Assembly (NCBI GenBank): GCA_029263395.1
Contig: JAJCXO010000036.1
Span: 1,638-65,637 of the forward strand
Length of the DNA stretch: 64,000 nucleotides
DNA from: Acidobacteriota bacterium
GTDB lineage: Bacteria > Acidobacteriota > Thermoanaerobaculia > Multivoradales > J023
Reading direction: 5' to 3'
Part shown: piece after piece, positions 1 to 64,000 of the stretch
How positions within the stretch are numbered: the first letter of the stretch is position 1
Layout of the letters: the number at the start of each line of letters is the position of its first letter
Notes under the pieces: model-generated
The model's input: the letters and a program-made list of their open reading frames with translations, nothing else
Told to the model about the DNA's origin: nothing
The model's database searches: none
Translations under genes and position numbers: made by a program

Positions 1-491
1 GCCCCCCCGCCGTCGTAGGTCAGCACCACACGATCGGCCTCGGTGAGGTCAGTGAGTGCTCCTTGCATCAGCCGCCGATCCTCCGGAAGCTCGCCGGCTA
101 GCTCGACCTTCACCACCGTCGGCTCAGCGCCACTCTGAAGCCGCTGCAACCCCTGCTCCAGCTGATCGTCGGTTGGTAGCTCGTCGCCTTCGCGCAACTG
201 TCGATCCTTACGGCGCCAATGGGACGCCAAGCGTTGGCTGATGATGACGTTGAGCAGCGCCTGAAAACCGCCCTTCTCCGGATCGTCCTTCCAGCCTTTT
301 CGCAGCCGCCAGACCAGCTTCATCATCACGTCCTGGGCGACGTCCTGTGCCTCGTCAGGGTTCTTGAGCTTAGCCTCCGCGATCCTCACCACCTGCGGAT
401 AATAGGTGGCGACGAAGGTCTCCCAGTCGCCGCCCCGGCCGTCCAGCTGACCAAGCAGGGCAGGATCGGTTTTGCGCGTGCAGTGGCCCAT
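1..491 (-). CDS. ECF-type sigma-70 family sigma factor, N-terminal part (gene runs off the left edge)
   Basis: My own minus-strand translation from ATG 491-489 gives MGHCTRKTDPALLGQLDGRGGDWETFVATYYPQVVRIAEAKLKNPDEAQDVAQDVMMKLVWRLRKGW...FQALLNVIISQRLASHWRRKDRQ...LTEADRVVLTY. It shows region-2-like signatures and the beginning of a region-4-like signature. It is missing from the ORF track because no stop codon lies in the window. The ATG sits 3 nt after the TGA (495-497) of the upstream gene. Confidence 0.6.
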   Translation of the reverse strand, partial: MGHCTRKTDPALLGQLDGRGGDWETFVATYYPQVVRIAEAKLKNPDEAQDVAQDVMMKLVWRLRKGWKDDPEKGGFQALLNVIISQRLASHWRRKDRQLREGDELPTDDQLEQGLQRLQSGAEPTVVKVELAGELPEDRRLMQGALTDLTEADRVVLTYDGGG

Positions 492-494
492 GAT

Positions 495-1865
495 TCACCA
501 CTCGTCGGGCGAATAAGGCTGTGGAGCCTGCTCGAACCGAAACGGGCAGCACTTGGCAACCGTTGGATAGCTGGGTGGCAAGGGAGACGGAGCCTGGACA
601 ACCTGGTTGCCATCGGTCCGCGGGGCGGTGCCGGGCGCAGCTGCTGGAGGAGTCCTGCGGGCCTCCAGAACGTGCTCCTGCCACTTCCGACGCACGGATT
701 CCATCCGCTGCTCAGTGCTCTCGAATGGCACCGTCTGCCATAGCTGCGCCATAAACTTGTAGTCGTTCTGGGCGTAGGGGTCCATTCCGAGCTCTTGCTT
801 AATACGAAGGCTGATGTCTACCTCCTGCTGCGTCAGCCCCTCGACCCCGATGTCGGCATCGTAGCCGTGTGCGTAAAGCAGGAGCTTGAGCCTACCGGCC
901 GCGTCAGCCACGTCAGACACCTCAAGCTCCTGGCGATACCAGCGGACGAGTTCCTCGTCGGTGGTGACGTCGGTGACGATCCGCCACCACGGTACCCGGA
1001 AGTAGCGGCCGAGTAGATGGATGATGGCCAGCTCGCTGGCCATGCGCAGCGCCCGGCTCTTGCTCTGAATGCCGACGACCCGCGATCGGAACCCGAGGCC
1101 GCTGCCCTCGAAGAAGATGCCGAAAGCGTAGGACTTGTCACTGCGGGCGACGTTGACGCGGTAGCTTTCGGCTAGGCGGTCGATCGCCGTCATGCGATAG
1201 TTGTCGTAGATCTGAAGATCGATCGCCAGGGTGGTAAGCTCGATGTCTCGATCGGTGCCAAAGCCGAGGTCCAGCTCCTCGTCACGCTGGGCGGCAGTCA
1301 CCGAGCCGCCGGGACGGTTGGTGATCGTCTCGTTGCCGCTCTTTACTGGGATCAGCGCATCCATCTGCACGCCCCATCCCTTGCGCAACCGCGTCTCCCC
1401 CTCGGTGATACTGCCGCGAACGCTGAGAAGAGGCCGGCGCATCAGAGTCTGGTGGTCGAGCTGCCCCATTTCCATCAACCGTAAATCGGTCAGGACCTGC
1501 GTGCGATCCACAACCTCGATCGGGCGCCCGATCTTCGCCAGAATAGTGCGCAGGACTGGAGCCAAGTCGGTCGGCAAGCCGTCGGTGACGCCACTAGTAT
1601 TCAGGATCGGCGGAACCTCGATCGACACTGGATCGGTAAGCGCCCGCGGGTAGGCCCGCAGCATGGTGCCAAACTGAGCGACCGCGCCACCGAACCGGGT
1701 GAAGTTCTGCGCCGGCGGCGCCATTGATTCGTCCTGCTCGAGAATCACCGCGCCGGGCGTCGGCGTGGTCGCGCACGCCGACAACAGCGGCGCCACGGTG
1801 AGCGCAAAAAGGAGAAGAGCCGTGCACGTCGTAGCATCATTCCGTTTGGGAACGAGACGCTTCAT
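495..1865 (-). CDS. CsgG-like outer-membrane lipoprotein (curli-type secretion channel family) with a Pro-rich C-terminal extension
   Basis: This is ORF 495..2054. I place the start at the internal ATG 1865, giving MKRLVPKRNDATTCTALLLFALTVAPLLSAC, a signal peptide plus an L-S-A-C lipobox. CsgG-like blocks are present: LRTILAKIGRPIEVVDRTQVLTDL, LSVRGSITEGE, LTTLAIDLQIYD and RALRMASELAIIHLLGRYF. Confidence 0.6.
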   Translation of the reverse strand: MKRLVPKRNDATTCTALLLFALTVAPLLSACATTPTPGAVILEQDESMAPPAQNFTRFGGAVAQFGTMLRAYPRALTDPVSIEVPPILNTSGVTDGLPTDLAPVLRTILAKIGRPIEVVDRTQVLTDLRLMEMGQLDHQTLMRRPLLSVRGSITEGETRLRKGWGVQMDALIPVKSGNETITNRPGGSVTAAQRDEELDLGFGTDRDIELTTLAIDLQIYDNYRMTAIDRLAESYRVNVARSDKSYAFGIFFEGSGLGFRSRVVGIQSKSRALRMASELAIIHLLGRYFRVPWWRIVTDVTTDEELVRWYRQELEVSDVADAAGRLKLLLYAHGYDADIGVEGLTQQEVDISLRIKQELGMDPYAQNDYKFMAQLWQTVPFESTEQRMESVRRKWQEHVLEARRTPPAAAPGTAPRTDGNQVVQAPSPLPPSYPTVAKCCPFRFEQAPQPYSPDEW

Positions 1866-1881
1866 GATGACCGCCTCACTG

Positions 1882-2412
1882 TCAACGCCCGCCGGTAACG
1901 CCAGGAGAGGACGCGCCGTCGAGCAAGCGACGGGCATTGGCGCCGCCGCTGCCATGAATCCGCAGTGAGGCAAGCTCGACCACTGATTCGACCTCGATCG
2001 GACGACGCCGACGGCGCTCCTCCGGCAGCTTGAGGACGCCAATCTCGAGCTCACGCCCCTGGCGCCGGTCGACGCGTAAAGTTTGCGGTACGTGCGACAC
2101 CAACGCCAGCGAGACCTTGCGCACTCCGTCGGTGTCGGTAAGCGAGGGACTCAGCACTTGCGGGTTGCCGGTTCGCTGCGCGCCCTGTAGCTGAGAATCG
2201 TCGAGGTAGAGATAGAGCTCCCCGCTCGGGCTCACCCGGCCGCCAAAGTATCGGCCGCGATTCTTGATCAGCAGCTGCTCGTAGATGCCGGGGGCACGCG
2301 CCGAAGCAAGCCGAGAGGGTGCACCCAGTATTTGTGCGTCGAGCGACCGCGCCGGGACCAGCAGCCCAAGGACAATGATTGCGGCAAGAATTGAGCAGGT
2401 TGGGAGGTTCAT
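1882..2412 (-). CDS. secreted hypothetical protein (about 176 aa) in the CsgG-like operon
   Basis: This is ORF 1882..2646. The internal ATG at 2412 gives MNLPTCSILAAIIVLGLLVPARSLDAQ, a signal peptide. The gene ends 17 nt before the CsgG-like start. I recognise no family. Confidence 0.45.
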   Translation of the reverse strand: MNLPTCSILAAIIVLGLLVPARSLDAQILGAPSRLASARAPGIYEQLLIKNRGRYFGGRVSPSGELYLYLDDSQLQGAQRTGNPQVLSPSLTDTDGVRKVSLALVSHVPQTLRVDRRQGRELEIGVLKLPEERRRRRPIEVESVVELASLRIHGSGGANARRLLDGASSPGVTGGR

Positions 2413-2512
2413 GGTTCGCTTCCTTTGAAGTTGATGGACTGTTCCGCCGACGCTCTCGAAATGGAGTTCCGCCGGCCGTGTGCCAAAGGTACTCCCCGCC
2501 AGATAGTTCGGG

Positions 2513-3013
2513 TCATTCGACCCGAACCCCGCCAATTTGCACCGTGTGGTTCCGGCCCCAAACCGCAACTGCGCCGCTGAAACTAGTGCTGGCGGAAATG
2601 CTGCCGACCCTGGCCGAGTTAACTTGGAGACCACCAACTTGGGCATCTACGCCCCATCCGACGACGGCAACCGCGCCGCTCATCCGGGTGCGCTCACGCA
2701 ACGAACCGCCGGCACGGGCATCACTTAGCTTCACCCCTCCGACCTGGACGCCAACGTCGGTTCCAGCCGCCACGGCAACTCCGTTGAGGGCCGTGCGGCT
2801 TGCGACATCGCCGCCAGCCACCGAGTCGTCGAGGTGTACGCCGCCGACCTGCACACCGACATTGACGCCGGTCGCTAGCACTGCCCCGTTGACGGTCGCA
2901 CGGCTGGTGACGTCGCCGTCCACCCGGCTACCGGACAGTACCTGGGCGCCTGAGCTAACCGCTGAAACAGTGAGTATCGCGGCCAACGACATGGCCATCA
3001 GATCAGGTTTCAT
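2513..3013 (-). CDS. secreted tandem-repeat protein A (4 x ~35 aa, beta-solenoid/amyloid-subunit candidate)
   Basis: Signal peptide MKPDLMAMSLAAILTVSAVSSGAQ. Repeats follow, such as DVTSRATVNGAVLATGVNVGVQVGGVHLDDS and GDVASRTALNGVAVAAGTDVGVQVGGVKLSDA. A Shine-Dalgarno AAGGAGG lies 5 nt upstream of ATG 3013. It is a paralog of 3145..3654. Confidence 0.7.
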   Translation of the reverse strand: MKPDLMAMSLAAILTVSAVSSGAQVLSGSRVDGDVTSRATVNGAVLATGVNVGVQVGGVHLDDSVAGGDVASRTALNGVAVAAGTDVGVQVGGVKLSDARAGGSLRERTRMSGAVAVVGWGVDAQVGGLQVNSARVGSISASTSFSGAVAVWGRNHTVQIGGVRVE

Positions 3014-3144
3014 TAATGCCTCCTTGTTGTGATGCTCGGTTCGGCGGGTTGCACCGTGCCAGAGACCTCCTTACCCCAAAGGCAGGAGGTGGCACGACAA
3101 AGCGCCGTGCCACAGCTGACAGGATCGTCAGTCCGGTTTCCCGA

Positions 3145-3654
3145 TCAGTCCATCCAGACTCCACCTACCTGGGCTTCGACGTTGGTCCCGGCAGCTAGTA
3201 CGGCACCATTGACCTCGGTGCGGGAATCGATGTTGCCGGTTACCCGTGAATTCTTGATCCGCACCGAACCGACATGGGCGGTGACGTTGGTACCCGCGGC
3301 CAGAACCGCACCGTTCACGACAGTGCGCTCGGTGATGTCACCTTCCACCTGCGAGCCAACGATCCGTACGCCGCCAACCAGGGCTGCGACATTCTCGCCC
3401 GCGGCGAGCACCGCACCGTTGACCCGTACGTTGGAGTCGATGTCACCATCGACCTGAGAACTGCTGATTCGGATCCCGCCGACCTGAGCGAGCGCGTTGG
3501 TGCCTGCGGCTAGCACCGCACCGTTGACCTCGGTACGGGCGGTCAGGTCGCCCTCGACTCGGCTGCCGCCGCCGGACAGTACTTGCGCCTCGGCTCCGAT
3601 GGCTGCAGTCAGAAGGACTACGGCAAACATGAGAGTTCTAGTGCCTGTGTTCAT
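3145..3654 (-). CDS. secreted tandem-repeat protein B (4 x 35 aa, beta-solenoid/amyloid-subunit candidate)
   Basis: Signal peptide MNTGTRTLMFAVVLLTAAIGAEAQ. Four near-regular 35-aa units follow, of the form RVEGDLTARTEVNGAVLAAGTNALAQVGGIRISSS. A Shine-Dalgarno AAGGAG lies 6 nt upstream of ATG 3654. Confidence 0.7.
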   Translation of the reverse strand: MNTGTRTLMFAVVLLTAAIGAEAQVLSGGGSRVEGDLTARTEVNGAVLAAGTNALAQVGGIRISSSQVDGDIDSNVRVNGAVLAAGENVAALVGGVRIVGSQVEGDITERTVVNGAVLAAGTNVTAHVGSVRIKNSRVTGNIDSRTEVNGAVLAAGTNVEAQVGGVWMD

Positions 3655-3905
3655 TGGATTCTCCTTCCCATTCAGGTTTTATTTTCGGCGTCTCAGACGC
3701 CGTATTCATCGAGGTATACCCGCGGTCCCCAAAAAGCGTTACACCGGGGTCGAGACCAACCTCCTACCGATCGATACGACCGACCATGGACCGATCGCCC
3801 TGCCGACCGATAGTGCGGTGCAAGCCGGGTTGGTCGTCGCCGAATCCGCCGTGACGGTCAGCTCGACGTCGGAGAGACCCAGAAACCTCAGTGGTTGCCA
3901 CACCT

Positions 3906-5549
3906 CTAGCTCCCCGGGCGCGGCGTCCGGTCGTTCGCCCAAGCAGGACGATTCTGGCTTCTTGCCTCCTTCTTCGTAGCACCACCGAATCGATAGACCA
4001 TCGACAGACTGACGATGTCGGAACGTTCCGAGAGATCGAAGGCGAGATCGACCTGCACCTTTTTGCCAACGAAGCCCAGCCCTCCAGTGATATGAAGCTC
4101 ATCCTCGCCACGCGGGAACCGAAAGGCGAATCGATCCTCGATCTCACCGATGGCGTCAGGGTCCCTGCCTTCGAAATCGTAGTAGAGCTGATGATCCGGG
4201 TCGTACCAGAGTCCGAAACGCAAAGCGATCGGATTCTGGCGTACAAACACGTACTCGACCCCCAGATGGAATTCGTCGCCATCGTCAATCTTGAAGTTCT
4301 TGAGAAATCGGGAGATGCACGGAACACTGGACCTCAGCTCCGGAGGACTGGCCAGGGGAGTCGGATAGCGATCGCCATCGATGTTGTAATCTCCGCAGCT
4401 ACCCAATTGGAGATCATTCGCCGTGCCCGGCCTTGGTGCGCCTCGCGTTGCCGTGGTAATGACGTTCGCCGCTGGCGTGAGGCTGGAATACTCGACTCGA
4501 TCGTATTCGAATGACACCGTGAGTTTCTGCGTCGGCTTGACCATCCAGCCGACGCTGACGACATCTGGGACTGCAAACTGAGTCGTACCAGTGAGGTCCC
4601 TAACGACACCTGGGTCAGTGAGATTGGGGTTCGGTTGCCCAGCCGATTGGGCTCGTGCTTCGTTGAGCGGTCCCCAATTGAATCCGTAGTCGAAATCAAA
4701 CTCGGGAGCTTGGCGATAGACCAAGCCGAGCCCCCAGCGATCCGATTTGCCCTTCCAAATCAGGCCAACTGTAGCAGCAACGTCGCTATCGTCCCCTGTC
4801 TGTGTGGATCGCTCGGTTTCGTTCGCAGGAACCAACTCCACGGCAGTGGTGATGACTTCACTTACGCCATCAGAGCGAGCCGAGTTGTTGGTCGCATAAC
4901 GACGAGTCAGCGAATCGTAGTCGAAAGTGTAGTACGACAGCCCGATACCTAACCACAGATTCTCGGTCACGCTATAGGCTGCAGACGCACCGTAGTTCAC
5001 GATGTCTAGATCGAGCCGGCCACTAAGAGCGGACAAGCGGCTGCGGGATTGGGTCGGAGTGACACCCGCAGCCACCGGTTTACGGATAAACGATCCTTGG
5101 CTCTCGAGTTGAACCTCGAAAGCCGCCAGCTCGTGTCGATAAAGGGCAACCCTCCACTTCTCACCGAGCACATGAGCATAGGACAAGAAGGAGAGCCCAG
5201 AGACAGCACTTTCGAACTCCCTCAACTCGAGATCTGGATTGGTATCGATGCCGACATTGGTCGGTGTGAAGTTAGCGCTTCCCCCGAAGGGATACTTGGT
5301 CTTGTAGTTACGGTATCTGCCCTCGGTGGATACCTCGCTCTCGTAGATCCAGATCAGCCCCGCTGGGTTGGCGAACGCTGCGGTGGAATCGTCAGCCAGC
5401 CCCGTAAATGCCCCTCCCAGCGCGAGGCTTCGCGCTCCTGGTGGCGCGAAACTGAACTGGAGCCCAGCGTTAATCTCATCATTCGTCTGAGCGCTAGCGA
5501 TCGTCGACGTGATGAATATCACTGCACAAAATCTGACATATATAGGCAT
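3906..5549 (-). CDS. outer-membrane beta-barrel protein, FadL/OmpP1-like
   Basis: Signal peptide MPIYVRFCAVIFITSTIASAQT. The N-terminal block GARSLALGGAFTGLADDSTAAFANPAGL is typical of FadL-type barrels. The protein is Gly/Tyr/Asp-rich with an alternating-strand pattern. Confidence 0.6.
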   Translation of the reverse strand: MPIYVRFCAVIFITSTIASAQTNDEINAGLQFSFAPPGARSLALGGAFTGLADDSTAAFANPAGLIWIYESEVSTEGRYRNYKTKYPFGGSANFTPTNVGIDTNPDLELREFESAVSGLSFLSYAHVLGEKWRVALYRHELAAFEVQLESQGSFIRKPVAAGVTPTQSRSRLSALSGRLDLDIVNYGASAAYSVTENLWLGIGLSYYTFDYDSLTRRYATNNSARSDGVSEVITTAVELVPANETERSTQTGDDSDVAATVGLIWKGKSDRWGLGLVYRQAPEFDFDYGFNWGPLNEARAQSAGQPNPNLTDPGVVRDLTGTTQFAVPDVVSVGWMVKPTQKLTVSFEYDRVEYSSLTPAANVITTATRGAPRPGTANDLQLGSCGDYNIDGDRYPTPLASPPELRSSVPCISRFLKNFKIDDGDEFHLGVEYVFVRQNPIALRFGLWYDPDHQLYYDFEGRDPDAIGEIEDRFAFRFPRGEDELHITGGLGFVGKKVQVDLAFDLSERSDIVSLSMVYRFGGATKKEARSQNRPAWANDRTPRPGS

Positions 5550-5616
5550 TATCTGTGTCCTCTAGGAATTGGTCTGCTCTTGAGGGCATCGCGACATAAA
5601 CCGCATGCTCTCCTCA

Positions 5617-8460
5617 TTAAAACTCAGCTGGCACACTCATTTTCAGAGCTTTGAAGCCGACATCGCTCTCTCCAAAGCTGGGATCATCGAGAAAACCCCA
5701 TTGTGGATTGCTCCGCGGTGAACGCCCCATTTCCGCGACATAGCGCCCCAACTCACGTCCGAGAACCAGGCCGTCCAGGTTGGCGTCGGCGCTACCTCCG
5801 AGGCCAGCAACGACGGCAACTCGGAATGCGCTCTCGTCGGGGACCTCTTGTTGCTCATCGCCAGCAGTCAGGAAGAGACGAGCAGGACGGGAAAGCAGAT
5901 CATCTACCGAGGTGCCTTGAACCTTCTCGATCAAGCGAGCCTTGGCAGCGTTGAACACGGTTCCGGAAAAACAGCTGTCGAAAATGAAGACTACGTCTCT
6001 CGCACGGGCTTCGACCGCGTACTTCTTGAAGTCCTCCATGCTGACGAGAAACCTGAGGTGTTCGCTGCTTTGTCCGGGCGTCGGTGAATCGACAGGAACG
6101 ATATAGCCGAGACTTCGTCCCCAATTGGCTTCAGACCAGCCGTGGCCTGCGTAGTAGACGATCAAGCGGCTGTCGGGCTCAGTACCGCGCCCGGCGATAA
6201 AATCCTCTAGCCTGCTAGCTAGCTCCTTCTTCTTCGGGTTCCAGACAACCTCCACCTCAAAATCCTGGCGCTCGAGCACAGCCTGGACGCGCTTAATGTC
6301 ATCCTTCACTCCGGGTAGCTGCGCCCAGCCGTGCACGTAGTCAACGGCGCCGATCAGCAGGGCGAAACTGTTGGCGTAGATCTTTAGCCGGTCGTCGCGG
6401 GATAGCAGATTCTCGAAGGCGTTGAGAGTAGAGGGGCGGGCCCGGCCCCACCCACGGGCCAAGAGAAGGCTCTCTCTCGCCGCTGCCTTGTCACCACACT
6501 CAAGATAGACGCGGACCCGATGGAGGAACGGGGTGTAGGGCATGCCGAGGGCAGTCTCCAAAGCCTCGACGTTGGCGAGCGCTGCCGTCTCGCCCAGCGC
6601 CGCGTGTACTCGATCGATCTCGTCGATGACGCTCCGATCGCATCCTTCTCCAATCTCAGAGACTGTGGCCGTGTAAGTGGAAATCGCCCGCCTCTGCATC
6701 GCTTGCAGCGCATGCTCGTGGTCTGCGGTTTCGACGGCCTCCACCAGCGAGGCGATCGCTCGCTCCTGAAGATCATCTGTGGGAGTCGATCGCGCCTGCG
6801 CGATGTAGCGACGGCTCTCGTCGAGCTCGCCACACGCTAGGTAGCCGTGCGCTAGGGCAAGATACGGCCGAGCCTGCGAGAGTCCTTCGCTGGCGAGCGC
6901 ACCAAAGAACCCGTCGCCGACCATGGCCTCGAGCCTCAACAGCGGTGCTCGCTGGCAAGAGTCAGTTGTCAGTAGCTTCTCGATCTCCTCAAGGCGAGCC
7001 AGGAGCAGCCTGCGATGGCGTCGCTCCTCGGCCTCGAGCTTCTGCTGGACGGGAACCTCCTGCCAAGGGTCCTGCTCGGCGTCCAACTTTACCTCTTCAA
7101 GTCGCCGAGCCACTTGAGCGACCTGCTCCGGTAGATCGAGCCCCGCATGGCGGACCCTTGAAAGGGCTGCCTCCGCATCGTTGACCTGCTGGCAGGACAG
7201 TTCCGCGTTCGCAATCAGCAATCGAGGTGTGGGCAAGGGAAGCGGAGTACTGGCCTCGGGAGCTGACTCAAGCGAGGCCAAATCTTCCACCAGCTGTGGG
7301 TCACACGCTCCAGTCGCGACTCTTTCGCGGCCGAGCTCATAACGCTTGCTCCATTCCGCCCTGGCGACCGCCTTGCGGACCAATTCCTCGAGCGCCGGGA
7401 TCTCGCTCGCAACCGCCGCCTCACTGCGGGCCTCTTCGAGGTGGAGCCGGGCCTCTTCCAGCTCACCACAAGCCACGCTTACCTGCGTCAACCAGAAGTG
7501 GGGAGCCCTGCCAGAGGTCGCCAAGTCGATCGATAGGCGCTTCGCGCCGACCATAATCCGCTTGATTCTGGCGCCGGCGCTTGCAGGGCAGTCGGCCTCG
7601 GCTGCGATCTCGCCAGCGATTTCGTCTAGCTGGCCAAGAAGGTTATCGACAGACGCTCTTCGCGCCGCCTCAACTCGGCGTTCTTCTTCTCGCCGGGCGA
7701 GGTCTCGAATCGATTCGTGGGACGCCGCCAGCCGCTCCCATGCCGTTCGAACCATGACCTCAGCTTGGCCAGTATCGGTGGCCGCAACCCGATTCTTCTT
7801 TAACAGCTCGGCGGCGGCGGCGAGCCCCTCTTGGATCTCCGCCAGCTTGTCCCTATAGGAAGACGCCGACTCACCTGTAGCCAACTCACCTGTGATGCTG
7901 CTGACAGACGCTCGCTGGCGCTGCATCTCCCTACGAGCCTGCGCGACTTCAACAAGCAACCGTTCGGCCCGCTGAGGCAGCGCAAGATTCAGCTCGGATT
8001 TGAGCTCCTCAAGGGCCCTCCGCAAATTCCCGTTCTTTTTATGGTCGATCGCGCCCTGATCTTCGGACTCTTTCCATGCCTCCAGCGCAGCGTCATATCT
8101 TCCCAAATTATAAAGAGCCAAGCCTTGCTGGAAGTAAGGCAGGTAGGGTTCGAACCTCATACCGTAGGGTCGAATCATCTCGCCTTCCCTCGGCTGTTCT
8201 CTAGACGCAGCGGCAAAGAAAGCAAGTGCCTCTCGCCACTTAGAGAAGGCGGCGGAACGCAGGCCTTCCTTGTAGAGATCGACGTAATCCGCTTTGCCAA
8301 CCTGAGGGAAACAGACAAACAGGATCCAAAGCCAAACGGATCGTCGGTGGCCCCCCCCTACTACTCGGCATCGAGGACTGGCTGAGCCGAAATTGCCAGC
8401 GTGAGAATTTTGCATCGTGTTTGCAGGAGTTGCCTTGTTCAGGCATTTCTGGGTCGTCAA
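5617..8460 (-). CDS. exported TPR/helical-repeat protein with a C-terminal caspase-fold (peptidase C14) domain
   Basis: An N-terminal hydrophobic segment (VWLWILFVCFPQVGKA) is followed by TPR-like sequence (LALYNLGRYDAALEAWKES). The C-terminal ~270 aa carry FALLIGAVDY, the His motif LIVYYAGHGW and the Cys motif VVFIFDSCFSGTVF. The start may instead be the second Met, near 8415. Confidence 0.75.
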   Translation of the reverse strand: MTTQKCLNKATPANTMQNSHAGNFGSASPRCRVVGGGHRRSVWLWILFVCFPQVGKADYVDLYKEGLRSAAFSKWREALAFFAAASREQPREGEMIRPYGMRFEPYLPYFQQGLALYNLGRYDAALEAWKESEDQGAIDHKKNGNLRRALEELKSELNLALPQRAERLLVEVAQARREMQRQRASVSSITGELATGESASSYRDKLAEIQEGLAAAAELLKKNRVAATDTGQAEVMVRTAWERLAASHESIRDLARREEERRVEAARRASVDNLLGQLDEIAGEIAAEADCPASAGARIKRIMVGAKRLSIDLATSGRAPHFWLTQVSVACGELEEARLHLEEARSEAAVASEIPALEELVRKAVARAEWSKRYELGRERVATGACDPQLVEDLASLESAPEASTPLPLPTPRLLIANAELSCQQVNDAEAALSRVRHAGLDLPEQVAQVARRLEEVKLDAEQDPWQEVPVQQKLEAEERRHRRLLLARLEEIEKLLTTDSCQRAPLLRLEAMVGDGFFGALASEGLSQARPYLALAHGYLACGELDESRRYIAQARSTPTDDLQERAIASLVEAVETADHEHALQAMQRRAISTYTATVSEIGEGCDRSVIDEIDRVHAALGETAALANVEALETALGMPYTPFLHRVRVYLECGDKAAARESLLLARGWGRARPSTLNAFENLLSRDDRLKIYANSFALLIGAVDYVHGWAQLPGVKDDIKRVQAVLERQDFEVEVVWNPKKKELASRLEDFIAGRGTEPDSRLIVYYAGHGWSEANWGRSLGYIVPVDSPTPGQSSEHLRFLVSMEDFKKYAVEARARDVVFIFDSCFSGTVFNAAKARLIEKVQGTSVDDLLSRPARLFLTAGDEQQEVPDESAFRVAVVAGLGGSADANLDGLVLGRELGRYVAEMGRSPRSNPQWGFLDDPSFGESDVGFKALKMSVPAEF

Positions 8461-8776
8461 GAATCGAATTCTCTAAAGAGCCTTCGGTTGGAGCCCGGCC
8501 GGACGACCAGACCGGCCCCGCTCTGCCAAGCCTCCGAGCCCTCCCAATGAATTCAATTTGAGCCGCTCAACGCCTAGTCTTTGGTGAAGCCCAATTCCAC
8601 AGCCGACTGAAGCTCGAAATCGACTTCGTCATTCACTCCTCCTTTTAGTCCCTTGAAAAGAGACGCACGAACCCGTGCAAAAGCAGGCCAGTGAAGTGAC
8701 GAAGCTCAAACTAGACGAATCAGGCGGGGCTGATGCCGCCCACGAACGCGATCTCGACGGTGGGCCGCTACTCGTT

Positions 8777-10381
8777 CTAAGAATCCAAGCTCAAGCCCAA
8801 AGCACTCATCCGCAATTTCAAGCCCCGCCGCGATACCCCGAGGATTTCGACCATCGCGTCGAGGGCCCCGCTCGCGCTCCGAATCGCGTCGACGATCTCG
8901 TCGCGGCTCAGGTCCGCGGCCTTGCGCACCTGCCGACTCTCGTCGATCCGCCGGTAGAGAGAGGAACGGGAGACGCCGAGAGAGGCGGCCGCGAGCGTGA
9001 TGTTCTGGCCGTGCTCGGAAAGCGCGGTGAGGAGCTCTTCCTCACCGATCTCAGTCACTGCGCGATAGCTCGTTTGCTCGGGCTTGGTAACCGCATCATC
9101 AGAGGAACCGCTGGGATCCCTCGATAAACTCAGTAGCCCCTCGATCGCGGGCGTCAGCTGCAACTCTTCCTGCTCCAGACTAGCGACCAGCAATCTGCGG
9201 GCGACGGCACGGAGTTGGCGCACGTTCCCGGGCCACGGGTAGCCAACCAGTCGGGCGACGATCTCAGCCGGCACGGCCGGCGCCTCGTACCTCGCTACTC
9301 CCCGTTGGGACTTGTTTGCCGAATCGAGCGCTTCTGAGAGGAAGTGGAAGAAGAGACGACCGATGTCGTCGCGCCGTTCACGGAGCGGCGGCAGCTTGAT
9401 CTCATACTCGGAGATCCGATGGAAGAGGGGTGCTCGGAACTCGTCGCTCTCGACGGCTCCTTCGAGATCGAGATCGGTCGCGGTGATCAAGCGGACGTCG
9501 ACGCTCACCTGCTCGGCAGCGCCGACCGGTTGGATCTGCCCGTTGTCGATCGCGCGCAGCAACTGAACCTGGACATCAGGCGCCGTCTCCCCAATCTCAT
9601 CAAGGAAGAGCGTGCCACCATCAGCTCTCTGGAAGTAGCCTCGACGTTGCTTGTCTGCACTCGTGAAAGCGCCTCGGGTCGCCCCGAACAGCTCCGACGC
9701 GGCAAGGTTGGAAGGGACAGCGGCGGCATTGACGCACACATAAGGCTGTCGACTTCTCGGCCCAGCCTGGTGCAGGGCGCGGGCTACCAACTCCTTGCCG
9801 GTCCCGGTCTCGCCACGCAGGAGGACCGTGAAGTCGAGCTCTGCCAGGCGCTCGATCTCCTGGCGCAAGCGGAGCATCGGGGAACTCTCGCCGATGAACC
9901 CGAAATCCCCGGGACGGCTGGTGAGGGGCAACAGCGAGTGCAGCAAAAGCGCGCTACTTTGCCCGAGCACGAGGACGACCCCACCCTCGAGATCGACCAA
10001 TGAAAACTCGCGGGAGCGCGTCAGGGAACGGCCGTCGACCTCGACGGCCGAGGCTGTGGCACTGAGGGAAGCGCGCACTCCACCGTCAGCTGTGGCGCTG
10101 AACTCGACCATCGGGCGGCGGCTGACGTAGGGATCGGCCAGGGGCCGCGGCGTGCCACCCGCCGGTTGCGCGAAATAGGGCTCTCCGCGCGACAGCGACT
10201 CACGCCCCCCAGCCACCAGCCCGGTGAGGGACGCGACCTCGCCGACGCGACGCGGATCCGGGTGACAGAGGACCGTCAGGCTGGGGACGCCGATACCGCC
10301 GATCCGGCTCCGGACGTTTGGCGCGGCACGCGTCGTGGCCTCTAGGTCGTCGCGCCAGGTTTGATCATCTTCAGGCATCAC
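8777..10381 (-). CDS. sigma-54-dependent transcriptional activator (bEBP) with an N-terminal FHA-like domain and C-terminal Fis-type HTH
   Basis: AAA+ motifs are present: LLRGETGTGKELVARALH, a GAFTSA loop (variant of GAFTGA), GGTLFLDEIG and RLITATDLDL. The N-terminus is FHA-like (ADPYVSRRPMVEF...VEVDGRSL). The C-terminus is HTH-like (ITLAAASLGVSRSSLYRRI and LGVSRRGLKLRMSALGL). Confidence 0.85.
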   Translation of the reverse strand: MMPEDDQTWRDDLEATTRAAPNVRSRIGGIGVPSLTVLCHPDPRRVGEVASLTGLVAGGRESLSRGEPYFAQPAGGTPRPLADPYVSRRPMVEFSATADGGVRASLSATASAVEVDGRSLTRSREFSLVDLEGGVVLVLGQSSALLLHSLLPLTSRPGDFGFIGESSPMLRLRQEIERLAELDFTVLLRGETGTGKELVARALHQAGPRSRQPYVCVNAAAVPSNLAASELFGATRGAFTSADKQRRGYFQRADGGTLFLDEIGETAPDVQVQLLRAIDNGQIQPVGAAEQVSVDVRLITATDLDLEGAVESDEFRAPLFHRISEYEIKLPPLRERRDDIGRLFFHFLSEALDSANKSQRGVARYEAPAVPAEIVARLVGYPWPGNVRQLRAVARRLLVASLEQEELQLTPAIEGLLSLSRDPSGSSDDAVTKPEQTSYRAVTEIGEEELLTALSEHGQNITLAAASLGVSRSSLYRRIDESRQVRKAADLSRDEIVDAIRSASGALDAMVEILGVSRRGLKLRMSALGLSLDS

Positions 10382-10506
10382 GGAAGTGTAGCTGATGAAC
10401 TGTTCGCGAACGGTAGTGGACGGTATGGGCGGTCCGATGACTCGTGATCAATGCGTCATCAAGCCACACAAAAAGGAGAAATAACAACTAAATAAGAGAT
10501 CTACAT

Positions 10507-10522
10507 TGGCAAGCTGCTTGCT
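10507..10522 (+). promoter_or_regulatory. sigma-54 (-24/-12) promoter
   Basis: TGGCAAGCTGCTTGCT matches the TGGCAC-N5-TTGCW consensus with the canonical 10-nt gap between GG and GC. It lies 96 nt upstream of the ATG at 10618 and is divergent from the bEBP gene. Confidence 0.7.
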
Positions 10523-10617
10523 CTAACAAAGGCTGACTGACAAGCGGAGACGGGCCCGCCGACGCTTCATGACCACGGGTCAATAAGACCCCTCGACATC
10601 TTATCTAGGAGAATGCC

Positions 10618-11835
10618 ATGCATGAAGCAAGCCCGAAGTGTGCCCACAAACTGCCCCTGATACTACTCTTTGCCCTTTGCTTCGTAGGTACCCTCGACGC
10701 GGACCCACCCCTCGACGCGGACCTTGACCTCGATTGCGCCGGTGCCATTTCCATCCCCTTGGGCGATCCGTATACCGATGAGCTCGGCGGTGACGGCCGG
10801 TCGACCTGCTATCGGCTGCAAGTCGACGCCTCGGGCGTCCTGCTTGCCTCCGTCGACTCCCACCCGGCGGCGACGAAGCTGCGCCTGCGCGACGATCTCA
10901 GTTCTGCCCGTGCCACCATCCTGCCCGGGACTGACCTCGGCCATCACCTCATCCTGCGGGTCCGCGAGCCCGGTTCCCTGGTCTTCGAGGTGGCTCCCCA
11001 GGACGCCCGGCAGGGCTTCGCAGGGCTCGTCTTTACCAACCGGTTCGTCGCCGAGGTGGACGCTGTCGAGCTGGATCTAAAGGATGCTAGGCCGCCGACC
11101 TTCACCAAGGAAGGCGACGAGATCGATCCAGTACTACTCACCATCCTCGATCCGCCGCTCACCTGCGTCACCAAGGAAGGCGACGAGATTGATCCAGTCC
11201 TGCTCATCGACCTCGCGCCGCCGGTCGTCTTTGAAACCAAGGAGGGTGACGAGATCGATCAAGTGCTGCTCACCGACCCCTCGCCGGCACCTTGCGTCGC
11301 CAAGGAAGACGACGAGTTTGATCCGGTTTTGTTCAGCGTGCGGCGAAGCGACCTAAACTTGCGGGCCGTACGCTCTGGTCTACTGCTGTTTGCCTCGGGA
11401 GGCGCCGCCCTCGTCCAGGCTGGCGACGAGTTCGTGCTGCGCGCGGAAACCGGAGACTCCAGGGTTCGCTTCTACGACGTCTGCGACTCCCATCCCACGG
11501 ATGACCACGCCGACTTCTTCGCCTGTGCCTCCCCGTTGGGAGCCAAGGGCAGCCTGCTCGGCGAGCTCGACGGCGGTTGGCCCTACGACTACGACGTCTT
11601 CACCTTCTGGCTCGGCGATCGACGGGCGGTGATCTTCGAAACCGGCGGCGAGGTCGCCACGGCCGGCGCCCTTTACGATCGACGAGGTCAACGACTCGCG
11701 CTCCCGGAGATCGCCGGCGACATTCCGTTCCGCTTCGTCCGCAACCTGGCCCCGGGGCGCTACTTCGTGCGCGTCTCTGGACGAGACGGAGCACCAGGCC
11801 GCTACACGGTGAGCTTCACGACGTCCGCCTGGTAG
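10618..11835 (+). CDS. secreted protein with two PPC-like beta-sandwich regions flanking four TKEGDEIDPVLL repeats
   Basis: Signal peptide KLPLILLFALCFVGTLDA. The four repeats are TKEGDEIDPVLLTILDPP, TKEGDEIDPVLLIDLAPP, TKEGDEIDQVLLTDPSP and AKEDDEFDPVLFS. The C-terminal end, YFVRVSGRDGAPGRYTVSFT, resembles a pre-peptidase C-terminal domain. Confidence 0.6.
   Translation: MHEASPKCAHKLPLILLFALCFVGTLDADPPLDADLDLDCAGAISIPLGDPYTDELGGDGRSTCYRLQVDASGVLLASVDSHPAATKLRLRDDLSSARATILPGTDLGHHLILRVREPGSLVFEVAPQDARQGFAGLVFTNRFVAEVDAVELDLKDARPPTFTKEGDEIDPVLLTILDPPLTCVTKEGDEIDPVLLIDLAPPVVFETKEGDEIDQVLLTDPSPAPCVAKEDDEFDPVLFSVRRSDLNLRAVRSGLLLFASGGAALVQAGDEFVLRAETGDSRVRFYDVCDSHPTDDHADFFACASPLGAKGSLLGELDGGWPYDYDVFTFWLGDRRAVIFETGGEVATAGALYDRRGQRLALPEIAGDIPFRFVRNLAPGRYFVRVSGRDGAPGRYTVSFTTSAW
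11098..11340 (+). repeat. in-frame tandem repeat, about 66 bp x 4 (22-aa units)
   Basis: ACCAAGGAAGGCGACGAGAT(C/T)GATCCAGT recurs at 11104, 11170 and 11236. A diverged copy lies at 11299. Confidence 0.85.
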
Positions 11836-11850
11836 GTGTCGCGACACGGT

Positions 11851-11876
11851 GGTCAGCCGAGGAGACTCGGCTGACC
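11851..11876. terminator. bidirectional hairpin between convergent genes
   Basis: GGTCAGCCGAG-GAGA-CTCGGCTGACC forms a perfect 11-bp stem with a tetraloop. It lies between the stops at 11835 (+) and 11879 (-). Confidence 0.55.
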
Positions 11877-11878
11877 GC

Positions 11879-14464
11879 CTAGCATCGTCCGCCTGGGGAC
11901 CTGGCCGCAACTGCAAGGTAGACTTCGCCGAGTTCCGGCTTGTCCCAGGACTCATAGAGCTCGACCAAACGGCACGCTGCGGCCCGAGTGTAGGGAGCGT
12001 TCTCGCCGCGAGCCTCGCGGATGACCTCGAAGCTGCGCTCGAGGGGCGCCTCGGCTTCGGCGTACCGTCCCATCCGCGCCAGGCTGGCGGCATGAACGCT
12101 CTCGGCGTCGGCCATGCGCCAGGACTCCGCTCTCTGGCTGGCGCGCAGCGTCGCGATGGCTTCGCTGGCCAGGGTTCGGGCGGCTTCTGGATCATCCTTC
12201 GCGATCAGGGTCACCGCCAGGTTGATCTTGGTCAGGGCTACCTCATAGTGACCGTCCTCCAACTGCTCACGGTAGATCGACAAGGCCTCCAAGTAGGCGC
12301 TCTCCGCCGCCTCGAGAGCTCCTCGGCCGTGGAGGATCTTGCCGAGGTTGTTGAGCACTACGGCGACGTTGCGATGCTCTGAGCCGTAGACCGCGCGGCG
12401 GATCCGCAGTGCCTGCCGCGCCTCGTCCTCAGCGAGCCCGAGTCGACCCTGAGCATAGAGCACGGTTGCCAACTGGTTGCGGCTATTGGCGACATTCTTG
12501 TGCATCGGCCCAACGGAAGCGAGGCGAATCTCGAGGCTCCGCCGGTAGACCTCCTCGGCCGCACCGTAGTCACCCTGCTCCAATAGCACGGTGGCCAGGT
12601 TGTTGCGTGCTAGAACGACGTCCGGATGCTCCTCACCGAGACTCCGAGTACGCATGTCCACAACCCGGCTGAACAGCGCCTGCGCCTCGGCGTACAACCC
12701 CCGATCGTAGGCGGTGATCGCCAGCGTATTGATACTCTCCGCGATCCCGCCAGCGTCCAGCCCGGAGCTCTTGGCGCGTATCCTGAGCGACTCGCGCAGG
12801 CGCTCCTCGGCCCTCTCGGTCTCGCCGGTGTGCTGGTCGAGAAAAGCAAGGTTGTGCAGGCTCTCGGCGACTAGGACATGGTCCTCACCGAGGTTCTCAA
12901 GCCGGACCTCGAGAGCGCGCTCGAGCAACGCTGACGCGCGCTCATAGCGGCCGAGGGCGGTGTATCCCCTCCCCAAGGAGTCCATCAGCAAGGCCTGATC
13001 GAGGGGGTGGTCAGCGAAGAGCGGATCGCTGACGATGCGGGCGGCTCGGTTCAGGGCCTCCTCAAGCTCGACCCGCTGGTCTGGAGTCGCCGGCTGCAGT
13101 GCCTTGAGCAGGCCAAGCAGCGATTCCGAAACTCGGCGCGACTGCTTGATCTCCTGTGCCTGATCCCACACCATGACGCCACCCTGAAAGACTAGGACGG
13201 CGGCAGCGGCTACCGGCAACCAATGACGACGGACGAACTTGCCAGCGCGATGCGCCAGCGTCGGCTTGCGGGCTTCGACTGGCATCCCGGTCAGATGCCG
13301 GCGAATGTCCGCCGCAAGCTGGTCGACCGACGCGAACCGGTCCTCGGGCCTGCGGGCCATGGCCTTCAGCACGATCGCGTCCAGGTCGCCGGCCAGCCGT
13401 CGACGGAGCCGGCGAGGGCTGCCGTCCCGGACACGGCTAATCTCCTCCGGAGTGAGGCGGGCGGCAACGCTCTCGGCGTTGCTTTCGACGCGCAGGACGG
13501 CGACGCTAGGCGCTTCAGGCTGCTGCCGCTCGATGACCGCTCGGATCGCTTCGAGCTCGCTACTCTCGAGCCGGTAGGGCAATCGACCGGTGAGCAGCTG
13601 GTACAGGAGGACGCCGAGCGAGTAGATGTCGGACGCGGTTGTCAGGGGCTGCCCGGCGAGCTGCTCGGGGCTGGAATAGAAGGGTGTCAGGCCGCTGGCG
13701 AGCGGCCGCGAGTCTTCCCCAACGGTGTCGAGGGACTCGCCGACTGCGCCGGACGACCGCTCGACGTCCAGCGGCTTGGCGATGCCGAAATCGAGCAGCT
13801 TGGGGATGCCTTCCCCGGTGACCAGGATATTGCCCGGCTTCAGATCCCGATGGACGACTCGCAGCTTTTGGTGGGCCAAGTGAACCGCCGAGCAAACCTG
13901 GAGGAAGAGCTCGAGGCGCTGGCGGGTGGTCAGCCGCTGCTCATCGCAGTACTCCCCGATGGGCTTGCCTTCGACGTACTCCATGACGAAGTACGGCCGG
14001 CCGTCAAGGGTGGTGCCGCCGTCATAGAGCTGGGCAACGTTGGGGTGCCGGATCCCGGCCAGAATCTGCTGCTCCTCCGCGAAGCGACGAACCGTGTCCG
14101 GGTGGAGAATCTCCGGCCGGATGAGCTTCAACGCGACCCGTCTCTTGAAGGGCTCTTCCTGATGCGCCAGGTACACGGTGCCCATCCCGCCCTCGCCGAG
14201 CTCCCTAGCGAGCCGGTAAGCCCCAATCCTGGGAACCAGCACACCGTCGTCGATGTTCTCGGAACCTAGAGGTACGAGTGGTTTCTCTAGAAAGTGGTCC
14301 AGTCGATCGTCGTACTCAAGGAAGGCCTGGACCTGATCGCAGAGATCCGGGTCGTCGCGGCGCGTCTCGTCCAGCAGCCCAGGCTTCTCAGCCGGCGGTA
14401 GGTCATCAAACCTGTCGAGCACGTCTTGGACCTGGCGCCAGCGCTCAGCGGTCAACGTCCCCAT
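11879..14464 (-). CDS. Ser/Thr protein kinase with a TM segment and C-terminal TPR array
   Basis: Kinase motifs are LGEGGMGTVYLA, VALKLI, HRDLKPGNILV, DFGIAK and SPEQ. A TM segment (WLPVAAAAVLVF) follows. The C-terminus has many TPR-type units such as NLAFLDQHTGETERAE. Confidence 0.9.
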   Translation of the reverse strand: MGTLTAERWRQVQDVLDRFDDLPPAEKPGLLDETRRDDPDLCDQVQAFLEYDDRLDHFLEKPLVPLGSENIDDGVLVPRIGAYRLARELGEGGMGTVYLAHQEEPFKRRVALKLIRPEILHPDTVRRFAEEQQILAGIRHPNVAQLYDGGTTLDGRPYFVMEYVEGKPIGEYCDEQRLTTRQRLELFLQVCSAVHLAHQKLRVVHRDLKPGNILVTGEGIPKLLDFGIAKPLDVERSSGAVGESLDTVGEDSRPLASGLTPFYSSPEQLAGQPLTTASDIYSLGVLLYQLLTGRLPYRLESSELEAIRAVIERQQPEAPSVAVLRVESNAESVAARLTPEEISRVRDGSPRRLRRRLAGDLDAIVLKAMARRPEDRFASVDQLAADIRRHLTGMPVEARKPTLAHRAGKFVRRHWLPVAAAAVLVFQGGVMVWDQAQEIKQSRRVSESLLGLLKALQPATPDQRVELEEALNRAARIVSDPLFADHPLDQALLMDSLGRGYTALGRYERASALLERALEVRLENLGEDHVLVAESLHNLAFLDQHTGETERAEERLRESLRIRAKSSGLDAGGIAESINTLAITAYDRGLYAEAQALFSRVVDMRTRSLGEEHPDVVLARNNLATVLLEQGDYGAAEEVYRRSLEIRLASVGPMHKNVANSRNQLATVLYAQGRLGLAEDEARQALRIRRAVYGSEHRNVAVVLNNLGKILHGRGALEAAESAYLEALSIYREQLEDGHYEVALTKINLAVTLIAKDDPEAARTLASEAIATLRASQRAESWRMADAESVHAASLARMGRYAEAEAPLERSFEVIREARGENAPYTRAAACRLVELYESWDKPELGEVYLAVAARSPGGRC

Positions 14465-14509
14465 AGTCTTCCTCCACTAGGCAGACGTGCCAGCCGCAAG
14501 AAAAGCGGG

Positions 14510-15307
14510 TCACTCGTCAGATGGTTCGTCAGAATACTCGTCGAGCTCGCGGGCCAAAAAGCGCTTGGCGTTACGCCACTTCCGACTGACGGTCTTGACC
14601 GAAACACCGAGCGCCTCGGCGGTTTCCTCTCGCGTAAGCCCGATCAGGTGGCGCAGACGAACGACATCGGCTTGAACCGGATCGAGCTTGGCGAGGTCGG
14701 CGAGCTTCTCCGCGATGTCGACTGCGACGCCTATGACCTGTATCGCTGCCTCGCGACTCGAAGCCTCCGGCAGCGGAGCCACAGGTCCGACGAACAGGGA
14801 CGAGGCGTCGCTGCCAACAGCGAGATCTAGAGCCTCGACGATCGGAACCGTGGTCGCCTGCCCACCACGTTTCTCTGTATTGAGTGCGCGCTTGTAGTTG
14901 CGCAGGGTCCGCTCGATGAGGAAAGCGGCAAAATTGTAGAACTGACCACGGCTCTCCCATTTGACGGACCTCTGCTTGAGCAGGACCTCGTAGAGCTCAC
15001 CGATCAGCGCGGTGGGCTGGATACTCTTGACTGGAAGTCGACCATAGTGCTTACGCGCCAGCCGCCGCAGATCCTCGAAGGCGAGTGGAAAGATGGCGTT
15101 GAGAGCTTCAATATCACCCTGACTCCAGGCGACCAACAGGTGAGTAATGTCACCCGAGGAATCTACCAGCGCAGCGTCCTTCGTGGCCTTCTCCGGCGGC
15201 TCCGGCTCGCCCGAGCTGGCCTTGGCTTCCGAACTCTCTTGACTCGGCAGGGCGACCAGACTCTCGGAGTCGCGCCGGCCTTCGCTATCTGACGAACCCT
15301 CTGTCAT
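14510..15307 (-). CDS. ECF sigma factor (TIGR02999-like, kinase-associated type)
   Basis: ITHLLVAWSQGDIEALNAIFPLAFEDLRRLARKHYG and the C-terminal LGVSVKTVSRKWRNAKRFLAREL are typical of this ECF subgroup. The gene lies immediately upstream of the kinase gene on the same strand. Confidence 0.75.
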   Translation of the reverse strand: MTEGSSDSEGRRDSESLVALPSQESSEAKASSGEPEPPEKATKDAALVDSSGDITHLLVAWSQGDIEALNAIFPLAFEDLRRLARKHYGRLPVKSIQPTALIGELYEVLLKQRSVKWESRGQFYNFAAFLIERTLRNYKRALNTEKRGGQATTVPIVEALDLAVGSDASSLFVGPVAPLPEASSREAAIQVIGVAVDIAEKLADLAKLDPVQADVVRLRHLIGLTREETAEALGVSVKTVSRKWRNAKRFLARELDEYSDEPSDE

Positions 15308-15671
15308 GGATGGCTCCGACTGGCATCACTGAAGGGATGGCGATCATGCTCGCGGTAACAAAGATCCTGATGATATCCTCTGGACGTCACAGCGACAACA
15401 GAGGTCTATGGATGCGATAAAGCGCCAAGCGCTTTACGCAGAGTTGAAGTTGCGGGGCTTCGCCGCCAACTATGCAGCGGCGGCCTTGCATTCCTGTGTT
15501 TGCAGGTGCCGAGCAAGGCGCTCGAGCTAACCTGGTTATGGTTTAGGTAGGGAGAGACGGGCAGATTCAATGGTTCCTCGGTCTGCAGCTGTAGGCCATC
15601 CCAAGCGGCCTCGAGCTGGCCTGAATCTCACGCCGTCCTGAGGTCAGAAGGCAGGCGGGTGACCACATCCG

Positions 15672-15686
15672 TGGCATGAGCCTTGT
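15672..15686 (+). promoter_or_regulatory. possible sigma-54-like -24/-12 element with an imperfect -12
   Basis: TGGCATGAGCCTTGT has correct spacing, but the -12 element reads TTGT instead of TTGC. It lies 91 nt upstream of ATG 15777. Confidence 0.2.
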
Positions 15687-15706
15687 CCTCTTCCGAGCGG
15701 CTTTTC

Positions 15707-15728
15707 GCACGTCTTGAATTAGACGTGC
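15707..15728 (+). promoter_or_regulatory. perfect 8-bp inverted repeat in the leader of the giant gene
   Basis: GCACGTCT-TGAATT-AGACGTGC lies 49 nt upstream of the start codon. It could be an operator or a leader hairpin. Confidence 0.3.
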
Positions 15729-15776
15729 CGGAATCTTCGTCCGGTCAGTCCTGAGCAGCAAAGGGGTATCTGAACA

Positions 15777-18700
15777 ATGCAAGTGATTCATCGACAGTAC
15801 AGCGTTCGAAAATCCGAATTTCAGGCAAGATGCTTCGCGGCACGCAAGATCCTTGCGCTCTCGGCCATCGTGCTCAGCTCGGCCTGGGCCACGCCAAGCC
15901 ATGGCGGGTGCACTTCGGAGAACATCGGCCATGCCGGTAGCCTCCTTGACGGCGCTGGTGGCGCGTTGCTCTTCACCGCTCAGGATGTTTTCGTCTCCGG
16001 CAACTTCGCCTACGTCGCGTCGCGCTACGCCAGTGCGCTCGAGATCATCGACATCTCCAACCCGGCGACGCCTGTCCACGCTGGGGTGATCCAGCATGGC
16101 GATGGCGGTGCCCAACTCCGCGATCCGGCAGGCGTTTTCGTCTCCGACGGATACGCCTACGTCACCTCGTCCGATTATTCCACGTTCGAAGTGGTCGACG
16201 TCTCCGACCCCACCGCCCCGAGCCACGTCGCAGCCCTGACGGACGGCCAAGGGGGAGCCTCCCTGGGCGGCGCCGAATCGGTCTATGTCAGCGATGGTTT
16301 CGCCTACGTCACCGCGTTCCAGGATGGCGTCCTCGAGATCATCGATGTCTCGAACCCGCTAGCGCCGGCACATGTCGCGTCTTCTCCGGTCGACACCCCG
16401 TGGTCGGTGGTCGTCGACGGGGACTATGCGTATGTCGTTTCGCGGCACGAAAACAAAATGGTTGTTATCGACGTGTCGAATCCTCATGTACCGGTCCTCG
16501 CCGGGTCGATCGCCGACGACGAAGGCGGGGCCGTCTTTGATAGCCCCTCGGCCGTTCGAGTGCGCGGGCAGTATGCCTACGTCGCCGGTGAAAACGATTT
16601 CGAGATCGTCGACATCAGCGACCCCACCAACCCCACCCACCTGGGTTGGACTTCGACCGGCGGCAACAGAAGGGAGGCCGGACTCTTCATCGCCGGCGGT
16701 TATGCCTTCATCGCGGCCTCCGAAACGGATTCCCTAGAGATTGTCAATATCTTTGACCCCGCAGCCCCACAGAAGGTGGCCAGCCTGACCCACGGCGCAG
16801 CCGGAGCCATGCTGGAAGGAGCCTTCGCAGTCTTTGTCGACGGCGACTATGCGTTCGTCGCAGCCAGAAATTCCGACGCACTGGAGGTGGTGGATGTCTT
16901 CGATTTCGCCGTCGACTGCCCCCCCGAACTCGAGATCGATGAGCCGGACGGTTTCGGCGACCTCGCGGACCAGAGCTTTGACATCGAGTGGACGGACAGC
17001 GACGACGAAAATGCGTCCATAACGTTTTTTTACGATACCGACAGAAGCGGTGAAAACGGGATTCGGATCCCCGGCGTCTTCGACGAAGACGACACGGCGG
17101 ATCAATTCACCTGGGACACATCCGAAGTCCCTGATGGCTCCTATTACGTTTACGGCCGGATCGACGATGGTGCACAAGTTGTCGTCGATTACAGCTTCGG
17201 ACCGGTCACGGTCAGCCACCCTGACACCCCGCCGACGATCACGATTCTCGAGCCGGACGGTGTCGACGACCTCGCCGACCTGAATTACACGATCACCTGG
17301 AACGACGACGATCCTGAAGACAACGCATCAATCACACTGTTTTACGACGACGACAACACCGGAGCGAACGGCACACAGATCACCACCGGACTCATCGATG
17401 AAAATGATCCCGCGGACACATTCGTGTGGGACACGGCCATGGTACCGGCGGGGACCTATTACATTTACGGCAGGATCGACGATGGTGCACAAGTCGTCGT
17501 CGATTACAGCTCGGGGCCGGTCACCATCAGTCACGCCAACTCGTCGCCGACGATCACGCTCCTCGAGCCGGACGGCATCGGCGACGTCGCCGATGCCGTC
17601 TACACCATCACTTGGGAAGACGAGGATCCAGACGACAACGCAGCCGTCCGCCTATTCTACGATGACGACGCGTCGGGCGAGAACGGCACCCTGATCACGG
17701 TCTCCGGGCCGATCGACGAGGATGACGGGTCCGACCAGTTCATCTGGAACACGGCCGGAATCCCAGCCGGTCAGTACTACCTCTATGCCGAAATCGACGA
17801 CGGTACCAACGCGCCGGTCACGAACTACAGCTCCGCCTCCGTCACCATCGAGCACTTGGCGCCGTCCGATTGGCAACCCGCCAGACTGCTGAGGACGCCG
17901 CGCAAGAATCACACCTCAACCTTGCTCCTGTCGGGCAAGGTCCTGGTCACCGGTGGTGAGTTCGGTGGATTTCTGAGTGGCACAGAGATCTATGACCCGC
18001 AGGACGGCAGCTGGACGTTCTCCGGGGCGATGGGCTACGCTCGGGAGGAGCACACCGCGACGATCCTGCCCACGGGCGAGGTGCTGATCGTCGGAGGCTG
18101 GGGCGGCGCCGGCAGCTGGCCGGAGACCGGACGCAGCGCCGAGCTCTTCGACCCTGACACCGGAATCTGGAAATCTGCCGGTTTCCTAACCAACCCCAGG
18201 CAAGGACACACCGCCACTCTACTGCACTCGGGCAAAATTCTAGTAGCCGGCGGCCTCGGCGACGATCCTTCAACCGTAGAACTCTATGACCCGGAAACCG
18301 GCGACTGGGAAACCACCGGTAGCCTGAGTTCGGCCCGTTACCAGCACACTGCCACCCTTCTGCCCGATGGTCAGGTCCTGGTCGCAGGTGGGCGGGGCGG
18401 CGGCCTTCACTTTGCGAGCGCCGAGATCTACGATCCGCAGACCCGTACCTGGACCGGCACCGGGTCTCTGGGCAGTCCGCGAGCCCGCCACACCGCAACC
18501 CTGCTCCCCACGGGCCAGGTGCTGGCCGCCGGAGGCAACCTCGGTAACGCCCGGTTGGCCGGCGCGGAGCTCTTCGATCCCGTGACCGGGTCCTGGACTC
18601 CAACCGGCTCGCTCAATTACTCCCGGATCGCTCACACCGCAACGCAACTTCCCTCGGGGGACGTCCTGGTCACCGGCGGCAGGTATGAACCGTCTTCATT

Positions 18701-21700
18701 CAATGGTGAGGTCTACGATCACCTCGCCGGCACCTGGGGCCGGACGAGTCTCTTGGGCAGTGAACGATACCTACACACCGCGACCCTGCTGCCGTCGGGA
18801 GACGTCCTCGTCGCCGGAGGCCTGGAAGATACCACTCCGACCACCGAACTCTATCGCCCGGAACCGGGAGTCTGGAGCGATACCGGATTCCTCTCCGCCC
18901 CCCGCAGAGAACACACCGCCACCTTGCTCACCTCCGGCGAGGTGCTGGTCGCTGGCGGCCATCAGAGTGGCTTCGGCCGGTTGTCGAGCGTCGAGCTCTA
19001 TAACGCAGACAGCGGAGCCTGGATGACCACTCGGTCCCTCGACGAAGCCCGATCGGAGCACGCCGCGGCAGCTCTCAGGTCGGGCAAAATCCTGGTGGTC
19101 GGAGGGATCGGCGACGGCGAAGTACTGAGGAGCGCCGAGGTCTACGATCCGATCGATCGGATCTGGAGCGACGCCGGCTCACTCCAGACTCCCAGGTACC
19201 AGCACACCGCTACCCTGCTGCCGTCCTCGGGGAAGATCCTGGTCACCGGCGGCGACGACGGAGTGCCGAGTTACCTGTCCAGTTGCGAGCTTTATGACCC
19301 GGCCAGGATCTCCTGGGACCCTACCGGTGGCATGAATACGGGCAGACAGCGGCACGCCGCAACGCTCCTGCCTTCGGGCAAGGTGCTGGTTGTCGGCGGT
19401 TTCGACTCAGGCTCCAGTCTGGCGAGTGCCGAGATCTACGATCCCGATGACGGGACCTGGGAACCGACGGCCTTCTTGACCCATCTCAGGGCGTGGCCAA
19501 CCGCAACGCTCCTGCCCTCGGGCAACGTGCTGGTGACCGGGGGATTCGATGGCGACAACGCCCTGGCGAGCGCCGAGATCTACGATCCCGATGCCGAGAC
19601 CTGGGCGGATACTGGCTCGCTCTTGACGGCGCGCTTCCGGCACACTGCCACCTTGCTGCCGTCCGGCCATGTCTTGGTGACGGGTGGCGGGGAGGAGGCC
19701 GAGGTCTTCGACCCGGGCACGGGAACCTGGAAGGCTGCCGCTTCCCCGGCGATACCGCGAAGCGGGCACACCGCCACATTGCTGTCCACCGGCAAGGTGC
19801 TGGTCGCCGGGGAAGACCAGGCCGAGCTGTACAACCCGTCTCCCGGCACGGAGGTGCGCAGGCCGATCATCCAGTCGATTCCGACAGCGATCAGCCACGG
19901 CGTCCCGTTCTCGATCACCGGCCTGCTGTTCCGTGGCGACTCGGAGGCCGACGGCGGCACCAGCGCAAGCTCGGCCACCAACTATCCCCTAGTCCGGCTC
20001 CACCACGTCGACAGCGGCGATCTCGACTGGCTGCCTTTCGACCCACCCTCGCCTGCGTCGAGTTTTTGGGAAGATCCGATCGAGCTCCAGTTCAGTGAGC
20101 TGCCTCCAGAGTACGATCCAGGACGATATCTAGTGACCGTTTTCGCCAACGGCATTTCGTCCAAGGCACGGGCGGTAGAGCTCACCTGCAGCCTCGCGAT
20201 CTCCGAAGGGCCGACGGACGCGGAGGCAGTGCCGCTCGGTACTCCGGCGACCTTCTCCGTCGTGGCGCTGGGCGCCCGTGCCATGCAGTGGCAGAAGTTC
20301 TTGGGGATCGGCGCGCCCGGCGCCAACGAAGAGGGTTACGCCGACATCGACGGCGCCGTTGGGTCGACGTATACCACCCCTCCGGTCACAGCCGCCGACG
20401 CTGGCGCGCAGTATCGCGTCGTCGCCGACAGCCGCTGCCTCGATCTGCAGGGCCAGGAGGTCATCCAGTCCTCCGACGCCGCGACACTCCATGTCTTCGA
20501 CGAGACTCCGCCCGTCGCCACCGTCGTGTCGCCCAACGGCGGCGAGTACCTGCCGCTGTCCGACCCCGCGATCTCCGAGCCCAACCGGGAAGTCGTCACC
20601 TGGGAGATGAGCGACAACGTCCGCGTCTGCCAGGTCCGCGTCAGCCTGTTGTTTTCTGATGACGGCGGCGCCAACTACCACCCCGCTCCTGAAGGCGGCG
20701 GCTTGCCTGCCAACTCCGGCTCCGGAGGGGCGTGTGCGCACCCTGGAGAGCTCGACACCAACGTCATCTACGAGTTGCCCGCCGAGCCTCCCTCGGGCAC
20801 GGCGGGCTCGCTCTACCTGATCCAGGTGGAAGTGACCGACCAGGCCGGCAACACTACGATCGCCAAGAGTGGAAACCCATTCTTTATCGTGCAGCCCGGC
20901 TCGGACTTCAAGACCCTCATCGTCTCGAACCTGGTGAGGATGAGGGAGATCTGGGGATCGGAGACCGACGCTCTGGCCACTCACCTCCGGGACCTCGCCA
21001 ATCATCCCAATGTCCGTGGGTTCCTGGTCGATCTCAACGTCAACACCAGCCTGGCGACCCTTTACTCTCAATGGGACGACGATCCCGCCAATGCAGACCT
21101 CGCCAACCGAATTCTCTTCGGCTGTCATGACCCCTTCCCGGCCGACTGTGACACCGACATAGACGGCATCCACGACCGCCTTCGAAGCCTGCTGCGAATC
21201 TACGACAGCGTCGAGTCCATCGTGCTCGTCGGCGACGATCGCATCATCCCCATGACTCGGATTGCCGATCGCACCACCCTTATCTCCGAGCAAGACTACC
21301 CGCGGAACGGTGACCTTACGCCCGACGGCACCACGGTCGGCCAGGCGCTGGCCGCCAACATGTACCTGAGCGACGACCCGCTTACCGTCCTCGACCCGAT
21401 TCACACCGATGAGCTCGACTCGAGCATCTTCATACCTGATCTTGCGATCGGGCGTCTGGTCGAGACCCCACCGGAGATCATTGGCACCATCGCGACCTAC
21501 ATCAGTCAGAACGGCGTTCTCGATCTCTCCGAACTCAACGCCGACTCGGGGCACAAGGTGCAGGTCAGCGGCTACGACTTTCTCCAAGACTGCGCGAAGA
21601 GGATTCGGCAGCGATGGAAGACAGCCTTCGAACGCTTGACGGCGCCCGAGTCCTTGGCGCCTGTCGACGGCACGCTCATCAGCCAGAGCTGGGACGACCA

Positions 21701-24700
21701 GGATCTGCTCGAGCATCTCTGCGGCAACGGCGATGCGCCCTACGGCCTGTTGAGCCTCAACGGCCACGCTGTCCACTACGCTGAAGGCATCCCAGGCAGC
21801 GATCCTTTTGATATCCGTGGCCTCGACGCCGCCGACCTCGTCGATCCCGCCGCATGTGGCGGCGGCCCCCTCGACCTCTCCGGCAGCGTGCTCTACTCCA
21901 TCGGCTGTCACAGCGGCCTGCCGGTTGCAGGCAGCGACCCAGCGGATGCCGACCACTCTCTCGACCTGCCTCAGACCTTCCTATCGTTGGGCGCTGTCGC
22001 CTACGCCGCCAACTCCGGTTACGGCTGGGGACTCAAAAGCGGCGTCGGCTACAGCGAGCGGCTGGTCGAGCTCTTTACCGAGGCAATGAGCCAGGGGGGC
22101 ACGATCGGCGTCGGTGAGGCGGTGAAGCTCGCCAAGCAACGCTACTTCCTGGAGTCGCCGCGCTTCGATCCCTACGACGAAAAGACCCTGATGCAGTGGA
22201 CCCTCTTCGGCTTGCCGATGTATGCCGTCAACACCGGCATCCCGAGCGGCGGCGAAGGCGAGTCCTCTCTCGACGATAGGCCGAGGCGGTTGGAAGAGCT
22301 GCCCGAGACCGAGAGCTTTGACAGCCTCGAGGTCACGCGTGACCTCGACGTGGCGACGGCCAAAATCGGACTCGAGACACCGCCTCCGGAATATCTCCTT
22401 CGCCTACCCCAACGATTCGACCTCAATGCCGAAGGCTTCTATACGAAGTATGACGCTGGCGGCGAAGTCATCGACAATCCGGCCGACGGCTGTCCCAACC
22501 CGGACGGGTGCTACTACACCTTCAATGGCCTAGCCACCGGCAAGACCGACCTGCCGATCCAGCCCTTCTTTATCTACGACTCGCGGATTTCCGCTACCAG
22601 CCAGCACGGCATTCTGTGGATGGGCGGGGAGTACGACGAGGAAGTCGACTGGGTGCCGATCGTCGCCGAGCTGATGTCGAATGGCGGTGACGCCTCGGAA
22701 TTCGGCGCCACTCCCCGCTTGTACCACAGCGTACCCACCGGTCTGCACCTCGTTCCTGGCGAAAATCCGGCGGTCTGCCGGTCGAGCGACCGCGAGTTGA
22801 ACTCCATGGTGGTGACCCTCGGAGAGGTGCTCAAGCATCAGCTATCGGACCCGGTCTACAACATCCAGCGACTCTATCGCGCCGTCGATGTCGAGTTGCT
22901 CTACTACAACAACACCGTGGACAGCACCTTGAACTGCGACCGAGAAGGTCCACTCATGGAGCCAGGTCCCCTGGGTGGCCAGTACCACCAGGTCGTCGCG
23001 ACAACCGTCGAATGGGCGGTACCGATCCTCCCAGAGGAAGAGGCGTGGCGGGTCATCGTGGCCTACAACGACCACACGCTCGACAGCGAGGGCCGAGGGC
23101 GCTGGCTGCCGATCGAGCTCGCCGATGAAGGTGGCACGTGGCGAGGCAGCATCGACGCGGCAGGAGCGTCGCGGCTCACCTACATGGTGCAGGCAGTGGA
23201 CCGCCGCGGCAACGTCAGCTGGCTCAAGTTCACCGCCGCTGAACTGCCGGCCAGCGGCGTCCCGCTGGGGTTGCCAGATCCGATCGACGTCGACATCTCG
23301 TTGGGAACGGCCGACCTGGCCATCGCGGTCAACGACGCACCGGATCCGGTTCAGGCCGGGAACCCCTTGATCTACACCGTCACGGTCCAGAACCTGGGCC
23401 CCGATCCGGCCTCTCAGGTGACGGTCACCGACTCGCTTCCCGAAGGGGCGAGTCTGGTGTCGGCTAGTGACGAAACCTGGGAGTGCACTGGCAACGCCAC
23501 AACTGTGACCTGCGACCTGGGCTTCCTCGACGCAGGGGCGAGCGCACCGCCGCTCAACGTGGTGCTGGCCGCCCCATCGGCGAGGGGAACCCTCGCCAAC
23601 GCCGTCTCGGTCGAGGCTCTGCAGATTGACCCCGATCCGGCGAATAACGGGGCGAGCGAAACTACCGAGGTCATCGATCTCGCCGATCTGTCCTTGACCA
23701 AGGACGACGGACGGACGATCGCGGTCCCCGGAGAGGCGATCAGCTACCTGATCACGGTCGCCAACGTCGGGCCGGGCACGGTGACCGACCTCTCGGTGAC
23801 CGACGACCTCCCAGCAGCGATCCTCGAACCCGTCTTCACGCCCAGTTCCGGCAACTATGACAGCGACACCGGCACCTGGACCGGCCTCGAGCTGGGACCC
23901 GGGCAAAACGTCACCCTCACCCTCGACGGGACCGTCGATCCACAGGCGAGCGGAACACTGGTCAATACCGCCTCGGTCACTCCAAGGTCCGGCGTGATCG
24001 ATCTGTACCCCGATAACAACGCCGATGCGGACACCGACGTCCTGGAGACCCCGCCGTCGATCGAGGTGACGCTGACCGCGGATCCGCCGACCGTCGAGGA
24101 ACCGGGCGAGTCCGTGACCTACACAGTGGTCGTGGCCAACAACAGCTCCCCGACTGATCCTCTGACCCTCCTGTTTTTGTTCGACGATGTCGGCGATCTC
24201 GACGGCGTGGGCGACTGCCTGATACCGCCGCCCCTGGACGCCGGGAACATCTACACTTGCAGCTACAACCGCGAGGTCGCGGGCGATGCTGGCGATACGG
24301 TCACCACCAACGTCACCGTCGAAGCGGAAGACGACGAGGGCGATGCCACCACCGCCAGCGACTCGGCGACGGTCTCCGTCGTCGGAACGGACTACGGCGA
24401 CGCTCCGGACCCTGGCTACCCGACACTGATGGCCAGTGATGGGGCCCGCCACACGATTCGCCCCGGCTTCTATCTCGGTAACGGGGTCGACGCCGACTCT
24501 GACGGTCAGCCAGCCGTCGACGCCGAGGGCGACGACCTGGCCCGTGGCGACGACGAAGACGGTGTCCTTCTCACCCTCCCGCTGGTGGCGGACGATAGGG
24601 TTACGATTACGGTCGTCGCGTCGATGGCCGGAGTACTCGATGCCTGGATCGACTTCAACGGCGACGGCGACTGGAGCGATGCCGGCGAGAGAATCCTCGA

Positions 24701-25811
24701 CGGCTTGGCGTTGATCTCCGGCAGCAACGACGTGCCGTTCGACGTCTCGACCGACGCGACGGACGATGTCGTCAGTTTCGCCCGCTTCCGTCTGAGCAGC
24801 ACCGGGATCACCGGCCCAACCGGCCCCGCCAGCGACGGCGAAGTCGAGGACTATCGTGTCGAGATCATCGCGCCGCCGGTCGTGGAGCGCTTCCACTCGG
24901 TCGCGAGCACCGGCGGTGGCGGGCTCGACCCTGGCGAGCAAACAATCGCTGCGATCACTCAGCTTTCTGTGACCTTCAGCGAACCGGTCGTTGGCGGCGA
25001 CGTCGCCGCTAACTACCTGCTGGTCGCCACCGGGGCCGACGGCGACTTCCAGACCGACACCTGTGCCGGCAGCCTGCAGGGCGACGACCAGGCAGTGGCT
25101 ATCGACGGGGTCGACTACGACACCGACACCGACACCGCCCACCTGTGGCTCCACGGCGGCCAGCCCTTGCCCCGAGGAGCCTACCGGATCTTCGCGTGCG
25201 GCGGCATCGAAGACCTGGAGGGTAACTCCCTGCCGGAAATCGGACACGACTTCAGGATCCTGGTGGACCACCTGCTGCTCAACCCGAACTTCGATCAGGA
25301 CCTCGTGGGGTGGTTGCTGAACAGCCCGCCCCCAACGTCGACCGTCCACAGCGCGCAGGACTTCGACCAAGCCACGACGTCCGGATCGGCCCTGGTCATC
25401 GACCTCAGCGGTCCCGAGCCGGCCGCGCTGTCGCAGTGTCTGGCGGGCAACGCCGGCGCCATCTTGACCTTCGGCGGCGCGGCGCGGATCGCCAGTCCGA
25501 GCGCTCAGGAGCCGGCCGTCGGCGCCTTGCTCGAGGCCTTTGCCTCGCCCGACTGCACCGGCGAACCGCTTGCCGGGGCCTCGTCGGTACCCCTCGCCGG
25601 CGACGGCGGCGACCTTTGGCAGGTCTTGCCGGCGGGCGCGCTCCAAGTACCGGATGCGGCTGGATCGGTCTTGATCTCGTTCGTGGTCCAGGCGGGGACA
25701 GCAGCCGGATTCGACGTCGGATTCGACGACCTTCTCCTCTTCGAGCAGCAGATTTTCGCTGACAGCTTCGAGTCCGGCGACACCTCGGAGTGGTCCGCGA
25801 CCGTCCCGTAA
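15777..25811 (+). CDS. giant secreted multidomain protein (3344 aa): LVIVD repeats, 3 x ~103-aa acidic repeats, 14 Kelch repeats, caspase-fold C25-like peptidase, DUF11 repeats and a GEVED domain
   Basis: Signal peptide ILALSAIVLSSAWATPSHG. Seven units of YAYV..LEI(I/V)D(I/V)S(N/D)P (LVIVD type) follow. Fourteen HTATLLPSGKVLV(A/T)GG Kelch units are present. The peptidase region has LNGHAVHY and YSIGCHSG. The DUF11 signature is PDPVQAGNPLIYTVTVQNLGPDPASQVTVTDSLP. The GEVED signature is DGEVEDYRVEI. Confidence 0.85.
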   Translation: MQVIHRQYSVRKSEFQARCFAARKILALSAIVLSSAWATPSHGGCTSENIGHAGSLLDGAGGALLFTAQDVFVSGNFAYVASRYASALEIIDISNPATPVHAGVIQHGDGGAQLRDPAGVFVSDGYAYVTSSDYSTFEVVDVSDPTAPSHVAALTDGQGGASLGGAESVYVSDGFAYVTAFQDGVLEIIDVSNPLAPAHVASSPVDTPWSVVVDGDYAYVVSRHENKMVVIDVSNPHVPVLAGSIADDEGGAVFDSPSAVRVRGQYAYVAGENDFEIVDISDPTNPTHLGWTSTGGNRREAGLFIAGGYAFIAASETDSLEIVNIFDPAAPQKVASLTHGAAGAMLEGAFAVFVDGDYAFVAARNSDALEVVDVFDFAVDCPPELEIDEPDGFGDLADQSFDIEWTDSDDENASITFFYDTDRSGENGIRIPGVFDEDDTADQFTWDTSEVPDGSYYVYGRIDDGAQVVVDYSFGPVTVSHPDTPPTITILEPDGVDDLADLNYTITWNDDDPEDNASITLFYDDDNTGANGTQITTGLIDENDPADTFVWDTAMVPAGTYYIYGRIDDGAQVVVDYSSGPVTISHANSSPTITLLEPDGIGDVADAVYTITWEDEDPDDNAAVRLFYDDDASGENGTLITVSGPIDEDDGSDQFIWNTAGIPAGQYYLYAEIDDGTNAPVTNYSSASVTIEHLAPSDWQPARLLRTPRKNHTSTLLLSGKVLVTGGEFGGFLSGTEIYDPQDGSWTFSGAMGYAREEHTATILPTGEVLIVGGWGGAGSWPETGRSAELFDPDTGIWKSAGFLTNPRQGHTATLLHSGKILVAGGLGDDPSTVELYDPETGDWETTGSLSSARYQHTATLLPDGQVLVAGGRGGGLHFASAEIYDPQTRTWTGTGSLGSPRARHTATLLPTGQVLAAGGNLGNARLAGAELFDPVTGSWTPTGSLNYSRIAHTATQLPSGDVLVTGGRYEPSSFNGEVYDHLAGTWGRTSLLGSERYLHTATLLPSGDVLVAGGLEDTTPTTELYRPEPGVWSDTGFLSAPRREHTATLLTSGEVLVAGGHQSGFGRLSSVELYNADSGAWMTTRSLDEARSEHAAAALRSGKILVVGGIGDGEVLRSAEVYDPIDRIWSDAGSLQTPRYQHTATLLPSSGKILVTGGDDGVPSYLSSCELYDPARISWDPTGGMNTGRQRHAATLLPSGKVLVVGGFDSGSSLASAEIYDPDDGTWEPTAFLTHLRAWPTATLLPSGNVLVTGGFDGDNALASAEIYDPDAETWADTGSLLTARFRHTATLLPSGHVLVTGGGEEAEVFDPGTGTWKAAASPAIPRSGHTATLLSTGKVLVAGEDQAELYNPSPGTEVRRPIIQSIPTAISHGVPFSITGLLFRGDSEADGGTSASSATNYPLVRLHHVDSGDLDWLPFDPPSPASSFWEDPIELQFSELPPEYDPGRYLVTVFANGISSKARAVELTCSLAISEGPTDAEAVPLGTPATFSVVALGARAMQWQKFLGIGAPGANEEGYADIDGAVGSTYTTPPVTAADAGAQYRVVADSRCLDLQGQEVIQSSDAATLHVFDETPPVATVVSPNGGEYLPLSDPAISEPNREVVTWEMSDNVRVCQVRVSLLFSDDGGANYHPAPEGGGLPANSGSGGACAHPGELDTNVIYELPAEPPSGTAGSLYLIQVEVTDQAGNTTIAKSGNPFFIVQPGSDFKTLIVSNLVRMREIWGSETDALATHLRDLANHPNVRGFLVDLNVNTSLATLYSQWDDDPANADLANRILFGCHDPFPADCDTDIDGIHDRLRSLLRIYDSVESIVLVGDDRIIPMTRIADRTTLISEQDYPRNGDLTPDGTTVGQALAANMYLSDDPLTVLDPIHTDELDSSIFIPDLAIGRLVETPPEIIGTIATYISQNGVLDLSELNADSGHKVQVSGYDFLQDCAKRIRQRWKTAFERLTAPESLAPVDGTLISQSWDDQDLLEHLCGNGDAPYGLLSLNGHAVHYAEGIPGSDPFDIRGLDAADLVDPAACGGGPLDLSGSVLYSIGCHSGLPVAGSDPADADHSLDLPQTFLSLGAVAYAANSGYGWGLKSGVGYSERLVELFTEAMSQGGTIGVGEAVKLAKQRYFLESPRFDPYDEKTLMQWTLFGLPMYAVNTGIPSGGEGESSLDDRPRRLEELPETESFDSLEVTRDLDVATAKIGLETPPPEYLLRLPQRFDLNAEGFYTKYDAGGEVIDNPADGCPNPDGCYYTFNGLATGKTDLPIQPFFIYDSRISATSQHGILWMGGEYDEEVDWVPIVAELMSNGGDASEFGATPRLYHSVPTGLHLVPGENPAVCRSSDRELNSMVVTLGEVLKHQLSDPVYNIQRLYRAVDVELLYYNNTVDSTLNCDREGPLMEPGPLGGQYHQVVATTVEWAVPILPEEEAWRVIVAYNDHTLDSEGRGRWLPIELADEGGTWRGSIDAAGASRLTYMVQAVDRRGNVSWLKFTAAELPASGVPLGLPDPIDVDISLGTADLAIAVNDAPDPVQAGNPLIYTVTVQNLGPDPASQVTVTDSLPEGASLVSASDETWECTGNATTVTCDLGFLDAGASAPPLNVVLAAPSARGTLANAVSVEALQIDPDPANNGASETTEVIDLADLSLTKDDGRTIAVPGEAISYLITVANVGPGTVTDLSVTDDLPAAILEPVFTPSSGNYDSDTGTWTGLELGPGQNVTLTLDGTVDPQASGTLVNTASVTPRSGVIDLYPDNNADADTDVLETPPSIEVTLTADPPTVEEPGESVTYTVVVANNSSPTDPLTLLFLFDDVGDLDGVGDCLIPPPLDAGNIYTCSYNREVAGDAGDTVTTNVTVEAEDDEGDATTASDSATVSVVGTDYGDAPDPGYPTLMASDGARHTIRPGFYLGNGVDADSDGQPAVDAEGDDLARGDDEDGVLLTLPLVADDRVTITVVASMAGVLDAWIDFNGDGDWSDAGERILDGLALISGSNDVPFDVSTDATDDVVSFARFRLSSTGITGPTGPASDGEVEDYRVEIIAPPVVERFHSVASTGGGGLDPGEQTIAAITQLSVTFSEPVVGGDVAANYLLVATGADGDFQTDTCAGSLQGDDQAVAIDGVDYDTDTDTAHLWLHGGQPLPRGAYRIFACGGIEDLEGNSLPEIGHDFRILVDHLLLNPNFDQDLVGWLLNSPPPTSTVHSAQDFDQATTSGSALVIDLSGPEPAALSQCLAGNAGAILTFGGAARIASPSAQEPAVGALLEAFASPDCTGEPLAGASSVPLAGDGGDLWQVLPAGALQVPDAAGSVLISFVVQAGTAAGFDVGFDDLLLFEQQIFADSFESGDTSEWSATVP
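17880..19830 (+). repeat. coding array of 14 Kelch-type repeats (~48 aa each)
   Basis: I counted 14 occurrences of the (H/P)T(A/S)T(L/I/Q)L...G.VLV.GG blade signature. Confidence 0.8.
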
Positions 25812-25818
25812 ACGGATT

Positions 25819-25844
25819 CGTTGGCGCGCTTCGGCGCGCCAACG
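25819..25844. terminator. bidirectional hairpin between convergent genes
   Basis: CGTTGGCGCGC-TTCG-GCGCGCCAACG forms a perfect 11-bp stem with a UUCG loop. It lies between the stops at 25811 (+) and 25852 (-). Confidence 0.6.
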
Positions 25845-25851
25845 CGCAGAC

Positions 25852-28800
25852 TCAGCCGCCGTCAGGTCCGCCGACCGCCGCCGCGCGGTCGGCGATCTGA
25901 ATGTACCCGTGGCCACGGGCTTCACTCTCCACGCCCGCGAGACGCGCCATCGAGGAAGCCCGGCGGCCGACCCGCATCTCGATCTCCCCTGCCGCGAGCC
26001 GAGCCTCGAAGTGTTCCTCGAGGTAGCCTGCTTCCCCGGCATCCGCAGCGATCTGCTCGAGATTCGCGACCGCCGCGGCAGAACCCCTTCCTGAAGCGGC
26101 CCACACATTCGCTGCCGCGATGCCCACAACCAGCTGACTCCGCCGATCTGCGCTCTTCTCGGTGAGCGCCTCTGCACGAGCCAAGGCCCGCGCTGCTTCC
26201 TCGGTACGTTCGGAGTCCACGAGCGCACGTACCAGAACCGCCCCCGCCATCACGGCAGCATCATTCCATTGTTGCGTCCGCAGCACTTCTTCAGCTTCCC
26301 GAGCCAGGTCCACGGCTGATTTCGGCTTCCCCATCAACAGATCGAGCACTGCCAGCTCCAGCTGCGTCTGAGCCGCTGCCGCAGGCTCGTCCTTCTGCAT
26401 GGCGAGCGCTTCTTCGAACTTCCGGCGCGCAGCTATGAGATCGCCCTGCGCAGCGAAGATCTTGCCCAGGCGACACGTGTCATATGCGATGCCAGCCCGG
26501 TCGCCAATCTCGCGATTGATCGCCAGGGCATCCTCGTGCATTCGTCGCGCCTCCTCGAGCTCGCCACGCGCATAGAGGATCTCGGCGATGTTGGTCGTGG
26601 CGATAGCCGCACCCCTCTTGTCGCTCAGCCCGTCAAAGAGAGACAAAGCCTCTTCGTACCTCAGGATCGCATCATCAAGCTCGCCCTGGGCGCTGAGGGT
26701 GTAGCCCATTGCGATGAGGACGCGCCCTTCTTCGGACCGATCGCCGATCTCACGCAACGTCGCTAGGGACTGCTCGAAGACCTCGAATGCCTCCTCAAGC
26801 CGCCCCTCGTCCGCGTGGATCGCTGCCAGCGTTGCCGAAACACTCGCTTCCCGACCTCGGGTGCCCAGTTCCTGGTAAACCGCCAGGGCATTCTCGAGAT
26901 GTCTCCGAGCCTCTGCCAGTTGACCCCGGTTCCGCACGGCAATCGCCATCGCCTCGAGGGTCTTGGCGTAACCCAGCCGGTCTCCGGCGTCGGAAAAGAT
27001 CCGCCTCGCCTCCTGCAGAGCATCGAGCGCCCGGTCGTTGTTTCCTAACCCCAGCTCGGCTCCCGCCATCTCGAGGCGGCCTCTCGCCTCCACCAGGGGT
27101 AGCTGGACCACTTTGGCCCTCTCCACTGCTGCTAACGCAGCGGACTGCGCCTGCTCGAACTTCCCCAGTCTCTTCAAAGCGACCGACCGGGCGATATCGA
27201 TGCGCGGATCGAGGCGCCAGGGCTCCGGAAGTCGTCGCAGCTGCTCGAGCGTGACCAATGCGCCAGTGGGCTCTCCGGCCTTGATCTGAGCCTCCCCCAG
27301 CCTAAAACCGAGGTCGATATCGTCCGGAAAAGCAGCGAACAGGTCACCGTAGATCCGTGCCGCCTCGTCCCATTCCGTAGCGGTGGCGAAGAAGCGTGCT
27401 TCGATCCGCTGGCGTACCGTGCCCGAGAGACCGCCGGCAAGCTCTCTCGCCTTGCCGGCGACCTGCCGTGCCTCGTCGTCGTACCCCAGGACTAACCAGG
27501 CCTCAGCCAACGCCGCATGGGCCAAGGGGAATTCGGGCTCTTCCGAGGTTGCCGCCTGCAGCAAGTCGCGCGCCGCCAGGGCATCAAACTCGCGGAGCTT
27601 TGCCAAACCCTCCGCATAGTTCCTCAATGCATTCGGTGCGACTGGTAGGGAGGCTTCGACAGCCAGCGCCTGCGCAGGCTTCAGGGGCCCCGCCCCTAAC
27701 TCCTTGCGAAGCCCCGCCGCGGCCCGATCGATGAGGGCGAAGAGCCGTTGTGGAGTGCCCGTGGCCCTACCGGTCGCCACCGTCTCTCCGCTGGTCGCGC
27801 TCTTCAAGAGCAGGTCGAGCTGCAGCAGCGAGGCGGCCTGCCCCCCCAGGTCGCTGAAGGTTCCCTCAACCACAAAATCGACGCCTAGGTTCCGGCCCAG
27901 CCGCACGAAGTCCTCAGCGGTCATCCCTGCTGGATCGCCCACTCCGAGCTCCAGACCGGCATGCGCCGAGTCACCGTTGCCGACCACCCGGATCTGATCC
28001 CCGGCCGCGAGCTCAGTGACCAGCATCTCGGCCATCGCGACGGCGAGCCAGGCATCGTTCGGCACCTTGGAGACGGCCTCGAGACCAAAAACTGCGACCG
28101 ACGGCCGCATCACCGGAGGGCGCAGCACTTCGGCCGTGGCCGAAGCTGGGGACTTCTGGTCGGTCCCGACCGGGCCGAAGCGCCAAAAAGCCGTCGCCGC
28201 CAAGACCGCCAGCGCCACGGTCAGAGCCACCAAGACATACTGCCGGCGGTTCGGCGCCACTCTGGATGGCGGATCGAGACGAGGTCGAACCGGGCTTCGA
28301 ACGGTGGAATCCTCAATGGACAGACGACTGAGCTCCGCGGCGACCTCGGCGGCGCTCTGCGGCCGATTCTTCGGATCCTTCTGCAGCAGTCGGACGACGA
28401 GATCAGAGAGTTCCAGCGAGATCCGGGGATCGACTTCCGCCACCGGCGCCGGATGGTACATACATACTTTGGTCAGGATCGCGACGCCGCTATCTGCTGC
28501 GAACGGCATCTCGCCGGTCAGCGCCTGATACAAAACAGCTCCGAACGCGAACAGATCGGAACGGTGGTCAACCTTCTCACCCTGCGCCTGCTCCGGTGAC
28601 ATCGTATGCGGCGTACCGACGATCATCCCGCTGGTTGTCAGCGGCGCCTCGAGCGTGTCTGCTTGCTTGGCGAGACCGAAGTCCAGGATCTTCGCTTGCC
28701 CCTGGTCCGACATCATCACGTTCCCGGGTTTGAGGTCCCGGTGAACAATACCTTTGGCGTGGGCGGCCGCGAGTCCCTCCGCGACCTCTCGAAAGAACGC

Positions 28801-29232
28801 TGCCGCGCGCCGGGGCGCCAGGGGCCCCTCTTTCAGGACCTCGGCCAGGCTGCGGCCCTCGACCAGTTCCATCACGATACAGTCCCGGCCTTCCTCGAGC
28901 AACACCTGGTAGGTCTGGACGATCGCCGGGTGGTTCAGGGCCGCTGCACTCCGCGCCTCTCGACGAAAGCGCTCTCTCGCATTGACGCTGGAAATCTCTC
29001 CGGCCTTGACGACCTTGATTGCCACCGGCCGATCGAGCCCTTCATCGTACGCGCGCCAGACCTCTCCCATGCCACCACGGCCGAGCCGGCCTTCGATACG
29101 GAAATCGCCGATGCGCTCGATGGGATCCGTGGCTTTCGCCAGCGCCTCGAAGGTGGATGCCTCAGGCTTCAGATCTTCCGAATCGACGCCCCCAGACGTC
29201 GATGTCGAGCGTTCTTCCATATATTTCACCAC
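25852..29232 (-). CDS. Ser/Thr protein kinase with a TM segment, periplasmic alpha/beta module and long TPR array
   Basis: Kinase motifs are LGRGGMGEVWRA, VAIKVV, HRDLKPGNVMM, DFGLAK and SPEQ. A TM segment (YVLVALTVALAVLAATAF) follows. The C-terminus has more than 10 TPR-like units such as IGDRAGIAYDTCRLGKIFAAQGDL. Confidence 0.9.
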   Translation of the reverse strand: MVKYMEERSTSTSGGVDSEDLKPEASTFEALAKATDPIERIGDFRIEGRLGRGGMGEVWRAYDEGLDRPVAIKVVKAGEISSVNARERFRREARSAAALNHPAIVQTYQVLLEEGRDCIVMELVEGRSLAEVLKEGPLAPRRAAAFFREVAEGLAAAHAKGIVHRDLKPGNVMMSDQGQAKILDFGLAKQADTLEAPLTTSGMIVGTPHTMSPEQAQGEKVDHRSDLFAFGAVLYQALTGEMPFAADSGVAILTKVCMYHPAPVAEVDPRISLELSDLVVRLLQKDPKNRPQSAAEVAAELSRLSIEDSTVRSPVRPRLDPPSRVAPNRRQYVLVALTVALAVLAATAFWRFGPVGTDQKSPASATAEVLRPPVMRPSVAVFGLEAVSKVPNDAWLAVAMAEMLVTELAAGDQIRVVGNGDSAHAGLELGVGDPAGMTAEDFVRLGRNLGVDFVVEGTFSDLGGQAASLLQLDLLLKSATSGETVATGRATGTPQRLFALIDRAAAGLRKELGAGPLKPAQALAVEASLPVAPNALRNYAEGLAKLREFDALAARDLLQAATSEEPEFPLAHAALAEAWLVLGYDDEARQVAGKARELAGGLSGTVRQRIEARFFATATEWDEAARIYGDLFAAFPDDIDLGFRLGEAQIKAGEPTGALVTLEQLRRLPEPWRLDPRIDIARSVALKRLGKFEQAQSAALAAVERAKVVQLPLVEARGRLEMAGAELGLGNNDRALDALQEARRIFSDAGDRLGYAKTLEAMAIAVRNRGQLAEARRHLENALAVYQELGTRGREASVSATLAAIHADEGRLEEAFEVFEQSLATLREIGDRSEEGRVLIAMGYTLSAQGELDDAILRYEEALSLFDGLSDKRGAAIATTNIAEILYARGELEEARRMHEDALAINREIGDRAGIAYDTCRLGKIFAAQGDLIAARRKFEEALAMQKDEPAAAAQTQLELAVLDLLMGKPKSAVDLAREAEEVLRTQQWNDAAVMAGAVLVRALVDSERTEEAARALARAEALTEKSADRRSQLVVGIAAANVWAASGRGSAAAVANLEQIAADAGEAGYLEEHFEARLAAGEIEMRVGRRASSMARLAGVESEARGHGYIQIADRAAAVGGPDGG

Positions 29233-29529
29233 TAAAGCCGTAATTCTAACGGATCGGCCGTGAACACCCTTCGGTACTCGAGCCGTGCTCGTTCAGCCAG
29301 CACGTTCCCGGAAAACATGACAAGGCCTCTGCGAATCGGAATAATCTTTTCTCGCTGTGGGCACGCTACGTTATCACTCCGCCATGGCCAGGAATCACCC
29401 ACCGCACCGCGGACCCCAGCTCGAACTCGCTGGCGACCTCAACGTGGCCTGCGTCAAACACCGCCGGGCGCGAAGGTCCCGATCGCTGTTGTTCGGAAGG
29501 CGGGAGAGCGCCACCCCCCGTTTCACATA

Positions 29530-29566
29530 CTCGGCACCACATAAGTTGCAACAACCTGGTGCCGAG
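29530..29566. terminator. 10-bp perfect-stem hairpin downstream of the permease gene
   Basis: CTCGGCACCA-N17-TGGTGCCGAG lies about 75 nt past the stop at 29640 (minus strand). No U-tract follows, so it may be a terminator or another structure. Confidence 0.3.
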
Positions 29567-29639
29567 CAACTTCCGGACGATCCGGATCATGGCGGCTTAT
29601 CTGGAAGGTCGGTTGTTAACGGGCGACTGAGCGGTCGAA

Positions 29640-32048
29640 TCACCCGTCGCGCAGCGCAACAATCGGGTCGACGTGGGCAGCGCGACGAGCCGGCAGGTAA
29701 CAGGCAGCGGCAGCGGCCACCAGCAGCACGATGACAACACCGATGAAGGTCACCGGATCGGTGGGTGCCACGCCGAAGAGGCTCGCGGCGAGGTAACGGG
29801 TGAGGCCCAAGGAAGCTCCCATGCCGAGCACAACGCCAATGGCTGCCAACTTCATCCCCCAGCTCATCACCAATCCGACAACACCCCAACGGCGCGCCCC
29901 GAGCGCCATGCGGATCCCCATTTCATGACTCCGCTGGGCGGTGGAATAGCTCATCACTCCGTAGATACCGATGGCTGCCAACACCATGGCGAGGGTGGCG
30001 AAGCCGCTCAATAGTTGGGTTGCCAGGCGACGTTGGCCAACCGAGCCGGCGACCACCGCTTCGAGGGTGCGCACCGCGGACAGGGCTTGTTCGGGATCGA
30101 TCGCCTGCACCTCTCGGCGGACCACCTCGATCAGAGTCTCGGGATCGGTTTTGGAACGCACCACCACTCGCATCGATGACTGGGTGTTTTGCGCAAACGG
30201 TACGTAGGTCGCCGCACGGTAGGCTTCGCCGAGCTGACGATGGCGAACGTTACCCACCACGCCCACGATCTCTTGGAGACCCTCGCTGTTCCACTGAAAA
30301 TCGATACGCTGGCCGATCGGGCTGCGGTTCGGGAAGTACAGGCGGGCAAATCCTTCGTCGACGATCGCTACGGCCTGGGCCTCGGCGCGGTCGTCGGCGT
30401 CGAAGAAGCGTCCCGCAATCAACGGGATGTCGAGGGCTCTGAAGTAGTCGGCTGAAACCCGACGTTTCTCGGCGTGTGGCGCCCCGTCTTCCGGCCAGGT
30501 CAGCCCTTCGACGGCGAAGCCGCCGCTGGGACCATCGGTCAGGGGTGGCGTGTTGGTGATCGCCGTGCTTTCGACGCCTGGCAGGGTCTCGAGTCGACCG
30601 AGCAACTGATCAAAAAAGGCCACTTGCTGGTCGGCCTGAGGGTACTTCACCTCCGGCAGATAGAGACGAAAGGTCAGGACCTGTGCGGGTTCGAAGCCAA
30701 GCTCTTGATCCATCAGGCCCTTGAAACTGCGGACCAACAGACCGGCGCCGATCAGCAGCATCAACGACAAGGCCACCTCTGCGACCACCAAAGCGTCTCG
30801 GGTACGATGACGGCTGAGACCGCCGGCTTGACGACCGGCTTCGCGGCAGGTCTCCGCCAGTCGCCCGGCGGTCGCCTGTAAGGCTGGCGCGAAGCCAAAA
30901 AGCACCGCCGTCATCAAACTGAGCCCCAAGGCAAATACCAGGACTCTCGGGTCGAGAGTGAACATCTCGGGCCGCGGCAGATCATCGAGGCGGGCAGCCG
31001 CCAGAGCTCGCAAGCTCCACCAGCTTGCGAGGACTCCTAATCCACCCGCCGCCAAGGCCAGTAACAAGCTCTCAGTTCCAAGCTGTCGGATCAGCCGCCA
31101 GCGACTGGCGCCGATCGCCATCCGGACGGCAATCTCGCGACGCCGCGAGGCGGCACGGGCAAGCAGCAGGTTGGCGACATTGGCACAGCCGATCAATAAC
31201 ACCAGGCCCATGGTGCCGAAGAGCATCAGGAGGGGCGACTTCGCGTCCCGGGTCAACACCTCGGAGAGCGCATTCAGCGCGATACCATGCCGTGTTTTAC
31301 CCTCGTCTTGTAGCCGCGCCGCAATCGCTTCGACTTCTCCGGCAGCTCCTGCCAAGGCCAACTCGGGGCGCAATCGACCCAGTACGCTGAGAAAGTGCAG
31401 GCCGCGCGGTGCCCCCTCCTCTTCGAGCCGCAGCGGCAGCCAAACGTGACGCTCAGCGCCAGCGTAAAAGTCTTCCGGTCGACGCGCCGCCTGACCAGCG
31501 GCAAGCACGCCAACCACCTCGACGCTTTCACCGTCGAGGTGCAGGCTACGTCCGATGAGGTCGGGATCACCGCCGAACTGTTGTTGCCATAGGTCGTGGC
31601 TCAGCACCGCCACTCGGGCGGCCCCAGGTGGTTCGTCGTCGACTGCCAGTAGACGGCCGAACGCCGGCCTCAGACCGAGCATAGTCATCACCGACGCCGA
31701 GGTTCGTACCGCATCGAGCCGCTCGGGGGTGGCGTCGCCGGTGAGCGTCACGACGTCATCGAAGTAGGCCCCGAGACCTTCGAAGATCTCACTCTGGTCC
31801 CGCCAGTCGATGAACTCGGGAAAGGAAGCTGGTGCTTCCGCAAGCTGCGATTGGACGTCAACCACCTGCACCAAGCGGTCGACGTCGGGATACGGCAACG
31901 CCTCGAGCAACACCGCGTTGACCAGGCTGAAAATTGCAGTGTTGGCACCGATCCCAACGGCCAGCGTCAAGACCGCAACCAGGGTAAATCCAGGGCGCTT
32001 GGCCAGCGTTCGCAACGCATACGTCACATCCTGCCAAATCGTTTCCAT
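29640..32048 (-). CDS. ADOP-family duplicated MacB/FtsX-type ABC transporter permease
   Basis: The N-terminus [48 protein letters not shown] is the hallmark of this family. The 802 aa contain two FtsX-like halves. Confidence 0.8.
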
Positions 32049-32134
32049 GGTGCCTCCTTGTCGTCTCTAGGGGATTAGACGCTGGTGGGACTACATGGTT
32101 TGCATCGCGGCGGATCCTTTCCTGGCGCCGAGAC

Positions 32135-32373
32135 GATCAAGCAGCGCTATGTGCTTGATCGCATCTGTCCTGGGTTCGATCAAGCAACGCTGTGTGCTTG
32201 ATCGCATCTGTCTTGGTTTTGATCAAGCATACCCTGATGCTTGATCGCATCTGTCTTGGGTTCGATCAAGCAGACCCTGCGATTGATCGGAACTGTCTTG
32301 ATTTAGATCAAGCAAACGCTTGCGTTTGATCGCACCTGTCTCGAGGACGATCAAGCCAGTCGCGCTGGTAGCC
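32135..32373. repeat. tandem array of 43-bp units (5 full units plus 1 degenerate), each with a GATC-capped palindrome
   Basis: Units start at 32135, 32178, 32221, 32264, 32306 and 32349. Each unit is GATCAAGCA-N8-TGCTTGATC followed by a conserved 17-nt linker, GCATCTGTC(C/T)TGG(G/T)TT(C/T). Confidence 0.9.
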
Positions 32374-32378
32374 CAACG

Positions 32379-33983
32379 TTAGCCCAAGTCTTCTCTGAGG
32401 GCCGTCCGGTTGATCTTGCCGCTGCCGGTGCGCGGCAGTTCACCCCGAATCTCGATCCGCGACGGCACGGCATAAACCGACAAACGTTTTGCTGCGCCGC
32501 GCCTCAGGGCGTTGGCGTCAACCCTAGACCCTTCACGCAACAGCACCGCCGCAAAAATCGTCACTTGGCCTTCTTCGTCACGCAGGTCGACTGCGGCAGC
32601 TTCGGCAACGTCGGGCAACGCATTGAGCACAGCTTCCACTTCGTCGAGCTCGACACGATAGCCGCGGACTTTGACTAGGCGATCCCGGCGCCCCAGGAAA
32701 ATCAGATGGCCATCACCACGGTCTCGCACCAGATCGCCGGTGCGGTAGAAGACCTTTTCGAAGTCGGTAAATAGAACCTGGCGAAAGAACGCTTGTTGGT
32801 TGAGATCGGGACGCGCCCAATAGCCGCGCATCATGGTGGGAGCCCGAATCAGCAATTCGCCAGGTTCACCGGGCTCTACCGTGCGGTCCTCGCCATCAAC
32901 GATCAAACCTTCCGCACCGGGCCAGACCGGACCGATCGGGATCGACTGCTCGCGGTCGAAGTCGTCAGGGAGATGGTAGGCGGTACATTGGTTGACCTCG
33001 GCGGGGCCGTAGGAGTTCGAAAAACGAGCGTTCGGCCACAGCTCGGCCAGCCGCGCCAGATGTTTGGGGGCAAAAGGCTCGCCGCCGAAAAGCACCCAAC
33101 GCAGGCTGCTCAGATCACGGTCTTCGATCCCCCCCTGCTCGAGCAGCTGGATCAGCGCCAGCGGGACCGAGTACCAGAAGGTCAGCTGCTCCTGCTCGAT
33201 CAGCTCCGCCAGGCTGCGCGGGAACATGGTGACTTCCTCGGGAATAATCACGGTGGTTGCGCCACACAGCGGGCCGGTGAGGTATTCGAAGGTCGACATG
33301 TCGAAGTGCAACGGCGAGTGGTTGCCGAGTCGATCCGTAGGCATCACGCCGTACTCGCGGGCTGACAGCCGGGCATACGCAAGACCGCTGGCGTGAGTGT
33401 GCATCAATCCCTTGGGCACTCCGGTCGAACCCGAGGTATACATGATGTACGCCAGGTCTTGTTCGACCAGCTGGACCGCGGGGTCGACTCGCTGCACGGG
33501 GTCGACTCGCTGCACGGCCTCGACTACCGCATCGACGGCCTGCCAGGCAGTAAACGAGATCTTCGATTCGGCGGCAACGTTGGTGGGCGCGTCTGCTCCA
33601 ATGACATGTTGGAGCTCCGGCACATCCACCGCCACCCGGGCCACCTTACGGGCGTGCGACGGGTCGGTGATGAGATGCCGAATGCCACAGTCTTCGACGA
33701 TGAACTGCACCCGCGCCGGCGGTGCGGTCGGATCGATCGGTACGTAGGCAGCCCCTGCCTTGAGGATGCCATAAAGCGCCACCGGCAGCTCGAGGCATTT
33801 GTTCATGTAGATGCCGACGCGGTCGTGGGGGGCCACCCCCTGCTCTACCAGCACGTTGGCCAGGCGGTTGGCACGGTCCACCAGTTCGGCATAACTCAGG
33901 CTGCATCGCGCAAAACGGAACGCCTCGCGCTCAGGGTTGCGGTCTGCCGCCTCGTCGATCGAGTGATGGAGCAGAAAGCCCAC
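32379..33983 (-). CDS. stand-alone amino-acid adenylation enzyme (AMP-binding, DltA-like)
   Basis: A-domain core motifs are present: YIMYTSGSTGVPKG, NSYGPAEV, YRTGDLV, GRRDRLVKVRGYRVELDEVE and GSGKINR. Confidence 0.8.
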   Translation of the reverse strand: MGFLLHHSIDEAADRNPEREAFRFARCSLSYAELVDRANRLANVLVEQGVAPHDRVGIYMNKCLELPVALYGILKAGAAYVPIDPTAPPARVQFIVEDCGIRHLITDPSHARKVARVAVDVPELQHVIGADAPTNVAAESKISFTAWQAVDAVVEAVQRVDPVQRVDPAVQLVEQDLAYIMYTSGSTGVPKGLMHTHASGLAYARLSAREYGVMPTDRLGNHSPLHFDMSTFEYLTGPLCGATTVIIPEEVTMFPRSLAELIEQEQLTFWYSVPLALIQLLEQGGIEDRDLSSLRWVLFGGEPFAPKHLARLAELWPNARFSNSYGPAEVNQCTAYHLPDDFDREQSIPIGPVWPGAEGLIVDGEDRTVEPGEPGELLIRAPTMMRGYWARPDLNQQAFFRQVLFTDFEKVFYRTGDLVRDRGDGHLIFLGRRDRLVKVRGYRVELDEVEAVLNALPDVAEAAAVDLRDEEGQVTIFAAVLLREGSRVDANALRRGAAKRLSVYAVPSRIEIRGELPRTGSGKINRTALREDLG

Positions 33984-34010
33984 GGGTTCTCGCGAGGTTT
34001 GAGGGGTGGA

Positions 34011-35162
34011 TTAGAGGCCGAGCAGGCTGGTGATGAGGCTGCGCTGGATATCCGAGGTGCCAGCGTAGATGACTCCACCGATCGAGTCGCGCAGTTGCCG
34101 TTCGACGCCGTGTTCCTCGAGATAACCCCGCGCCCCGTGGATTCGTACCGCGTCGGTCGCACATGCCAGCAGGGCTTCGGAAATATGCAGATTGGCCATC
34201 GCACATTCAATCCCGGCGTCTTCTTCTGCGTCTTTCATCGCCGCAACCTTGTACATCAGCAGGCGTGACGTCTCGAGTCGCAGACGCATGTCAGCGATGC
34301 GATTCGACACCGATTGGAAGTTGCCGATCGGCTGGCCAAACTGTCGACGCTCCTTGGCATATTTCAAACAGCGCTCGAACAGATGCTGCATCGCCCCGAG
34401 GTGGCCGGCGTGAATGAAGGCCCGCTCCCAGGAAATCGTCTGGGTAAACAGGCTCATGCCGATGCCTTCGCCACCGAGCAGATGTTCATCAGGAACAAAA
34501 CAATCCTCGAAGAGGAGGTCGCCCATCGGATTGGTGCGGGTACCAGTTTTGGCCCGCGGCTCACTCCGGGAGCAGCCGGGGCTGCTGGTTTCGACCAGAA
34601 ACGCGGAGACGCCCCATTTGCCAGACTCCGGGTCGGAGTTGGCGAGGACCAGCGCCAGATCTGCCACCGGCGCCATGCCGATATACATCTTGCGACCGTT
34701 GAGCAGATATCCGCCGTCTGTTTTGGTGGCAGTGGTCTGCAGACTCAAGGCGTCGGATCCTGAGGTTTCCTCGCTGACGCCGTGGCAGCCGATCCACTCG
34801 CCGGAACAGAGTCGTGGCAAAAATTTCTGCTTCTGCTCTTCGTTGCCGTAGATCAAAATCGGCTCTTGCACGCTCCAAGTCTGGCCACCAACCCCCAGGG
34901 TCAGACCGTTGTCGCGGCAACCGTAACCCAACGCCTCCAGGATCAAAACTGTGGTGACGGCGTCCAAGCCTTGGCCGCCATACTCGACGGGAATGTGGCT
35001 ACCCAAGATGCCCTGGGCGCCACAACGGTGCCAGTCCTCCCGCGGAAAGGTACTGGTCCGGTCGTGGTCGCGCAGCTGAGAACCGAGCTCGCTACGGGCG
35101 AACTCGAGCGTCTGCTCTCGGCGGGTTAACTGCTCTTCGTCGAAAGCAGGAGTCATAGTCAC
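34011..35162 (-). CDS. acyl-CoA dehydrogenase family protein
   Basis: The 383-aa protein has typical ACAD blocks: GCHGVSEETSGSD, YIGMAPVADL, the FQSVSNRIADM region and IYAGTSDIQ. Confidence 0.8.
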   Translation of the reverse strand: MTMTPAFDEEQLTRREQTLEFARSELGSQLRDHDRTSTFPREDWHRCGAQGILGSHIPVEYGGQGLDAVTTVLILEALGYGCRDNGLTLGVGGQTWSVQEPILIYGNEEQKQKFLPRLCSGEWIGCHGVSEETSGSDALSLQTTATKTDGGYLLNGRKMYIGMAPVADLALVLANSDPESGKWGVSAFLVETSSPGCSRSEPRAKTGTRTNPMGDLLFEDCFVPDEHLLGGEGIGMSLFTQTISWERAFIHAGHLGAMQHLFERCLKYAKERRQFGQPIGNFQSVSNRIADMRLRLETSRLLMYKVAAMKDAEEDAGIECAMANLHISEALLACATDAVRIHGARGYLEEHGVERQLRDSIGGVIYAGTSDIQRSLITSLLGL

Positions 35163-35267
35163 CTTTATATTTTAACATTCGTTGCCTGATCGAGCCTAGA
35201 CTGAATCGGACCCGATACAGTTGGCGAAGACACACTAAACAACCGGCAGACTTTGTGTCGGCCCGCG

Positions 35268-38200
35268 ATGTATTCACAGTTGGAGTTGCTATTGGACGTT
35301 CAGACAGAGCAGGAAACACCGCTGGCCCACAACCAGTTAGCGATCTGGATCGGGCAACAGCTGCATCGGGACAGTCCGCTCTACAACATGACGTTCGCTT
35401 GGATTTTCCAAGTAGATGTTCGCACGGATCTCTTTCAGCAAGCCTGGCAACGGGTCGCCGATGGCAGCGATGCCCTCAGGACCCAGATCGTGGAACGCGA
35501 CGGCGTGGGCCTGCGACGGATCAGCCCAGGAGGCAGCTGCCTCACGACGGTACTCGACTTACCACCCGATAGCGACAGCAACCCGGAAGCACACTTCCTC
35601 CGCTGGTGCCGCGAGCGCTGCGCTCGCCCCCTGAACTACGGCGACCAACTGGTCGACAGCGTGCTGGTCGAGCTCGGGGAGGGCAAAACAGGCTGGTATC
35701 TGAACCTGCATCATCTGATCACCGACGCGTCATCGACCGTCCTGCTCTACCGCCAAGTGGCGGCGGAGTATGCCGCATTGATCGACGGCAAGGCTCCGAT
35801 TCCGGTGCTCTATGACTACTATCCGACGTTGGCCAATCTGGCAGCCAAGACGCGGCCGTCGGACACCGCCCGCCAGCACTGGGCCGACCGGCTAAAGCGC
35901 CAGGATCGGTTGATTCCGTTGTACGGTCGTCAGGCCGAGCCGGTGGGGACGGCCAGTACCCGCTTAACCCTACAACTCGACCCGCAGCGCACGCGAGCAC
36001 TCGATCGGCTGTGCGCCGAAACCGGTTTCGCCAGCCTGTCGCGCAAGATGTCGCGTTTCGCTTTGTTTGCGACGCTGCTGCTGAGCTGGCTCCACCGGGT
36101 CAGCGGGCAGGCGGCTCTGGGTTTCGACGCACCGGTGAGCGGCCGCCCGACTGCCAAGTCCAAACGGGCTCTTGGCCTCTTCATCGAGATGTTCCCGTTC
36201 GCCGTGACGGTCGAGCCACAGGATACCTTCAGGACGCTCGGCGCCAAGTGCCTGGCGGAGGCTGAGCTTTTCCTGAGCCACGCCTTGCCTGGAACAAGCT
36301 CCCCCTCCGGTGCGGCCGCCAGCAACGTCGTGCTCAACTTCTTCCCCGACACTTTTGGCGACTTCGCTGGGACCCCGGCCGCGGTCGAGTGGGTCCATCC
36401 CGGTCACGGTGACAGCGTGCACGCATTGCGCCTCCAGGTTCACGACTTCGCCGGTTCGGGTGGCACCACTCTACATTTCGACTTCAATGATCGGGCGCTA
36501 TCGGATCGCCTGCGGCGTCGAAGTCTTCGGCACTTCGAGAGGATCGTCACGGCGCTGCTCGACGATGTGGATGGGCGCATTGCGGCCGTCGACATGCTGA
36601 CCGACGACGAAACCTTGGCCTTGGCAGAGCTGAATGCGACGGCGGGTTCACCACTGCCGGATCAAACGGTGGTCGAGATGTTCCTGGCACAGGCCGCAAC
36701 CAATCCCCAACGGATCGCGTTGCGTCAAGGTGAGGCAGAGCTATCGTTTGAGGATCTCCGTAGTCAGGCCGAAGCCTTGGCAGCCACGCTGGTTCAGGCT
36801 GGTATTACGCCAGGGGACGCTATTGCGCCAGGGGACGGTGCTACGCCAGGGGGCCGTGTCGGAATACTTTCCCGACGTTCGATGGATACCGTCGTCGCTA
36901 TCCTGGCGACGCTGCTGGCCCGCGCAGCGTACGTCCCGATCGACCCGGCGTATCCCCGGCAGCGCAGAGACCATATTCTCCATGACTCCGCGGCCTGTCT
37001 GGTGCTGGTCGGCGAGGACGTAGAAGCCCCTGCGGCGTCAGGCACAGCCTCGCGTAACCCGAACCCCGACGTCCCCGTCCTCTCGATCCGCGAGGGAATC
37101 CGCGCCGGACGGGATACACCATTCAACCGACCGCACCCAACGCTCGACGATCTCGCCTACGTGCTCTACACCTCCGGCTCTACCGGCCAACCCAAGGGGG
37201 TTTTGATCGAACATGGCGGACTTGCAGCCTATTTGCAGTGGGCGGAGCGCCAGTACGTGCGCGGAGACCGGCTGCGATTCCCGCTGTTCACCTCGCTGTC
37301 GTTCGACTTGACCGTCACCAGCCTATTTCTGCCGTTGATCACCGGCGGGGTGCTGGAGATTTATCCTGAGCCGGCCGGCCCCGTTGACTCGGCGCTGATG
37401 GACGTCGTCCGAGCCAACGCTGTCGACTTCATCAAACTCACCCCGTCCCATCTTTCGCTGCTGCTGCAAATGAACCCGACCCCATCGCAGCTCCGGCGTA
37501 TGGTGATCGGTGGCGAGGATCTGAAGACGCAACTGGCGACCGAAGTCAGCGCTCGGTTTGGAAATTCACTCGAGATCACCAACGAATACGGGCCGACGGA
37601 AGCGGTTGTGGGCTGTATTGCCCACCGTTATGACCCCGCGGTCGACGATGATCTTCGGGACCCTAGTCCTCGGGTTCCGATCGGGGTGCCGGCGGATCAT
37701 GTCCAGATCGAGATCCTGAATGCGGCACAATCGCCGGTACCGGAGGGGGTTCCAGGGGAACTGTGGATCTCTCGTTACGGTCTGGCCCGTGGCTATCAAG
37801 GCCTCGACGAGTTGACGGCTGAACGGTTTCAGGCCCGCCCGCAGCACAGCAACGGGCGGCGCTACCGGACGGGTGATCGGGTGCGCATGGTGAGTCCAAA
37901 CAAGCTTGAATATTTGGGACGTCTCGATCGGCAGTTGAAGATTTCAGGCTTTCGCGTCGAGCCGGCAGAGATCGAAAACGCCTTGTTGTCGCTGCCCGGA
38001 ATCGAGCAGTGCGCGGTGATCGCACGCCGGCGCACCGCCTCCCCGTCCAAGGAGCGCTTGGACCGTGCAGACGGTCAGCCGAGCAGTGACGGCCTGACGG
38101 GCACGGCAGACCTGACGAGCACTGTAGCCCTGTCGAGAACGGCAGACCCGACGTGTATTCGGTGCGGCCTACCGTCGAGCCACCCTCGTGCAGTCTTCGA

Positions 38201-39692
38201 TCGCCAGGGAGTCTGCAGCGTCTGTCGTTCCTATGAGTCGATCAAGGAGCACGCTCGAGGCTATTTCAAGACCATGGACGACCTACGCGAGATATTCGCC
38301 AGGTCTGCCCAGGCAAAAACTAGCAGCCCACCGTACGATTGCATGATGCTGCTCAGCGGCGGTAAAGACAGCACCTACGCGCTGTGTCGGTTGGTCGAGA
38401 TGGGCTTATCGGTTTATGCCTTCAGCCTCGACAACGGCTTTATCTCCGAAGAAGCCAAAGACAACATTCGCCGAGTGACCGGACAACTCGGCGTGCCGGT
38501 TGAACTCGCCACAACACCGGCGATGAACGCCATCTTCAGGGACAGCCTGACCCGTTTTGCCAACGTCTGCCAGGGCTGTTTCAAGACGATCTACACCTTG
38601 AGTACCCAACGGGCTCATGCGTTGGGGATTCCGATCATCGTCACCGGGCTGTCGCGCGGGCAAATGTTCGAAACCCGACTGACCGAGGAGATGTTTCGCG
38701 ACGGTCGGTGTAGCCCCGAAGAGGTTGACGCCGCGGTGCTGGCGGCGCGCAAGGTTTACCACCGACTCGACGACGAGGTCTCCCGTTCGCTGGATGTACG
38801 GATCTTTCAGGACGATCAAATCTTCGAGCAGATCCAGTATGTCGACTTCTATCGCTATTGTGATGTCGGCCTGAGTGAGCTCCATACCTATCTCCAGCGT
38901 AAGGTGTCCTGGGTACGCCCGCGGGATACTGGACGCTCGACCAATTGCCTGATCAACGATGTCGGGATTTATGTCCACAACCGACAGCTCGGTTACCACA
39001 ACTATGCCCTGCCCTATAGCTGGGACGTGCGCATGGGCCACAAAACCCGGGACGAAGCCCACGACGAGCTCAATGACAGCATCGACGTCGGGTTCGTGCG
39101 CAAAACGTTGGCCGAGATCGGCAGCGATGTCGAAGGCTTGACCGCCGACGGCAGCCAGCCACAGCTGGTCGCGTTTTATGTGGTTTCAAAAGATGCCGTT
39201 TCGAAAGACGCCGTTTCGAAAGGCCTGTCCGATGACGAGCTTCGTCGACAGCTTGCCGAGCGTCTGCCGGCACCTTTCATACCAGCTCATCTCCAGCGGA
39301 TCGACACCATCCCACTAACTGCCCACGGCAAAGTTGATGAACAAGCCTTACCAGCCATCGAACACATTCGGCTCACCGAGGCACAGTACCGGCCGCCCGA
39401 AGGCCCGGTTGAGGAATATCTCGCCAACGTCTGGCAAGAACAGCTCGGCACTACCCGGGTCGGCGCCGACGATAGCTTCTTTCAGCTCGGCGGTACGTCG
39501 CTCGGCGCGATGGAGGTCATGATCCGCCTATGCCAGGAATACGACATCGACCTGCCATTGGAAACGTTGTTCTCGCATCCGACCCTCGGCAAGCTGGCCC
39601 GCGTCGCCGAAGACCGGATCATGGCGGACATCGATGCCTTGACCGAGGACGAACAGCAAAACCTAATCGTTGAAGGCGAGCTTCTCGGTTGA
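35268..39692 (+). CDS. NRPS module C-A-T whose A domain is interrupted by a Zn-ribbon/PP-loop ATPase domain
   Basis: The C domain has HHLITDA. The A domain has YVLYTSGSTGQPKG, NEYGPTEA, YRTGDRV and GRLDRQLKISGFRVEPAEIE, then a ~377-aa insert, then LVAFYV, LPAPFIPA and AHGKVD. The T domain has FFQLGGTSL. The ORF opens with TTG at 35253, and the first ATG is at 35268. Confidence 0.85.
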   Translation: MYSQLELLLDVQTEQETPLAHNQLAIWIGQQLHRDSPLYNMTFAWIFQVDVRTDLFQQAWQRVADGSDALRTQIVERDGVGLRRISPGGSCLTTVLDLPPDSDSNPEAHFLRWCRERCARPLNYGDQLVDSVLVELGEGKTGWYLNLHHLITDASSTVLLYRQVAAEYAALIDGKAPIPVLYDYYPTLANLAAKTRPSDTARQHWADRLKRQDRLIPLYGRQAEPVGTASTRLTLQLDPQRTRALDRLCAETGFASLSRKMSRFALFATLLLSWLHRVSGQAALGFDAPVSGRPTAKSKRALGLFIEMFPFAVTVEPQDTFRTLGAKCLAEAELFLSHALPGTSSPSGAAASNVVLNFFPDTFGDFAGTPAAVEWVHPGHGDSVHALRLQVHDFAGSGGTTLHFDFNDRALSDRLRRRSLRHFERIVTALLDDVDGRIAAVDMLTDDETLALAELNATAGSPLPDQTVVEMFLAQAATNPQRIALRQGEAELSFEDLRSQAEALAATLVQAGITPGDAIAPGDGATPGGRVGILSRRSMDTVVAILATLLARAAYVPIDPAYPRQRRDHILHDSAACLVLVGEDVEAPAASGTASRNPNPDVPVLSIREGIRAGRDTPFNRPHPTLDDLAYVLYTSGSTGQPKGVLIEHGGLAAYLQWAERQYVRGDRLRFPLFTSLSFDLTVTSLFLPLITGGVLEIYPEPAGPVDSALMDVVRANAVDFIKLTPSHLSLLLQMNPTPSQLRRMVIGGEDLKTQLATEVSARFGNSLEITNEYGPTEAVVGCIAHRYDPAVDDDLRDPSPRVPIGVPADHVQIEILNAAQSPVPEGVPGELWISRYGLARGYQGLDELTAERFQARPQHSNGRRYRTGDRVRMVSPNKLEYLGRLDRQLKISGFRVEPAEIENALLSLPGIEQCAVIARRRTASPSKERLDRADGQPSSDGLTGTADLTSTVALSRTADPTCIRCGLPSSHPRAVFDRQGVCSVCRSYESIKEHARGYFKTMDDLREIFARSAQAKTSSPPYDCMMLLSGGKDSTYALCRLVEMGLSVYAFSLDNGFISEEAKDNIRRVTGQLGVPVELATTPAMNAIFRDSLTRFANVCQGCFKTIYTLSTQRAHALGIPIIVTGLSRGQMFETRLTEEMFRDGRCSPEEVDAAVLAARKVYHRLDDEVSRSLDVRIFQDDQIFEQIQYVDFYRYCDVGLSELHTYLQRKVSWVRPRDTGRSTNCLINDVGIYVHNRQLGYHNYALPYSWDVRMGHKTRDEAHDELNDSIDVGFVRKTLAEIGSDVEGLTADGSQPQLVAFYVVSKDAVSKDAVSKGLSDDELRRQLAERLPAPFIPAHLQRIDTIPLTAHGKVDEQALPAIEHIRLTEAQYRPPEGPVEEYLANVWQEQLGTTRVGADDSFFQLGGTSLGAMEVMIRLCQEYDIDLPLETLFSHPTLGKLARVAEDRIMADIDALTEDEQQNLIVEGELLG
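36804..36857 (+). repeat. in-frame 18-bp x 3 tandem repeat inside the A domain (ITPGDA/IAPGDG/ATPGGR)
   Basis: ATTACGCCAGGGGACGCT ATTGCGCCAGGGGACGGT GCTACGCCAGGGGGCCGT. Confidence 0.8.
38030..39160 (+). other. inserted domain: CxxC...CxxC Zn ribbon plus PP-loop (SGGKDS) N-type ATP pyrophosphatase, PseA/WbpG/WbuX-like
   Basis: CIRCGLPSSHPRAVFDRQGVCSVCRSY lies at 38154-38234. YDCMMLLSGGKDSTYAL contains SGGKDS at 38355-38372. Confidence 0.65.
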
Positions 39693-39699
39693 GGCTGAC

Positions 39700-40242
39700 T
39701 CAGCTGTCGTTCCGCTGTGACTCGACCCGGATCCAATTCCGTCCACCCTTCCTTAGCTTGCAGAGGCGACCGTCATCAAACCGTGCATGCGCTACAAAAA
39801 CGTGCTTCCCTGGCTTGAGCACAGATGTCGGCAGACGGAGTCCCCAGCCGCTGGCCTCCAATCCTGGCTTGGCGGCGAGCCGTCGAATATCCGACCGTGG
39901 CAAATCGACTCGCGCCAATTCCCGCAGCGGCCTGCCATTCATCGACACCATCACCGCCTGCGCGGGTCGGTCGAACCGCGGATCGAACGCCCAACCCCAG
40001 ATCATCACACCGCCGTTCGCATCCAGCCGAACCCCATCCACGTAACCACACTTCACCCCTTCGACCAGCCTTTCTGCGGTGATCTCTGACATCGACGCAA
40101 GAATTGAAGAACTCTCCAGAGGCTGGACCCACGCAGCACCCGGGCGGGCACCGCTGAGCCACAAGAGCCCTCCTACGGCAAACACGGAGAACAGCAACAA
40201 GCCGATGGCCAGCACGCTTTGGGGCTTTGTATCGCGTCGCAT
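39700..40242 (-). CDS. membrane-anchored hypothetical protein (180 aa)
   Basis: An N-terminal TM segment (VLAIGLLLFSVFAVGGLLWL) is followed by a beta-rich extracytoplasmic domain. I recognise no family. Confidence 0.5.
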   Translation of the reverse strand: MRRDTKPQSVLAIGLLLFSVFAVGGLLWLSGARPGAAWVQPLESSSILASMSEITAERLVEGVKCGYVDGVRLDANGGVMIWGWAFDPRFDRPAQAVMVSMNGRPLRELARVDLPRSDIRRLAAKPGLEASGWGLRLPTSVLKPGKHVFVAHARFDDGRLCKLRKGGRNWIRVESQRNDS

Positions 40243-40336
40243 TTCGGTTCATCCAACGGTTATCGACAACCCTGCGAGAGTCGTCATCTGATGAGGCTAG
40301 TCTAGTTGAAAGCAGAAACCGGTTCGCGCCTCCCGG

Positions 40337-40500
40337 GGAGCCCCCTGTGGAGCGAGCACGCAGCGAGTATGTATGAGCAAGAGAACAGACCATCGCTCTC
40401 CAAACTATTGTAACCAATAGGGTTGACTGACATTAAGGCGCCGAGGCGAGTTACGCAGCTGGGCGCGCAGTCCACAGGGTGCGACCGGACAACCCACGTC
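40337..40500 (-). repeat. copy 1 of the ~165-bp conserved intergenic element (inverted relative to copy 2)
   Basis: The reverse complement aligns with 49068-49232 at roughly 90 percent identity. A 90-nt core has only 2 mismatches. Confidence 0.9.
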
Positions 40501-40521
40501 ATTGGACGGGATCTAGTCTAG

Positions 40522-42273
40522 TTGAAACCGATCATGCAGAAACCGATGACGGCAGCAGCCGATAACCAGCGCTGGCTCGACTCTCCATCGTTGTGGATCC
40601 CCGTCGCAGTGGTGCTGGGAGCCATCGTTCGCCTAGCGATCGCGCCCCATTTCGATTTCTACGGCGACGAGTTCTTCACCCTGGAGTGGTGCCAGAAGTC
40701 GTTTCGAGAAATCCAATCGAGCTTTGGCCCCGGGATCACGATGCATCTCTACATCCTCCTGATGAAGGGATGGGGAACGCTCGTGGGCTATTCACCATGG
40801 ACCATGAAACTCCCTTCGTTGGTTGCCGGTATTGCACTGATTCCGCTGCTGGCCCGCTTGGGCTCCAGGTGGTTCAATCACCAGGCCGCGGCGGTTGCGA
40901 TCGCCATCTTGGTCACCAGCAGCCCGCTCATCAACACCGCGAGGACGGCAAGAGTGTATGCCCTACTCGCGCTGGGTGTTGTCGTCTCGATGATGATATT
41001 CTCTCGCGCCCTGCGGACTGGCTCCGTTAAATATCTATTATTGAATGCCATAGTCAACGCGAGCCTCATGGCCTTGTCGTTACATGCGGTGTATATCTTT
41101 ATTATCCAAGCGGCGAGTGCTGCCCTCGAATTTCTCTGCCCTCCCAGAATCTCGTTCCGTCGCTTGGCAGGTCTCGCCGCAAGCCTGGGTTTGTCGGCTG
41201 TTTTATCCTTGCTTTTTTACTCTGGCGCGCTCCCCAAAATTATTGCACTCTTCACCGCCTCGTCGGTCTCGACCAGTGCATCTGTGATGCTGTCGAGCCC
41301 ACTCCAATATCGCCCCAAAGTCTTCTTACAACTGTGGCTGCCGTTTTCTTGGAATCACGCGGCTTCGCCAGTGATCATGCTGTTATGCCTGGCGCTCGGA
41401 GTTTTTGTTGCCTGTCGTTGGTATGGAGCTCGCGGGCGACTACTGGTCTTGTGGGCGGTCATTCCACCTTTCTTCTACCTTATCGTCCCCTTCGGCTTTG
41501 TGCCGGATAGCATCGCTCGGTATCTCGTCCCGGTGGTAGCTGCCCAGATCCTCTTGGTCGCCTTGGGTGCTCTTTGGATCGTTCAACTCGTACCTTTCGG
41601 CAAACGACTTTCACCGACATTCGCTTTTTCTATCGCGTTGATTTTGACCCTGATACCCAACGCATTCCGGAACCAGCTATTTATTCAGTCAGAGCCAAGC
41701 AGTCTGACTCTCCGTCACGTGGCCGAAATTGCACAACCCGGTGACGTGGTGACCAGTTATCCAGGCCACTACCAAGCGATGATCGATCTGCATCGTGATC
41801 TGAACGGCGGCCAGCTCTCTGCCTTGGTCAACCAACCGTCGCTACCGGCCCCAGGAAGATTGATCATCATCCTCCGATCCGTTCCCAAAGTAAAAAATTG
41901 GTGGCTAGAGTATTTTGAGGGCTATCAGGTGGGCGGCCCAGGGTACACACACAACATTATTGTTTTAGTTTCTCCACGCCTATCTCCCGGCCCCAAGGCG
42001 TTGATCGAACCGATGCACCACTTCTACTATGGCTTTCTGAAAACGATGGCAACAGAGGGCACGTTACATCGTTATCCAAGTATCCAACTCGGGCTACTCA
42101 GGCGTGTCCATAGCCGCCTCGCACGACTTGCTGACCTGGCGGGCAATAATAAAGAGTACCAGGAGCATCTTCTGCTGGTACAAAACCCGGAGTCATGGCT
42201 GATAAAACCCTTTGATTCCCCAGAAATCATGAAGGTGCTGGACCGCGACGGATCTCAAGCAACCGTTCGGTAA
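40522..42273 (+). CDS. GT-C fold membrane glycosyltransferase (family 39/83, ArnT/PMT-like)
   Basis: There are more than 10 predicted TM segments. FDFYGDEFFT sits in the first extracytoplasmic loop (a DE motif). The ORF starts with TTG at 40522, and an alternative ATG lies at 40534. The gene is visibly A/T-richer than its neighbours. Confidence 0.55.
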   Translation: MKPIMQKPMTAAADNQRWLDSPSLWIPVAVVLGAIVRLAIAPHFDFYGDEFFTLEWCQKSFREIQSSFGPGITMHLYILLMKGWGTLVGYSPWTMKLPSLVAGIALIPLLARLGSRWFNHQAAAVAIAILVTSSPLINTARTARVYALLALGVVVSMMIFSRALRTGSVKYLLLNAIVNASLMALSLHAVYIFIIQAASAALEFLCPPRISFRRLAGLAASLGLSAVLSLLFYSGALPKIIALFTASSVSTSASVMLSSPLQYRPKVFLQLWLPFSWNHAASPVIMLLCLALGVFVACRWYGARGRLLVLWAVIPPFFYLIVPFGFVPDSIARYLVPVVAAQILLVALGALWIVQLVPFGKRLSPTFAFSIALILTLIPNAFRNQLFIQSEPSSLTLRHVAEIAQPGDVVTSYPGHYQAMIDLHRDLNGGQLSALVNQPSLPAPGRLIIILRSVPKVKNWWLEYFEGYQVGGPGYTHNIIVLVSPRLSPGPKALIEPMHHFYYGFLKTMATEGTLHRYPSIQLGLLRRVHSRLARLADLAGNNKEYQEHLLLVQNPESWLIKPFDSPEIMKVLDRDGSQATVR

Positions 42274-43094
42274 CTCCGCAGGAGATGCAGCAGCACCCCG
42301 AGGCGCTGCGCGGCACTGAGCTCGCGAAAAGTTTCAATCTGCGAGTTTGTGCCGGTATAAAGCCTTAGGCGTTGGGCGCGTTGCCTGGCGTGCTCGAACT
42401 CCAGATGGGTAATCTTCATCGAAGGACGATAGGCCATCCTCAAGTCGGGGCGACGCACGGCCAAGCGGTGAACAAACTCGCTGTCGCCAGCGCGTTGCCA
42501 CGTTTCGAACGGCCCCAACTCGTCGAACAGAGAAGCCCGAACCGCCATGTTGTTGCAGTACGCAAAATGGTGGGCGGCGGCGCAGCGACTGATCACATAG
42601 TCGGTTCTTGCATTCTCGTAGGCGCCTAGCCATCGCAGCGCAAGCGACGCCGTGGTTGGGTATCGACAATGTCCAACCAGCACCGCAGTCTGTGGCTCCC
42701 GCAAGCCTGCCAGGATCGACCGCAGCCAATCAGAATCAACGACGCAGTCGGCATCAGTGAAGGCAATCACAGGAGCGCTCGCGTGTTGGATAGCCGTGTT
42801 GCGCGCCGCGTAGGCACCGGGAGTCGACTCGCTGAGTGATATCACCTCGGGATAACCCTGGACGATGGTCGCGGAAGTATCGGACGATCGATTGTCGACG
42901 AGAATGATCTCGTACGGCGCCGGGCAGTCTTCCTGCGCGAGCAGCGATTCGATACATGCCGCAAGCGTGCGCTCGCTGTTGTAGAACGGCACCACCACCG
43001 AGATGCAAGGGTGCTCAGTCTTGCCACGTAACTCAGTCTTGCCACGCAACTCAATGCTGCTACGTAACTCAGTCTTGCCTCGTAACTCAGTCAT
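42255..43094 (-). CDS. family 2 glycosyltransferase with an N-terminal hexapeptide repeat
   Basis: ISVVVPFYNSERTLAACIESLLAQ...IILVDNRSSD...FTDADC is a GT2 signature. The N-terminus reads MTELRGK TELRSS IELRGK TELRGK. Confidence 0.8.
   Translation of the reverse strand: MTELRGKTELRSSIELRGKTELRGKTEHPCISVVVPFYNSERTLAACIESLLAQEDCPAPYEIILVDNRSSDTSATIVQGYPEVISLSESTPGAYAARNTAIQHASAPVIAFTDADCVVDSDWLRSILAGLREPQTAVLVGHCRYPTTASLALRWLGAYENARTDYVISRCAAAHHFAYCNNMAVRASLFDELGPFETWQRAGDSEFVHRLAVRRPDLRMAYRPSMKITHLEFEHARQRAQRLRLYTGTNSQIETFRELSAAQRLGVLLHLLRSYRTVA
43015..43093 (-). repeat. in-frame 18-bp x 4 tandem repeat at the 5' end of the GT2 gene
   Basis: Plus strand: CAGTCTTGCCACGTAACT, CAGTCTTGCCACGCAACT, CAATGCTGCTACGTAACT, CAGTCTTGCCTCGTAACT. 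Confidence 0.85.
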
Positions 43095-44119
43095 GCCGCA
43101 TGCTCACGCAGTCGTGTGTAGAGGTCATGCCGCAAGGCTTGACTCGCCCACTCTCCCTGGGCTGCGGTCAAAACCTGCTCAGACGTACCAGAGCGGCGGA
43201 CGCCTCGGTCGACACCAGCTTTCCAGGTTTCCTCTGGGGTGACCAGCTGACTGGAGCTCTGGCCATATCGCTCGAGGATTTCGGGATCCCACGCCAGGCC
43301 GAGGTCCTGGAGGAGTCGTTCGAGGGTCGACTCGGGCTGGGAGGTCAGGTCTTCATAGACAACGAAGTGATCGTTAGCCACCGCGTTAGCCTTTTGGACC
43401 CGACTCAACGAGAAGCGAACGTCTGCGTTCCAGCGTTCAACACAGGTTTCCAGATCATACGGGTGTTGCCAATGTTTGGAAGCCTTGTGCAATGAAGCAA
43501 CGGTCTCCAATCCATCACGGACGACGTGCACGAAGTCGGTGCGTGTCTTGGGGCCAGCCAGCTTTTCGAGGAATGGGATGTAACGCAGGTGCTTCGGTGT
43601 CTTTTCGACCCATGTCGACTGCCCCCTGGACAATGCCAACTGGTCGAGAACTCGTAACAGCTGCTGTGCCACTTCGCGGGTGCGGAAAGGTAGCAACAAC
43701 CTGGTGGGCTCTCCTTCGACAAGAGAAGCCCACGCACCATCTCCCATCACACCAGCAATGCTGGAGGCGTCGAAGTCGTTCTCGGCCAGGAACTCGACCA
43801 GGCGCGACTTGGGATTCTTCGTCAAGATGACCGACGACCCAGGCAATAGCTTGAAGTGGCGGCTGAAGAAATGGCTTTCGGTGAACGACGTCACCTCACT
43901 ATGCGCGGCTAGCAGGCTCTGGACCAAGGTGGTGCCGGAGCGTGGCACTCCGACGACGAAGATCCGTCGTTTCACCTCGGTAGGCTTCTTGAGAGTACCG
44001 TGAGTCACGAGATCACGCGCCAACTTTGATAGCGACCAGAGTGAAGAACGGGCGGAAGGAGGGTGCCAGCCGCTCCGCGAGTCCGACGATACCCCGCCCG
44101 TAACCACCACGGTAGACAA
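43091..44119 (-). CDS. sulfotransferase family protein
   Basis: RIFVVGVPRSGTTLVQSLL is a 5'-PSB PAPS-binding loop. Starting at ATG 44119 would overlap the upstream gene by 107 nt. An in-frame GTG at 44008 would remove the overlap. Confidence 0.7.
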   Translation of the reverse strand: MSTVVVTGGVSSDSRSGWHPPSARSSLWSLSKLARDLVTHGTLKKPTEVKRRIFVVGVPRSGTTLVQSLLAAHSEVTSFTESHFFSRHFKLLPGSSVILTKNPKSRLVEFLAENDFDASSIAGVMGDGAWASLVEGEPTRLLLPFRTREVAQQLLRVLDQLALSRGQSTWVEKTPKHLRYIPFLEKLAGPKTRTDFVHVVRDGLETVASLHKASKHWQHPYDLETCVERWNADVRFSLSRVQKANAVANDHFVVYEDLTSQPESTLERLLQDLGLAWDPEILERYGQSSSQLVTPEETWKAGVDRGVRRSGTSEQVLTAAQGEWASQALRHDLYTRLREHAA

Positions 44120-44786
44120 TCTTCTCGGAGCAAAAACCGACCCGGCTGAGAAAGTCCGAAACCTCGCGGGTGGTGTATTCCCTCACATGCCCCATATGCC
44201 CCAACGTCTCGAGCTTCTCGTACTGACGGTATACACCGGCGGATGCTGCATGGCCTTGGTTGTGGAGCAACAGATTGCGGATGCCGCGGAAGGACCGCAG
44301 GTTGGGAGTCGACAGCAACAGCACGCCACCCGGTTTCAACACTCGGCACACCTCGCGCAGCGTCAGGATCGGATTGATTCTGAGATGCTCGAACAGCTCG
44401 TTGAAGACGATTGCGTCGAAGGTCTCGTCCGCAAAGGGTGCCGGCTCGGTCTCGAGGTTACATTGCCTGACGTCGATCCCCAGGCTTGTGATGGCCGCCA
44501 TGAATCGCTCAGGCGCCAGGTCGACAGCGCTGACCTCGTAGCCAAGCTCGACCAGTACGCCGGTCATCAACAGCGGCACCGCTCCACACTCCAGGACCCG
44601 TGCCCCCGGTTCGACATGCTGCTCGATGATCCGTAGATCCGCGGCGAGTCGAGTCCGATGTTGCTGCCGATAGCCCGCGAACCACTTCCCGAGGGCAGCA
44701 TCATCCGGCTCGATGTTCGAGGCGATCGCGTCGAGCAACCGATAGCTCCGCTCCGGAAATCGCCACGGTTCGGATTCTTTCAACAT
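44013..44786 (-). CDS. class I SAM-dependent methyltransferase
   Basis: VLECGAVPLLM is motif I-like. FDAIVFNELFEHL and VLKPGGVLLLSTPN are also present. Confidence 0.75.
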   Translation of the reverse strand: MLKESEPWRFPERSYRLLDAIASNIEPDDAALGKWFAGYRQQHRTRLAADLRIIEQHVEPGARVLECGAVPLLMTGVLVELGYEVSAVDLAPERFMAAITSLGIDVRQCNLETEPAPFADETFDAIVFNELFEHLRINPILTLREVCRVLKPGGVLLLSTPNLRSFRGIRNLLLHNQGHAASAGVYRQYEKLETLGHMGHVREYTTREVSDFLSRVGFCSEKIVYRGGYGRGIVGLAERLAPSFRPFFTLVAIKVGA

Positions 44787-44805
44787 GGTGTTGTCAGTGC
44801 TCTAC

Positions 44806-47800
44806 TCATGGCTGCCCCAGATCACTGAGGTGGTGCAAGATCTGCTCTTTGGCAGTCCGGACTGACCCTTCGTCCAGGTGCGGATCCGGAGTTTGGTGGA
44901 CTGTGAACGGACCTTGAAAATAGGGACGCCAAGTTGCCGCAGCATCAGTTGCGGGCTCCCGAGCGTTGAAGATGACCGTCGGCGTGCGAAGGATACCGGG
45001 TTGGTAGTGGGAGTGGAGACGAAACCGCTCCAACCGCACATCAGCGTGGAGAATCTGCGCCGTCAGCGGCAATCCGGCGAGGCCGCGTAGCCGCCCGATC
45101 CAACACAGCAGCCGACGCCACGGCTGGATCGCAAGGTATCGCCAGAGACGCTGGTAGGCACGCCGAGTGAGTGGATGGTTGTCACGGGCAAACCGTTGGA
45201 TCGCCTGTCCGAGAGACAGCTCTTCGACCGGTTGACGCAGGCCATCGATCTGCAGACGGCAGGGGCCGAAGCGATAGAAGTCGACCGGCATCGGCGCAAT
45301 CAAGATCAGGCGTTCCACCGGGATCCCACGCTCCTCCATCAGGCGAACCGCTTCGACCGCCATGGTGGCGCCGAAAGAATAACCCGCCATGATGATCGCT
45401 TGGTTGGGAAAACGGCGACAGACTTCTTGCACCAACTCGTCACCCAGCTCTCGCATCGTCCGCCATCGACCCCGGTTGCCCTCCGGTCGCAGGCTGACCC
45501 CACGCAGGCCATACACCGGCCGCTCACCGCGGAATCGGGTTGCAACCATCTCCGAAAAGAAGTGGGGCACGCAAAAGAGAAACGGCGTCTGCCGTCCTCC
45601 CGGCTGGATCGGAAAGAGATGCGAATAGGTGGGTGCTCCGGAATCGCTGCGCTGCTCGATCCGCTGAGCCAACTCTCGCACCGTCGGATGCTGAAAAACC
45701 TCCGCTGGCGCCAACACGGCTCCGAAGTCTCGCTCGATGGCGGTCGTCATCTCGACAACGAGCAGCGAATGCCCACCGAGTTGAAAGAAGTTGTCGGAGG
45801 AGCGGATTCCGGGCCGTCCCAGCAACCCCTCCCACAGTGAGATTAATGCCTGCTCACGTTCGTCGAGCACTGGAGGATCGGAGGTCTGCAACCCCTCCAC
45901 AAGTGTCGCCTCGGGGTCCAAAACCATTTTGCGGAGCCGGTTGCGATCAACCTTGCCGTTCGGCAAAGTCGGCAACTCAGCAAGCTCGACGAGTCGAGCC
46001 GGGACCATAAAGTCCGGCAGACGTTGGGCCAACCGTTCCCGCCAGGACTCCGCGACGGTTGCAGTCGGAACCGTATTGGGCGGCACCGTTACGGGCACCT
46101 CGACAAACGCGACCAACTGAGTTCCCTCACGCACTACAACAGCAGCCTTCTCGACTTCGGGGAGTTCAAGCAGGACTGCTTCGATCTCACCAGGTTCGAT
46201 GCGAAAGCCACGCAGCTTGATCTGGTCGTCGACGCGCCCCAGGAACAGCAATCTTCCATCGTCCGTCCAACAGAGGCGGTCGCCAGTGCGGTACATCCGG
46301 ACGTCTGGTTCGGCTCTCGGACCCGGTTCAATGGGACGTCTGAGGAAACGTTCGTCGGTCAGGTCTTGGCGTCGCCAGTAGCCCTCGGCTAGGGTTGGTC
46401 CAGAGATCCAGCCTTGGCCTGGAATTCCAGCCGGTACCCGGCGCCCCATCCCATCCAACACGTCAACTCGCACGCCGGGTATCGGACCACCGATCGCAAC
46501 GGAGCGTCCGGCATCTTCAGGTTTGATCTCGTGCACCGTCGCCCATACCGTCGCTTCGGTTGGCCCGTACTCGTTGTACAGGCGAGTTTGTGGAAGCTGT
46601 TGGAAATGCGCTTCGACTAGCGACGGAGGACAGCTTTCACCGGCGACAATCACCGTGTCGAGCCCCTGCAATTGCTCTGTCCCCATGTCCAACAGGTGGC
46701 TGTAGAGTGATGGCACACAGAGCAGGCTGGTAACCTCGGCTTCGATAATCAGCTGCGCTAGACGACGCGGGTCGCCCGCTTCCTCATCGGTTGGAATGAC
46801 CAGTGCCCCGCCCGTCGCCAGCGTCCAGAAGAGCCCCGCAACCGAACTGTCAAAAGCGATGCTCGACAACAACAAGAAACGCTTCGGCGGCGTGTTATAC
46901 ACCTGGGAACGCGCCCCGTTCGAGACGCTCAAGTTGCCGTGCGTAATCACGACCCCCTTGGGGCGCCCGGTCGAACCCGAGGTGTAGAGGATGTAGGCTG
47001 GATGCTTAGCCTGCAGGTCAGGTCCTAGGATGCCCTCCGTCGATTTGTCCTCCAAGCTGCCGACCGCGAGGGTGTCGACGTCAATGATGAACGGTACCTG
47101 AGTAGGCAACCGATCATGCAGAGCGGAACTGGTGAGGACGGCTACCACTTCGGCATCCTCGAGGACGTCTCGATTCCTGGCCGACGGATACGCCGGGTCC
47201 AGTGGCACATAGGCAGCACCTGCCCAGTGGCTGCCGAGGAGACCGGCAATCATCCACGGCGAGCGATCGAGAAACAGCCCCACTCGGTCCCCGGGCTGTA
47301 CGCCGCGATGGGTCAACTCACGAGCAATACAGCGTGCGATGCGGGCCAACTCGGCATAACTCCAGTGTTCATCACCGCTGATCACCGCCGAAGCCCGTGG
47401 CAAACGAAGGGCTTGGGCACGAATCTGCTGCGGCAGGAACGAATCCTCGGTCTCGGTTGTGGGTGCCCCTTGCGCCCAATCGCGCAGCACGCCAGCCTCC
47501 TCCAGAGGCAGCATCGGCACCTCAGCCGTCTGTCGCTCGAGATCGTCCGCCAGATGCTCGATCAGGGTTTGGTAGTGACCGAGCAGATTCTGCATCCAGA
47601 CTTCGTCGAAACGATCCGTACGATACTCGACCGCAATCTCGAGCGAAGGTGCACCCTCCGTCTCGGGGCGCTCGGTAACGGACCGTTCGGTTACAAACAG
47701 GGTCAGATCAAACTTCGACTCGCCTAGATCCAAGGTGATCGGTTCGAGTCGAACCCCTCCCATCTCCGGCGATGGTGGCGTCTCTTGGTAGACGAACATC

Positions 47801-49026
47801 GTTTGAAAGATGGGGTGCCGATCGTGTTGGCGGGTCGGCGACAACTCCTCGACCAGCAGATCGAAGGGGACTGAGCCATGGGTCAGAAAGTCTCTCATTC
47901 GGCGACTGAAGGCGCGGATTGCCTGGTCAACGGGCCGCTGTTCGTCGATCAGCGCACAGATCACCACCGGATTCAGGAAATACCCAATCATTGCGGCGGT
48001 GGCGGGATGCGAGCGTTGCGACACCGGTGTGGCAAAGGCGACGTTTCGCCCCTCCGTGTAACGATGTAGGAGCAATCGGAACAGGAAGGCAAACACGATG
48101 AATGGCGTCGTCTCGGTGGCGGCGGCAACTTGTCGGATCTGCCGTTGCTCCTCGGCTCCGAGAAGCCGAGTCATCAGACGCCCTGGTGGCACAACCTCGT
48201 CTAGCCCTTTGGCCGTCGTGCTGGCCACACGTTCGAAAGGAAGCATCGAAGCCTCGGGCATGGGCTCTAGCTGGTGTTGCCAATAGGCGAGCTCCGTTGG
48301 CCGTGATGGTGCCGCTTGCCCGGCCAGCCAAAACACGTAGTCGTCATATTGCGGTAGCTCTGCAACCTCGGTCGATCGGCCGTCATACTCCGCGGCCAAT
48401 TCCTGCCAGAGGAAGCCGAGCGACCTCTCGTCAGCGAGGATGTGATGGAGGACGAGGACCAACAGGCGCTCCCCAGACGTCGCCTCGATCAGCACACATC
48501 GGATCAGTGGCCCTGTTTCGAGATCGAAGGGCCTGCGGACCTCAGCGACAGCTCTGGCCAAAACTTTGTGCTGCCCTGGCGCCCGCGATTCGACAGTGAT
48601 CGTCTCCACCGTCAACGGACGATGGGGATTCATGACCTGCAACACTCGGTCCTGTTGCGCACGAAACGTTGACCGCAACAGGCGATGACGCGCCACAACG
48701 TGATTCAGACTGCGCTCGAACCCGGACACGTCGAAAGAGCCCGAGACGCGAAACGCGCTGGCGAGATTGTAAGCGGGTGAGGCCGGTTCCAGCTGGTGCA
48801 GCAGCCAAAGGCTACGCTGTAGCTCGCCGAGGACTGCGTCCGAAGCTTCAGGCCGGGACGGAAGCGCTGCAGTGCCTTGTTGAGTCACCGCACCAGATGG
48901 ACCGGAGCCTTGCTGCGTCCGTGAGCGTGCTGCAGCCCGCTTCAATCGGATAGCCTGCTGCAGCCGCTCGGTGCGGCTAGCTTGGTTTTCGGTGGTCACT
49001 TCAAGTCCTTCGAAAGGATTGGCCAT
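44806..49026 (-). CDS. NRPS module C-A-T-TE
   Basis: The C domain has HHILADERS. The A domain has AYILYTSGSTGRPKG, NEYGPTEA, YRTGDRL, GRVDDQIKLRGFRIEPGEIE, LPDFMVPA and LPNGKVDR. The T domain has FFQLGGHSL. The TE domain has MAGYSFGA. Confidence 0.9.
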   Translation of the reverse strand: MANPFEGLEVTTENQASRTERLQQAIRLKRAAARSRTQQGSGPSGAVTQQGTAALPSRPEASDAVLGELQRSLWLLHQLEPASPAYNLASAFRVSGSFDVSGFERSLNHVVARHRLLRSTFRAQQDRVLQVMNPHRPLTVETITVESRAPGQHKVLARAVAEVRRPFDLETGPLIRCVLIEATSGERLLVLVLHHILADERSLGFLWQELAAEYDGRSTEVAELPQYDDYVFWLAGQAAPSRPTELAYWQHQLEPMPEASMLPFERVASTTAKGLDEVVPPGRLMTRLLGAEEQRQIRQVAAATETTPFIVFAFLFRLLLHRYTEGRNVAFATPVSQRSHPATAAMIGYFLNPVVICALIDEQRPVDQAIRAFSRRMRDFLTHGSVPFDLLVEELSPTRQHDRHPIFQTMFVYQETPPSPEMGGVRLEPITLDLGESKFDLTLFVTERSVTERPETEGAPSLEIAVEYRTDRFDEVWMQNLLGHYQTLIEHLADDLERQTAEVPMLPLEEAGVLRDWAQGAPTTETEDSFLPQQIRAQALRLPRASAVISGDEHWSYAELARIARCIARELTHRGVQPGDRVGLFLDRSPWMIAGLLGSHWAGAAYVPLDPAYPSARNRDVLEDAEVVAVLTSSALHDRLPTQVPFIIDVDTLAVGSLEDKSTEGILGPDLQAKHPAYILYTSGSTGRPKGVVITHGNLSVSNGARSQVYNTPPKRFLLLSSIAFDSSVAGLFWTLATGGALVIPTDEEAGDPRRLAQLIIEAEVTSLLCVPSLYSHLLDMGTEQLQGLDTVIVAGESCPPSLVEAHFQQLPQTRLYNEYGPTEATVWATVHEIKPEDAGRSVAIGGPIPGVRVDVLDGMGRRVPAGIPGQGWISGPTLAEGYWRRQDLTDERFLRRPIEPGPRAEPDVRMYRTGDRLCWTDDGRLLFLGRVDDQIKLRGFRIEPGEIEAVLLELPEVEKAAVVVREGTQLVAFVEVPVTVPPNTVPTATVAESWRERLAQRLPDFMVPARLVELAELPTLPNGKVDRNRLRKMVLDPEATLVEGLQTSDPPVLDEREQALISLWEGLLGRPGIRSSDNFFQLGGHSLLVVEMTTAIERDFGAVLAPAEVFQHPTVRELAQRIEQRSDSGAPTYSHLFPIQPGGRQTPFLFCVPHFFSEMVATRFRGERPVYGLRGVSLRPEGNRGRWRTMRELGDELVQEVCRRFPNQAIIMAGYSFGATMAVEAVRLMEERGIPVERLILIAPMPVDFYRFGPCRLQIDGLRQPVEELSLGQAIQRFARDNHPLTRRAYQRLWRYLAIQPWRRLLCWIGRLRGLAGLPLTAQILHADVRLERFRLHSHYQPGILRTPTVIFNAREPATDAAATWRPYFQGPFTVHQTPDPHLDEGSVRTAKEQILHHLSDLGQP

Positions 49027-49067
49027 CCAGACGCATTCTGTTGACGATTCTAATGAGTCTCGTCCAA

Positions 49068-49232
49068 GACCGTGGTTGTCCGGTCGCCCCCGGTGGACTG
49101 CGCGCGCAGCTGCGTAACTCGTCTCGGCGCTTTAGTGTCCGCCAAACCTATTGGTTACAATAGTTTGGAGAGCGACGGTCTATTCTCTTGCTCATACATA
49201 CTCGCTGCGTGCTCGCTCCACAGGGGGCTCCC
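49068..49232 (+). repeat. copy 2 of the ~165-bp conserved intergenic element
   Basis: See copy 1. The element contains the palindrome CTGCGCGCGCAG, the dyad CCAAAC-C-TATTG-GTTA-CAATA-GTTTGG and a TACAAT hexamer. Confidence 0.9.
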
Positions 49233-49354
49233 TCCCCGAGCCGGAAATGGCGAATCTGGGGATGGCTCAAATTTGATGGTGACTGGTCCTATCGGAACGC
49301 TTGGCGATGTTACGATCACCGACCGATGCGATGAGCGCCCCGCCACACACCCCA

Positions 49355-50530
49355 ATGCGAATTCTAGAGATCGAAACCTTCGGTCGCGGTGGACTCACGC
49401 ATTATGCCTACAATCTGTCGAGGGCGCTGGCCGAGCGTGGCCATCAGGTCACCATGGTGACCGCTGCTGCCTTTGAGCTCGAAGGGCGACCCGACCAGCC
49501 CAACGTCGAGATCATCACAACGATTGCACGCGGCAGCCATCGGCTGAGACGCCTACCATGGGTGCAGAAGATATTCCGCAAGTTCGAAGCCATCTTCGAC
49601 GCCCTGGCCGTGACCAGGTTGGCGCACCGTCTCCGCCCAGACGTGATTCATATCCACTGCACCAATCCGATTGTGCTGGTCTACCTCAGTGCCTTGCAGA
49701 GACTGGGACACCCCCTGGTTGCCACTGCCCACGTCGTGACACCCCATGAGCGGATCCGCTGGCAAAAGGTCATCTACCGACGCATCCACAAGCTCGGCCA
49801 ACTGATCATCGCCCACTCACAATTCGACCAGCAACGTTTGCTGCAGGAATTCTCCGTCGACGCGAAGCGGGTGACGGTGATTCCCCATGGCGAATACAGT
49901 TTCTTCGAGGGCGGCGGGGAAAAGACCGATCGCAGAGCGGCTCGGGAAAGCCTTGGCCTCGAACCACAGGATAAGGTTGCATTGTTCTTCGGCTACATCC
50001 GAGAGTACAAAGGCCTCGATGTGCTGTTCGAAGCCTGGTCCACGGTTGCGGAGGCGCAGCCAGCAGCACGCCTCGTCGTCGCTGGCGATCCAGTTCAACT
50101 CGGTGCGGAGCGACGTGACGAGTTGGAGCGCTGGGCGACAGACCTGGGGGCAATCCATCACTTCGGCTACATCCCTTTTTCTGAGGTAGCACAGTACTTC
50201 GCGGCCGCCGACGTGCTTGTCATGCCGTATCGCCACATCAGCCAGTCCGGCGTGCTGTACCTCGCGCTGTCGCTCGGCGTACCCGTCGTCGCCACCCGGG
50301 TGGGAGCACTGCCGGAGATGTTGCAAGATGGCGACAGCGCACTCCTGGTACAGCCGGAATCACCCCGTGCTCTCGCACAAGCTTTGATCCGGGCACTCGG
50401 TGATGCCAGCCTGCGACTTCGACTAGCCCAGGGCGGCCTACGAGTTGCAGAAGAACACTCCTGGCCGTCGATCGCTGAACAGACCGAAGGTGCATTCAGA
50501 AAGCTCGTCGATCAGCGAGACAACACCTGA
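49355..50530 (+). CDS. family 4 (group 1) glycosyltransferase
   Basis: MRILEIETFGRGGLTHYAYNLSRALAERGHQV is a typical GT4 N-terminus, so I prefer ATG 49355 to the ORF-track start at 49301. The C-terminal region has PYRHISQSGVLYLALSLGVPVVAT. Confidence 0.8.
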   Translation: MRILEIETFGRGGLTHYAYNLSRALAERGHQVTMVTAAAFELEGRPDQPNVEIITTIARGSHRLRRLPWVQKIFRKFEAIFDALAVTRLAHRLRPDVIHIHCTNPIVLVYLSALQRLGHPLVATAHVVTPHERIRWQKVIYRRIHKLGQLIIAHSQFDQQRLLQEFSVDAKRVTVIPHGEYSFFEGGGEKTDRRAARESLGLEPQDKVALFFGYIREYKGLDVLFEAWSTVAEAQPAARLVVAGDPVQLGAERRDELERWATDLGAIHHFGYIPFSEVAQYFAAADVLVMPYRHISQSGVLYLALSLGVPVVATRVGALPEMLQDGDSALLVQPESPRALAQALIRALGDASLRLRLAQGGLRVAEEHSWPSIAEQTEGAFRKLVDQRDNT

Positions 50531-52056
50531 AGCAATCGCCGTTCGATACCCGCCGGCCGCCCCTCAGATCGCCAGATCGTGTATTGGATGGTGCAGAAGA
50601 CCACACCGCCCACGCCGATCTTAGTCACCAAAGCCAGCCAGGAGCCGGCAGCTGAGAACAACTCGAGGGATTGGATCCCGCCGAGCGCCATGACAGCAAT
50701 TACCATCAGCATGGCAGCAATCAGGGGACGTCTGAGCTGCCGCAGAATATCGCCCAGCGATATATCGAGGGTCCGTTTCAGCAACCAGACGTTCAAGTAC
50801 GAGTAGAAAAACCCGGCCAAAACGATGCTACCGATCGCCCCTACCAACCCGAAGAAGATCGTGCCGACGATGAACGCCGGAATGTGGATCAAGGCGTAGA
50901 CAACGCTGACCTGAAACAGCAGCCGGGTTCTTCCCAAAGCCATGACGCACGGCAACGTCATCGACAGTGTACCGCGCAGCCCTAGAAACGGCACCAGAAT
51001 CGTCAGCAACAACACAATCGGCTGCCACTGCTCACCAAGCGCCAAAGGCACCACGTCGTTGGCGACCAGAGCGAAGCCAAAACCGGCAGGTAGGCTGAGA
51101 CTGCCGAGCACATTGACCGACTCACAGACCACCCGTCGCAACCTTGCTGGGTCGTCCGCAATTTCGCTGAAGGACGGAAACAGAATCCGCTGCAGCGGGC
51201 TCACCAACTCCCTGGTGGGCAGGACTCCGACTCGCTGGGTCATGAAGTACAGCCCGGCGTCGGCGATGCCGAGTAAACGGCCGACGATGATCTTGTCGGT
51301 TTCCATCGACAACGTCGTGACGATGGTCGTCAACGACATCCAGCCACTGAAGGCAAAAATCTCCGAGGATCGAGCAAACGATAGGCCGGGACGGTAGGGC
51401 CGCAGGGCATAACTCAACAGCAAGCTAGCCAGCGAGCCAACGAGGATCCCAATCACCAGCGCCCAATGCGTGCGATAAAAGACGGCGATGACCAAGGTCA
51501 CGCAGAACGCGACGAGTTTGGCGCCGAGAGTCAGCCAGGCCAGTTTGGAATAGACCAGGTTGCGCTCGAACGTGACAAACCGGGGATTGGACAAGCCCTT
51601 CAGCAGCGGACTCCAGGCCAACACGAACAACACCGCAGCAATCCGAGCATCGGTCAAGAGCACAGCGATCAAGACCATGACCAGTGCTGACAGGAGTCCA
51701 CGCAGGGCGGACAACGTCCACGCGCTGTTATAAAGCGAGCGATCTACGTCGTGTTGGCTCCCCTCCTTTGTGGGGACATCTTCCCGGATTCGAATCAACG
51801 CTTTGTTGACATCGAAGTCACTGAGGCCATCGACGATAGCCACGATGGAGGCGGCAATGGCTACCAAGCCAAAGTCTTCCGGGGCCAGCAGACGCGCCAA
51901 CACGACAATCGAGATCAGATCGAGTAAACGCTCCCCCCAGCGGTAGGTGTAAAGCCAGCCAGCGCCAGTCGCCACCCGTTTGGCGGTATCGCGTTCGACA
52001 GTACCGCGTTCGACAGTGTCGCGTTTGGCAGTATCGCGTTCGGCGGTATCAGTCAT
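50512..52056 (-). CDS. polysaccharide biosynthesis/export protein (Wzx-like flippase, MOP superfamily)
   Basis: There are about 12-14 TM segments. ISIVVLARLLAPEDFGLVAIA is typical of Polysacc_synt-type flippases. The N-terminal tail has pentapeptide repeats. Confidence 0.7.
   Translation of the reverse strand: MTDTAERDTAKRDTVERGTVERDTAKRVATGAGWLYTYRWGERLLDLISIVVLARLLAPEDFGLVAIAASIVAIVDGLSDFDVNKALIRIREDVPTKEGSQHDVDRSLYNSAWTLSALRGLLSALVMVLIAVLLTDARIAAVLFVLAWSPLLKGLSNPRFVTFERNLVYSKLAWLTLGAKLVAFCVTLVIAVFYRTHWALVIGILVGSLASLLLSYALRPYRPGLSFARSSEIFAFSGWMSLTTIVTTLSMETDKIIVGRLLGIADAGLYFMTQRVGVLPTRELVSPLQRILFPSFSEIADDPARLRRVVCESVNVLGSLSLPAGFGFALVANDVVPLALGEQWQPIVLLLTILVPFLGLRGTLSMTLPCVMALGRTRLLFQVSVVYALIHIPAFIVGTIFFGLVGAIGSIVLAGFFYSYLNVWLLKRTLDISLGDILRQLRRPLIAAMLMVIAVMALGGIQSLELFSAAGSWLALVTKIGVGGVVFCTIQYTIWRSEGRPAGIERRLLQVLSR
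51979..52053 (-). repeat. in-frame 15-bp x 5 tandem repeat at the 5' end of the flippase gene
   Basis: Plus strand: TTTGGCGGTATCGCG, TTCGACAGTACCGCG, TTCGACAGTGTCGCG, TTTGGCAGTATCGCG, TTCGGCGGTATCAGT. The protein reads TDTAE RDTAK RDTVE RGTVE RDTAK. Confidence 0.85.
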
Positions 52057-53414
52057 GGGCTGGTCTGTTGACGAGCTTGATCGAGCAGCCGCTCGACGGC
52101 CCGCTCCGCAACTCGATCCTCAGAATAGGCCGCGTAACGTGTGCACAGCTGCTGAACGTTGCGGGCAAACCGTGGCTCTTTCAGCAGGCGCTCGATCTGC
52201 TCACCGATAGCTTGTGAGCTATCTCGTTGACGATCACCGGCGATACCGAGTTGGTGGTGCTCTACCCGCGAGGTGTTTCCAGCCATGTCCGTGTGATGGC
52301 CACAGTAGATGAGCATCGGAACGCCAGAGAGCACACATTCATCGATTGTGTTGATGCCGCCATGCGTGACCGCAACGTCAGCATGTCGCAACACCTCGAG
52401 TTGGGGCACCCAGTCGAAGGCAGTGATATGTGCCGGCAACTGACCCAACTCTGCCAGATCGACACGGCCACCGAGGGATATCACAAGATCCCAATCATCG
52501 CGAGCTTGCACCGCCTCGATCAACCGCCGAAGGAGGCCTAGATCGGTCGAAAAGAAAGACCCGAACCCGGCATAAATCAACGCCCGTTGGCTCTTTCGAC
52601 GACGCTCGAAGAGCATGTCCAATTTGGCATGGACGGTGTCGTCAACGCGTGGGTCGTTGCGGGTTTCGAGCAACATCGGTCCGACATAACGCACCCGTTC
52701 AGGCGGACGATGGGGAAATTCAAACTCCTGGGCATGGAGGCTCAACACCGGTAACCGTCGGTAGGTCAGTGGCATGAGCCATTGGCTATTATCGGTTTCG
52801 CGACGAAAGTCGAAACCGTTGTCCCGTGCCAACTGGCGCAGCAGCGACAGGCGATCACACCCGACACGTTGCACCTTGTGCATCAGCGCTCTGCGCCGCT
52901 TCTCGAGCCAAAGCGCTTGCCATAAACACCATATCCCGATCTGGGTGCCCTTCCAGCCGACACCGGGACGCACCAGGTAGTGTGGAGGAGGCAAACCGGG
53001 TTGCCGCCAGATCGAGACGAAACTGTTCAACAGGGCCATCGGTACACCGCAAGCTGCTACCGCAATGATGTGCTCGTGCATCTCTCCGTCAATCAGGATG
53101 AGATCGGGGGCCCTCGAATGGACCGTTCTGAGTAAGCCGGAGACAGCTAGTGAATCCAAGGCTCGTGTCCGTCGAGCCCTCAGATGACGTAACCGCTGCA
53201 CCTGTCCGGTCTTGGTGTCGGTGGCAAGAAACTCGTCATAGCGGCTGGTCTCCAGAGCCATGAACTCGAGACCCTGTGCCTCGACGGTTGCGCGAGCCTC
53301 GGAGAAACTGGCGTAGGTCACCCGGTGCCCAGCCAGCGCTAAACGGCGAGCCAACTCGACCCCCGCGAAGAGTACGCCAGGTACCGTGCTCGTCACGCAG
53401 AAGATCGTCGCCAT
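52053..53414 (-). CDS. GT1-family (MGT/UDP-glycosyltransferase-like) glycosyltransferase
   Basis: The C-terminal donor-binding block THGGINTIDECVLSGVPMLIYCGHHTDMAGNTSRVE is present. A 4-nt overlap (ATGA) with the downstream flippase gene suggests translational coupling. Confidence 0.65.
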   Translation of the reverse strand: MATIFCVTSTVPGVLFAGVELARRLALAGHRVTYASFSEARATVEAQGLEFMALETSRYDEFLATDTKTGQVQRLRHLRARRTRALDSLAVSGLLRTVHSRAPDLILIDGEMHEHIIAVAACGVPMALLNSFVSIWRQPGLPPPHYLVRPGVGWKGTQIGIWCLWQALWLEKRRRALMHKVQRVGCDRLSLLRQLARDNGFDFRRETDNSQWLMPLTYRRLPVLSLHAQEFEFPHRPPERVRYVGPMLLETRNDPRVDDTVHAKLDMLFERRRKSQRALIYAGFGSFFSTDLGLLRRLIEAVQARDDWDLVISLGGRVDLAELGQLPAHITAFDWVPQLEVLRHADVAVTHGGINTIDECVLSGVPMLIYCGHHTDMAGNTSRVEHHQLGIAGDRQRDSSQAIGEQIERLLKEPRFARNVQQLCTRYAAYSEDRVAERAVERLLDQARQQTSP

Positions 53415-53417
53415 ACT

Positions 53418-54197
53418 TCAATCGGGCGGATAGCCGAGTTGCTCAACCAACCCGGCATACCTGGTATCAAAAGCCTGCTTCACTCGGGGCGTAAAGTGCT
53501 TGCGCCACTGCCCGGAGGCCGGATTTCGCACATGAGGATCGGATGCAATCTTCCGGAACGAGTAGCGTTTGACGAACCAATGACCCAGGGTTCGCTCGAG
53601 GGACGACAAGTCATAAAAAGTGAACAGCTCGTCAAAAACTCGTGCCTCGTCACCCAGGATCTCTTCATAGCGGTAAGTCACGATGTCCGGGTGCTGAGAC
53701 GGCCAGTTAGCCATCGACTCGAAGTGGTATCGCCTAAACTCCAACTCTGCCAAGAGCCCGTCTTCTTCGGGGATCGATTGCAGGTAGCTCGCGAAGGAAG
53801 AGCCACCAGCTGAGCGAGCCCCTCCTTGGGCTTGTAAGCCCTCGGGCAAACAACCATTGGCAAAGTACCAATCCTCAGCGGTCGGCGCCTCGATGTTCAC
53901 CCACGCTTCGGCGCCGCGCCGGTGATAGTGGTAACCGGAGACGACAAGGTCTCGCGGATCGCGGACAAAACGTGACAGTCGGAACTGCCCCAACCGACTC
54001 AACTCCAGGGTTCGATTGTTGACCGAGGCGATGCGAAGCCGCTGGAAACTGTCGTAGAAGTCGTCGAGATGACTGTTGAAGTGCTGATAGCCCCTACTCC
54101 ACGGCAAGCAGCGGTTGAACACCGCATGCATGACGCGTTTGTAATAGACCGTCAAACACTTGTGGTACGAACAGTGGATGAGGTGAGTGTCGGTCAT
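53418..54197 (-). CDS. sulfotransferase-like protein
   Basis: VRDPRDLVVSGYHYH is a 3'-PB-like block. The N-terminal IHCSYHKCLTVYY occupies the position of the PAPS loop but is non-canonical. Confidence 0.45.
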   Translation of the reverse strand: MTDTHLIHCSYHKCLTVYYKRVMHAVFNRCLPWSRGYQHFNSHLDDFYDSFQRLRIASVNNRTLELSRLGQFRLSRFVRDPRDLVVSGYHYHRRGAEAWVNIEAPTAEDWYFANGCLPEGLQAQGGARSAGGSSFASYLQSIPEEDGLLAELEFRRYHFESMANWPSQHPDIVTYRYEEILGDEARVFDELFTFYDLSSLERTLGHWFVKRYSFRKIASDPHVRNPASGQWRKHFTPRVKQAFDTRYAGLVEQLGYPPD

Positions 54198-54235
54198 GCC
54201 GAGTCAGGAATCCCAGATCACGTTGGCCCCGACTG

Positions 54236-55366
54236 CTAACGGCGCCACTTCTGTCCCAAGTGCACCATCAATCCGGCCCCAAAGGCGACGCTGCTATAGA
54301 GATAGTAGAGCACGTGGACGGGAATGACTTGGATCACGAACCATAGATGTTTCGCCTTGTACAAGAACAGATAGAAACGTCGGTTGAGGACCACGATACC
54401 GAACGTCAAAGCCAACGCCAACAGCAGCCACAACTGGCTCAGAGCAACAACCAGCCCAGCGGACATCACCGCGCTCAGGCGTTGGCTGTGGCGCAAATTG
54501 AGGTCATTGGGAATCTTGCCTTGGCGCAGGAGCAACAATGTCCAAGGAATACCCCGATTCTTGATATCGGTCAGGATCATCAGCCAAAAGGTCCAGCGCT
54601 TCATGTGCTTGACCTGAATGCTCTTGACGAGCTCGACGCGGTGCCCGGCATCACGCAAGCGCGAGCCGAGCTCAATATCTTCAATGCTGGCGTTGGAATA
54701 GGTGGTATCGAATCCACCCAACCCGAGAAACACGGATTTTTTGATCGCCCCGCAGCCACTCCAAAAACTGAAGGCGTCTTGTTTGCCGTCCTGGTGCACG
54801 AAGTGATGCAGCAGATTGCGGTACTGAGAAAGAAAGCCAGGGGCTCCAGGGCTGGCATCATAGGAGCCGAAGAACGCGTCGACAGCGGGATCGATGAGAA
54901 ACTTCGCCGCCACCAATCCGAGAGTGCCAGGCTGCACACAGACATCCGCATCGAGGAAGAACAGAGTCGTATGCTGGGCAGCTTCAGCGCCACGGTTGCG
55001 GGCGGCCGCCGGCCCTGAACGGGTGTCTTGACGGATCAGGCAAACATCGTGTCGACGGGCGACTTCAGCTGTGTCGTCAGTGGAGGCATCGTCCACCACG
55101 ATAATCTCGTAGTCGACATATTCTGAGGATTCCAAGGCCAGCAAACAGAGCTCGAGGTTGGCAGGATCGTTGCGAACCGGAATAACAACCGACAGCGAGA
55201 CCCGCTCCGCAGCCTTGGCAACTCCATATGGGCCGGTCTTCCGAACACCAGCTTCAGCTCGCGACGTGTTATCCCGGGACGAGCTATCCCGGGACGTCGT
55301 GAGCGCCTCGTCGGATCCATCACGGTCCTGGAACGCCGCCGCTGGCAACTGAATATTGGAGCTCAC
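54236..55366 (-). CDS. family 2 glycosyltransferase with C-terminal TM segments
   Basis: LSVVIPVRNDPANLELCLLAL...IIVVDDASTDDT...FLDADV is a GT2 signature. The C-terminus has 3-4 TM helices. Confidence 0.8.
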   Translation of the reverse strand: MSSNIQLPAAAFQDRDGSDEALTTSRDSSSRDNTSRAEAGVRKTGPYGVAKAAERVSLSVVIPVRNDPANLELCLLALESSEYVDYEIIVVDDASTDDTAEVARRHDVCLIRQDTRSGPAAARNRGAEAAQHTTLFFLDADVCVQPGTLGLVAAKFLIDPAVDAFFGSYDASPGAPGFLSQYRNLLHHFVHQDGKQDAFSFWSGCGAIKKSVFLGLGGFDTTYSNASIEDIELGSRLRDAGHRVELVKSIQVKHMKRWTFWLMILTDIKNRGIPWTLLLLRQGKIPNDLNLRHSQRLSAVMSAGLVVALSQLWLLLALALTFGIVVLNRRFYLFLYKAKHLWFVIQVIPVHVLYYLYSSVAFGAGLMVHLGQKWRR

Positions 55367-55552
55367 GAATTCCTTCTGAGCCGGAGATGCCCCGGCTTGG
55401 TCGAAGCGATCGCTTCCCGCTTAAGTTGTTTCGAGGTTGGGCGGTTGTGCAGGAGTCGCAGTCTAGAAGATCACAGTCTACTAGGTTTGTTCGCAGGTTC
55501 TGTGCAGTCAGATTCCGACTCGTCGTCAAATTCGGCCAATATCAACGTCAGC

Positions 55553-56554
55553 TCAACTATGACCTAACACCGGATGTGGCTGGTAAGGCTCTTCCAGGAG
55601 CGCTAGGGAGGCCTCATCAAGCTCGAGGTCGACAGCAGCAACCGCGTCTTCGAGATGATGAATCTTGCTGGCACCGATGATCGGAGCTGTCACCGTCGGC
55701 TGGTGTAGCAACCAGGCAAGTGCGGTTTGGGCAGGAGAGACGCCAAGGCGTTTGGCTAGATCGAGATTACGCTCGACAACAGCAAAATCATCGTCACGAT
55801 AGTAGAGATCCTGGGCGTAGTCGTCGGTCTTGGCGCGCACCGTCTCACCGCTGCGACCGTCGCCACCGCCGTCCTTGTCGTGGTGCCGATTGCCGACCAG
55901 GAAACCACGCGCCAGTGGACTCCACGGCAAGATGCCCAGGCCCTCGTCATCACAGAGCGGCAGCATCTCTCGCTCCTCCTCGCGGTACACCAAGTTGTAA
56001 TGGTTCTGCATGGTGGCAAAACGCGTCCAGCCGCCAAGATCAGCAGTGTAAAGCGCTTTGGAGAGTTGCCATGCAAACATGCTGGAGGCTCCGATGTAGC
56101 GCGCTTTGCCCGCCCGCACCACGTCGTGTAATGCTTCGAGGGTTTCTTCGAGCGGTGTCTCGGGATCCCAACGATGGATCTGGTAAAGGTCGACATAGTC
56201 GGTACCGAGGCGGCGTAACGAAGCGTCGATAGCATCGAAGATATGTTTACGAGACAACCCACGATCATTGGGACCTTCCCCCATCGGGAAGAATACCTTA
56301 GAGGCGATCACCACCTGATCTCGCGATGCTAGCTCGGCCAAAGCACGACCGGTGATCTCCTCGCTCCGTCCGAGCGAGTACATGTCGGCGGTGTCGAAAA
56401 AATTGATGCCGAGCTCGAGAGCCCGAGCGATGAACGGCCGACTGGTCGCTTCATCGAGAACCCAAGGTCGCCATTGCGGATCACCGTAGGTCATACACCC
56501 GAGACAGATGCGCGATACCTTCAAGCCGGTTGTCCCGAGGTTCACATACTTCAC
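55553..56554 (-). CDS. aldo/keto reductase
   Basis: MKYVNLGTTGLKVSRICLGCMTYG...FFDTADMYS...IGASS are AKR signatures. Confidence 0.85.
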   Translation of the reverse strand: MKYVNLGTTGLKVSRICLGCMTYGDPQWRPWVLDEATSRPFIARALELGINFFDTADMYSLGRSEEITGRALAELASRDQVVIASKVFFPMGEGPNDRGLSRKHIFDAIDASLRRLGTDYVDLYQIHRWDPETPLEETLEALHDVVRAGKARYIGASSMFAWQLSKALYTADLGGWTRFATMQNHYNLVYREEEREMLPLCDDEGLGILPWSPLARGFLVGNRHHDKDGGGDGRSGETVRAKTDDYAQDLYYRDDDFAVVERNLDLAKRLGVSPAQTALAWLLHQPTVTAPIIGASKIHHLEDAVAAVDLELDEASLALLEEPYQPHPVLGHS

Positions 56555-56872
56555 AGCGTCAGTCTCCTGGGAGCCGCCTCCCTCATCAGGTAACCCCTCG
56601 GTCCGGGGTGTTTATTAGGTCACAGCTTGATCCTGTCCGAGAGCGCATCGAGAGCTCGGTCGGTCTTGTGGGCTCGCTGCTTGCTCCACAAAACCTCCTT
56701 CACGGAGCCGAATATGGCAAGACGTAGAGGATCTTACCAAGCTCCGCTCATTAGGCTCCGCTCATTGAGATACAGTTCTGTCACTCTGTGATCCTATTTC
56801 GAGTGCCTATTGCCATATGCTCCAACATCGCAAGAATGCAGGCGTCGACTTTCGAGTAACTAGGAGAATCTC

Positions 56873-59593
56873 GTGACCCACCACGTCTACCTCTTCATCA
56901 AGCACCGCAGTACTCCCAGCGACGGTCCCGAGCTATTAGGTGGCAAGGGAGCCAACCTGGCCGAAATGAGCCGACTCGGTTTACCTGTGCCGCCGGGCTT
57001 CACGCTATCGACCGAAGTCTGCAACCACTTCCTCGCCCATAAGGGAGAGTATCCCAAAGGGTTGCACGCCGACGTCGAGGAGGCTTTGGCAGCAATTGGC
57101 GAAGTGATGGGCTCACATTTCGGTGATCCTGACGATCCACTGCTGGTCAGCGTACGCTCCGGGGCTCGACAGTCGATGCCGGGAATGATGGAGACGGTGC
57201 TCAACGTAGGTCTCACCCCGAACACCCTACCGGCCATGATCGAGAAGACCGGTAACCCCCGCTTCGTATATGACGCGTATCGTCGCCTCATCACGATGTA
57301 CAGCGATGTCGTCATGGAAAAGGGTGCTGGCATCAACCCGGGAGAAGACGCAGGGATTCGGGTCCAGCTCGATGCGATGCTGGAGGAGGTCAAGCATGAG
57401 CACGGACACACCACCGACGCCGACTTGACCGCTGACCAGCTGAAAGTATTGTGTGATCGCTACCGTGATCGAATCCAGGAAGTTCTTGGATGCCCGTTCC
57501 CTGATGACCCGCTGGAACAGTTGTGGGGTGCCGTCAGCGCGGTCTTTACGTCGTGGAATGGCAAACGAGCCAAAAGCTATCGCCGGATCGAGGGCATCCC
57601 GGACGCTTGGGGTACGGCGGTCAACGTCCAGGCGATGGTCTTCGGCAATATGGGCCCAACGTCGGCCACCGGCGTCGCGTTTACCCGCAACCCGGCTACC
57701 GGCAGCAACGTCTTCTACGGCGAATGGTTGCCCAATGCCCAGGGTGAGGACGTGGTTGCCGGCACCCGCACTCCCTATGCTCTCAACCAAGAGAGCAAAA
57801 CCAACACCAACACCGAGCTCCCGACCCTCGAGGATATCCAGCCCGAGGCATATCAGCAGTTGGTCGAAATCCGTACGACCCTCGAGCAACGCTACCGCGA
57901 CATGCAAGACATCGAGTTCACCGTGCAGGAAGGGCGCCTGTGGATGCTGCAAACCCGCACGGGCAAACGCAACGGAGCAGCCGCGCTACACATCGCGGTC
58001 GACATGGTCGAAGAAGGCCTGATCGAGCATCGCGAAGCGATCCAGCGGGTCCTTCCGTCTCAGCTCGACGAGTTGTTACACCCGATGATCGACCCGGTGG
58101 CCGAGGGCAGCTGCACGCCGTTGGCGCGGGGGCTCCCCGCTGGCCCTGGCGGCGCCGGAGGCAAAATCGTCTTGACCGCGGATCGCGCCGAGAAACTCGG
58201 TAAGGCGGGCGAGCAAGTTGTCCTGGTACGAGCCGAAACCAGCCCAGAGGATGTCCACGGCATGCATGTGGCCCAGGCCATTGTGACCGCCAAAGGTGGC
58301 ATGACGTCACACGCGGCGTTGGTTGCCCGCGGCTGGGGCAAAACCTGTGTCGTCGGCTGTGGCGAGCTCGACATCCAACTCGCGGCCGGCACTGTCACGG
58401 TGACCGGTGCGGATGGCGAGACCGTTCTACGTGAAGGAGACTGGCTGACAGTCAACGGCTCAACCGGTGCCGTTTATTCCGAAGAGCTCGCGCTGGTCGA
58501 TACCGACCCTGAGAAGAATCCGATTCTGTCGACATTCTTGGGCTGGTGTGACCGTGTCCGGCGCCTGAACATCCGCACCAATGCCGATAGCCCGGATGAC
58601 GCCGCCCTGGCACGACGCTTTGGCGCCCGCGGTATCGGCCTATGTCGCACCGAACACATGTTCTTCGGTGAAGAACGTATCCTGGCAATGCGCGAGATGA
58701 TCCTCGCCGACACTCCGGAGGAGCAAGAGGAAGCGGTGGCCAAGCTGCTGCCCTACCAGAAGCAGGACTTCAAAGGCATTTTACGAGTGATGGAGGGTTT
58801 GCCGGTCACCATTCGGCTGCTCGATCCACCGTTGCACGAGTTCATGCCTCAAAACCCTGATCAGATCCGCGAGATCGCCAAGTCCACCGGTAAAGATGAA
58901 GCGGCGGTTCGGCTCCGGATCGAGCAGTTGCACGAGCTCAACCCGATGCTCGGCCACCGTGGCTGTCGTCTCGGTATCACCCATCCGGCGATCACCCGCA
59001 TGCAAGCACGCGCGATCCTCGAAGCGGCGGCTGAGCTCACGCTGGAAGGCGTCGACGCTCGCCCGGAGATCATGGTGCCCTTGGTCAGCCACATCAAAGA
59101 GCTCGAGGACCAGAAGAGCATCATCCAAAGCGTTGCTGCCGAGGTCATGGCCGAGATCGGCGTCGAAGATCTCAAATACCTCGTGGGTACCATGATCGAG
59201 TTACCACGGGCCGCACTGCTCGCTGACGAGATCGCTACCGAAGCTGATTTTTTCAGTTTCGGCACCAACGACCTCACCCAGATGACCTGCGGCTTCAGCC
59301 GAGACGATGTCGTGACCTTCCTGCCGTTCTACTTGGAGCGCGGCATCTATCAGTTCGACCCTTTCGCCAGCCTCGACCGCACCGGCGTCGGTCAACTCGT
59401 GGCCATGGCCACCGAACGTGGCCGTAGCACCCGCAGCGACCTCAAGATTGGAATTTGCGGCGAACACGGTGGCGACCCGGCGTCGATCAGGTTTTTCCAC
59501 CAAGTTGGCCTCGACTATGTCTCGTGTAGTCCATTTCGGGTACCGATTGCTCGGCTGGCCGCAGCCCAGAGTGCGTTGGCCGACGAAGGCTAG
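56873..59593 (+). CDS. ppdK: pyruvate, phosphate dikinase
   Basis: LLGGKGANLAEMSRLGLPVPPGFTLSTEVC is present. The phospho-His region reads TAKGGMTSHAALVARGWGK, and the C-terminal PEP-utilising block reads GICGEHGGDP. The gene has a GTG start preceded by AGGAGA. Confidence 0.9.
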   Translation: MTHHVYLFIKHRSTPSDGPELLGGKGANLAEMSRLGLPVPPGFTLSTEVCNHFLAHKGEYPKGLHADVEEALAAIGEVMGSHFGDPDDPLLVSVRSGARQSMPGMMETVLNVGLTPNTLPAMIEKTGNPRFVYDAYRRLITMYSDVVMEKGAGINPGEDAGIRVQLDAMLEEVKHEHGHTTDADLTADQLKVLCDRYRDRIQEVLGCPFPDDPLEQLWGAVSAVFTSWNGKRAKSYRRIEGIPDAWGTAVNVQAMVFGNMGPTSATGVAFTRNPATGSNVFYGEWLPNAQGEDVVAGTRTPYALNQESKTNTNTELPTLEDIQPEAYQQLVEIRTTLEQRYRDMQDIEFTVQEGRLWMLQTRTGKRNGAAALHIAVDMVEEGLIEHREAIQRVLPSQLDELLHPMIDPVAEGSCTPLARGLPAGPGGAGGKIVLTADRAEKLGKAGEQVVLVRAETSPEDVHGMHVAQAIVTAKGGMTSHAALVARGWGKTCVVGCGELDIQLAAGTVTVTGADGETVLREGDWLTVNGSTGAVYSEELALVDTDPEKNPILSTFLGWCDRVRRLNIRTNADSPDDAALARRFGARGIGLCRTEHMFFGEERILAMREMILADTPEEQEEAVAKLLPYQKQDFKGILRVMEGLPVTIRLLDPPLHEFMPQNPDQIREIAKSTGKDEAAVRLRIEQLHELNPMLGHRGCRLGITHPAITRMQARAILEAAAELTLEGVDARPEIMVPLVSHIKELEDQKSIIQSVAAEVMAEIGVEDLKYLVGTMIELPRAALLADEIATEADFFSFGTNDLTQMTCGFSRDDVVTFLPFYLERGIYQFDPFASLDRTGVGQLVAMATERGRSTRSDLKIGICGEHGGDPASIRFFHQVGLDYVSCSPFRVPIARLAAAQSALADEG

Positions 59594-59601
59594 GGGGCAG
59601 A

Positions 59602-59633
59602 CAGCCCCTCTCTCAAACCGGGAAGAGGGGCTG
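59602..59633. terminator. hairpin between convergent ppdK and the receptor gene
   Basis: CAGCCCCTCT-N12-AGAGGGGCTG forms a perfect 10-bp stem. Confidence 0.45.
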
Positions 59634-59659
59634 GTTGATGGACGCTCTGGGAACTAGGT

Positions 59660-62638
59660 TCAGAACTCGAACCGTGCGCCGATCTGAAACTCCAAGGGGT
59701 TGAAGGCACTGGTCGGCGTCAAGAAAGTCCCGGTACCGACTCGGTTATCGCCCGCAGTATTGCCAAGACCATTGAAGTTGGTCTCGTCGGTGACGTTGAA
59801 GATGTCAGCTAGCAACGTCACCGAGTACCGTGTGGCAAAAGGAAGCTCGTAGCGCAGGGAGAGGTCGAGACGTTCGAAGTCCGGATTTTCGACCCCACGC
59901 AGCTTGCCGTCAGTGTTCGTCGGCACTCCGATGTCCGACGGATTCTGGGGCTGGTAGCTGCCCGACGGCGCCAAGTTACGGTTGCCGTTGTCGAGAAAAC
60001 CACCTGGGATAGAGCTGTCGGCCAAGAGGCGCACCTGGTCGCCACTCATGTTGCGATAGACCCAGGAGACCACAAGGCCTTGATTCTCTCGCCAGGACGT
60101 CTTGGGGACCCGATAGCTACCCGAGATCACCACGTTGTGATCACGATGCCAACGCACCGGGATATCGGTGTTGCGGGGGTCGCCCATATTGAGCGCCAGC
60201 GGGGCGCCGATCAGCTCACCGGTGTCGAAGTTGTAGCCGGATTCGGTACGGGTTTGAAAATACGCTGAGGCCGTGCCGCCAGCGCCTCCCTCGGTGTTGC
60301 CCTCAGAGTTGGCCAACGTGAGGGAGATACGACCTCCGAATCGACCGTTGAATTGTTTACGGACCGACAGTTGAAGAGCATCGTAATCGGTCTCACCCGC
60401 GTTGACGTAGGTCGTGATGCTACCCATATCGACCTGCTGACCGTTCAAGACGCTGAGGTTCGGTCGGCCTCCCTGGGCGCTCGAGTTCGGGTTGAGGTCA
60501 GCAGTGACTAAGATGTCCCGTCCCTCGGAGTGGATCAGATCAGCACCGATCGAAATGCCCGGCCAGAATTCACGTTCGGCCCCTAGCGAGAACGTGTCAA
60601 CGTAACCCTGCTGACGGTCAGGGTTGTCGACCGTCGGTTGGGAGTTGATCAACGTACCGGCGTTACCTTCCAGAATACCGACCAGGACATCACGTAACCC
60701 ATTCAGCGACGTGACCCCGGCCGCCTGTCCAATATCGAAGATCAGTTGACGGTCGGAGCCGGCATCTGGAAAACGCAACAAGAAACCCTGGGACAGGCTG
60801 ACCGAGTCGAGGAAGAAGTTTGCGAAGAACCCAAGCTGAAACCGGTCGTAGAAGCGACCGTAACCACCTCGAACCACGGTTTTACCATCCCCCTTGGGTT
60901 CCCAGGCGAAACCCAACCGCGGTGCGATGTTGTCGTCGTCGGTGATGTCTTCACTGTCGTAACGTAATCCCAGGTTCAGGGTCAATCGGTCGTTGATCCG
61001 CCAATCGTCCTGAGCAAAAACTCCGATGGTCTCGTTGTTGGGGATATCCGCCGTCGCCCCGCCCAGGGCCCGAACATTGAAGAAACCCGGATAGGTCGTG
61101 ATGTTGTTGGGATCAAATGGCTGATCCCCGTTGAAGTCCCGAAATTCTCCATTCAGGGTGCCGAAGTTGGTGAACTCTTCTTCGCGTTCGGAATACTGAA
61201 AGCCGAAGCGGAACTCATGTTCACCTCGCAGTTCTGGCAAATAGAGAGAGAAGGTGTCATCGAATTGCGTGGAACGGTTGAAACGGGATTGGGCAACGGT
61301 GCTGGCACCACCAACAAACCCTGGATGGCGCTCCTGGACATCCTGACCGCGCTGCGAGGCGAAGTCCTGTCCGCCGTTGTTGAAGCCCGGATTGGCAAAG
61401 GACACATCTTCCTTGGTGAACGAAATCCGAGCACTGTTGATCGATCGATCACTGATCACAGAATCCAGCGTGAACACCCAATTCGAGTCGGTGTCGTCCT
61501 CTTCACGAGCTGCCGCCAGCGTGATGTCGACACCCCCCACTGGAATGATCTGGTTAAACTGAGGCGACTCCTCCAACAAGTACCGGAAGGCCAGATGATG
61601 GTTTTGCAACGGTTGGTAGTCGAGCTTGACCAATGTGTTGTCGATGTCATTGTCTTCGGTGGTCGTGAAGTTGAACTCTGGTCGAGTCGGGAAACTGCCG
61701 ACGATCCCTTCCTCATTCAAGTTGTCTTCGTAGCTGACGAAAAAATGCAACTTGTCCCGCACGATCGGACCACCCACCGTAAAGCCCGTAGACTCATACG
61801 ATGTATCGGGGTGCTGCAGATTGTTGCGGGCGGTGAAAAAGTTTTCCTCGTTGAGGCTCGAGTCCTGGAAGAAGTAGAAGGCTGAGCCTAGAAACTTGTT
61901 GCCGCCGCTTTTAGTGACGGCGTTGAGCACACCACCAACGGCGCGACCAAACTCAGCGTCGAACTGGGTGGTCAACACCTGGAACTCTTGGATCGCCTCC
62001 ATCGGCGTACGGGTCTGGGCACCAGCACGGGCACCGATCACGTCGTCATCGTTGTTGGCACCGTCCATGAAAAAGCCATTGTTGTTGTCGTCCTGACCGT
62101 TGACGAAAATGGCATCACCGGCGGTCGAGTCGGTCGACGGCGACGGCGTGACTCCCGGCATCAGGCTGGCGAAGAGCAACGCACTACGATTCTGGGTGGG
62201 TAACGCCTCAAATTCTTCAGTGGTCAAGGTACCGCCGATCTCCTTCGACGTCACCTCGATCACCGGCGATTCACCAGCCACGGTAATCACCTCTTCTACT
62301 GTGCCGAGTTGAAGCGTGACATTGATTCGCGCTTCCTGCCCGACCCGAAGCTGCACCCCAGACTTCTCGACCTGCTGAAAGCCCTCGAGCTGATAGCTCG
62401 CGGCATAGAGGCCTGGTTTCAGACCGTTGATGGCATAGGACCCATTCGCCCCAGTCACTGCGGTGCGAATGTGCCCCGTCGCTTCGTTGCGTGCCGTGAC
62501 CGTGACGCCCGGCAGTGCTCCGCCATTGGAGTCCGTGACAGCCCCGGCGAGATCAGCGTTTGCAAACTGGGCTCCTGCCGCGGTCGAAAGTGTGATCGCG
62601 ACAATCGCGATCATTGCGTAGGCTAGACGACGTCTCAT
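59660..62638 (-). CDS. TonB-dependent receptor-like outer-membrane protein with an N-terminal CarboxypepD_reg-like domain
   Basis: A signal peptide is followed by GAVTDSNGGALPGVTVTARNEATGHIRTAVTGANGSYAINGLKPGLY. A plug and barrel follow, and the protein ends in ...FQIGARFEF. Confidence 0.75.
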   Translation of the reverse strand: MRRRLAYAMIAIVAITLSTAAGAQFANADLAGAVTDSNGGALPGVTVTARNEATGHIRTAVTGANGSYAINGLKPGLYAASYQLEGFQQVEKSGVQLRVGQEARINVTLQLGTVEEVITVAGESPVIEVTSKEIGGTLTTEEFEALPTQNRSALLFASLMPGVTPSPSTDSTAGDAIFVNGQDDNNNGFFMDGANNDDDVIGARAGAQTRTPMEAIQEFQVLTTQFDAEFGRAVGGVLNAVTKSGGNKFLGSAFYFFQDSSLNEENFFTARNNLQHPDTSYESTGFTVGGPIVRDKLHFFVSYEDNLNEEGIVGSFPTRPEFNFTTTEDNDIDNTLVKLDYQPLQNHHLAFRYLLEESPQFNQIIPVGGVDITLAAAREEDDTDSNWVFTLDSVISDRSINSARISFTKEDVSFANPGFNNGGQDFASQRGQDVQERHPGFVGGASTVAQSRFNRSTQFDDTFSLYLPELRGEHEFRFGFQYSEREEEFTNFGTLNGEFRDFNGDQPFDPNNITTYPGFFNVRALGGATADIPNNETIGVFAQDDWRINDRLTLNLGLRYDSEDITDDDNIAPRLGFAWEPKGDGKTVVRGGYGRFYDRFQLGFFANFFLDSVSLSQGFLLRFPDAGSDRQLIFDIGQAAGVTSLNGLRDVLVGILEGNAGTLINSQPTVDNPDRQQGYVDTFSLGAEREFWPGISIGADLIHSEGRDILVTADLNPNSSAQGGRPNLSVLNGQQVDMGSITTYVNAGETDYDALQLSVRKQFNGRFGGRISLTLANSEGNTEGGAGGTASAYFQTRTESGYNFDTGELIGAPLALNMGDPRNTDIPVRWHRDHNVVISGSYRVPKTSWRENQGLVVSWVYRNMSGDQVRLLADSSIPGGFLDNGNRNLAPSGSYQPQNPSDIGVPTNTDGKLRGVENPDFERLDLSLRYELPFATRYSVTLLADIFNVTDETNFNGLGNTAGDNRVGTGTFLTPTSAFNPLEFQIGARFEF

Positions 62639-63123
62639 GACCCTTCTCCTTTGAGAAAGAGGTGGACCGGAAAACGACGAACGGCTACACGCGCCCGTCG
62701 TGTATTCGTCTAGCGATCGGCTGCTCGAGCTCAGCTGCTCGTCTCAGCTGCCCTCAGAACCTTCGGCTCGGATGGAGTTATCTCTTGATGCTCATGTCTA
62801 CATGCTTGCCCAGACTATACGCATCATCCTGAGAAAAGGTTCAACCAAGGTCCGATTCAGGAAACCGCGGCGTTACGCCTGCCGGTCGTTCATCGCTGAC
62901 ACTTCATACTCTTTTCTTGGGGTCCACTGCGCCGGAGCCCAGAGATCGTTCACCTCGGGTTTCTGCGGCAGCATGATAATGCTACGATTCCAGGCCAGGA
63001 AACCTTGATGGCCAGTCAATTCGAGATCGACTTGCGCAGCTTCATGAGCCCAGCTTGCTCAGGATTCCCCAACAAGTATCACCTTCAACGGCTCGCCGCG
63101 ACTCAACTCGTTCGGAGCACCCC

Positions 63124-64000
63124 ATGACGAGCTCGACCTGGTACCTCGAAAGCCGCCAGGACGAACGCGGGAGAGTCCGCAGAACTGTAGTGCGCCCGCT
63201 GCCACTCCGGATCGGTAGACAAGTGGATTCCGACTTGTTTCTCAACTCGAGTCACGGCTCTCAGCGTCATGCTGAGCTCTTTGAGCAACATGGCAAGCTT
63301 TGGATACGTGATCTCGAGAGCACCAACGGCACCTCGGTCAACGGCCAGCGCATCAACGCTCCGCAGGAGCTCCATCACGGCGACATCCTGCATTTTGCTG
63401 ATTGTGAGCTGCGGGCGGTTGAGCTGCCGTCCGAACCCACTATGCAGACCACCCAGGTCTTCTCGCTCGATGAGCGCGAGCGGCTAGAATCTCAAGTCCG
63501 GGCGCCTGCCGCGTTTCGCGAAATGTTACGAAGACGCAATCTCAGAACCGACTTTCAGCCAGTTGTTCAACTCGCGGACCAGCAAGTCACGGGTTATGAA
63601 GTACTGGGCCGCGCAGAACTCGGCGGGATGGACGCGACTCCAGATGAACTGTTCTACATTGCCGAGAAACTCGGTGACGAGATCGAGCTGTCCCAAGCAT
63701 TTCGTGATGTCGGCCTCGATCTCACCCAGCAGCTGCCGCGCTCCGAGCGACCATCTCAGCCGTTGTTCTTCCTCAATACCCATCCAGCTGAACTAGCGAG
63801 GCCAGATGAGTTGATCGCATCGATCCAAGGCCTTCGCCAAAACTTCCCGGCAGAAGAACTGGTGCTCGAAATCCATGAAGCGGCGGTCACGGAGATGTCC
63901 TCACTACGGGCTCTGCGCAATGCTCTCGAAGAGCTCCGAATCGACCTTGCCTTTGATGATTTCGGGACCGGGCAGGCGCGCCTGCTCGAACTCACCGAGA
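63124..64000 (+). CDS. FHA domain - EAL domain protein (c-di-GMP phosphodiesterase-like), 3' end outside the window
   Basis: My own translation in the frame containing position 63124 gives MTSSTWYLESRQDERGRVRRTVVRPLPLRIGRQVDSDLFLNSSHGSQRHAELFEQHGKLWIRDLESTNGTSVNGQRI (FHA). It continues FQPVVQLADQQVTGYEVLGR...LFFLNTHPAEL...LVLEIHE...LAFDDFGTGQARL (EAL). It is missing from the ORF track because no stop codon lies in the window. Confidence 0.75.
   Translation, partial: MTSSTWYLESRQDERGRVRRTVVRPLPLRIGRQVDSDLFLNSSHGSQRHAELFEQHGKLWIRDLESTNGTSVNGQRINAPQELHHGDILHFADCELRAVELPSEPTMQTTQVFSLDERERLESQVRAPAAFREMLRRRNLRTDFQPVVQLADQQVTGYEVLGRAELGGMDATPDELFYIAEKLGDEIELSQAFRDVGLDLTQQLPRSERPSQPLFFLNTHPAELARPDELIASIQGLRQNFPAEELVLEIHEAAVTEMSSLRALRNALEELRIDLAFDDFGTGQARLLELTE

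Follow-up and report, generated by a model that had tools for sequence, protein, structure and literature searches.

A conserved repeat protein, accessory protein and CsgG-like lipoprotein cassette in an Acidobacteriota bacterium: a candidate curli-like system built from non-curli parts

Introduction

Two Gram-negative machineries for the export of repeat subunits that build extracellular fibres are well described, curli and Fap. Curli (type VIII secretion) comprises the subunits CsgA and CsgB, the channel CsgG and the accessories CsgE and CsgF; the Fap system of Pseudomonas comprises the amyloid subunits FapB and FapC, the barrel FapF and the cysteine peptidase FapD. One end of a 64,000-nucleotide stretch of DNA from an Acidobacteriota bacterium (GCA_029263395.1 JAJCXO010000036.1:1638-65637; hereafter the window) raises the question of whether a further machinery of this kind is encoded there. 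An earlier note on this DNA described seven genes as a single envelope operon, combining a CsgG-like channel, a second large barrel, a caspase-fold protease, two repeat-fibre candidates and a terminal ECF sigma factor. Here we analyse which of these genes belong together, what they encode, and how far the resemblance to fibre-exporting systems goes.

Results

Organisation of the locus

All seven minus-strand open reading frames of the earlier description were found in their places, separated, counting from the sigma gene to the caspase gene, by 3, 16, 100, 131, 251 and 67 nt. The export signals attributed to every product except the sigma factor can be read in the translations as a lipobox or as signal peptides, the latter ending in AEAQ (RepB), SGAQ (RepA), LDAQ (p176), ASAQ (barrel) and VGKA (caspase protein). 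The features of the locus are:

5617..8460, minus strand: caspase-fold secreted protein, about 930-947 aa (Peptidase_C14 domain)
3906..5549, minus strand: FadL/Toluene_X-type outer-membrane barrel, 547 aa (PF03349)
3713..3742, minus strand: promoter-like element before repB (exact motif match and relatives)
3686..3702, minus strand: 5'-UTR stem-loop of repB (alignment A9 and predicted dG)
3145..3654, minus strand: RepB, secreted repeat protein, 169 aa (ORF, repeat register and AF2 model)
3089..3113, minus strand: 10-bp stem-loop in the repB-repA spacer (predicted dG -18.3 kcal/mol)
2513..3013, minus strand: RepA, paralogue of RepB, 166 aa (ORF and repeat comparison)
1882..2412, minus strand: p176, secreted accessory protein, 176 aa (ORF and alignment A6)
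495..1865, minus strand: CsgG-superfamily outer-membrane lipoprotein, 456 aa (family profile, Foldseek and Pfam matches of relatives)
3..491, minus strand: ECF-type sigma factor, N-terminal 163 aa (Sigma70_r2, TIGR02937 and contig L015)

The common strand and the short gaps of the proposed operon hold, but the single transcription unit is not borne out: the locus does not look like one simple operon, because repB has its own conserved ECF-type promoter-like element, and stable hairpins are predicted downstream of both repB and repA. The element in the window (GTAACG-N16-GGTATACC) has an ECF-type -35/-10 architecture and lies 59 nt upstream of repB, the first gene after it. The exact GTAACG-N16-GGTA pattern recurs ahead of repB at three further loci (L002, L003 and L007) and ahead of the p176 gene at two (L001 and L007), in each case on the coding strand; with the window, these six instances at the right place and strand compare with roughly 0.2 exact matches expected in about 100 kb, a figure estimated from the pattern length. 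Between the element and the repB start there is a stem-loop (CGGCGTC-TGA-GACGCCG, predicted dG -11.8 kcal/mol), which matches no Rfam family and is kept in five loci, one pair being changed on both sides from T-A to C-G. The repB-repA spacers of L001, L002, L003 and L007 also bear hairpins, with unrelated sequences.

Remote homology of the lipoprotein to CsgG

The product of 495-1865, for which CsgG likeness had been claimed, is indeed a divergent member of the CsgG superfamily. The likeness is invisible to a direct HMM scan, which gave no CsgG match (PF03783) at E<=0.1 and no other Pfam or NCBIfam match, and it emerges only with a family profile or when folds are compared; a sequence search against the PDB also returned no match. 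The family profile (A2) aligned with E. coli CsgG at 93.6% (hhalign; E 2.1e-7, 220 columns), covering CsgG residues 4-255 and thereby both transmembrane hairpins, and PF03783 was matched by 10 of 89 relatives (best E 2.2e-8). The AF2 model is poor (pLDDT 46), with target-normalised TM-scores to CsgG of 0.35-0.49; all of its top 19 Foldseek matches in the PDB were CsgG (best E 1e-6, probability 1.0); the CsgG-fold proteins FlgT, HpaA, LpoB and PelC followed at ranks 20-46, and GNA1162 was also among the matches.

The protein carries a lipobox (L-S-A-C, residues 28-31, with Ala at +2) whose Cys31 does not vary among close homologues and hardly varies across the family. Its alpha/beta core resembles that of CsgG and bears two amphipathic beta-hairpins (at about 160-210 and 246-264); beyond these come a family-specific helix (LLGRYFRVPWWR), a helical extension, a Pro-rich linker and a C-terminal motif (YPTVAKCCPFRF). 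At the level of sequence, the hairpins align with the TM1 and TM2 regions of CsgG and show alternating hydrophobicity. CsgG-like translocators have a Tyr-Asn-Phe constriction loop (Tyr51/Asn55/Phe56), with a stacked Phe clamp and a hydrogen-bond donor (PMC4594475). This loop is missing across the lipoprotein family, in which 3-4 residues separate N-x-T-G from L-P-x-D, compared with about 13 in E. coli. Among the relatives, C-terminal OmpA, PG_binding_1, TPR or DUF4384 domains occur.

Two paralogous repeat proteins and a small secreted accessory

The two repeat-fibre candidates of the earlier note proved to be paralogues (42% identity) of four repeats each, about 35 aa long and predicted all-beta, but similar to neither curlin nor Fap subunits. 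RepB, which contains neither Cys nor Pro, has the repeat consensus S-R-V-x-G-D-h-x3-T-x-h-N-G-A-V-L-A-A-G-x-N-h-x-A-Q-V-G-G-V-x-h; the last two repeats of RepA are more degenerate and Trp/Ser-rich. Neither protein matched any family in Pfam, NCBIfam or the PDB, curlin and Fap included, so that the characterised non-fibre family which the earlier note had named as fatal to its idea did not turn up. The curlin signature (about 22 aa, S-x5-Q-x-G-x-G-N-x-A-x3-Q; Curlin_rpt PF07012) was absent in the Pfam scan, and hhalign against CsgA and CsgB gave probabilities below 1%. The all-beta AF2 model of RepB has a pLDDT of 81 overall and above 90 in the repeats; AF2 is known to give confident yet unrealistic solenoids on repeat sequences (PMC11795689). 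The nearest structural neighbours of this model were non-significant: FapC at the top (E 0.027, TM 0.15-0.17), other beta-solenoids and the CsgA fibril.

Orthologues of RepB occupy the equivalent position in L002, L003, L007 and L015, and those of RepA were found in L001, L002, L003, L007 and L015. The number of repeats ranges from 4 to about 14 (L011), a variability resembling that of fibre subunits, and the presence of two paralogues per locus is reminiscent of major and minor subunits. We regard RepB as a candidate fibre subunit and RepA as a candidate second subunit, of minor or nucleator type.

In every case the p176 gene immediately precedes the CsgG-like gene (in the window, across a gap of 16 nt). 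Its product, recognisable by the motif Y-E-Q-L-L-I-K-N-R-G-R ... S-P-S-G-E-L-Y-L-Y-I-D-D, was aligned across 8 loci, with identities down to 30%. It matched nothing in Pfam, NCBIfam or the PDB sequences, and hhalign against CsgE, CsgF and CsgC gave probabilities of 1.8%, 0.2% and 0.1%, respectively, i.e. no similarity.

The conserved unit is a trio

Comparison with relatives showed that the conserved unit is not the seven-gene set but a trio: repeat protein(s), small secreted accessory and CsgG-like lipoprotein. The window, L001-L003, L007 and L015 (a contig identical to window positions 1-3503, 0 mismatches) carry the trio in one order on a single strand, and that order recurs in all five distant relatives examined (29-41% identity; L006, L008/L009, L010, L011/L012 and L013/L014). 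It persists as identity falls from about 70% to about 25-30%, and the genomic surroundings in which it occurs are unrelated. In a survey of 50 metagenome loci whose upstream sequence extended for 2 kb or more, 25 encoded an A7-type repeat protein and 19 a p176-like protein; one or both were present at 40 loci and neither partner family was detected at the other 10. The repeat period among the matches was 34-39 aa or its double. The neighbourhood is conserved, and therefore none of the outcomes that the earlier note had named as fatal to its idea has occurred.

A putative sigma-FHA signalling module

The sigma fragment of the window is of the ECF type, as the earlier description had it (Sigma70_r2; TIGR02937, 44.4 bits against a cut-off of 42.9), but the gene is not terminal: in L015 its complete product has 342 aa, with Sigma70_r2 and a C-terminal FHA domain, and the end of the gene is overlapped by 4 nt by a DUF4384 gene. 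The ECF-FHA fusion is also present in L001, L002 and L003, the full-length L001 orthologue scoring 63.3 bits over positions 3-165 of 165 in addition to its FHA domain. The sigma gene occupies an internal position in a longer module (sigma-FHA, DUF4384, OmpA-DUF4384, Ser/Thr kinase) whose genes are conserved in L001-L003.

Caspase-fold protein and barrel are variable neighbours

Profile matches corroborated both the C14 caspase (Peptidase_C14 PF00656, E 3.7e-15, 56.7 bits against a cut-off of 21.4, aa 699-838) and the FadL-like barrel (Toluene_X PF03349, E 1.1e-12, 47.6 bits against a cut-off of 29.7, spanning profile positions 131-296 of 421). The caspase protein, for which an ATG at 8415 is a likelier start than the TTG at 8460, has a long helical, TPR-like N-terminal region (roughly 690 aa) followed by the peptidase domain. 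Its dyad of His (YAGHG) and Cys (DSCFSG) is intact and also conserved in the L001 orthologue (34% identity over 906 aa); in a caspase-like gene of L002, Ser replaces the catalytic Cys. Its best NCBIfam match was the EACC1-associated caspase type, with a score of 57 against a cut-off of 140. The N-terminal segment of the barrel is PorV/PorQ-like, at a score below the cut-off (NF033709 PorV_fam, E 9.6e-7, 28.7 against 90).

In the window as in L001 the caspase gene adjoins the barrel gene (barrels 65% identical), but the L001 pair is found elsewhere, after the kinase, and with a changed order. Genes of caspase or CHAT type also occur near the cassettes of L001, L002 and L007; the caspase and the FadL-like barrel are confined to the closest relatives, being absent from the distant cassettes. 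The two genes are lineage-specific neighbours of variable position, not part of the cassette core.

Discussion

Comparison with known systems

The locus shares with curli a CsgG-superfamily outer-membrane lipoprotein, a pair of secreted, paralogous repeat proteins for which an all-beta fold is predicted, a gene for a small secreted accessory beside that of the putative channel, and a candidate dedicated regulator. The parts themselves differ: the putative channel is without the Tyr-Asn-Phe loop and has about 190 extra C-terminal residues; its repeats are 34-39 aa long, compared with about 22 aa in curlin, to which they show no similarity; p176 is unrelated to CsgE, CsgF and CsgC; and the candidate regulator is an ECF-FHA sigma factor with a kinase instead of CsgD. 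With Pseudomonas Fap there is agreement in the order of magnitude of the subunit repeat length (roughly 35-40 aa in FapC), in FapC being the top, albeit non-significant, structural neighbour of the RepB model, and in the separate barrel and cysteine peptidase that accompany the subunits in the window. However, no product matched the FapB/FapC, FapF or FapD (C39) families in Pfam or NCBIfam, the barrel is FadL/PorV-like and not FapF, the peptidase is C14 (caspase fold) and FapD is C39, neither barrel nor peptidase is conserved along with the cassette, and Fap is not known to have a CsgG-like component.

In type IX secretion, PorU is a clan-CD peptidase bound to PorV, and the window likewise combines a FadL-type barrel of the 14-strand class, whose N-terminal part carries a PorV/PorQ-like signature, and a secreted cysteine peptidase of clan CD (caspase fold). 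The analogy may serve as a lead for the caspase-barrel pair, although the barrel falls well under the PorV_fam cut-off, the peptidase is of C14 type with its large helical N-terminal region, and no other type IX component or CTD signal was seen.

A possible curli-like cassette and its alternatives

We consider the chances evenly balanced that the region has at its core a secretion/assembly cassette of curli-like (type VIII-like) character, built from non-curli parts. RepB and RepA would be exported by Sec as Cys- and Pro-free chains rich in Gly, Val, Ala and Asn, and would cross the outer membrane through an oligomeric channel of the CsgG-superfamily lipoprotein, aided by p176, whose position suggests a role like that of CsgE or CsgF, to neither of which it is homologous. 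Outside the cell, each repeat of about 35 aa would form one rung of a beta-solenoid, and the subunits would stack into a fibre or a surface layer. In this lineage, the ECF-FHA sigma factor, with its phosphothreonine-binding domain, and the C-terminally membrane-anchored Ser/Thr kinase may control the GTAACG-N16-GGTA promoter before repB, and the DUF4384 membrane protein and the OmpA-DUF4384 protein probably link the machinery with the envelope and the peptidoglycan. In the closest relatives, the caspase and the FadL/PorV-like barrel may be additions that process or attach subunits, by analogy with PorU-PorV and FapD-FapF.

The main alternative, which we judge unlikely, is that the lipoprotein is a periplasmic, peptidoglycan-linked ring or scaffold and not a pore, the repeat proteins being its periplasmic or inner-leaflet structural partners; they would scaffold the envelope or give the kinase/FHA-sigma module a sensor platform. 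Several CsgG-fold proteins are not pores (Vibrio FlgT, LpoB, PelC and H. pylori HpaA); they share with the lipoprotein the alpha/beta fold and, as do many of its family relatives, an association with peptidoglycan or the envelope. The missing constriction loop, the C-terminal domains of the relatives, the presence of such proteins among the Foldseek matches, the FlgT_N-like and DUF4384 genes next to the L011 cassette and the close coupling to envelope signalling genes all agree with a scaffold. However, the non-pore structures are not known to have amphipathic hairpins of the CsgG type, whereas the alignment of the lipoprotein spans both transmembrane hairpins, amphipathic in the family; CsgG is by far the best structural match; and subunits free of Cys and Pro, variable in repeat number and present as paralogue pairs resemble secreted fibre subunits.

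It is considerably less probable that the locus is a biological-conflict or programmed-death system organised around the caspase, Ser/Thr kinases, FHA and TPR proteins, with the repeat and CsgG-like proteins as effectors or accessory envelope components. An intact-dyad caspase does adjoin the cassette, its best NCBIfam match is the EACC1-associated type, caspase or CHAT genes lie near three further cassettes and an ATPase_2/TGS STAND-like gene lies near that of L010; against this, the components bear export signals, the caspase included, the distant cassettes occur in unrelated contexts without caspase and barrel, the L002 gene carries Ser instead of the catalytic Cys, and the NCBIfam score is far under its cut-off. 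Least probable of all, and already disfavoured, is a chance neighbourhood or shared envelope theme without dedicated machinery. The differing position and order of caspase and barrel in L001 and the separate promoter-like element of repB would fit it, but not the retention of the trio across such divergence and such contexts, the very short gaps (3 and 16 nt) or 4-nt overlap between genes, or the extreme rarity of the repeat family elsewhere (one match each in word-indexed protein searches).

Implications

Returning to the curli-like cassette, its lipoprotein belongs to a CsgG clade of at least 292 clusters at 50% identity, present at no fewer than 160 metagenome loci and marked by the absence of the constriction loop, a G-[KR]-Y-x2-[VLI]-P-Y-W-[RK] helix and C-terminal peptidoglycan-binding, DUF4384 or TPR domains. 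We tentatively propose, at somewhat less than even chances, that this clade is an undescribed and widespread type VIII-like branch in uncultured bacteria, with fibre substrates of 34-39-aa repeats and accessories of its own, controlled in the present lineage by a phospho-relay from Ser/Thr kinase to FHA-ECF sigma and finished by a PorU/PorV-like caspase-barrel pair. If the curli-like reading of the cassette is true, a third cassette would join curli and Fap, reusing the CsgG fold with unrelated subunits and accessories, and the CsgG channel would be a general fibre-export platform and not a curli-specific device. The repeats would form a new family among candidates for functional amyloids or for beta-solenoid materials; a pore of CsgG type lacking the usual constriction would be relevant to nanopore engineering; the locus would serve as a natural case of fusion between an ECF sigma factor and a phosphothreonine reader, with a kinase gene beside it; and hundreds of metagenome lipoproteins now annotated as 'hypothetical' would acquire a function.

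Gene layout and export signals

The seven minus-strand open reading frames that an earlier note had described as an envelope operon were all found where it had placed them, separated by intergenic gaps of 3, 16, 100, 131, 251 and 67 nt:

3-491, minus strand: ECF sigma factor, partial
495-1865, minus strand: CsgG-like lipoprotein, 456 aa
1882-2412, minus strand: 176-aa secreted accessory protein (p176)
2513-3013, minus strand: repeat protein RepA
3145-3654, minus strand: repeat protein RepB
3906-5549, minus strand: barrel protein
5617-8460, minus strand: caspase protein

The export signals claimed for all products other than the sigma factor were confirmed in the translations, as a lipobox (LSAC, Cys31) in the lipoprotein and as ordinary signal peptides in the five others. 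HMM scans supported three of the four proposed domain assignments (Peptidase_C14, Toluene_X/FadL and Sigma70_r2/ECF, the sigma factor also scoring above the TIGR02937 cut-off) and gave no direct match for the fourth, CsgG; RepB, RepA, p176 and the lipoprotein matched nothing in Pfam, NCBIfam or PDB sequences.

The lipoprotein and the CsgG superfamily

The lipoprotein is rare, its close relatives amounting to only seven proteins among 5.8 billion, and an exhaustive profile search extended the family to 292 clusters at E<=1e-3. Pfam CsgG was matched by 10 of the 89 family members scanned, many of which carry C-terminal DUF4384, TPR, PG_binding_1 or OmpA domains. Against E. coli CsgG, the seven-sequence profile gave an insignificant alignment (5%), and only the 89-sequence profile gave a significant one (93.6% probability, E 2.1e-7, 220 columns, residues 4-255 of 277), with both CsgG transmembrane hairpins inside the aligned stretch; both hairpin regions of the lipoprotein are amphipathic. 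The AF2 model of the lipoprotein is poor (pLDDT 46), yet CsgG accounts for all of its 19 best PDB matches (best E 1e-6). The CsgG assignment of 495-1865 fails in direct HMM scans and stands on the 89-sequence profile, the Pfam matches within the family and the Foldseek PDB matches, by which we accept the lipoprotein as a CsgG superfamily member, with one important difference.

The spacing from N-x-T-G to L-P-x-D is only 3-4 residues, and the constriction loop, which carries the Tyr-Asn-Phe rings described as required in CsgG-like translocators (PMC4594475), is absent family-wide. The family has a signature helix of its own, G-[KR]-Y-x2-[VLI]-P-Y-W-[RK], and a helical C-terminal extension. The C-terminus of the close clade consists of a Pro-rich linker followed by YPTV(A/S)(K/E)CCPFRF (window 534-569, minus strand; aa 433-444), a motif kept with its adjacent Cys pair in all six full-length close homologues.

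Repeat proteins and accessory

RepB and RepA are paralogues (42% identity) without Cys or Pro, each containing four repeats of about 35 aa with invariant Gly and Thr positions (consensus S-R-V-x-G-D-h-x3-T-x-h-N-G-A-V-L-A-A-G-x-N-h-x-A-Q-V-G-G-V). An AF2 model of RepB, built from a three-row alignment, is all-beta with pLDDT >90 through the repeats; since AF2 may give confident yet unrealistic solenoids for repeat sequences (PMC11795689), we treat this fold as hypothetical rather than as a result. The model had no significant match among solved structures, the best being the FapC amyloid (E 0.027, TM <0.2), with various beta-solenoids, bactofilin and the CsgA fibril next, also without significance, and the repeat-protein profile gave nothing against E. 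coli CsgA or CsgB. Word-indexed homologue searches with the single RepB sequence and with a 13-sequence repeat alignment each returned only one entry, P0008; these searches were probably swamped by low-complexity candidates.

The mature forms of RepB (about 3580), RepA (about 2940) and p176 (about 2330) begin with A-Q-(V/I)-L-x(2-4)-S-R-(V/L), just past the predicted signal-peptide cleavage. This start may serve all three as a signal for targeting or processing, and an Arg-specific cleavage would suit an orthocaspase.

Conservation of the trio

On the contigs carrying close homologues (L001, from MAG GCA_024226315.1, L002, L003, L007 and L015), repB and/or repA are always followed by p176 and then by the lipoprotein gene. 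This trio of repeat protein(s), accessory and CsgG-like lipoprotein was also present in every distant relative looked up (L006 and L008-L014), and the gene order of the trio is conserved in close and distant relatives alike.

Table. CsgG-like channels of distant relatives; upstream of each, a repeat protein is encoded first and a small accessory second
Locus; identity; channel; repeat protein
L006; 41%; OmpA C-terminus; present
L008/L009; 31%; DUF4384 C-terminus; present
L010; 32%; OmpA C-terminus; present
L013/L014; about 29%; OmpA C-terminus; present
L011/L012; about 29%; two tandem channels; present, 515 aa, about 14 repeats (same type)

A first metagenome scan with alignment A1 found nothing and a scan of genome contigs with alignment A3 found only the MAG already known; a second metagenome scan, with the family signature, yielded 160 relatives, and 80 of these loci were retained. 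Local HMMs derived from a repeat alignment (A7) and an accessory alignment (A6) were run against the ORFs of every locus. Upstream sequence of 2 kb or more was present in 50 loci, of which 25 encode a repeat protein, 19 a p176-like protein and 40 one or both; all matches in the survey lie upstream and on the same strand as the channel gene, and the best self-similarity period of the repeat matches is 34-39 aa or double. In 27 of the 39 loci that lack a p176-type match, a different small secreted family of about 105-125 aa lies directly upstream of the channel gene. This DLDDGI accessory family (D-L-D-D-G-I ... N-F-x-Y-L-x2-R-A-[KR]-S ... G-D-I-I-I-I-D-x-K-G-D-K-T; examples among L016-L095 are L060 5608-5928, L083 5626-5958 and L048 2024-2359) showed no detectable link to p176 (hhalign 0.5%). 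The partner proteins (repeat, accessory, DLDDGI included) belong to no Pfam or NCBIfam family, the source records label the cassette proteins 'hypothetical', and a literature search found no paper linking CsgG with DUF4384 or describing the cassette.

Tandem CsgG-like pairs (about 525 aa plus 455-530 aa) were observed in L018, L020, L021, L023, L026, L027, L030, L031, L034, L037 and L038. The channels of this subgroup are preceded by Asn/Ser/Thr-rich proteins of 287-345 aa, which match the iterated p176 profile and not the repeat profile, and which may be fused or divergent subunits. At L007 (MAG GCA_024449935.1) the lipoprotein gene is truncated (2781-3536, 251 aa, with an aberrant tail) and repB is duplicated; this locus may reflect decay of the system or a faulty assembly.

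Predicted transcription signals and the sigma-factor module

A promoter-like motif, GTAACG-N16-GGTATACC, lies at 3713-3742 (minus strand), 59 nt upstream of repB. The exact motif GTAACG-N16-GGTA, for which we estimate a chance expectation of roughly 0.2 in about 100 kb, precedes repB in L002, L003 and L007 and p176 in L001 and L007, each time on the coding strand. After the motif, the repB leader contains a stem-loop (3686-3702, minus strand) that matches no Rfam family and is kept in five loci with one compensatory base-pair change; the repB-repA spacer has stable hairpins in every locus, with unrelated sequences. This arrangement is consistent with transcription of repB from an ECF-type promoter, with read-through into repA that is attenuated, and with a second unit running from p176 through the channel to the sigma factor. 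Matches to the sigma-54 promoter TGGCAC-N5-TTGC (55, compared with 60 expected) included none that stood out, there was no evidence for the upstream sigma-54 activator (8777-10381) as a regulator of the cluster, and a terminator-like hairpin lies between the activator and the caspase gene. Generic scans for sigma-70 promoters and for terminators gave no more than chance numbers, or nothing, and the Rfam scan was empty.

Contig L015, identical to window 1-3503, reaches 1676 nt past position 1 and completes the sigma gene (L015 3013-4041), which encodes 342 aa comprising an ECF core and, at the C-terminus, an FHA (phosphothreonine-binding) domain. The sigma gene, formerly regarded as terminal, is not the last of the module: in L015 its end is overlapped by the start of a DUF4384 gene, and in L001-L003, which share this order, the next genes encode an OmpA-DUF4384 protein and a Ser/Thr kinase with a C-terminal membrane anchor. 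The sigma-FHA protein may recognise the GTAACG-N16-GGTA promoter. The ECF reclassification paper (PMC7826278) lists kinase-associated ECF groups, and FHA fusions go unmentioned in its main text. The DUF4384 protein was rejected as a second CsgG-like paralogue (hhalign not significant).

Caspase, barrel and other genes of the window

The caspase protein matches Peptidase_C14 at aa 699-838 (E 3.7e-15), with a weak TPR signal near the N-terminus, and more probably starts at ATG 8415 than at TTG 8460. The barrel scores 47.6 bits against Toluene_X/FadL (cut-off 29.7) and has a sub-threshold PorV/PorQ-like N-terminal match. In L001 the pair sits after the kinase in the opposite order, barrel (65% identity) first and caspase protein (34% identity) second. 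L002 has, downstream of the kinase, a different caspase-like lipoprotein (15462-16856) in which Ser replaces the catalytic Cys (F-D-S-S-F-S-D), by its sequence a pseudo-protease paralogue, and L007 has a CHAT-type gene downstream on the other strand. Because caspase and barrel adjoin the cassette only in the closest relatives, and the neighbours of distant cassettes are unrelated genes, we regard the pair as lineage-specific companions outside the core; the seven-gene operon was therefore partly right, its trio being kept in relatives and its caspase and barrel not beyond the closest ones.

The barrel ORF extends 26 residues (window 3906-3983, minus strand) beyond the V-Y-R-F that ends its L001 orthologue. 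The usual barrel-assembly signal is a terminal aromatic residue, so the tail is a genuine extension or else a difference in sequence.

Elsewhere the window encodes a secreted 405-aa protein (10618-11835, plus strand) with four tandem T-K-E-G-D-E-I-D-P-V-L-L-type segments and no Pfam or NCBIfam family; a giant 3344-aa protein (15777-25811, plus strand) with LVIVD, Kelch beta-propeller, DUF11, DUF7507 and GEVED domains; and a non-ribosomal peptide synthetase cluster (32379-49026) with acyl-CoA ligase, acyl-CoA dehydrogenase and two C-A-T modules flanking a sulfotransferase gene (43091-44119), one of the modules having a thioesterase. Glycosyltransferase and polysaccharide-export genes follow downstream (about 49.3-55.4 kb). 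Two large Ser/Thr kinases with long TPR C-terminal regions (11879-14464 and 25852-29232, minus strand), together with the sigma-54 activator, point to a genome rich in eukaryote-like signalling.

Discussion

We see about an even chance that the cassette works like curli. Unfolded repeat subunits would then pass the outer membrane via an oligomeric CsgG-like lipoprotein, with the small secreted accessory assisting, and would fold outside the cell into stacked beta-rungs; since the constriction loop is absent, we propose that the pore may be wider or differently gated, perhaps by the accessory. In this lineage, the module of kinase, FHA-sigma and DUF4384/OmpA proteins would control and anchor the apparatus, and the role of the caspase-barrel pair might be to trim the subunits or to attach them, as PorU-PorV or FapD-FapF would suggest, an analogy drawn from those systems and the sub-threshold PorV match.

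The main rival, which we consider rather improbable, would place the lipoprotein in the periplasm as a ring or scaffold comparable to FlgT, LpoB or PelC, which with HpaA and GNA1162 come after CsgG among the PDB matches of its model, and would keep the repeat proteins inside the envelope. A conflict or cell-death system centred on the caspase is unlikely, since all of the parts are exported and conservation of the cassette does not extend to the caspase.

Curli is the closest system by mechanism. The term 'CsgG superfamily' applies to one component only, which lacks the constriction, a defining feature, and none of the cassette proteins belongs to the curlin, CsgE/F/C or Fap families. The intuition of the earlier note, that two non-curlin repeat subunits are served by a channel of the CsgG type, withstands testing, and all functional statements made here are predictions. 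What is new is a CsgG-based cassette, predicted to act in export, with new families of subunits and accessories, which is widespread in uncultured bacteria and apparently unannotated.

Follow-up and report, generated by a model that had tools for sequence, protein, structure and literature searches.

A candidate subunit pair for a rare curli-like surface fibre in an Acidobacteriota genome

To our knowledge, only two dedicated fibre-amyloid systems of Gram-negative bacteria are well characterised, curli and Fap, and the Hfa anchor adds a third, CsgG-linked case. Curli are exported by type VIII secretion through the CsgG channel, a nonameric 36-strand barrel to which each protomer contributes two membrane hairpins, with CsgE, CsgF and CsgC as helpers; a curlin repeat carries two N-$-Psi-$-Psi-$-Q motifs (S-x5-Q-x-G-x-G-N-x-A-x3-Q). 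The major and minor curli subunits, CsgA and CsgB, belong to a family whose members carry between 4 and 22 repeats (PMC3521004), and CsgB degenerates in its last repeat, R5 (PMC10192328). Translocation of the CsgG type has been reported to require a constriction formed by stacked rings of Tyr51, Asn55 and Phe56, which make up a phi-clamp and a hydrogen-bond clamp (PMC4594475). In the Caulobacter holdfast anchor, the CsgG-like lipoprotein HfaB is needed for the surface localisation of HfaA and HfaD, which are amyloid-like, non-curli surface proteins that form multimers resistant to SDS and heat (PMC6707917).

The analysis of a 64,000-nucleotide stretch of an Acidobacteriota genome, referred to here as the window, revealed two adjacent genes, A and B, that are likely to encode the subunits of an undescribed and rare curli-like surface fibre, because they code for repeat proteins and lie in a conserved operon with a lipoprotein that is probably CsgG-like. 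The four genes concerned are the following.

3145 to 3654, minus strand: gene B, 169-aa precursor (open reading frame and translation), proposed major fibre subunit
2513 to 3013, minus strand: gene A, precursor of 166 aa that keeps the register of B, proposed as the minor subunit in the role of nucleator, anchor or cap
1882 to 2412, minus strand: gene C, coding for a secreted protein (176 aa, signal peptide) that belongs to no known family, proposed periplasmic or extracellular accessory factor
495 to 1865, minus strand: gene D, 456-aa lipoprotein with the lipobox LLSA/C (the slash marks the cleavage site), proposed outer-membrane platform for secretion or assembly

As in curli, two tandem paralogous, Sec-exported subunits of ~14 kDa are made of imperfect strand-turn repeats with fixed Gly, Asn and Gln positions (PMC10192328, PMC3521004), one copy is regular and the other degenerates toward its C-terminal repeats, the numbers of repeats and paralogues vary between lineages, and the operon includes an outer-membrane lipoprotein, D, whose low-confidence model matches CsgG. 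Contrary to curlin, whose strand-turn-strand unit has 19-23 aa, the unit of A and B has 35 aa and three to four strands. D is ~180 aa longer than CsgG and lacks both a PF03783 match and the Tyr/Asn/Phe constriction, CsgE, CsgF and CsgC are absent and the unrelated C stands in their place, and regulation apparently depends on a fusion of an ECF sigma factor with an FHA domain instead of CsgD. The Fap system of Pseudomonas likewise combines a regular and a minor repeat protein (FapC and FapB, respectively), and its layer is a multi-strand solenoid rather than a simple beta-arch, as may also be the case in B; FapC was the best Foldseek match of B, and in some loci an exported cysteine protease gene lies close by. 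A FapC layer, however, has ~62-72 residues, which make five strands joined to long loops, and Fap has a trimeric barrel of the FapF type where the partner here is a lipoprotein. Hfa, which was compared by description, shows that a CsgG-like lipoprotein can serve surface proteins other than curli, although HfaA has been described as curlin-like, which A and B are not, and holdfast polysaccharide genes do not adjoin the operon. A further likeness is found in the bactofilins (PF04519, a DUF583 beta-helix domain), small proteins that are almost entirely an uncapped beta-helix and assemble into polymers by their ends; they are cytoplasmic and have no signal peptide, whereas A and B both have one. 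No bactofilin match was found in A or B with Pfam, and one distant relative (P0012) gave a sub-threshold match with an E-value of 0.016. Bactofilin windings have ~18 residues, and a reading of the 35-aa unit as two windings of 17-18 residues was rejected because A and B show no such sub-period.

Two secreted repeat proteins and their relatives

A sequence-only reading of this region had described two paralogous secreted proteins, each built from four 35-aa repeats. Both genes lie on the minus strand, and the coordinates, the translation and the periodicity all agreed with that reading, the four units quoted for B being identical to those in the translation. B comprises a signal peptide (AEA/Q), an eight-residue QVLSGGGS lead and four regular repeats that continue up to the stop codon. 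Signal peptide cleavage is of the AxA type in both proteins (AEA/QVLSG in B and SGA/QVLSG in A), and the strong Shine-Dalgarno sites that had been proposed were recovered as AAGGAG(G), located 6-8 nt 5′ of the ATG of each gene. Mature A and B consist of four 35-aa repeats with no capping domain. Self-comparison gave a single peak at a shift of 35, with an identity of 0.62 in B and 0.35 in A; no sub-period appeared at shifts of 3-34. In 5000 residue shuffles examined over all periods from 10 to 59, the best identity reached at most 0.25 for B and 0.27 for A. Val, Gly and Ala make up 47% of B, which contains no Pro, Phe or Tyr and, as had been noted, no Cys.

Comparison of the 12 B-type repeats of three genomes identified nine invariant positions (G4, N13, G14, A15, L17, A19, G20, V27 and G28). 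In the first half of the unit, hydrophobic residues alternate strictly with polar ones, and of the evenly spaced turn positions four always carry Gly, with Asn fixed at two. Of the three motifs that the sequence-only reading had called invariant, V-N-G-A-V and A-G-x-N are so within the B of the window, but Q-V-G-G-V is not: Gln occurs in two of the four repeats and gives way to L and H in the remaining two, and the second Gly is replaced by Ser in repeat 3. The degeneration of A is concentrated in repeats 3 and 4, where Asn13 is changed to Ser and a bulky Trp lies at or beside the A-G-x-N turn. The pattern of a regular and a diverged copy holds beyond the window, since orthologous A/B pairs are kept in three genomes (the window, L001 and L004/L005), in line with the tandem paralogy of curlin. 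The repeats of A share 52-80% identity with their respective orthologous repeats and 26-54% with one another, which indicates that they are individually conserved. Judged from these alignments, the split between A and B is ancient and position-specific.

Both A and B are real genes, as shown by the purifying selection acting on their orthologues in two other genomes (dN/dS 0.10-0.35). The B orthologues of L004 and L001 are 75% and 65% identical to that of the window, with a dN/dS of 0.19-0.27, and the dN/dS of A is 0.10-0.35. Purifying selection acts on all four genes of the operon, and their rates of evolution are similar.

Searches of A, B, C and D against Pfam, NCBIfam, PHROGs and PADLOC gave nothing above noise, and the PDB sequences contained no match to the family profiles of the subunits, C or D. 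Among 1.84 billion proteins scanned exhaustively with HMMER, only 38 relatives were recovered, and the family occurs in one of 185,579 GTDB species representatives. This rarity, together with the absence of the family from Pfam and NCBIfam, makes it invisible to current annotation. Among the relatives, the subunits vary from one to three paralogues and from 3 to ~20 repeats, with a subunit of 775 aa in L175, a variation similar to that of curli. The sequence-only reading held that the 35-aa unit fits neither curlin nor Fap, and this was upheld: no Curlin_rpt (PF07012) or Fap model matched A, B or 10 distant relatives at E<=1, and hhalign comparison of the subunits with E. coli CsgA and CsgB gave P values of 0.48 and 0.45, that is, no similarity. 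The similarity to the Fap repeats that it had proposed was not sustained, as neither CsgA nor FapC chains of the PDB were matched by the family profile at E<=10. By these profile comparisons, neither curlin nor Fap is related in sequence to the family of A and B.

The linked genes and the probable outer-membrane lipoprotein

The strongest support for a fibre comes from a context that the sequence-only reading had missed, namely the conservation of C and of the CsgG-matching D 3′ of the pair. Of the 11 loci in which the flanking DNA is long enough to judge, nine keep the order of subunit gene or genes, usually C, and then D; these are the window, L001, L004/L005 (which represent the Bpl_12 MAG), L007, L092/L093, L010, L175-177, L178 and L180. 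In two relatives, L002 and L008, TPR proteins are encoded 3′ of the subunits instead of C and D. C follows the subunit genes in four clades, with orthologues in L005, L001, L007 and L092 and a distant homologue in L010 (hhalign probability 90%, E-value 1.4e-6). The C family showed no similarity to CsgE, CsgF or CsgC by hhalign (P of 0.2, 0.21 and 0.1, respectively), and no homologues of CsgE or CsgF were found among the neighbours with Pfam, NCBIfam and hhalign of the C family. No account of a B-A-C-D operon turned up in the literature searched for CsgG-like systems that involve DUF4384 or new amyloid subunits.

D homologues adjoin the subunit genes in L001, L005, L007, L092, L010, L175, L178 and L180, and the lipobox is kept in all members of the family. 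In D, a CsgG-like N-terminal domain (approximately residues 31-298) is followed by a helical extension, then by a linker rich in Pro, and finally by the conserved tail YPTVAKCCPFRFE. When the AlphaFold2 (AF2) model of D, which is poor (pLDDT 46), was compared by Foldseek, the top 19 matches were all CsgG (best E-value 1e-6, probability 1.00, TM-score 0.45-0.49 on the target). Below them, with E-values of 1e-3 or worse, came lipoproteins of the HpaA, FlgT, LpoB and PelC types and PqiC-like proteins. The alignment of D with CsgG by hhalign was collinear over ~205 columns, starting at the lipidated Cys and ending at the C-terminal Trp, and marginal in significance (P 0.03). Its score was 21.3, against 14.2 +/- 2.3 for column shuffles (~3 sd), and one of 60 shuffles scored higher. 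P ranged between 0.003 and 0.03 over the different runs, with no gain from three more distant D homologues, and the CsgG sequences gathered by genome scan added no diversity to the CsgG profile because they came only from Enterobacteriaceae and were at least 89% identical. Neither PF03783 nor the NCBIfam CsgG model matched any of seven members of the D family, PF03783 being absent both at E<=1 and at E<=10, and the CsgG chains of the PDB were not matched by three D family profiles. The fold-level match, the collinear alignment and the lipobox suggest that D is probably a CsgG-like outer-membrane lipoprotein.

The alignment also locates where D departs from CsgG. D has a nine-residue deletion at the position of the CsgG segment QFKPYPASNF, the loop that carries Tyr51, Asn55 and Phe56. 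Hairpin-like segments were recognised from the sequence of D at residues ~157-205 and 243-266. The most conserved block of the family, [AS][FY]G[IV]F[FW][ER]GSG.G, forms an amphipathic hairpin that aligns with the second membrane hairpin of CsgG and may insert into the membrane. In two genomes D is fused to another domain, a peptidoglycan-binding OmpA domain in L092 and DUF4384 in L180.

Predicted fold and competing readings

The AF2 model of B, built on an alignment of four sequences, is all-beta (pLDDT 91, pTM 0.80); its strands follow one pattern that recurs in all 35-aa units, with three to four strands per 35 residues in the DSSP string, and no capping element. All Foldseek matches of this model were beta-solenoids, the FapC amyloid being first and the CsgA fibril fifth. 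The first match (9u4u_A) had an E-value of 8.6e-4, a probability of 0.12 and a TM-score of 0.12, and since the TM-scores against every solenoid were only 0.1-0.2, the model of B fits no known solenoid cross-section. Many of the matches were monomeric beta-helices, including ice-binding proteins, pectate lyases and pentapeptide-repeat proteins. The confident model and the all-solenoid match list are consistent with the earlier proposal of a repeat-stacked beta-solenoid, and no confident match of A or B to a known non-fibrous family was found in Pfam, NCBIfam or the PDB sequences. Open-ended solenoids that lack caps polymerise by stacking (PMC10192328).

The reading that we favour, at about even odds in our judgement, is that A and B are the structural subunits of an extracellular curli-like fibre encoded by a four-gene core operon, B-A-C-D. 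In its favour we counted the uncapped repeats, the fold of B, the gene linkage, the match of D to CsgG, the curli-like variation, the split between A and B and the selection acting on them. Against it we counted the low-confidence model of D (pLDDT 46) and the marginal sequence support for the relation of D to CsgG, the missing constriction, the occurrence of the same fold in non-channel lipoproteins, the TM-scores of 0.1-0.2 for B, the over-prediction of solenoids by AF2, the absence of CsgE and CsgF, and the two loci (L002 and L008) without C and D.

A rather unlikely alternative is that A and B are folded, non-polymerising beta-solenoid proteins of the envelope, such as spacers of the periplasm or the cell surface, adhesins, or modules that bind ligands or ice, and that D forms no secretion pore and tethers or organises them in the manner of LpoB, PelC, HpaA or PqiC-type lipoproteins, all within an envelope-sensing unit with DUF4384, OmpA, FHA-sigma and Ser/Thr kinase proteins. 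The neighbourhood suits such a unit, given that DUF4384, OmpA-DUF4384, sigma-FHA and kinase genes are found 3′ of D in three genomes and that D itself is fused to OmpA or DUF4384 in two. The lack of the CsgG constriction motif, the non-channel lipoproteins of the same fold in the match list of D and the monomeric beta-helices in that of B point in the same direction. However, capping elements are normal in monomeric solenoids and absent from A and B, and CsgG stands far above the non-channel lipoproteins in the match list of D, at an E-value of 1e-6 compared with 1e-3 or worse. Likewise, the block of D that is most conserved is the one aligned with the second membrane hairpin of CsgG, a segment that we read as membrane-inserted, and the range of 3 to ~20 repeats and the tandem paralogues are both typical of fibre subunits.

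The solenoid could also be an artefact of prediction, as AF2 is known to produce confident but unrealistic solenoids from repeat sequences (PMC11795689). A and B would then be secreted, largely disordered repeat proteins rich in Gly, Val and Ala, acting as a matrix or coat or as substrates of the nearby exported caspase-like protease, and the conservation of their repeats would have a cause other than a stacked fold. The four-sequence alignment behind the model of B, the poor superposition on any PDB structure and the exported caspase-domain proteins encoded 5′ of B in both the window and L004 would fit this idea, which we nevertheless consider improbable. The published over-prediction concerned perfect repeats, whereas those of A and B are imperfect (35-62% identity); the hydrophobic/polar alternation and the invariant Gly and Asn turns are what is expected of a folded strand-turn unit rather than a disordered one; the repeats are conserved one by one from species to species, with a dN/dS of 0.1-0.35; and the caspase gene lies outside the conserved core, being absent from L001, L007, L092 and L010. 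It is very improbable that A and B are divergent curlins or Fap proteins in an ordinary curli or fap operon, for although the tandem paralogues, the CsgG-like gene, the high Foldseek ranks of FapC and CsgA and a motif, N-x-hydrophobic-x-Q-x-G-G, that loosely recalls the curlin kernel N-$-Psi-$-Psi-$-Q all resemble those systems, the profile and hhalign searches described above gave no curlin or Fap match, the 35-aa unit without sub-period differs from the units of 19-23 aa and ~62-72 aa, CsgE and CsgF are absent, and no match to a C39 protease (Peptidase_C39, the FapD type) was obtained among the neighbours scanned, a result that applies to FapD and not to FapA, FapE and FapF.

Proposed assembly, regulation and flanking genes

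The region around the operon contains two elements relevant to its expression.

3715 to 3742, minus strand: promoter-like element GTAACGCTTT-N15-GTA, 5′ of B and followed by a GC-rich hairpin in the leader
1 to 491, minus strand: 5′ portion of a gene for a sigma-70 (ECF-like)/FHA fusion protein, located immediately 3′ of D and cut off by the edge of the window, candidate regulator of the operon

The GTAACGCTTT-N15-GTA block is conserved 5′ of B in the window, L004 and L001 and has a single match in the window. It resembles a -35/-10 pair of the ECF type and may represent an ECF promoter. No sigma-70 consensus site was found, and a sigma-54 promoter, which was sought because a sigma-54 activator is encoded nearby, was rejected on matches at chance level. 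Orthologues of the fusion gene, with Sigma70_r2, Sigma70_r4 and FHA domains, are located 3′ of D in L005 and L001, where they are followed by genes for DUF4384, OmpA-DUF4384 and Ser/Thr kinase proteins.

If A and B do form a fibre, the FHA-fused ECF-type sigma factor encoded just 3′ of D would transcribe the operon from the GTAACG...GTA element 5′ of B; in related genomes, a Ser/Thr kinase gene adjoins that of the sigma factor. B, A and C would be exported by Sec, cleavage after AxA leaving Gln-1, and D would be lipidated and sorted to the outer membrane, where its CsgG-like fold may form or organise the exit site. C would be a helper specific to the system, analogous in role to CsgE or CsgF and not homologous to them. 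Outside the cell, the uncapped four-rung beta-solenoid of B would stack head to tail into a fibre, presumably of amyloid character, whose register may be set by the conserved Gly turns and by the Asn ladder (N13 and N22). A, in the same register and with Trp-bearing degenerate repeats 3 and 4, would nucleate, anchor or terminate the fibre.

A bolder proposal, possible although somewhat doubtful at present, is that this operon represents a third, independently evolved class of secreted functional-amyloid fibres in diderm bacteria. Such a class would have rungs of ~35 residues with three to four strands, a lipoprotein derived from the CsgG fold without the phi-clamp, with another pore lining and with added C-terminal modules (a helical domain, or fusions to OmpA or DUF4384), the new protein C, and control by an FHA-ECF sigma factor and a Ser/Thr kinase, and it would be thinly scattered among uncultured lineages from soil, marine and host-associated environments. 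If this is true, a lipoprotein of the CsgG fold works together with subunits from an unrelated family and with a new helper, and the solution of an unfolded repeat protein plus a lipoprotein pore is more general and more modular than thought. The system would then serve as a natural experiment on whether peptide export really depends on particular features of CsgG, for example the constriction or the CsgE cap. It would also offer a compact four-rung solenoid as a new scaffold for engineered living materials, and its divergent pore of the CsgG type might be of interest for nanopore sensing.

Two further genes lie 5′ of B.

3906 to 5549, minus strand: FadL/PorV-like outer-membrane beta-barrel, 547 aa, directly 5′ of B (Pfam Toluene_X, E-value 1e-12)
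5617 to 8460, minus strand: exported protein with TPR and caspase (Peptidase_C14) domains, 947 aa, 5′ of the barrel gene (Pfam Peptidase_C14, E-value 4e-15)

The barrel protein also has a below-cutoff match to the NCBIfam PorV_fam N-terminal motif (E-value 1e-6). An orthologue with 65% identity is encoded ~5 kb from D in L005 and none in L007, L092 and L010; L175 has an outer-membrane protein 3′ of D with weak FadL/UPF0164 matches and without significant similarity to the barrel of the window. A caspase-domain protein with a signal peptide is encoded directly 5′ of B in L004, and a Peptidase_C14 protein is present in L180. Since both genes are missing from several of the related loci, they were rejected as core components; through this weak link, the barrel may possibly be an associated outer-membrane component and the TPR-caspase protein an associated protease. 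In the window, PADLOC reported only generic matches to a caspase and to a sigma-54 activator (AAA+/HTH of the RtcR/PspF type), and a reading of the region as a defence system was rejected for this reason. Within the operon, the region between B and A contains a weak terminator-like hairpin, with a fold z-score of only -1.8.

Two rare and conserved repeat proteins

The paralogous secreted repeat proteins A and B are encoded by real, conserved and very rare genes:

2513-3013, minus strand: gene A, ORF of 166 aa
3145-3654, minus strand: gene B, ORF of 169 aa

Both genes are preceded by ribosome-binding sites (AAGGAG(G)), in agreement with the strong Shine-Dalgarno sites described in the sequence-only reading, and sequence reading assigns both products typical Sec signal peptides with AxA cleavage (B, AEA/QVLSG; A, SGA/QVLSG). 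After a lead of eight residues in B or six in A, the proteins contain only four 35-residue units up to the stop codon; the units proposed earlier for B match its translation exactly. Self-comparison displayed a sole peak at shift 35, with an identity of 0.62 for B and 0.35 for A, and shifts 3-34 revealed no sub-period. Shuffling the sequences 5000 times gave, over periods 10 to 59, maximum identities of at most 0.25 (B) and 0.27 (A). Val, Gly and Ala account for 47% of B, and Pro, Phe, Tyr and Cys are missing from it, the composition count thus confirming for B the lack of Cys noted before. The invariance attributed to certain positions stood only in part: Gly is invariant at four turn positions of the unit; Q-V-G-G-V is not invariant, its Gln occurring in two of B's four repeats. 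A weak terminator-like hairpin lies directly 3′ of the B stop codon, in the B-A intergenic region (3104-3116, minus strand). This hairpin could reduce the expression of A relative to B; the folding z-score of the region reaches only -1.8, with no enrichment of such sites relative to shuffles.

Two relatives were returned by a word-indexed search that covered 5.8 billion proteins; exhaustive scanning of 1.84 billion cluster representatives with HMMER gave 38 proteins at E<=1e-3 and seven at E<=1e-10. Among 185,579 GTDB species genomes, the genes were present in one MAG only ('bacterium isolate Bpl_12', JAAELT01). Orthologous A/B pairs occur in this MAG (loci L004 and L005) and in the Logan contig L001, with dN/dS values of 0.10-0.35. 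Every repeat resembles its orthologous counterpart more than it does the sister repeats of the same protein (for A, 52-80% identity versus 26-54%), which indicates that the four-rung layout, a rung being one repeat unit of the proposed solenoid, is old and that each rung is individually constrained. In repeats 3 and 4 of A, the Asn of the V-N-G turn is replaced by Ser and a Trp lies at or beside the A-G-x-N turn, both in all three genomes. The distant relatives are small signal-peptide proteins built from units of 33-36 aa that follow the pattern S-x-V-x-G-x-[IV]...N-x-A-[IV]-G-x-x-[ST]-x-A-x-[IVM]-G-[GS]-[IV], and no relative matched a Pfam or NCBIfam family. One relative, of 775 aa (L175, 3638-5965), contains about twenty near-perfect 34-aa repeats (SKIKGTVINTSAGATVTNVGIGKNVKANQGAANIEK) and is encoded near a 202-aa subunit, a D-like lipoprotein and an ECF sigma factor. 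The N-terminus of another, P0002, looks eroded.

Gene linkage and the lipoprotein D

The repeat genes are followed by two further genes:

1882-2412, minus strand, 3′ of A: gene C, 176-aa secreted protein
495-1865, minus strand, 16 bp after C: gene D, 456-aa lipoprotein with lipobox LLSA/C

The order subunit gene(s)-C-D is also found in the related loci L001, L005, L007, L092/L093, L010 and L180. L007 and L092/L093 form a soil clade with one subunit gene, and L010 has two or three subunit paralogues and a C homologue with an hhalign probability of 90%. In L175-177 and L178, a D homologue comes after the subunit genes (BLASTP against D of the window, E 9e-19 and 4e-14). D lies at most two genes from a subunit gene in nine of the 11 loci with enough flanking sequence. 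The exceptions are L002 and L008, where long TPR_12/NPHP3-type proteins (L002, 3024-5494; L008, 8001-11816) follow the subunit relatives P0002 and P0004 in place of D, and C is also missing; these copies may have decayed, or the repeat protein may serve a different purpose there. Such recurring linkage of subunit genes and D argues strongly for a joint function of the repeat proteins and D.

C displayed no similarity to CsgE, CsgF, CsgC or any library searched. The predicted mature N-termini of B, A and the unrelated C (3583-3585, 2942-2944 and about 2332-2334, minus strand) all start with Gln-[Val/Ile]-Leu (QVLSG, QVLSG and QILGA), as they do in L001 and L005, and this start is absent from other secreted proteins nearby. 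It may be a recognition signal common to the three proteins or a pyroglutamate motif.

D matched no sequence family. The AF2 model of D is poor, with a pLDDT of 46 that rises to 50-70 in the better parts at residues 61-160 and 206-295. The best 19 Foldseek matches of this pLDDT 46 model were all to CsgG, the curli outer-membrane channel (4uv2, 6l7a, 4uv3, 6lqh, 7brm, 6si7), with E down to 1e-6, probabilities of 0.99-1.00 (the first 17 at 1.00) and TM on target of 0.45-0.49 for the best matches; the related lipoproteins HpaA, FlgT, LpoB, GNA1162 and PelC ranked next. Alignment of the D N-domain with CsgG by hhalign was collinear, its ~205 columns reaching from the lipidated Cys as far as the C-terminal Trp and pairing LSVRGSITEGE with IMVEGSIIGYE and LGFGTDRDIELTTLAIDLQ with YFGIGADTQYQLDQIAVNLR, at a marginal score (P 0.03; 21.3 versus 14.2 +/- 2.3 for column shuffles, one of 60 being higher). 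Unlike CsgG, D is devoid of the loop bearing the Tyr/Asn/Phe constriction, has ~30 more residues in the first membrane-hairpin region and carries a C-terminal extension of ~170 aa. Together, these results indicate that D is quite probably a CsgG-fold lipoprotein, without placing it in the CsgG family. Alignment of six close, full-length homologues of D showed that the C-terminus (495-640, minus strand, in D) consists of a linker rich in Pro and an almost invariant tail with two adjacent Cys, YPT[VI][AS][KE]CCPFRF, which corresponds to no known motif or function.

Predicted solenoid fold and possible fibre assembly

The explanation that we favour overall, at about an even chance, is a curli-like fibre system. 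B, A and C would be exported by Sec, and D would provide the exit or assembly site at the outer membrane with C as its helper. B, as an uncapped four-rung solenoid, would stack head to tail into a fibre whose register comes from Gly turns and Asn ladders, whereas A, with its degenerate C-terminal rungs, would nucleate, anchor or cap the fibre, a role likened to that of CsgB, whose last repeat is degenerate (PMC10192328). The analysis establishes the architecture, conservation, gene linkage and fold-level matches; secretion, polymerisation and the role of each protein are inferred. In its way of working, the system would resemble curli, and Fap and the Caulobacter Hfa anchor to a lesser extent. 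Alternatively, A and B may be envelope solenoids that do not polymerise, held by a CsgG-fold lipoprotein that is not a channel, within a DUF4384/OmpA/FHA-sigma/kinase envelope module, which we consider unlikely. D homologues fused at their C-terminus to a peptidoglycan-binding OmpA domain (L092, 5804-7795) or to DUF4384 (L180, 7466-9163) connect the stand-alone DUF4384 and OmpA genes found in the clade of the window with the A-D system.

The stacked beta-solenoid proposed for the subunits agrees with the AlphaFold2 model of mature B, built from a 4-sequence alignment, which is confident and all-beta (pLDDT 91, pTM 0.80), repeats the same three to four strands per unit with conserved Gly turns between them and has no capping element. 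Foldseek against the PDB returned beta-solenoids or beta-helices only: the best match, and the sole one with E below 1e-3, was the FapC amyloid fibril (9u4u_A, E 8.6e-4), the CsgA fibril came fifth, and the others were SufBD, pentapeptide-repeat, pectate-lyase and ice-binding helices. Because the TM-scores were only 0.1-0.2, the model belongs to the solenoid class and matches no known cross-section. AF2 is documented to give confident yet unrealistic solenoids for repeat sequences (PMC11795689), so the model could be an artefact and A and B disordered repeat proteins or protease substrates. This is improbable given that the repeats are imperfect, alternate hydrophobic and polar residues in their first half, have a doubly hydrophobic A-V-L-A-A...A-L-A-x-V centre and carry an invariant Gly at four turn positions. 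That A and B are ordinary divergent curlin or Fap proteins is barely credible, being contradicted by every sequence test; as anticipated, the 35-aa unit belongs to neither family, and tests of family membership by sequence placed the A-D system in none of curlin, Fap, CsgG, CsgE and CsgF. Literature searches returned no description of the system. A bolder reading, somewhat less likely than not, is that secreted functional amyloids have here a third, independent class, whose secretion lipoprotein would be its own and derived from CsgG.

Regulatory and neighbouring genes

Regulatory features and further genes lie on both sides of the operon:

1-491, minus strand: sigma-70/FHA fusion gene, directly after D and running off the window edge
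3680-3742, minus strand: GTAACGCTTT block and hairpin
3906-5549, minus strand, upstream of B: FadL/PorV-like OMP with a PorV-type N-terminal motif
5617-8460, minus strand, upstream of B: exported TPR-caspase (Peptidase_C14) protein
8777-10381: sigma-54 activator
11879-14464, 14510-15307 and 25852-29232, minus strand: two Ser/Thr kinases fused to TPR_12 arrays and a Sigma70_ECF-type sigma factor

Upstream of B, a GTAACGCTTT-N15-GTA block, with a single occurrence in the window, and a GC-rich hairpin (GGCGYC...GRCGCC) are kept in three genomes (L004, about 5950-6043; L001, about 6350-6450) and represent a candidate ECF-type promoter with a structured leader. The fusion protein combines sigma-70 regions 2 and 4 with a C-terminal FHA domain; its counterparts (L005, 2693-3715; L001, 9662-10696) are followed by DUF4384, OmpA-DUF4384 and Ser/Thr-kinase genes, a neighbourhood that suggests phospho-threonine control of a sigma factor. 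The kinases, ECF sigma factor and sigma-54 activator show a regulator-rich genome in the style of Acidobacteriota and Planctomycetota.

Conservation of the OMP and the TPR-caspase across the wider locus set was not found. The OMP has a 65%-identical copy in the Bpl_12 MAG (L005, 8083-9651), and the OMP after D in L175 (8310-9614) has weak FadL/UPF0164 matches and no significant similarity to that of the window. Exported caspase-domain proteins lie near subunit genes in three loci (the window; L004, 4076-5392, minus strand; L180, 1-1023) and not in the other loci; any part of theirs in fibre processing would be speculative.

The host is uncultured, and its pyruvate phosphate dikinase has its nearest match, with 65% identity, in a MAG of the Thermoanaerobaculia (Acidobacteriota). 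Elsewhere in the window, one gene (15777-25811, plus strand) encodes a giant protein of 3344 aa that is probably located at the cell surface and contains LVIVD, many Kelch repeats, DUF11, DUF7507 and GEVED domains. A secondary-metabolite-like stretch (32379-49026) contains two NRPS genes at 35253-39692 (C-A-T) and 44806-49026 (C-A-T-TE), together with an acyl-CoA ligase, an acyl-CoA dehydrogenase, a sulfotransferase and a family-2 glycosyltransferase.

Follow-up and report, generated by a model that had tools for sequence, protein, structure and literature searches.

Comparison with related loci and with the source metagenome indicates that the tandem array of 43-bp palindromic units at positions 32135-32373 of the window, the whole 64-kb stretch of DNA analyzed here, is a member of a rare, lineage-specific, low-copy family of palindromic minisatellites. 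Two points go beyond the initial annotation: on the same comparisons, the array marks an edge of a 2.75-kb insertion, and the source sample contains one or more additional arrays of the family. As to function, the explanation ranked first, held tentatively and judged somewhat short of an even chance, is a hairpin minisatellite resembling REP/BIME-2 elements that would act as an insulator in the 3′-UTR or intercistronic spacer.

The initial annotation described a tandem array of 43-bp units with GATC-capped inverted repeats, lying between the stop codon of an A-domain gene (32379) and the start codon of an ADOP permease gene (32048), both on the minus strand. Tandem Repeats Finder and parsing of the units bear out the structure, and the location is as described. 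The array consists of five units of 43 or 42 bp and a decayed sixth, each full unit carrying a GATC-capped inverted repeat of 9-10 bp (Table 1). Tandem Repeats Finder reports a period of 43 over 32134-32356 (5.2 copies, 80% matches, score 237). The same program also detects a super-period of 85 bp (score 265) and, weakly, a sub-period of 22 bp. The successive periods of 43, 43, 43, 42 and 43 bp average 42.8 bp, which with 10.5 bp to the helical turn amounts to 4.08 turns, in agreement with the approximately four proposed earlier. A search signature for the unit would be CGATCAAGCA-N6-8-TGCTTGATCG or the 18-nt core TGCTTGATCGNANCTGTC. Within the 64-kb window the pattern GATCAAGCA-N8-TGCTTGATC has four matches, all within the array, where shuffled sequences lead one to expect 0.05; the linker, allowing up to two mismatches, has three matches in the window, every one of them inside the array.

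Table 1. Array units and neighboring features (dG in kcal/mol)
Feature	Position	Strand	Description	Hairpin dG or other evidence
Unit 1	32135-32177		GATCAAGCA-gcgctatg-TGCTTGATC + linker GCATCTGTCCTGGGTTC	DNA hairpin -9.4
Unit 2	32178-32220		loop acgctgtg, linker GCATCTGTCTTGGTTTT	DNA hairpin -9.5
Unit 3	32221-32263		loop taccctga, T-A pair lengthens stem, consensus linker	DNA hairpin -9.2
Unit 4 (42 bp)	32264-32305		right arm CGATTGATC, inner stem GCAG/CTGC, 2-nt bulge, linker GGAACTGTCTTGATTTA	DNA hairpin -7.5 (z -5.0)
Unit 5	32306-32348		right arm CGTTTGATC, inner stem GCAA/TTGC, 2-nt bulge, linker GCACCTGTCTCGAGGAC	DNA hairpin -6.3 (z -2.6)
Unit 6 (decayed)	32349-32378		begins GATCAAGCC, reaches A-domain stop codon	no hairpin beyond chance
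Stand-alone adenylation (AMP-binding) gene	32379-33983	-		L013 homology stops at 32386
Permease leader, non-repeat	32049-32134	-	86 nt, strong Shine-Dalgarno AAGGAGG
ADOP-family duplicated MacB/FtsX-type permease gene	29640-32048	-	802 aa, cargo of the block	TIGR03434, 941 bits
Carrier-protein (PP-binding) gene, 3′ remnant	29554-29630	+	frame ...LVPSNFRTIRIMAAYLE..., TGA at 29628-29630
Inserted block	29631-32378	-	about 2.75 kb, between two once-convergent stop codons

The array differs from its surroundings in composition, with a G+C content of 50% compared with 61% for the window, and the gap that holds it contains no open reading frame of note. Because the period is 43 bp, the unit repeats cannot stay in frame. 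The linker is directional and keeps one orientation throughout, so that the units are arranged head to tail. As a tandem non-coding unit of between 10 and 100 bp, the array falls within the usual definition of a minisatellite or VNTR. A CRISPR array was considered and rejected, as the variable parts are just 8 nt at a 43-bp period and there are no spacers of repeat-like length. Among the Rfam covariance models, the best match to the array reached 19.7 bits (gathering score 90) at an E-value of 0.5.

Each of the five full units is predicted to form DNA or RNA hairpins far more stable than those of shuffled controls, and a 351-nt sense-strand RNA that includes the array has a predicted dG of -127 kcal/mol (z = -4.8). 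In units 1-3 the arms are perfect over 9-10 bp. In units 4 and 5 the right arm has the same derived sequence, CGWTTGATC, and pairing is regained via an inner stem of 4 bp with a bulge of 2 nt; both units fold better than shuffled sequences, which upholds the earlier proposal that dyad symmetry has been kept as the units diverged. The base pair next to GCA/TGC, the tenth of the stem, is T-A in unit 3, G-C in unit 4, and A-T in unit 5, a suggestive case of possible covariation that involves one position and is not significant (p about 0.1).

Conservation is distributed unevenly within the unit. Compared pairwise, the units diverge by 7% over the arms, where 2 of 18 columns are variable, by 27% over the linker (9 of 17 columns), and by 39% over the loops (8 of 8 columns; Fisher p = 0.0004 for the column counts). 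The linker, taken by the initial annotation to be conserved as a whole, is so in its first 9 nt (GnAnCTGTC), which are near-invariant with 2 of 9 columns varying; the claim does not extend to the last 8 nt, where 7 of 8 columns vary (p = 0.015). The column variation thus yields a unit pattern of 9 conserved, 8 variable, 18 conserved, and 8 variable positions. This pattern indicates constraint on the arms and on the proximal half of the linker, and none on the loop or the distal linker. A further regularity is found in the GATC sites, of which 11 are counted in the array, as had been estimated. With one more at 32113 they form an unbroken lattice of 21-22-bp spacing that is the sole such run in the window. 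A reading of these sites in terms of Dam methylation or restriction-modification was set aside, the frequency of GATC in the window being at its Markov expectation (ratio 1.03), so that neither restriction avoidance nor enrichment is apparent. Likewise, the possibility of a further unit, a "unit 0" at 32092-32134, was rejected: the GGATCC at 32113 aligns with AGATTC of the leader of the related permease locus L017 and is therefore ancestral leader sequence, not a decayed unit.

The comparison drew on loci of both flanking genes in six other genomes: L013-L016, which contain homologues of the adenylation gene, and L017-L020, which contain orthologues of the permease. In L013 and L014, the closest relative, whose A-domain protein is 81% identical to that of the window, the adenylation gene is followed by a convergent 93-aa PP-binding gene, and the two stop codons are 7 nt apart. 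In the window, the blocks of homology to L013 end at 32386 and at 29605, about 2.78 kb apart; positions 29554-29605 are identical to L013 at 49 of 52 sites and correspond to the last ~17 codons of the carrier-protein gene, the remainder of which is gone. From 32110 to 29639 the sequence is collinear with the L017 permease locus (protein 85% identical), a stretch that begins 62 nt before the start codon and extends through the stop codon. Homology of the permease leader to the region upstream of the L017 orthologue runs out to about 32110-32125, with the similarity weaker in the part nearest 32125. The array, together with about 10 nt on either side, is the sole stretch of the ~2.75-kb block without a homologue. 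These alignments indicate that an ADOP permease block is inserted between formerly convergent adenylation and carrier-protein genes and that the array is at the upstream edge of this block. The final 6-9 nt of the leader (CGAGAC) look like a partial linker.

Neither set of relatives has a comparable array. Genes for the proteins most similar to the adenylation protein (77-81% identity) are found in the same NRPS/dehydrogenase/adenylation synteny and have neither permease nor array downstream, while the permease orthologues (57-85% identity) have a different neighborhood in each of four other genomes and no tandem repeat upstream. None of the loci L013-L020 has an array at the corresponding position, and scans of all retrieved relative loci by regular expression and Tandem Repeats Finder returned no match to the unit. 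These neighborhoods suggest that the permease moves about as a compact block of one gene. The orthologues in L017-L020 are solitary, with neighbors that include TrkA channel/CorA, S8 peptidase/urocanase, glyoxalase/PIN, and Lhr helicase genes.

The insertion also bears on the stand-alone adenylation enzyme, which is preceded by an acyl-CoA dehydrogenase homologue. The carrier-protein gene kept by its relatives is destroyed in the window genome, and since that gene is truncated, the enzyme has lost its neighboring carrier protein. In L013, L014, and L016 the 93-aa PP-binding gene is intact and is followed by a HupE_UreJ_2 gene. On the other side of the junction, the stop codon of the adenylation gene falls within the first of two copies of TTGGGCTA that are 11 bp apart on the minus strand (CTTGGGCTAACGTTGGGCTACC; 32379-32400), and the C terminus of the protein is about 5 residues shorter than in the 81% identical relative.

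Other tandem repeats occur in the loci compared. A perfect 15-bp repeat of 4.7 copies (CCGTCTGGAGTCAGA) is found at 8547-8616 of L017, just 3′ of the permease orthologue and within a 58-aa open reading frame; a 30-bp repeat of 2.3-2.4 copies is found near the divergent NRPS/dehydrogenase starts in L013 (2695-2782) and L014 (934-1021). In the window itself, a 66-bp repeat of 3.4 copies (11102-11324) lies inside a 405-aa open reading frame (10618-11835) that has no Pfam match.

The source run, X1, is a biofilm metagenome with a 925-Mb assembly and holds 92% of the sampled words of the window. Its Logan unitigs match 31800-32154, 32183-32274, and 32245-33508 with zero mismatches and at the depth of the flanks. 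The concern of the initial annotation that the repeat number might be an assembly artefact is thus answered by exact unitigs over most of the locus; it persists at the join of units 1 and 2, which is spanned solely by a 73-nt unitig with 2 mismatches, and because of this weak coverage the copy number could err by about one unit. In the carrier-protein remnant, a 45-nt unitig over 29571-29615 has a depth of 26 compared with about 8 on its flanks, so that this short, conserved stretch is common to other genomes of the source sample.

A dispersed REP-like element present at hundreds of intergenic sites was the outcome that the initial annotation regarded as fatal to its proposal, and the metagenome does not bear it out. 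Unitig depth over the array in X1 is 5-8, equal to that of the single-copy flanks, and no more than 9 contigs of the 925-Mb assembly match any part of the array with a likeness of 80% or above; both observations argue against a high-copy element, and they point to a few loci, not hundreds. A second array is found at the end of one of these nine, a 2867-nt X1 contig with a depth of 7.45, the organism's own depth. It passes from unique sequence through AGA directly into CGATCAAGCA, followed by the loop TCAACCG, an arm-linker-arm segment that differs at 5 of 35 positions, and the loop ACAGTCCG. A separate 61-nt unitig holds two consecutive units with the loop GATCCTGA.

The family extends to other samples as well. 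Run X4 is without the window flanks yet contains a 73-nt unitig identical to units 1-2 at 71 of 73 positions. In the marine run X3, fragments of the adenylation gene (92-95% identity) occur alongside a 151-nt contig of three or more units, in which GATCAAGCA and a GnAnCnGTC half-linker are kept while loops and distal linkers differ. Variant unitigs occur in runs X1, X2, and X4, on contigs too short for unit counts. Structural variation in run X2 was considered and rejected: the missing stretches are coverage gaps in the same strain at about 3x depth.

Broader searches found no further members. The pattern GATCAAGCN{11,12}TTGATCGNANCNGTC gave four single matches in GTDB representative genomes and seven in JGI metagenome contigs, all attributable to chance, as they lie in unrelated, apparently coding DNA without tandem structure. 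The junction pattern had no match in viral contigs, blastn of the array against 72,556 plasmids and 50,697 phages returned no match, and pseudo-open reading frames encoded by the array had no relatives in protein collections.

How such an array might function is suggested by the change in gene order that came with the insertion. In the relatives the adenylation operon ends against a convergent gene, whereas in the window the adenylation operon and the permease are both on the minus strand. As the two are co-directional after the insertion, the array would be at once the 3′ UTR of the adenylation operon and the spacer before the permease. In the tentatively preferred explanation, each 43-bp unit comprises a hairpin-forming palindrome of 26-28 nt and a 17-nt linker, and the array would have grown through tandem duplication, partly in two-unit (86-bp) steps, with its outermost units now decaying. 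In a read-through transcript, the five or six stable stem-loops would block 3′-to-5′ decay of the upstream message and would attenuate transcription entering the inserted permease gene, insulating the two transcription units from each other. Transcription through the array is inferred, as are its attenuating and stabilizing effects. U-tracts are missing behind the hairpins on the sense (minus) strand, terminator-like matches being found on the antisense strand alone, and the array shows no strand-specific G-U signal. If the array works in this way, a home-grown hairpin array outside the Proteobacteria would buffer a newly inserted gene from the operon upstream of it.

Elements that might direct transcription at the locus were also sought. 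A promoter scan found no sigma-70-like promoter in 31800-32600. A gene for a sigma-54-dependent activator (Sigma54_activat + HTH_8) is present on the minus strand at 8777-10381, 22 kb from the array, and no convincing -24/-12 element was found in the array or leader. Readings of the unit as a sigma-54, ECF, FNR, IHF, DnaA-box, or dif site were rejected by eye, their spacing or key bases being a misfit. The idea of a PadR operator (AGCA-N8-TGCT) was rejected as well, since the window lacks a PadR gene and the promoters of the orthologous permeases lack the array.

Three features find no explanation in an RNA-level insulator: a non-palindromic linker of which half is conserved, a period kept strictly at 42-43 bp, and the regular 21-22-bp spacing of the GATC sites. 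They are accounted for if the array is instead a helically phased docking array on double-stranded DNA. On that account, a less probable but real contender, a dimeric or oligomerizing protein would bind the GATCAAGCA and TGCTTGATC-GnAnCTGTC blocks, which, recurring every ~21.5 bp in units of 42.8 bp, would place all sites on one face of the helix, just upstream of the permease leader; the role of the putative protein would be to regulate the permease promoter or to serve as an architectural element or an insulator. It is consistent with a period that is held even in the diverged units, although a period inherited via recent tandem duplication requires no selection. It would also explain why 12 GATC sites share a spacing unique in the window, why conserved and variable segments alternate, with a conserved non-palindromic half-linker that is superfluous to a hairpin model, and why the pattern of arm and half-linker recurs in the marine variant despite different loops. 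A conserved 77-86-nt permease leader adjoins the array; however, the absence of the array upstream of permease orthologues means that it is no ancestral control region. No candidate binder is at hand, nor is there a regulator next to the array in the window. A PadR partner is usual for ADOP genes, and it too is absent from the window. Moreover, the half-site centers lie ~17 bp apart within the palindrome, an awkward distance for a classical helix-turn-helix dimer. Were such docking to occur, the locus would be a compact, well delimited test substrate of five sites with natural variants. A broader form of the same idea is more doubtful still: the array might be the local member of an undescribed, phylum-wide Acidobacteriota class of phased palindrome docking tracks that insulate genes at insertion junctions, with locus-specific palindromes set on a two- or four-turn lattice, at this locus 12 GATC-centered blocks every 21.5 bp, and bound by a putative self-associating DNA-binding protein. 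Between the specific and the phylum-wide docking proposals in likelihood stands the possibility, itself unlikely but also a real contender, that the array has no function at all. A palindromic stretch could have come in with the permease gene, or have been generated when illegitimate recombination inserted that gene, and then been amplified by replication slippage, its arms kept alike by intra-array conversion and hairpin-templated correction, leaving a young minisatellite of unstable DNA. The array is placed exactly at the rearrangement junction and is missing from all related loci examined, its edge units are decayed, the 86-bp super-period indicates block duplication, variant arrays occur in co-occurring strains, and there is neither an associated gene nor a database match, all of which fit. 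The difficulty lies in the pattern of conservation, for the arms are conserved over at least three arrays or lineages with unrelated loops, whole-unit conversion would homogenize the entire unit and not parts of it, and units 4 and 5 have restored hairpin potential by different pairings.

Two further explanations tie the array to DNA mobility or segregation. In tyrosine-recombinase core sites, a pair of binding arms encloses a variable spacer of 6-8 bp, and the 10-8-10-bp palindromes of the array, with conserved arms that flank a variable 8-bp center, recall these sites or the subterminal hairpins used by IS200/RAYT-type enzymes. The array could then be a scar or substrate of the permease cassette's move, a very improbable account despite the position of the array at one end of the inserted block, the different neighborhood of the permease orthologue in every genome examined, and the AGA that immediately precedes CGATCAAGCA at both known array starts. 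The other end of the block (29631-29640) has no matching site, there is no target-site duplication and no recombinase or transposase in the window, a 43-bp separation is too close for recombination between sites, and orthologues elsewhere are without such a site. Least likely is a partition centromere bound by a ParB-type protein, suggested in the initial annotation by resemblance to F sopC. That resemblance holds for the format, direct 43-bp repeats each with an inverted repeat, and goes no further. In accordance with the annotation's own remark that ParA and ParB are missing, a Pfam scan of plausible genes of at least 200 aa in the 64-kb window detected no ParA/CbiA, ParBc, or Rep domains; without a ParA, ParB, Rep, or transposase gene in the window a sopC-like centromere is unsupported. 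The gene content (NRPS, glycosyltransferase, PPDK, TonB-dependent receptor) is chromosomal in type, the array matches none of the plasmids or phages searched, at least one further array exists, and the array occupies an operon-like spacer at a gene-insertion junction that has no counterpart at the orthologous loci of relatives.

Several known systems provide points of reference for the array. In the F sopC centromere, which comprises 12 repeats of 43 bp, SopB binds a 16-bp inverted repeat within every copy (PMC3177203). The array agrees with it in period, in the presence of an inverted repeat inside every direct repeat, and in spanning about four helical turns per unit, but it is chromosomal, lacks par genes and any sequence similarity, and its arms of 9-10 bp around an 8-bp variable center differ from the compact 7-2-7 site of sopC. 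Mycobacterial MIRUs resemble the array as tandem units of 40-100 bp that are intercistronic, present at several loci per genome, lineage-specific, and decayed at the edges. MIRUs are non-palindromic and often contain small overlapping open reading frames, whereas the unit of the array is a hairpin with a period that cannot be in frame. Two-turn arrays are known in the tandem ARG boxes of ArgR and in plasmid iterons with a 22-bp period, and here, too, conserved blocks and GATC sites return at 21-22-bp intervals to the same helical face. The blocks of the array, however, alternate in orientation and differ in content, there is no cognate regulator or Rep, and the array is absent at orthologous promoters.

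The closest comparison is with REP elements and their BIME-2 assemblies, although on the features of the units an assignment to REP in the strict sense fails, given the absent tag, the head-to-tail units, and the apparently few copies. REP palindromes are marked on one side by an unpaired tag, GTAG or CGTC, and head-to-tail dimers are rare in REP families (PMC3733652). The units of the array have no such tag, being flanked by the linker bases TTC, TTT, or TTA, with GACG preceding only units 1 and 6; they run head to tail with one directional linker, in contrast to alternating REP and iREP, and the family appears to have a handful of copies as opposed to hundreds, with no RAYT seen in the window and no sequence similarity. 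What is shared is the architecture of extragenic imperfect palindromes of 20-40 nt in tandem with linkers. In BIME-2 elements the tandem copies at any one locus are closely alike, and their number differs from strain to strain (PMC3333891); the copies of the array are likewise well conserved within one locus, and their number may vary as well. In E. coli, REP325 lies between the co-directional genes yjdM and yjdN and serves as a partial terminator and mRNA stabilizer (bioRxiv 10.64898/2026.03.23.713779). The array also lies between co-directional genes, and partial termination together with mRNA stabilization is the role proposed for it here. If the insulator explanation is true, the concept of non-coding 3′-UTR "dials" developed for REP and BIME elements would extend to the Acidobacteriota.
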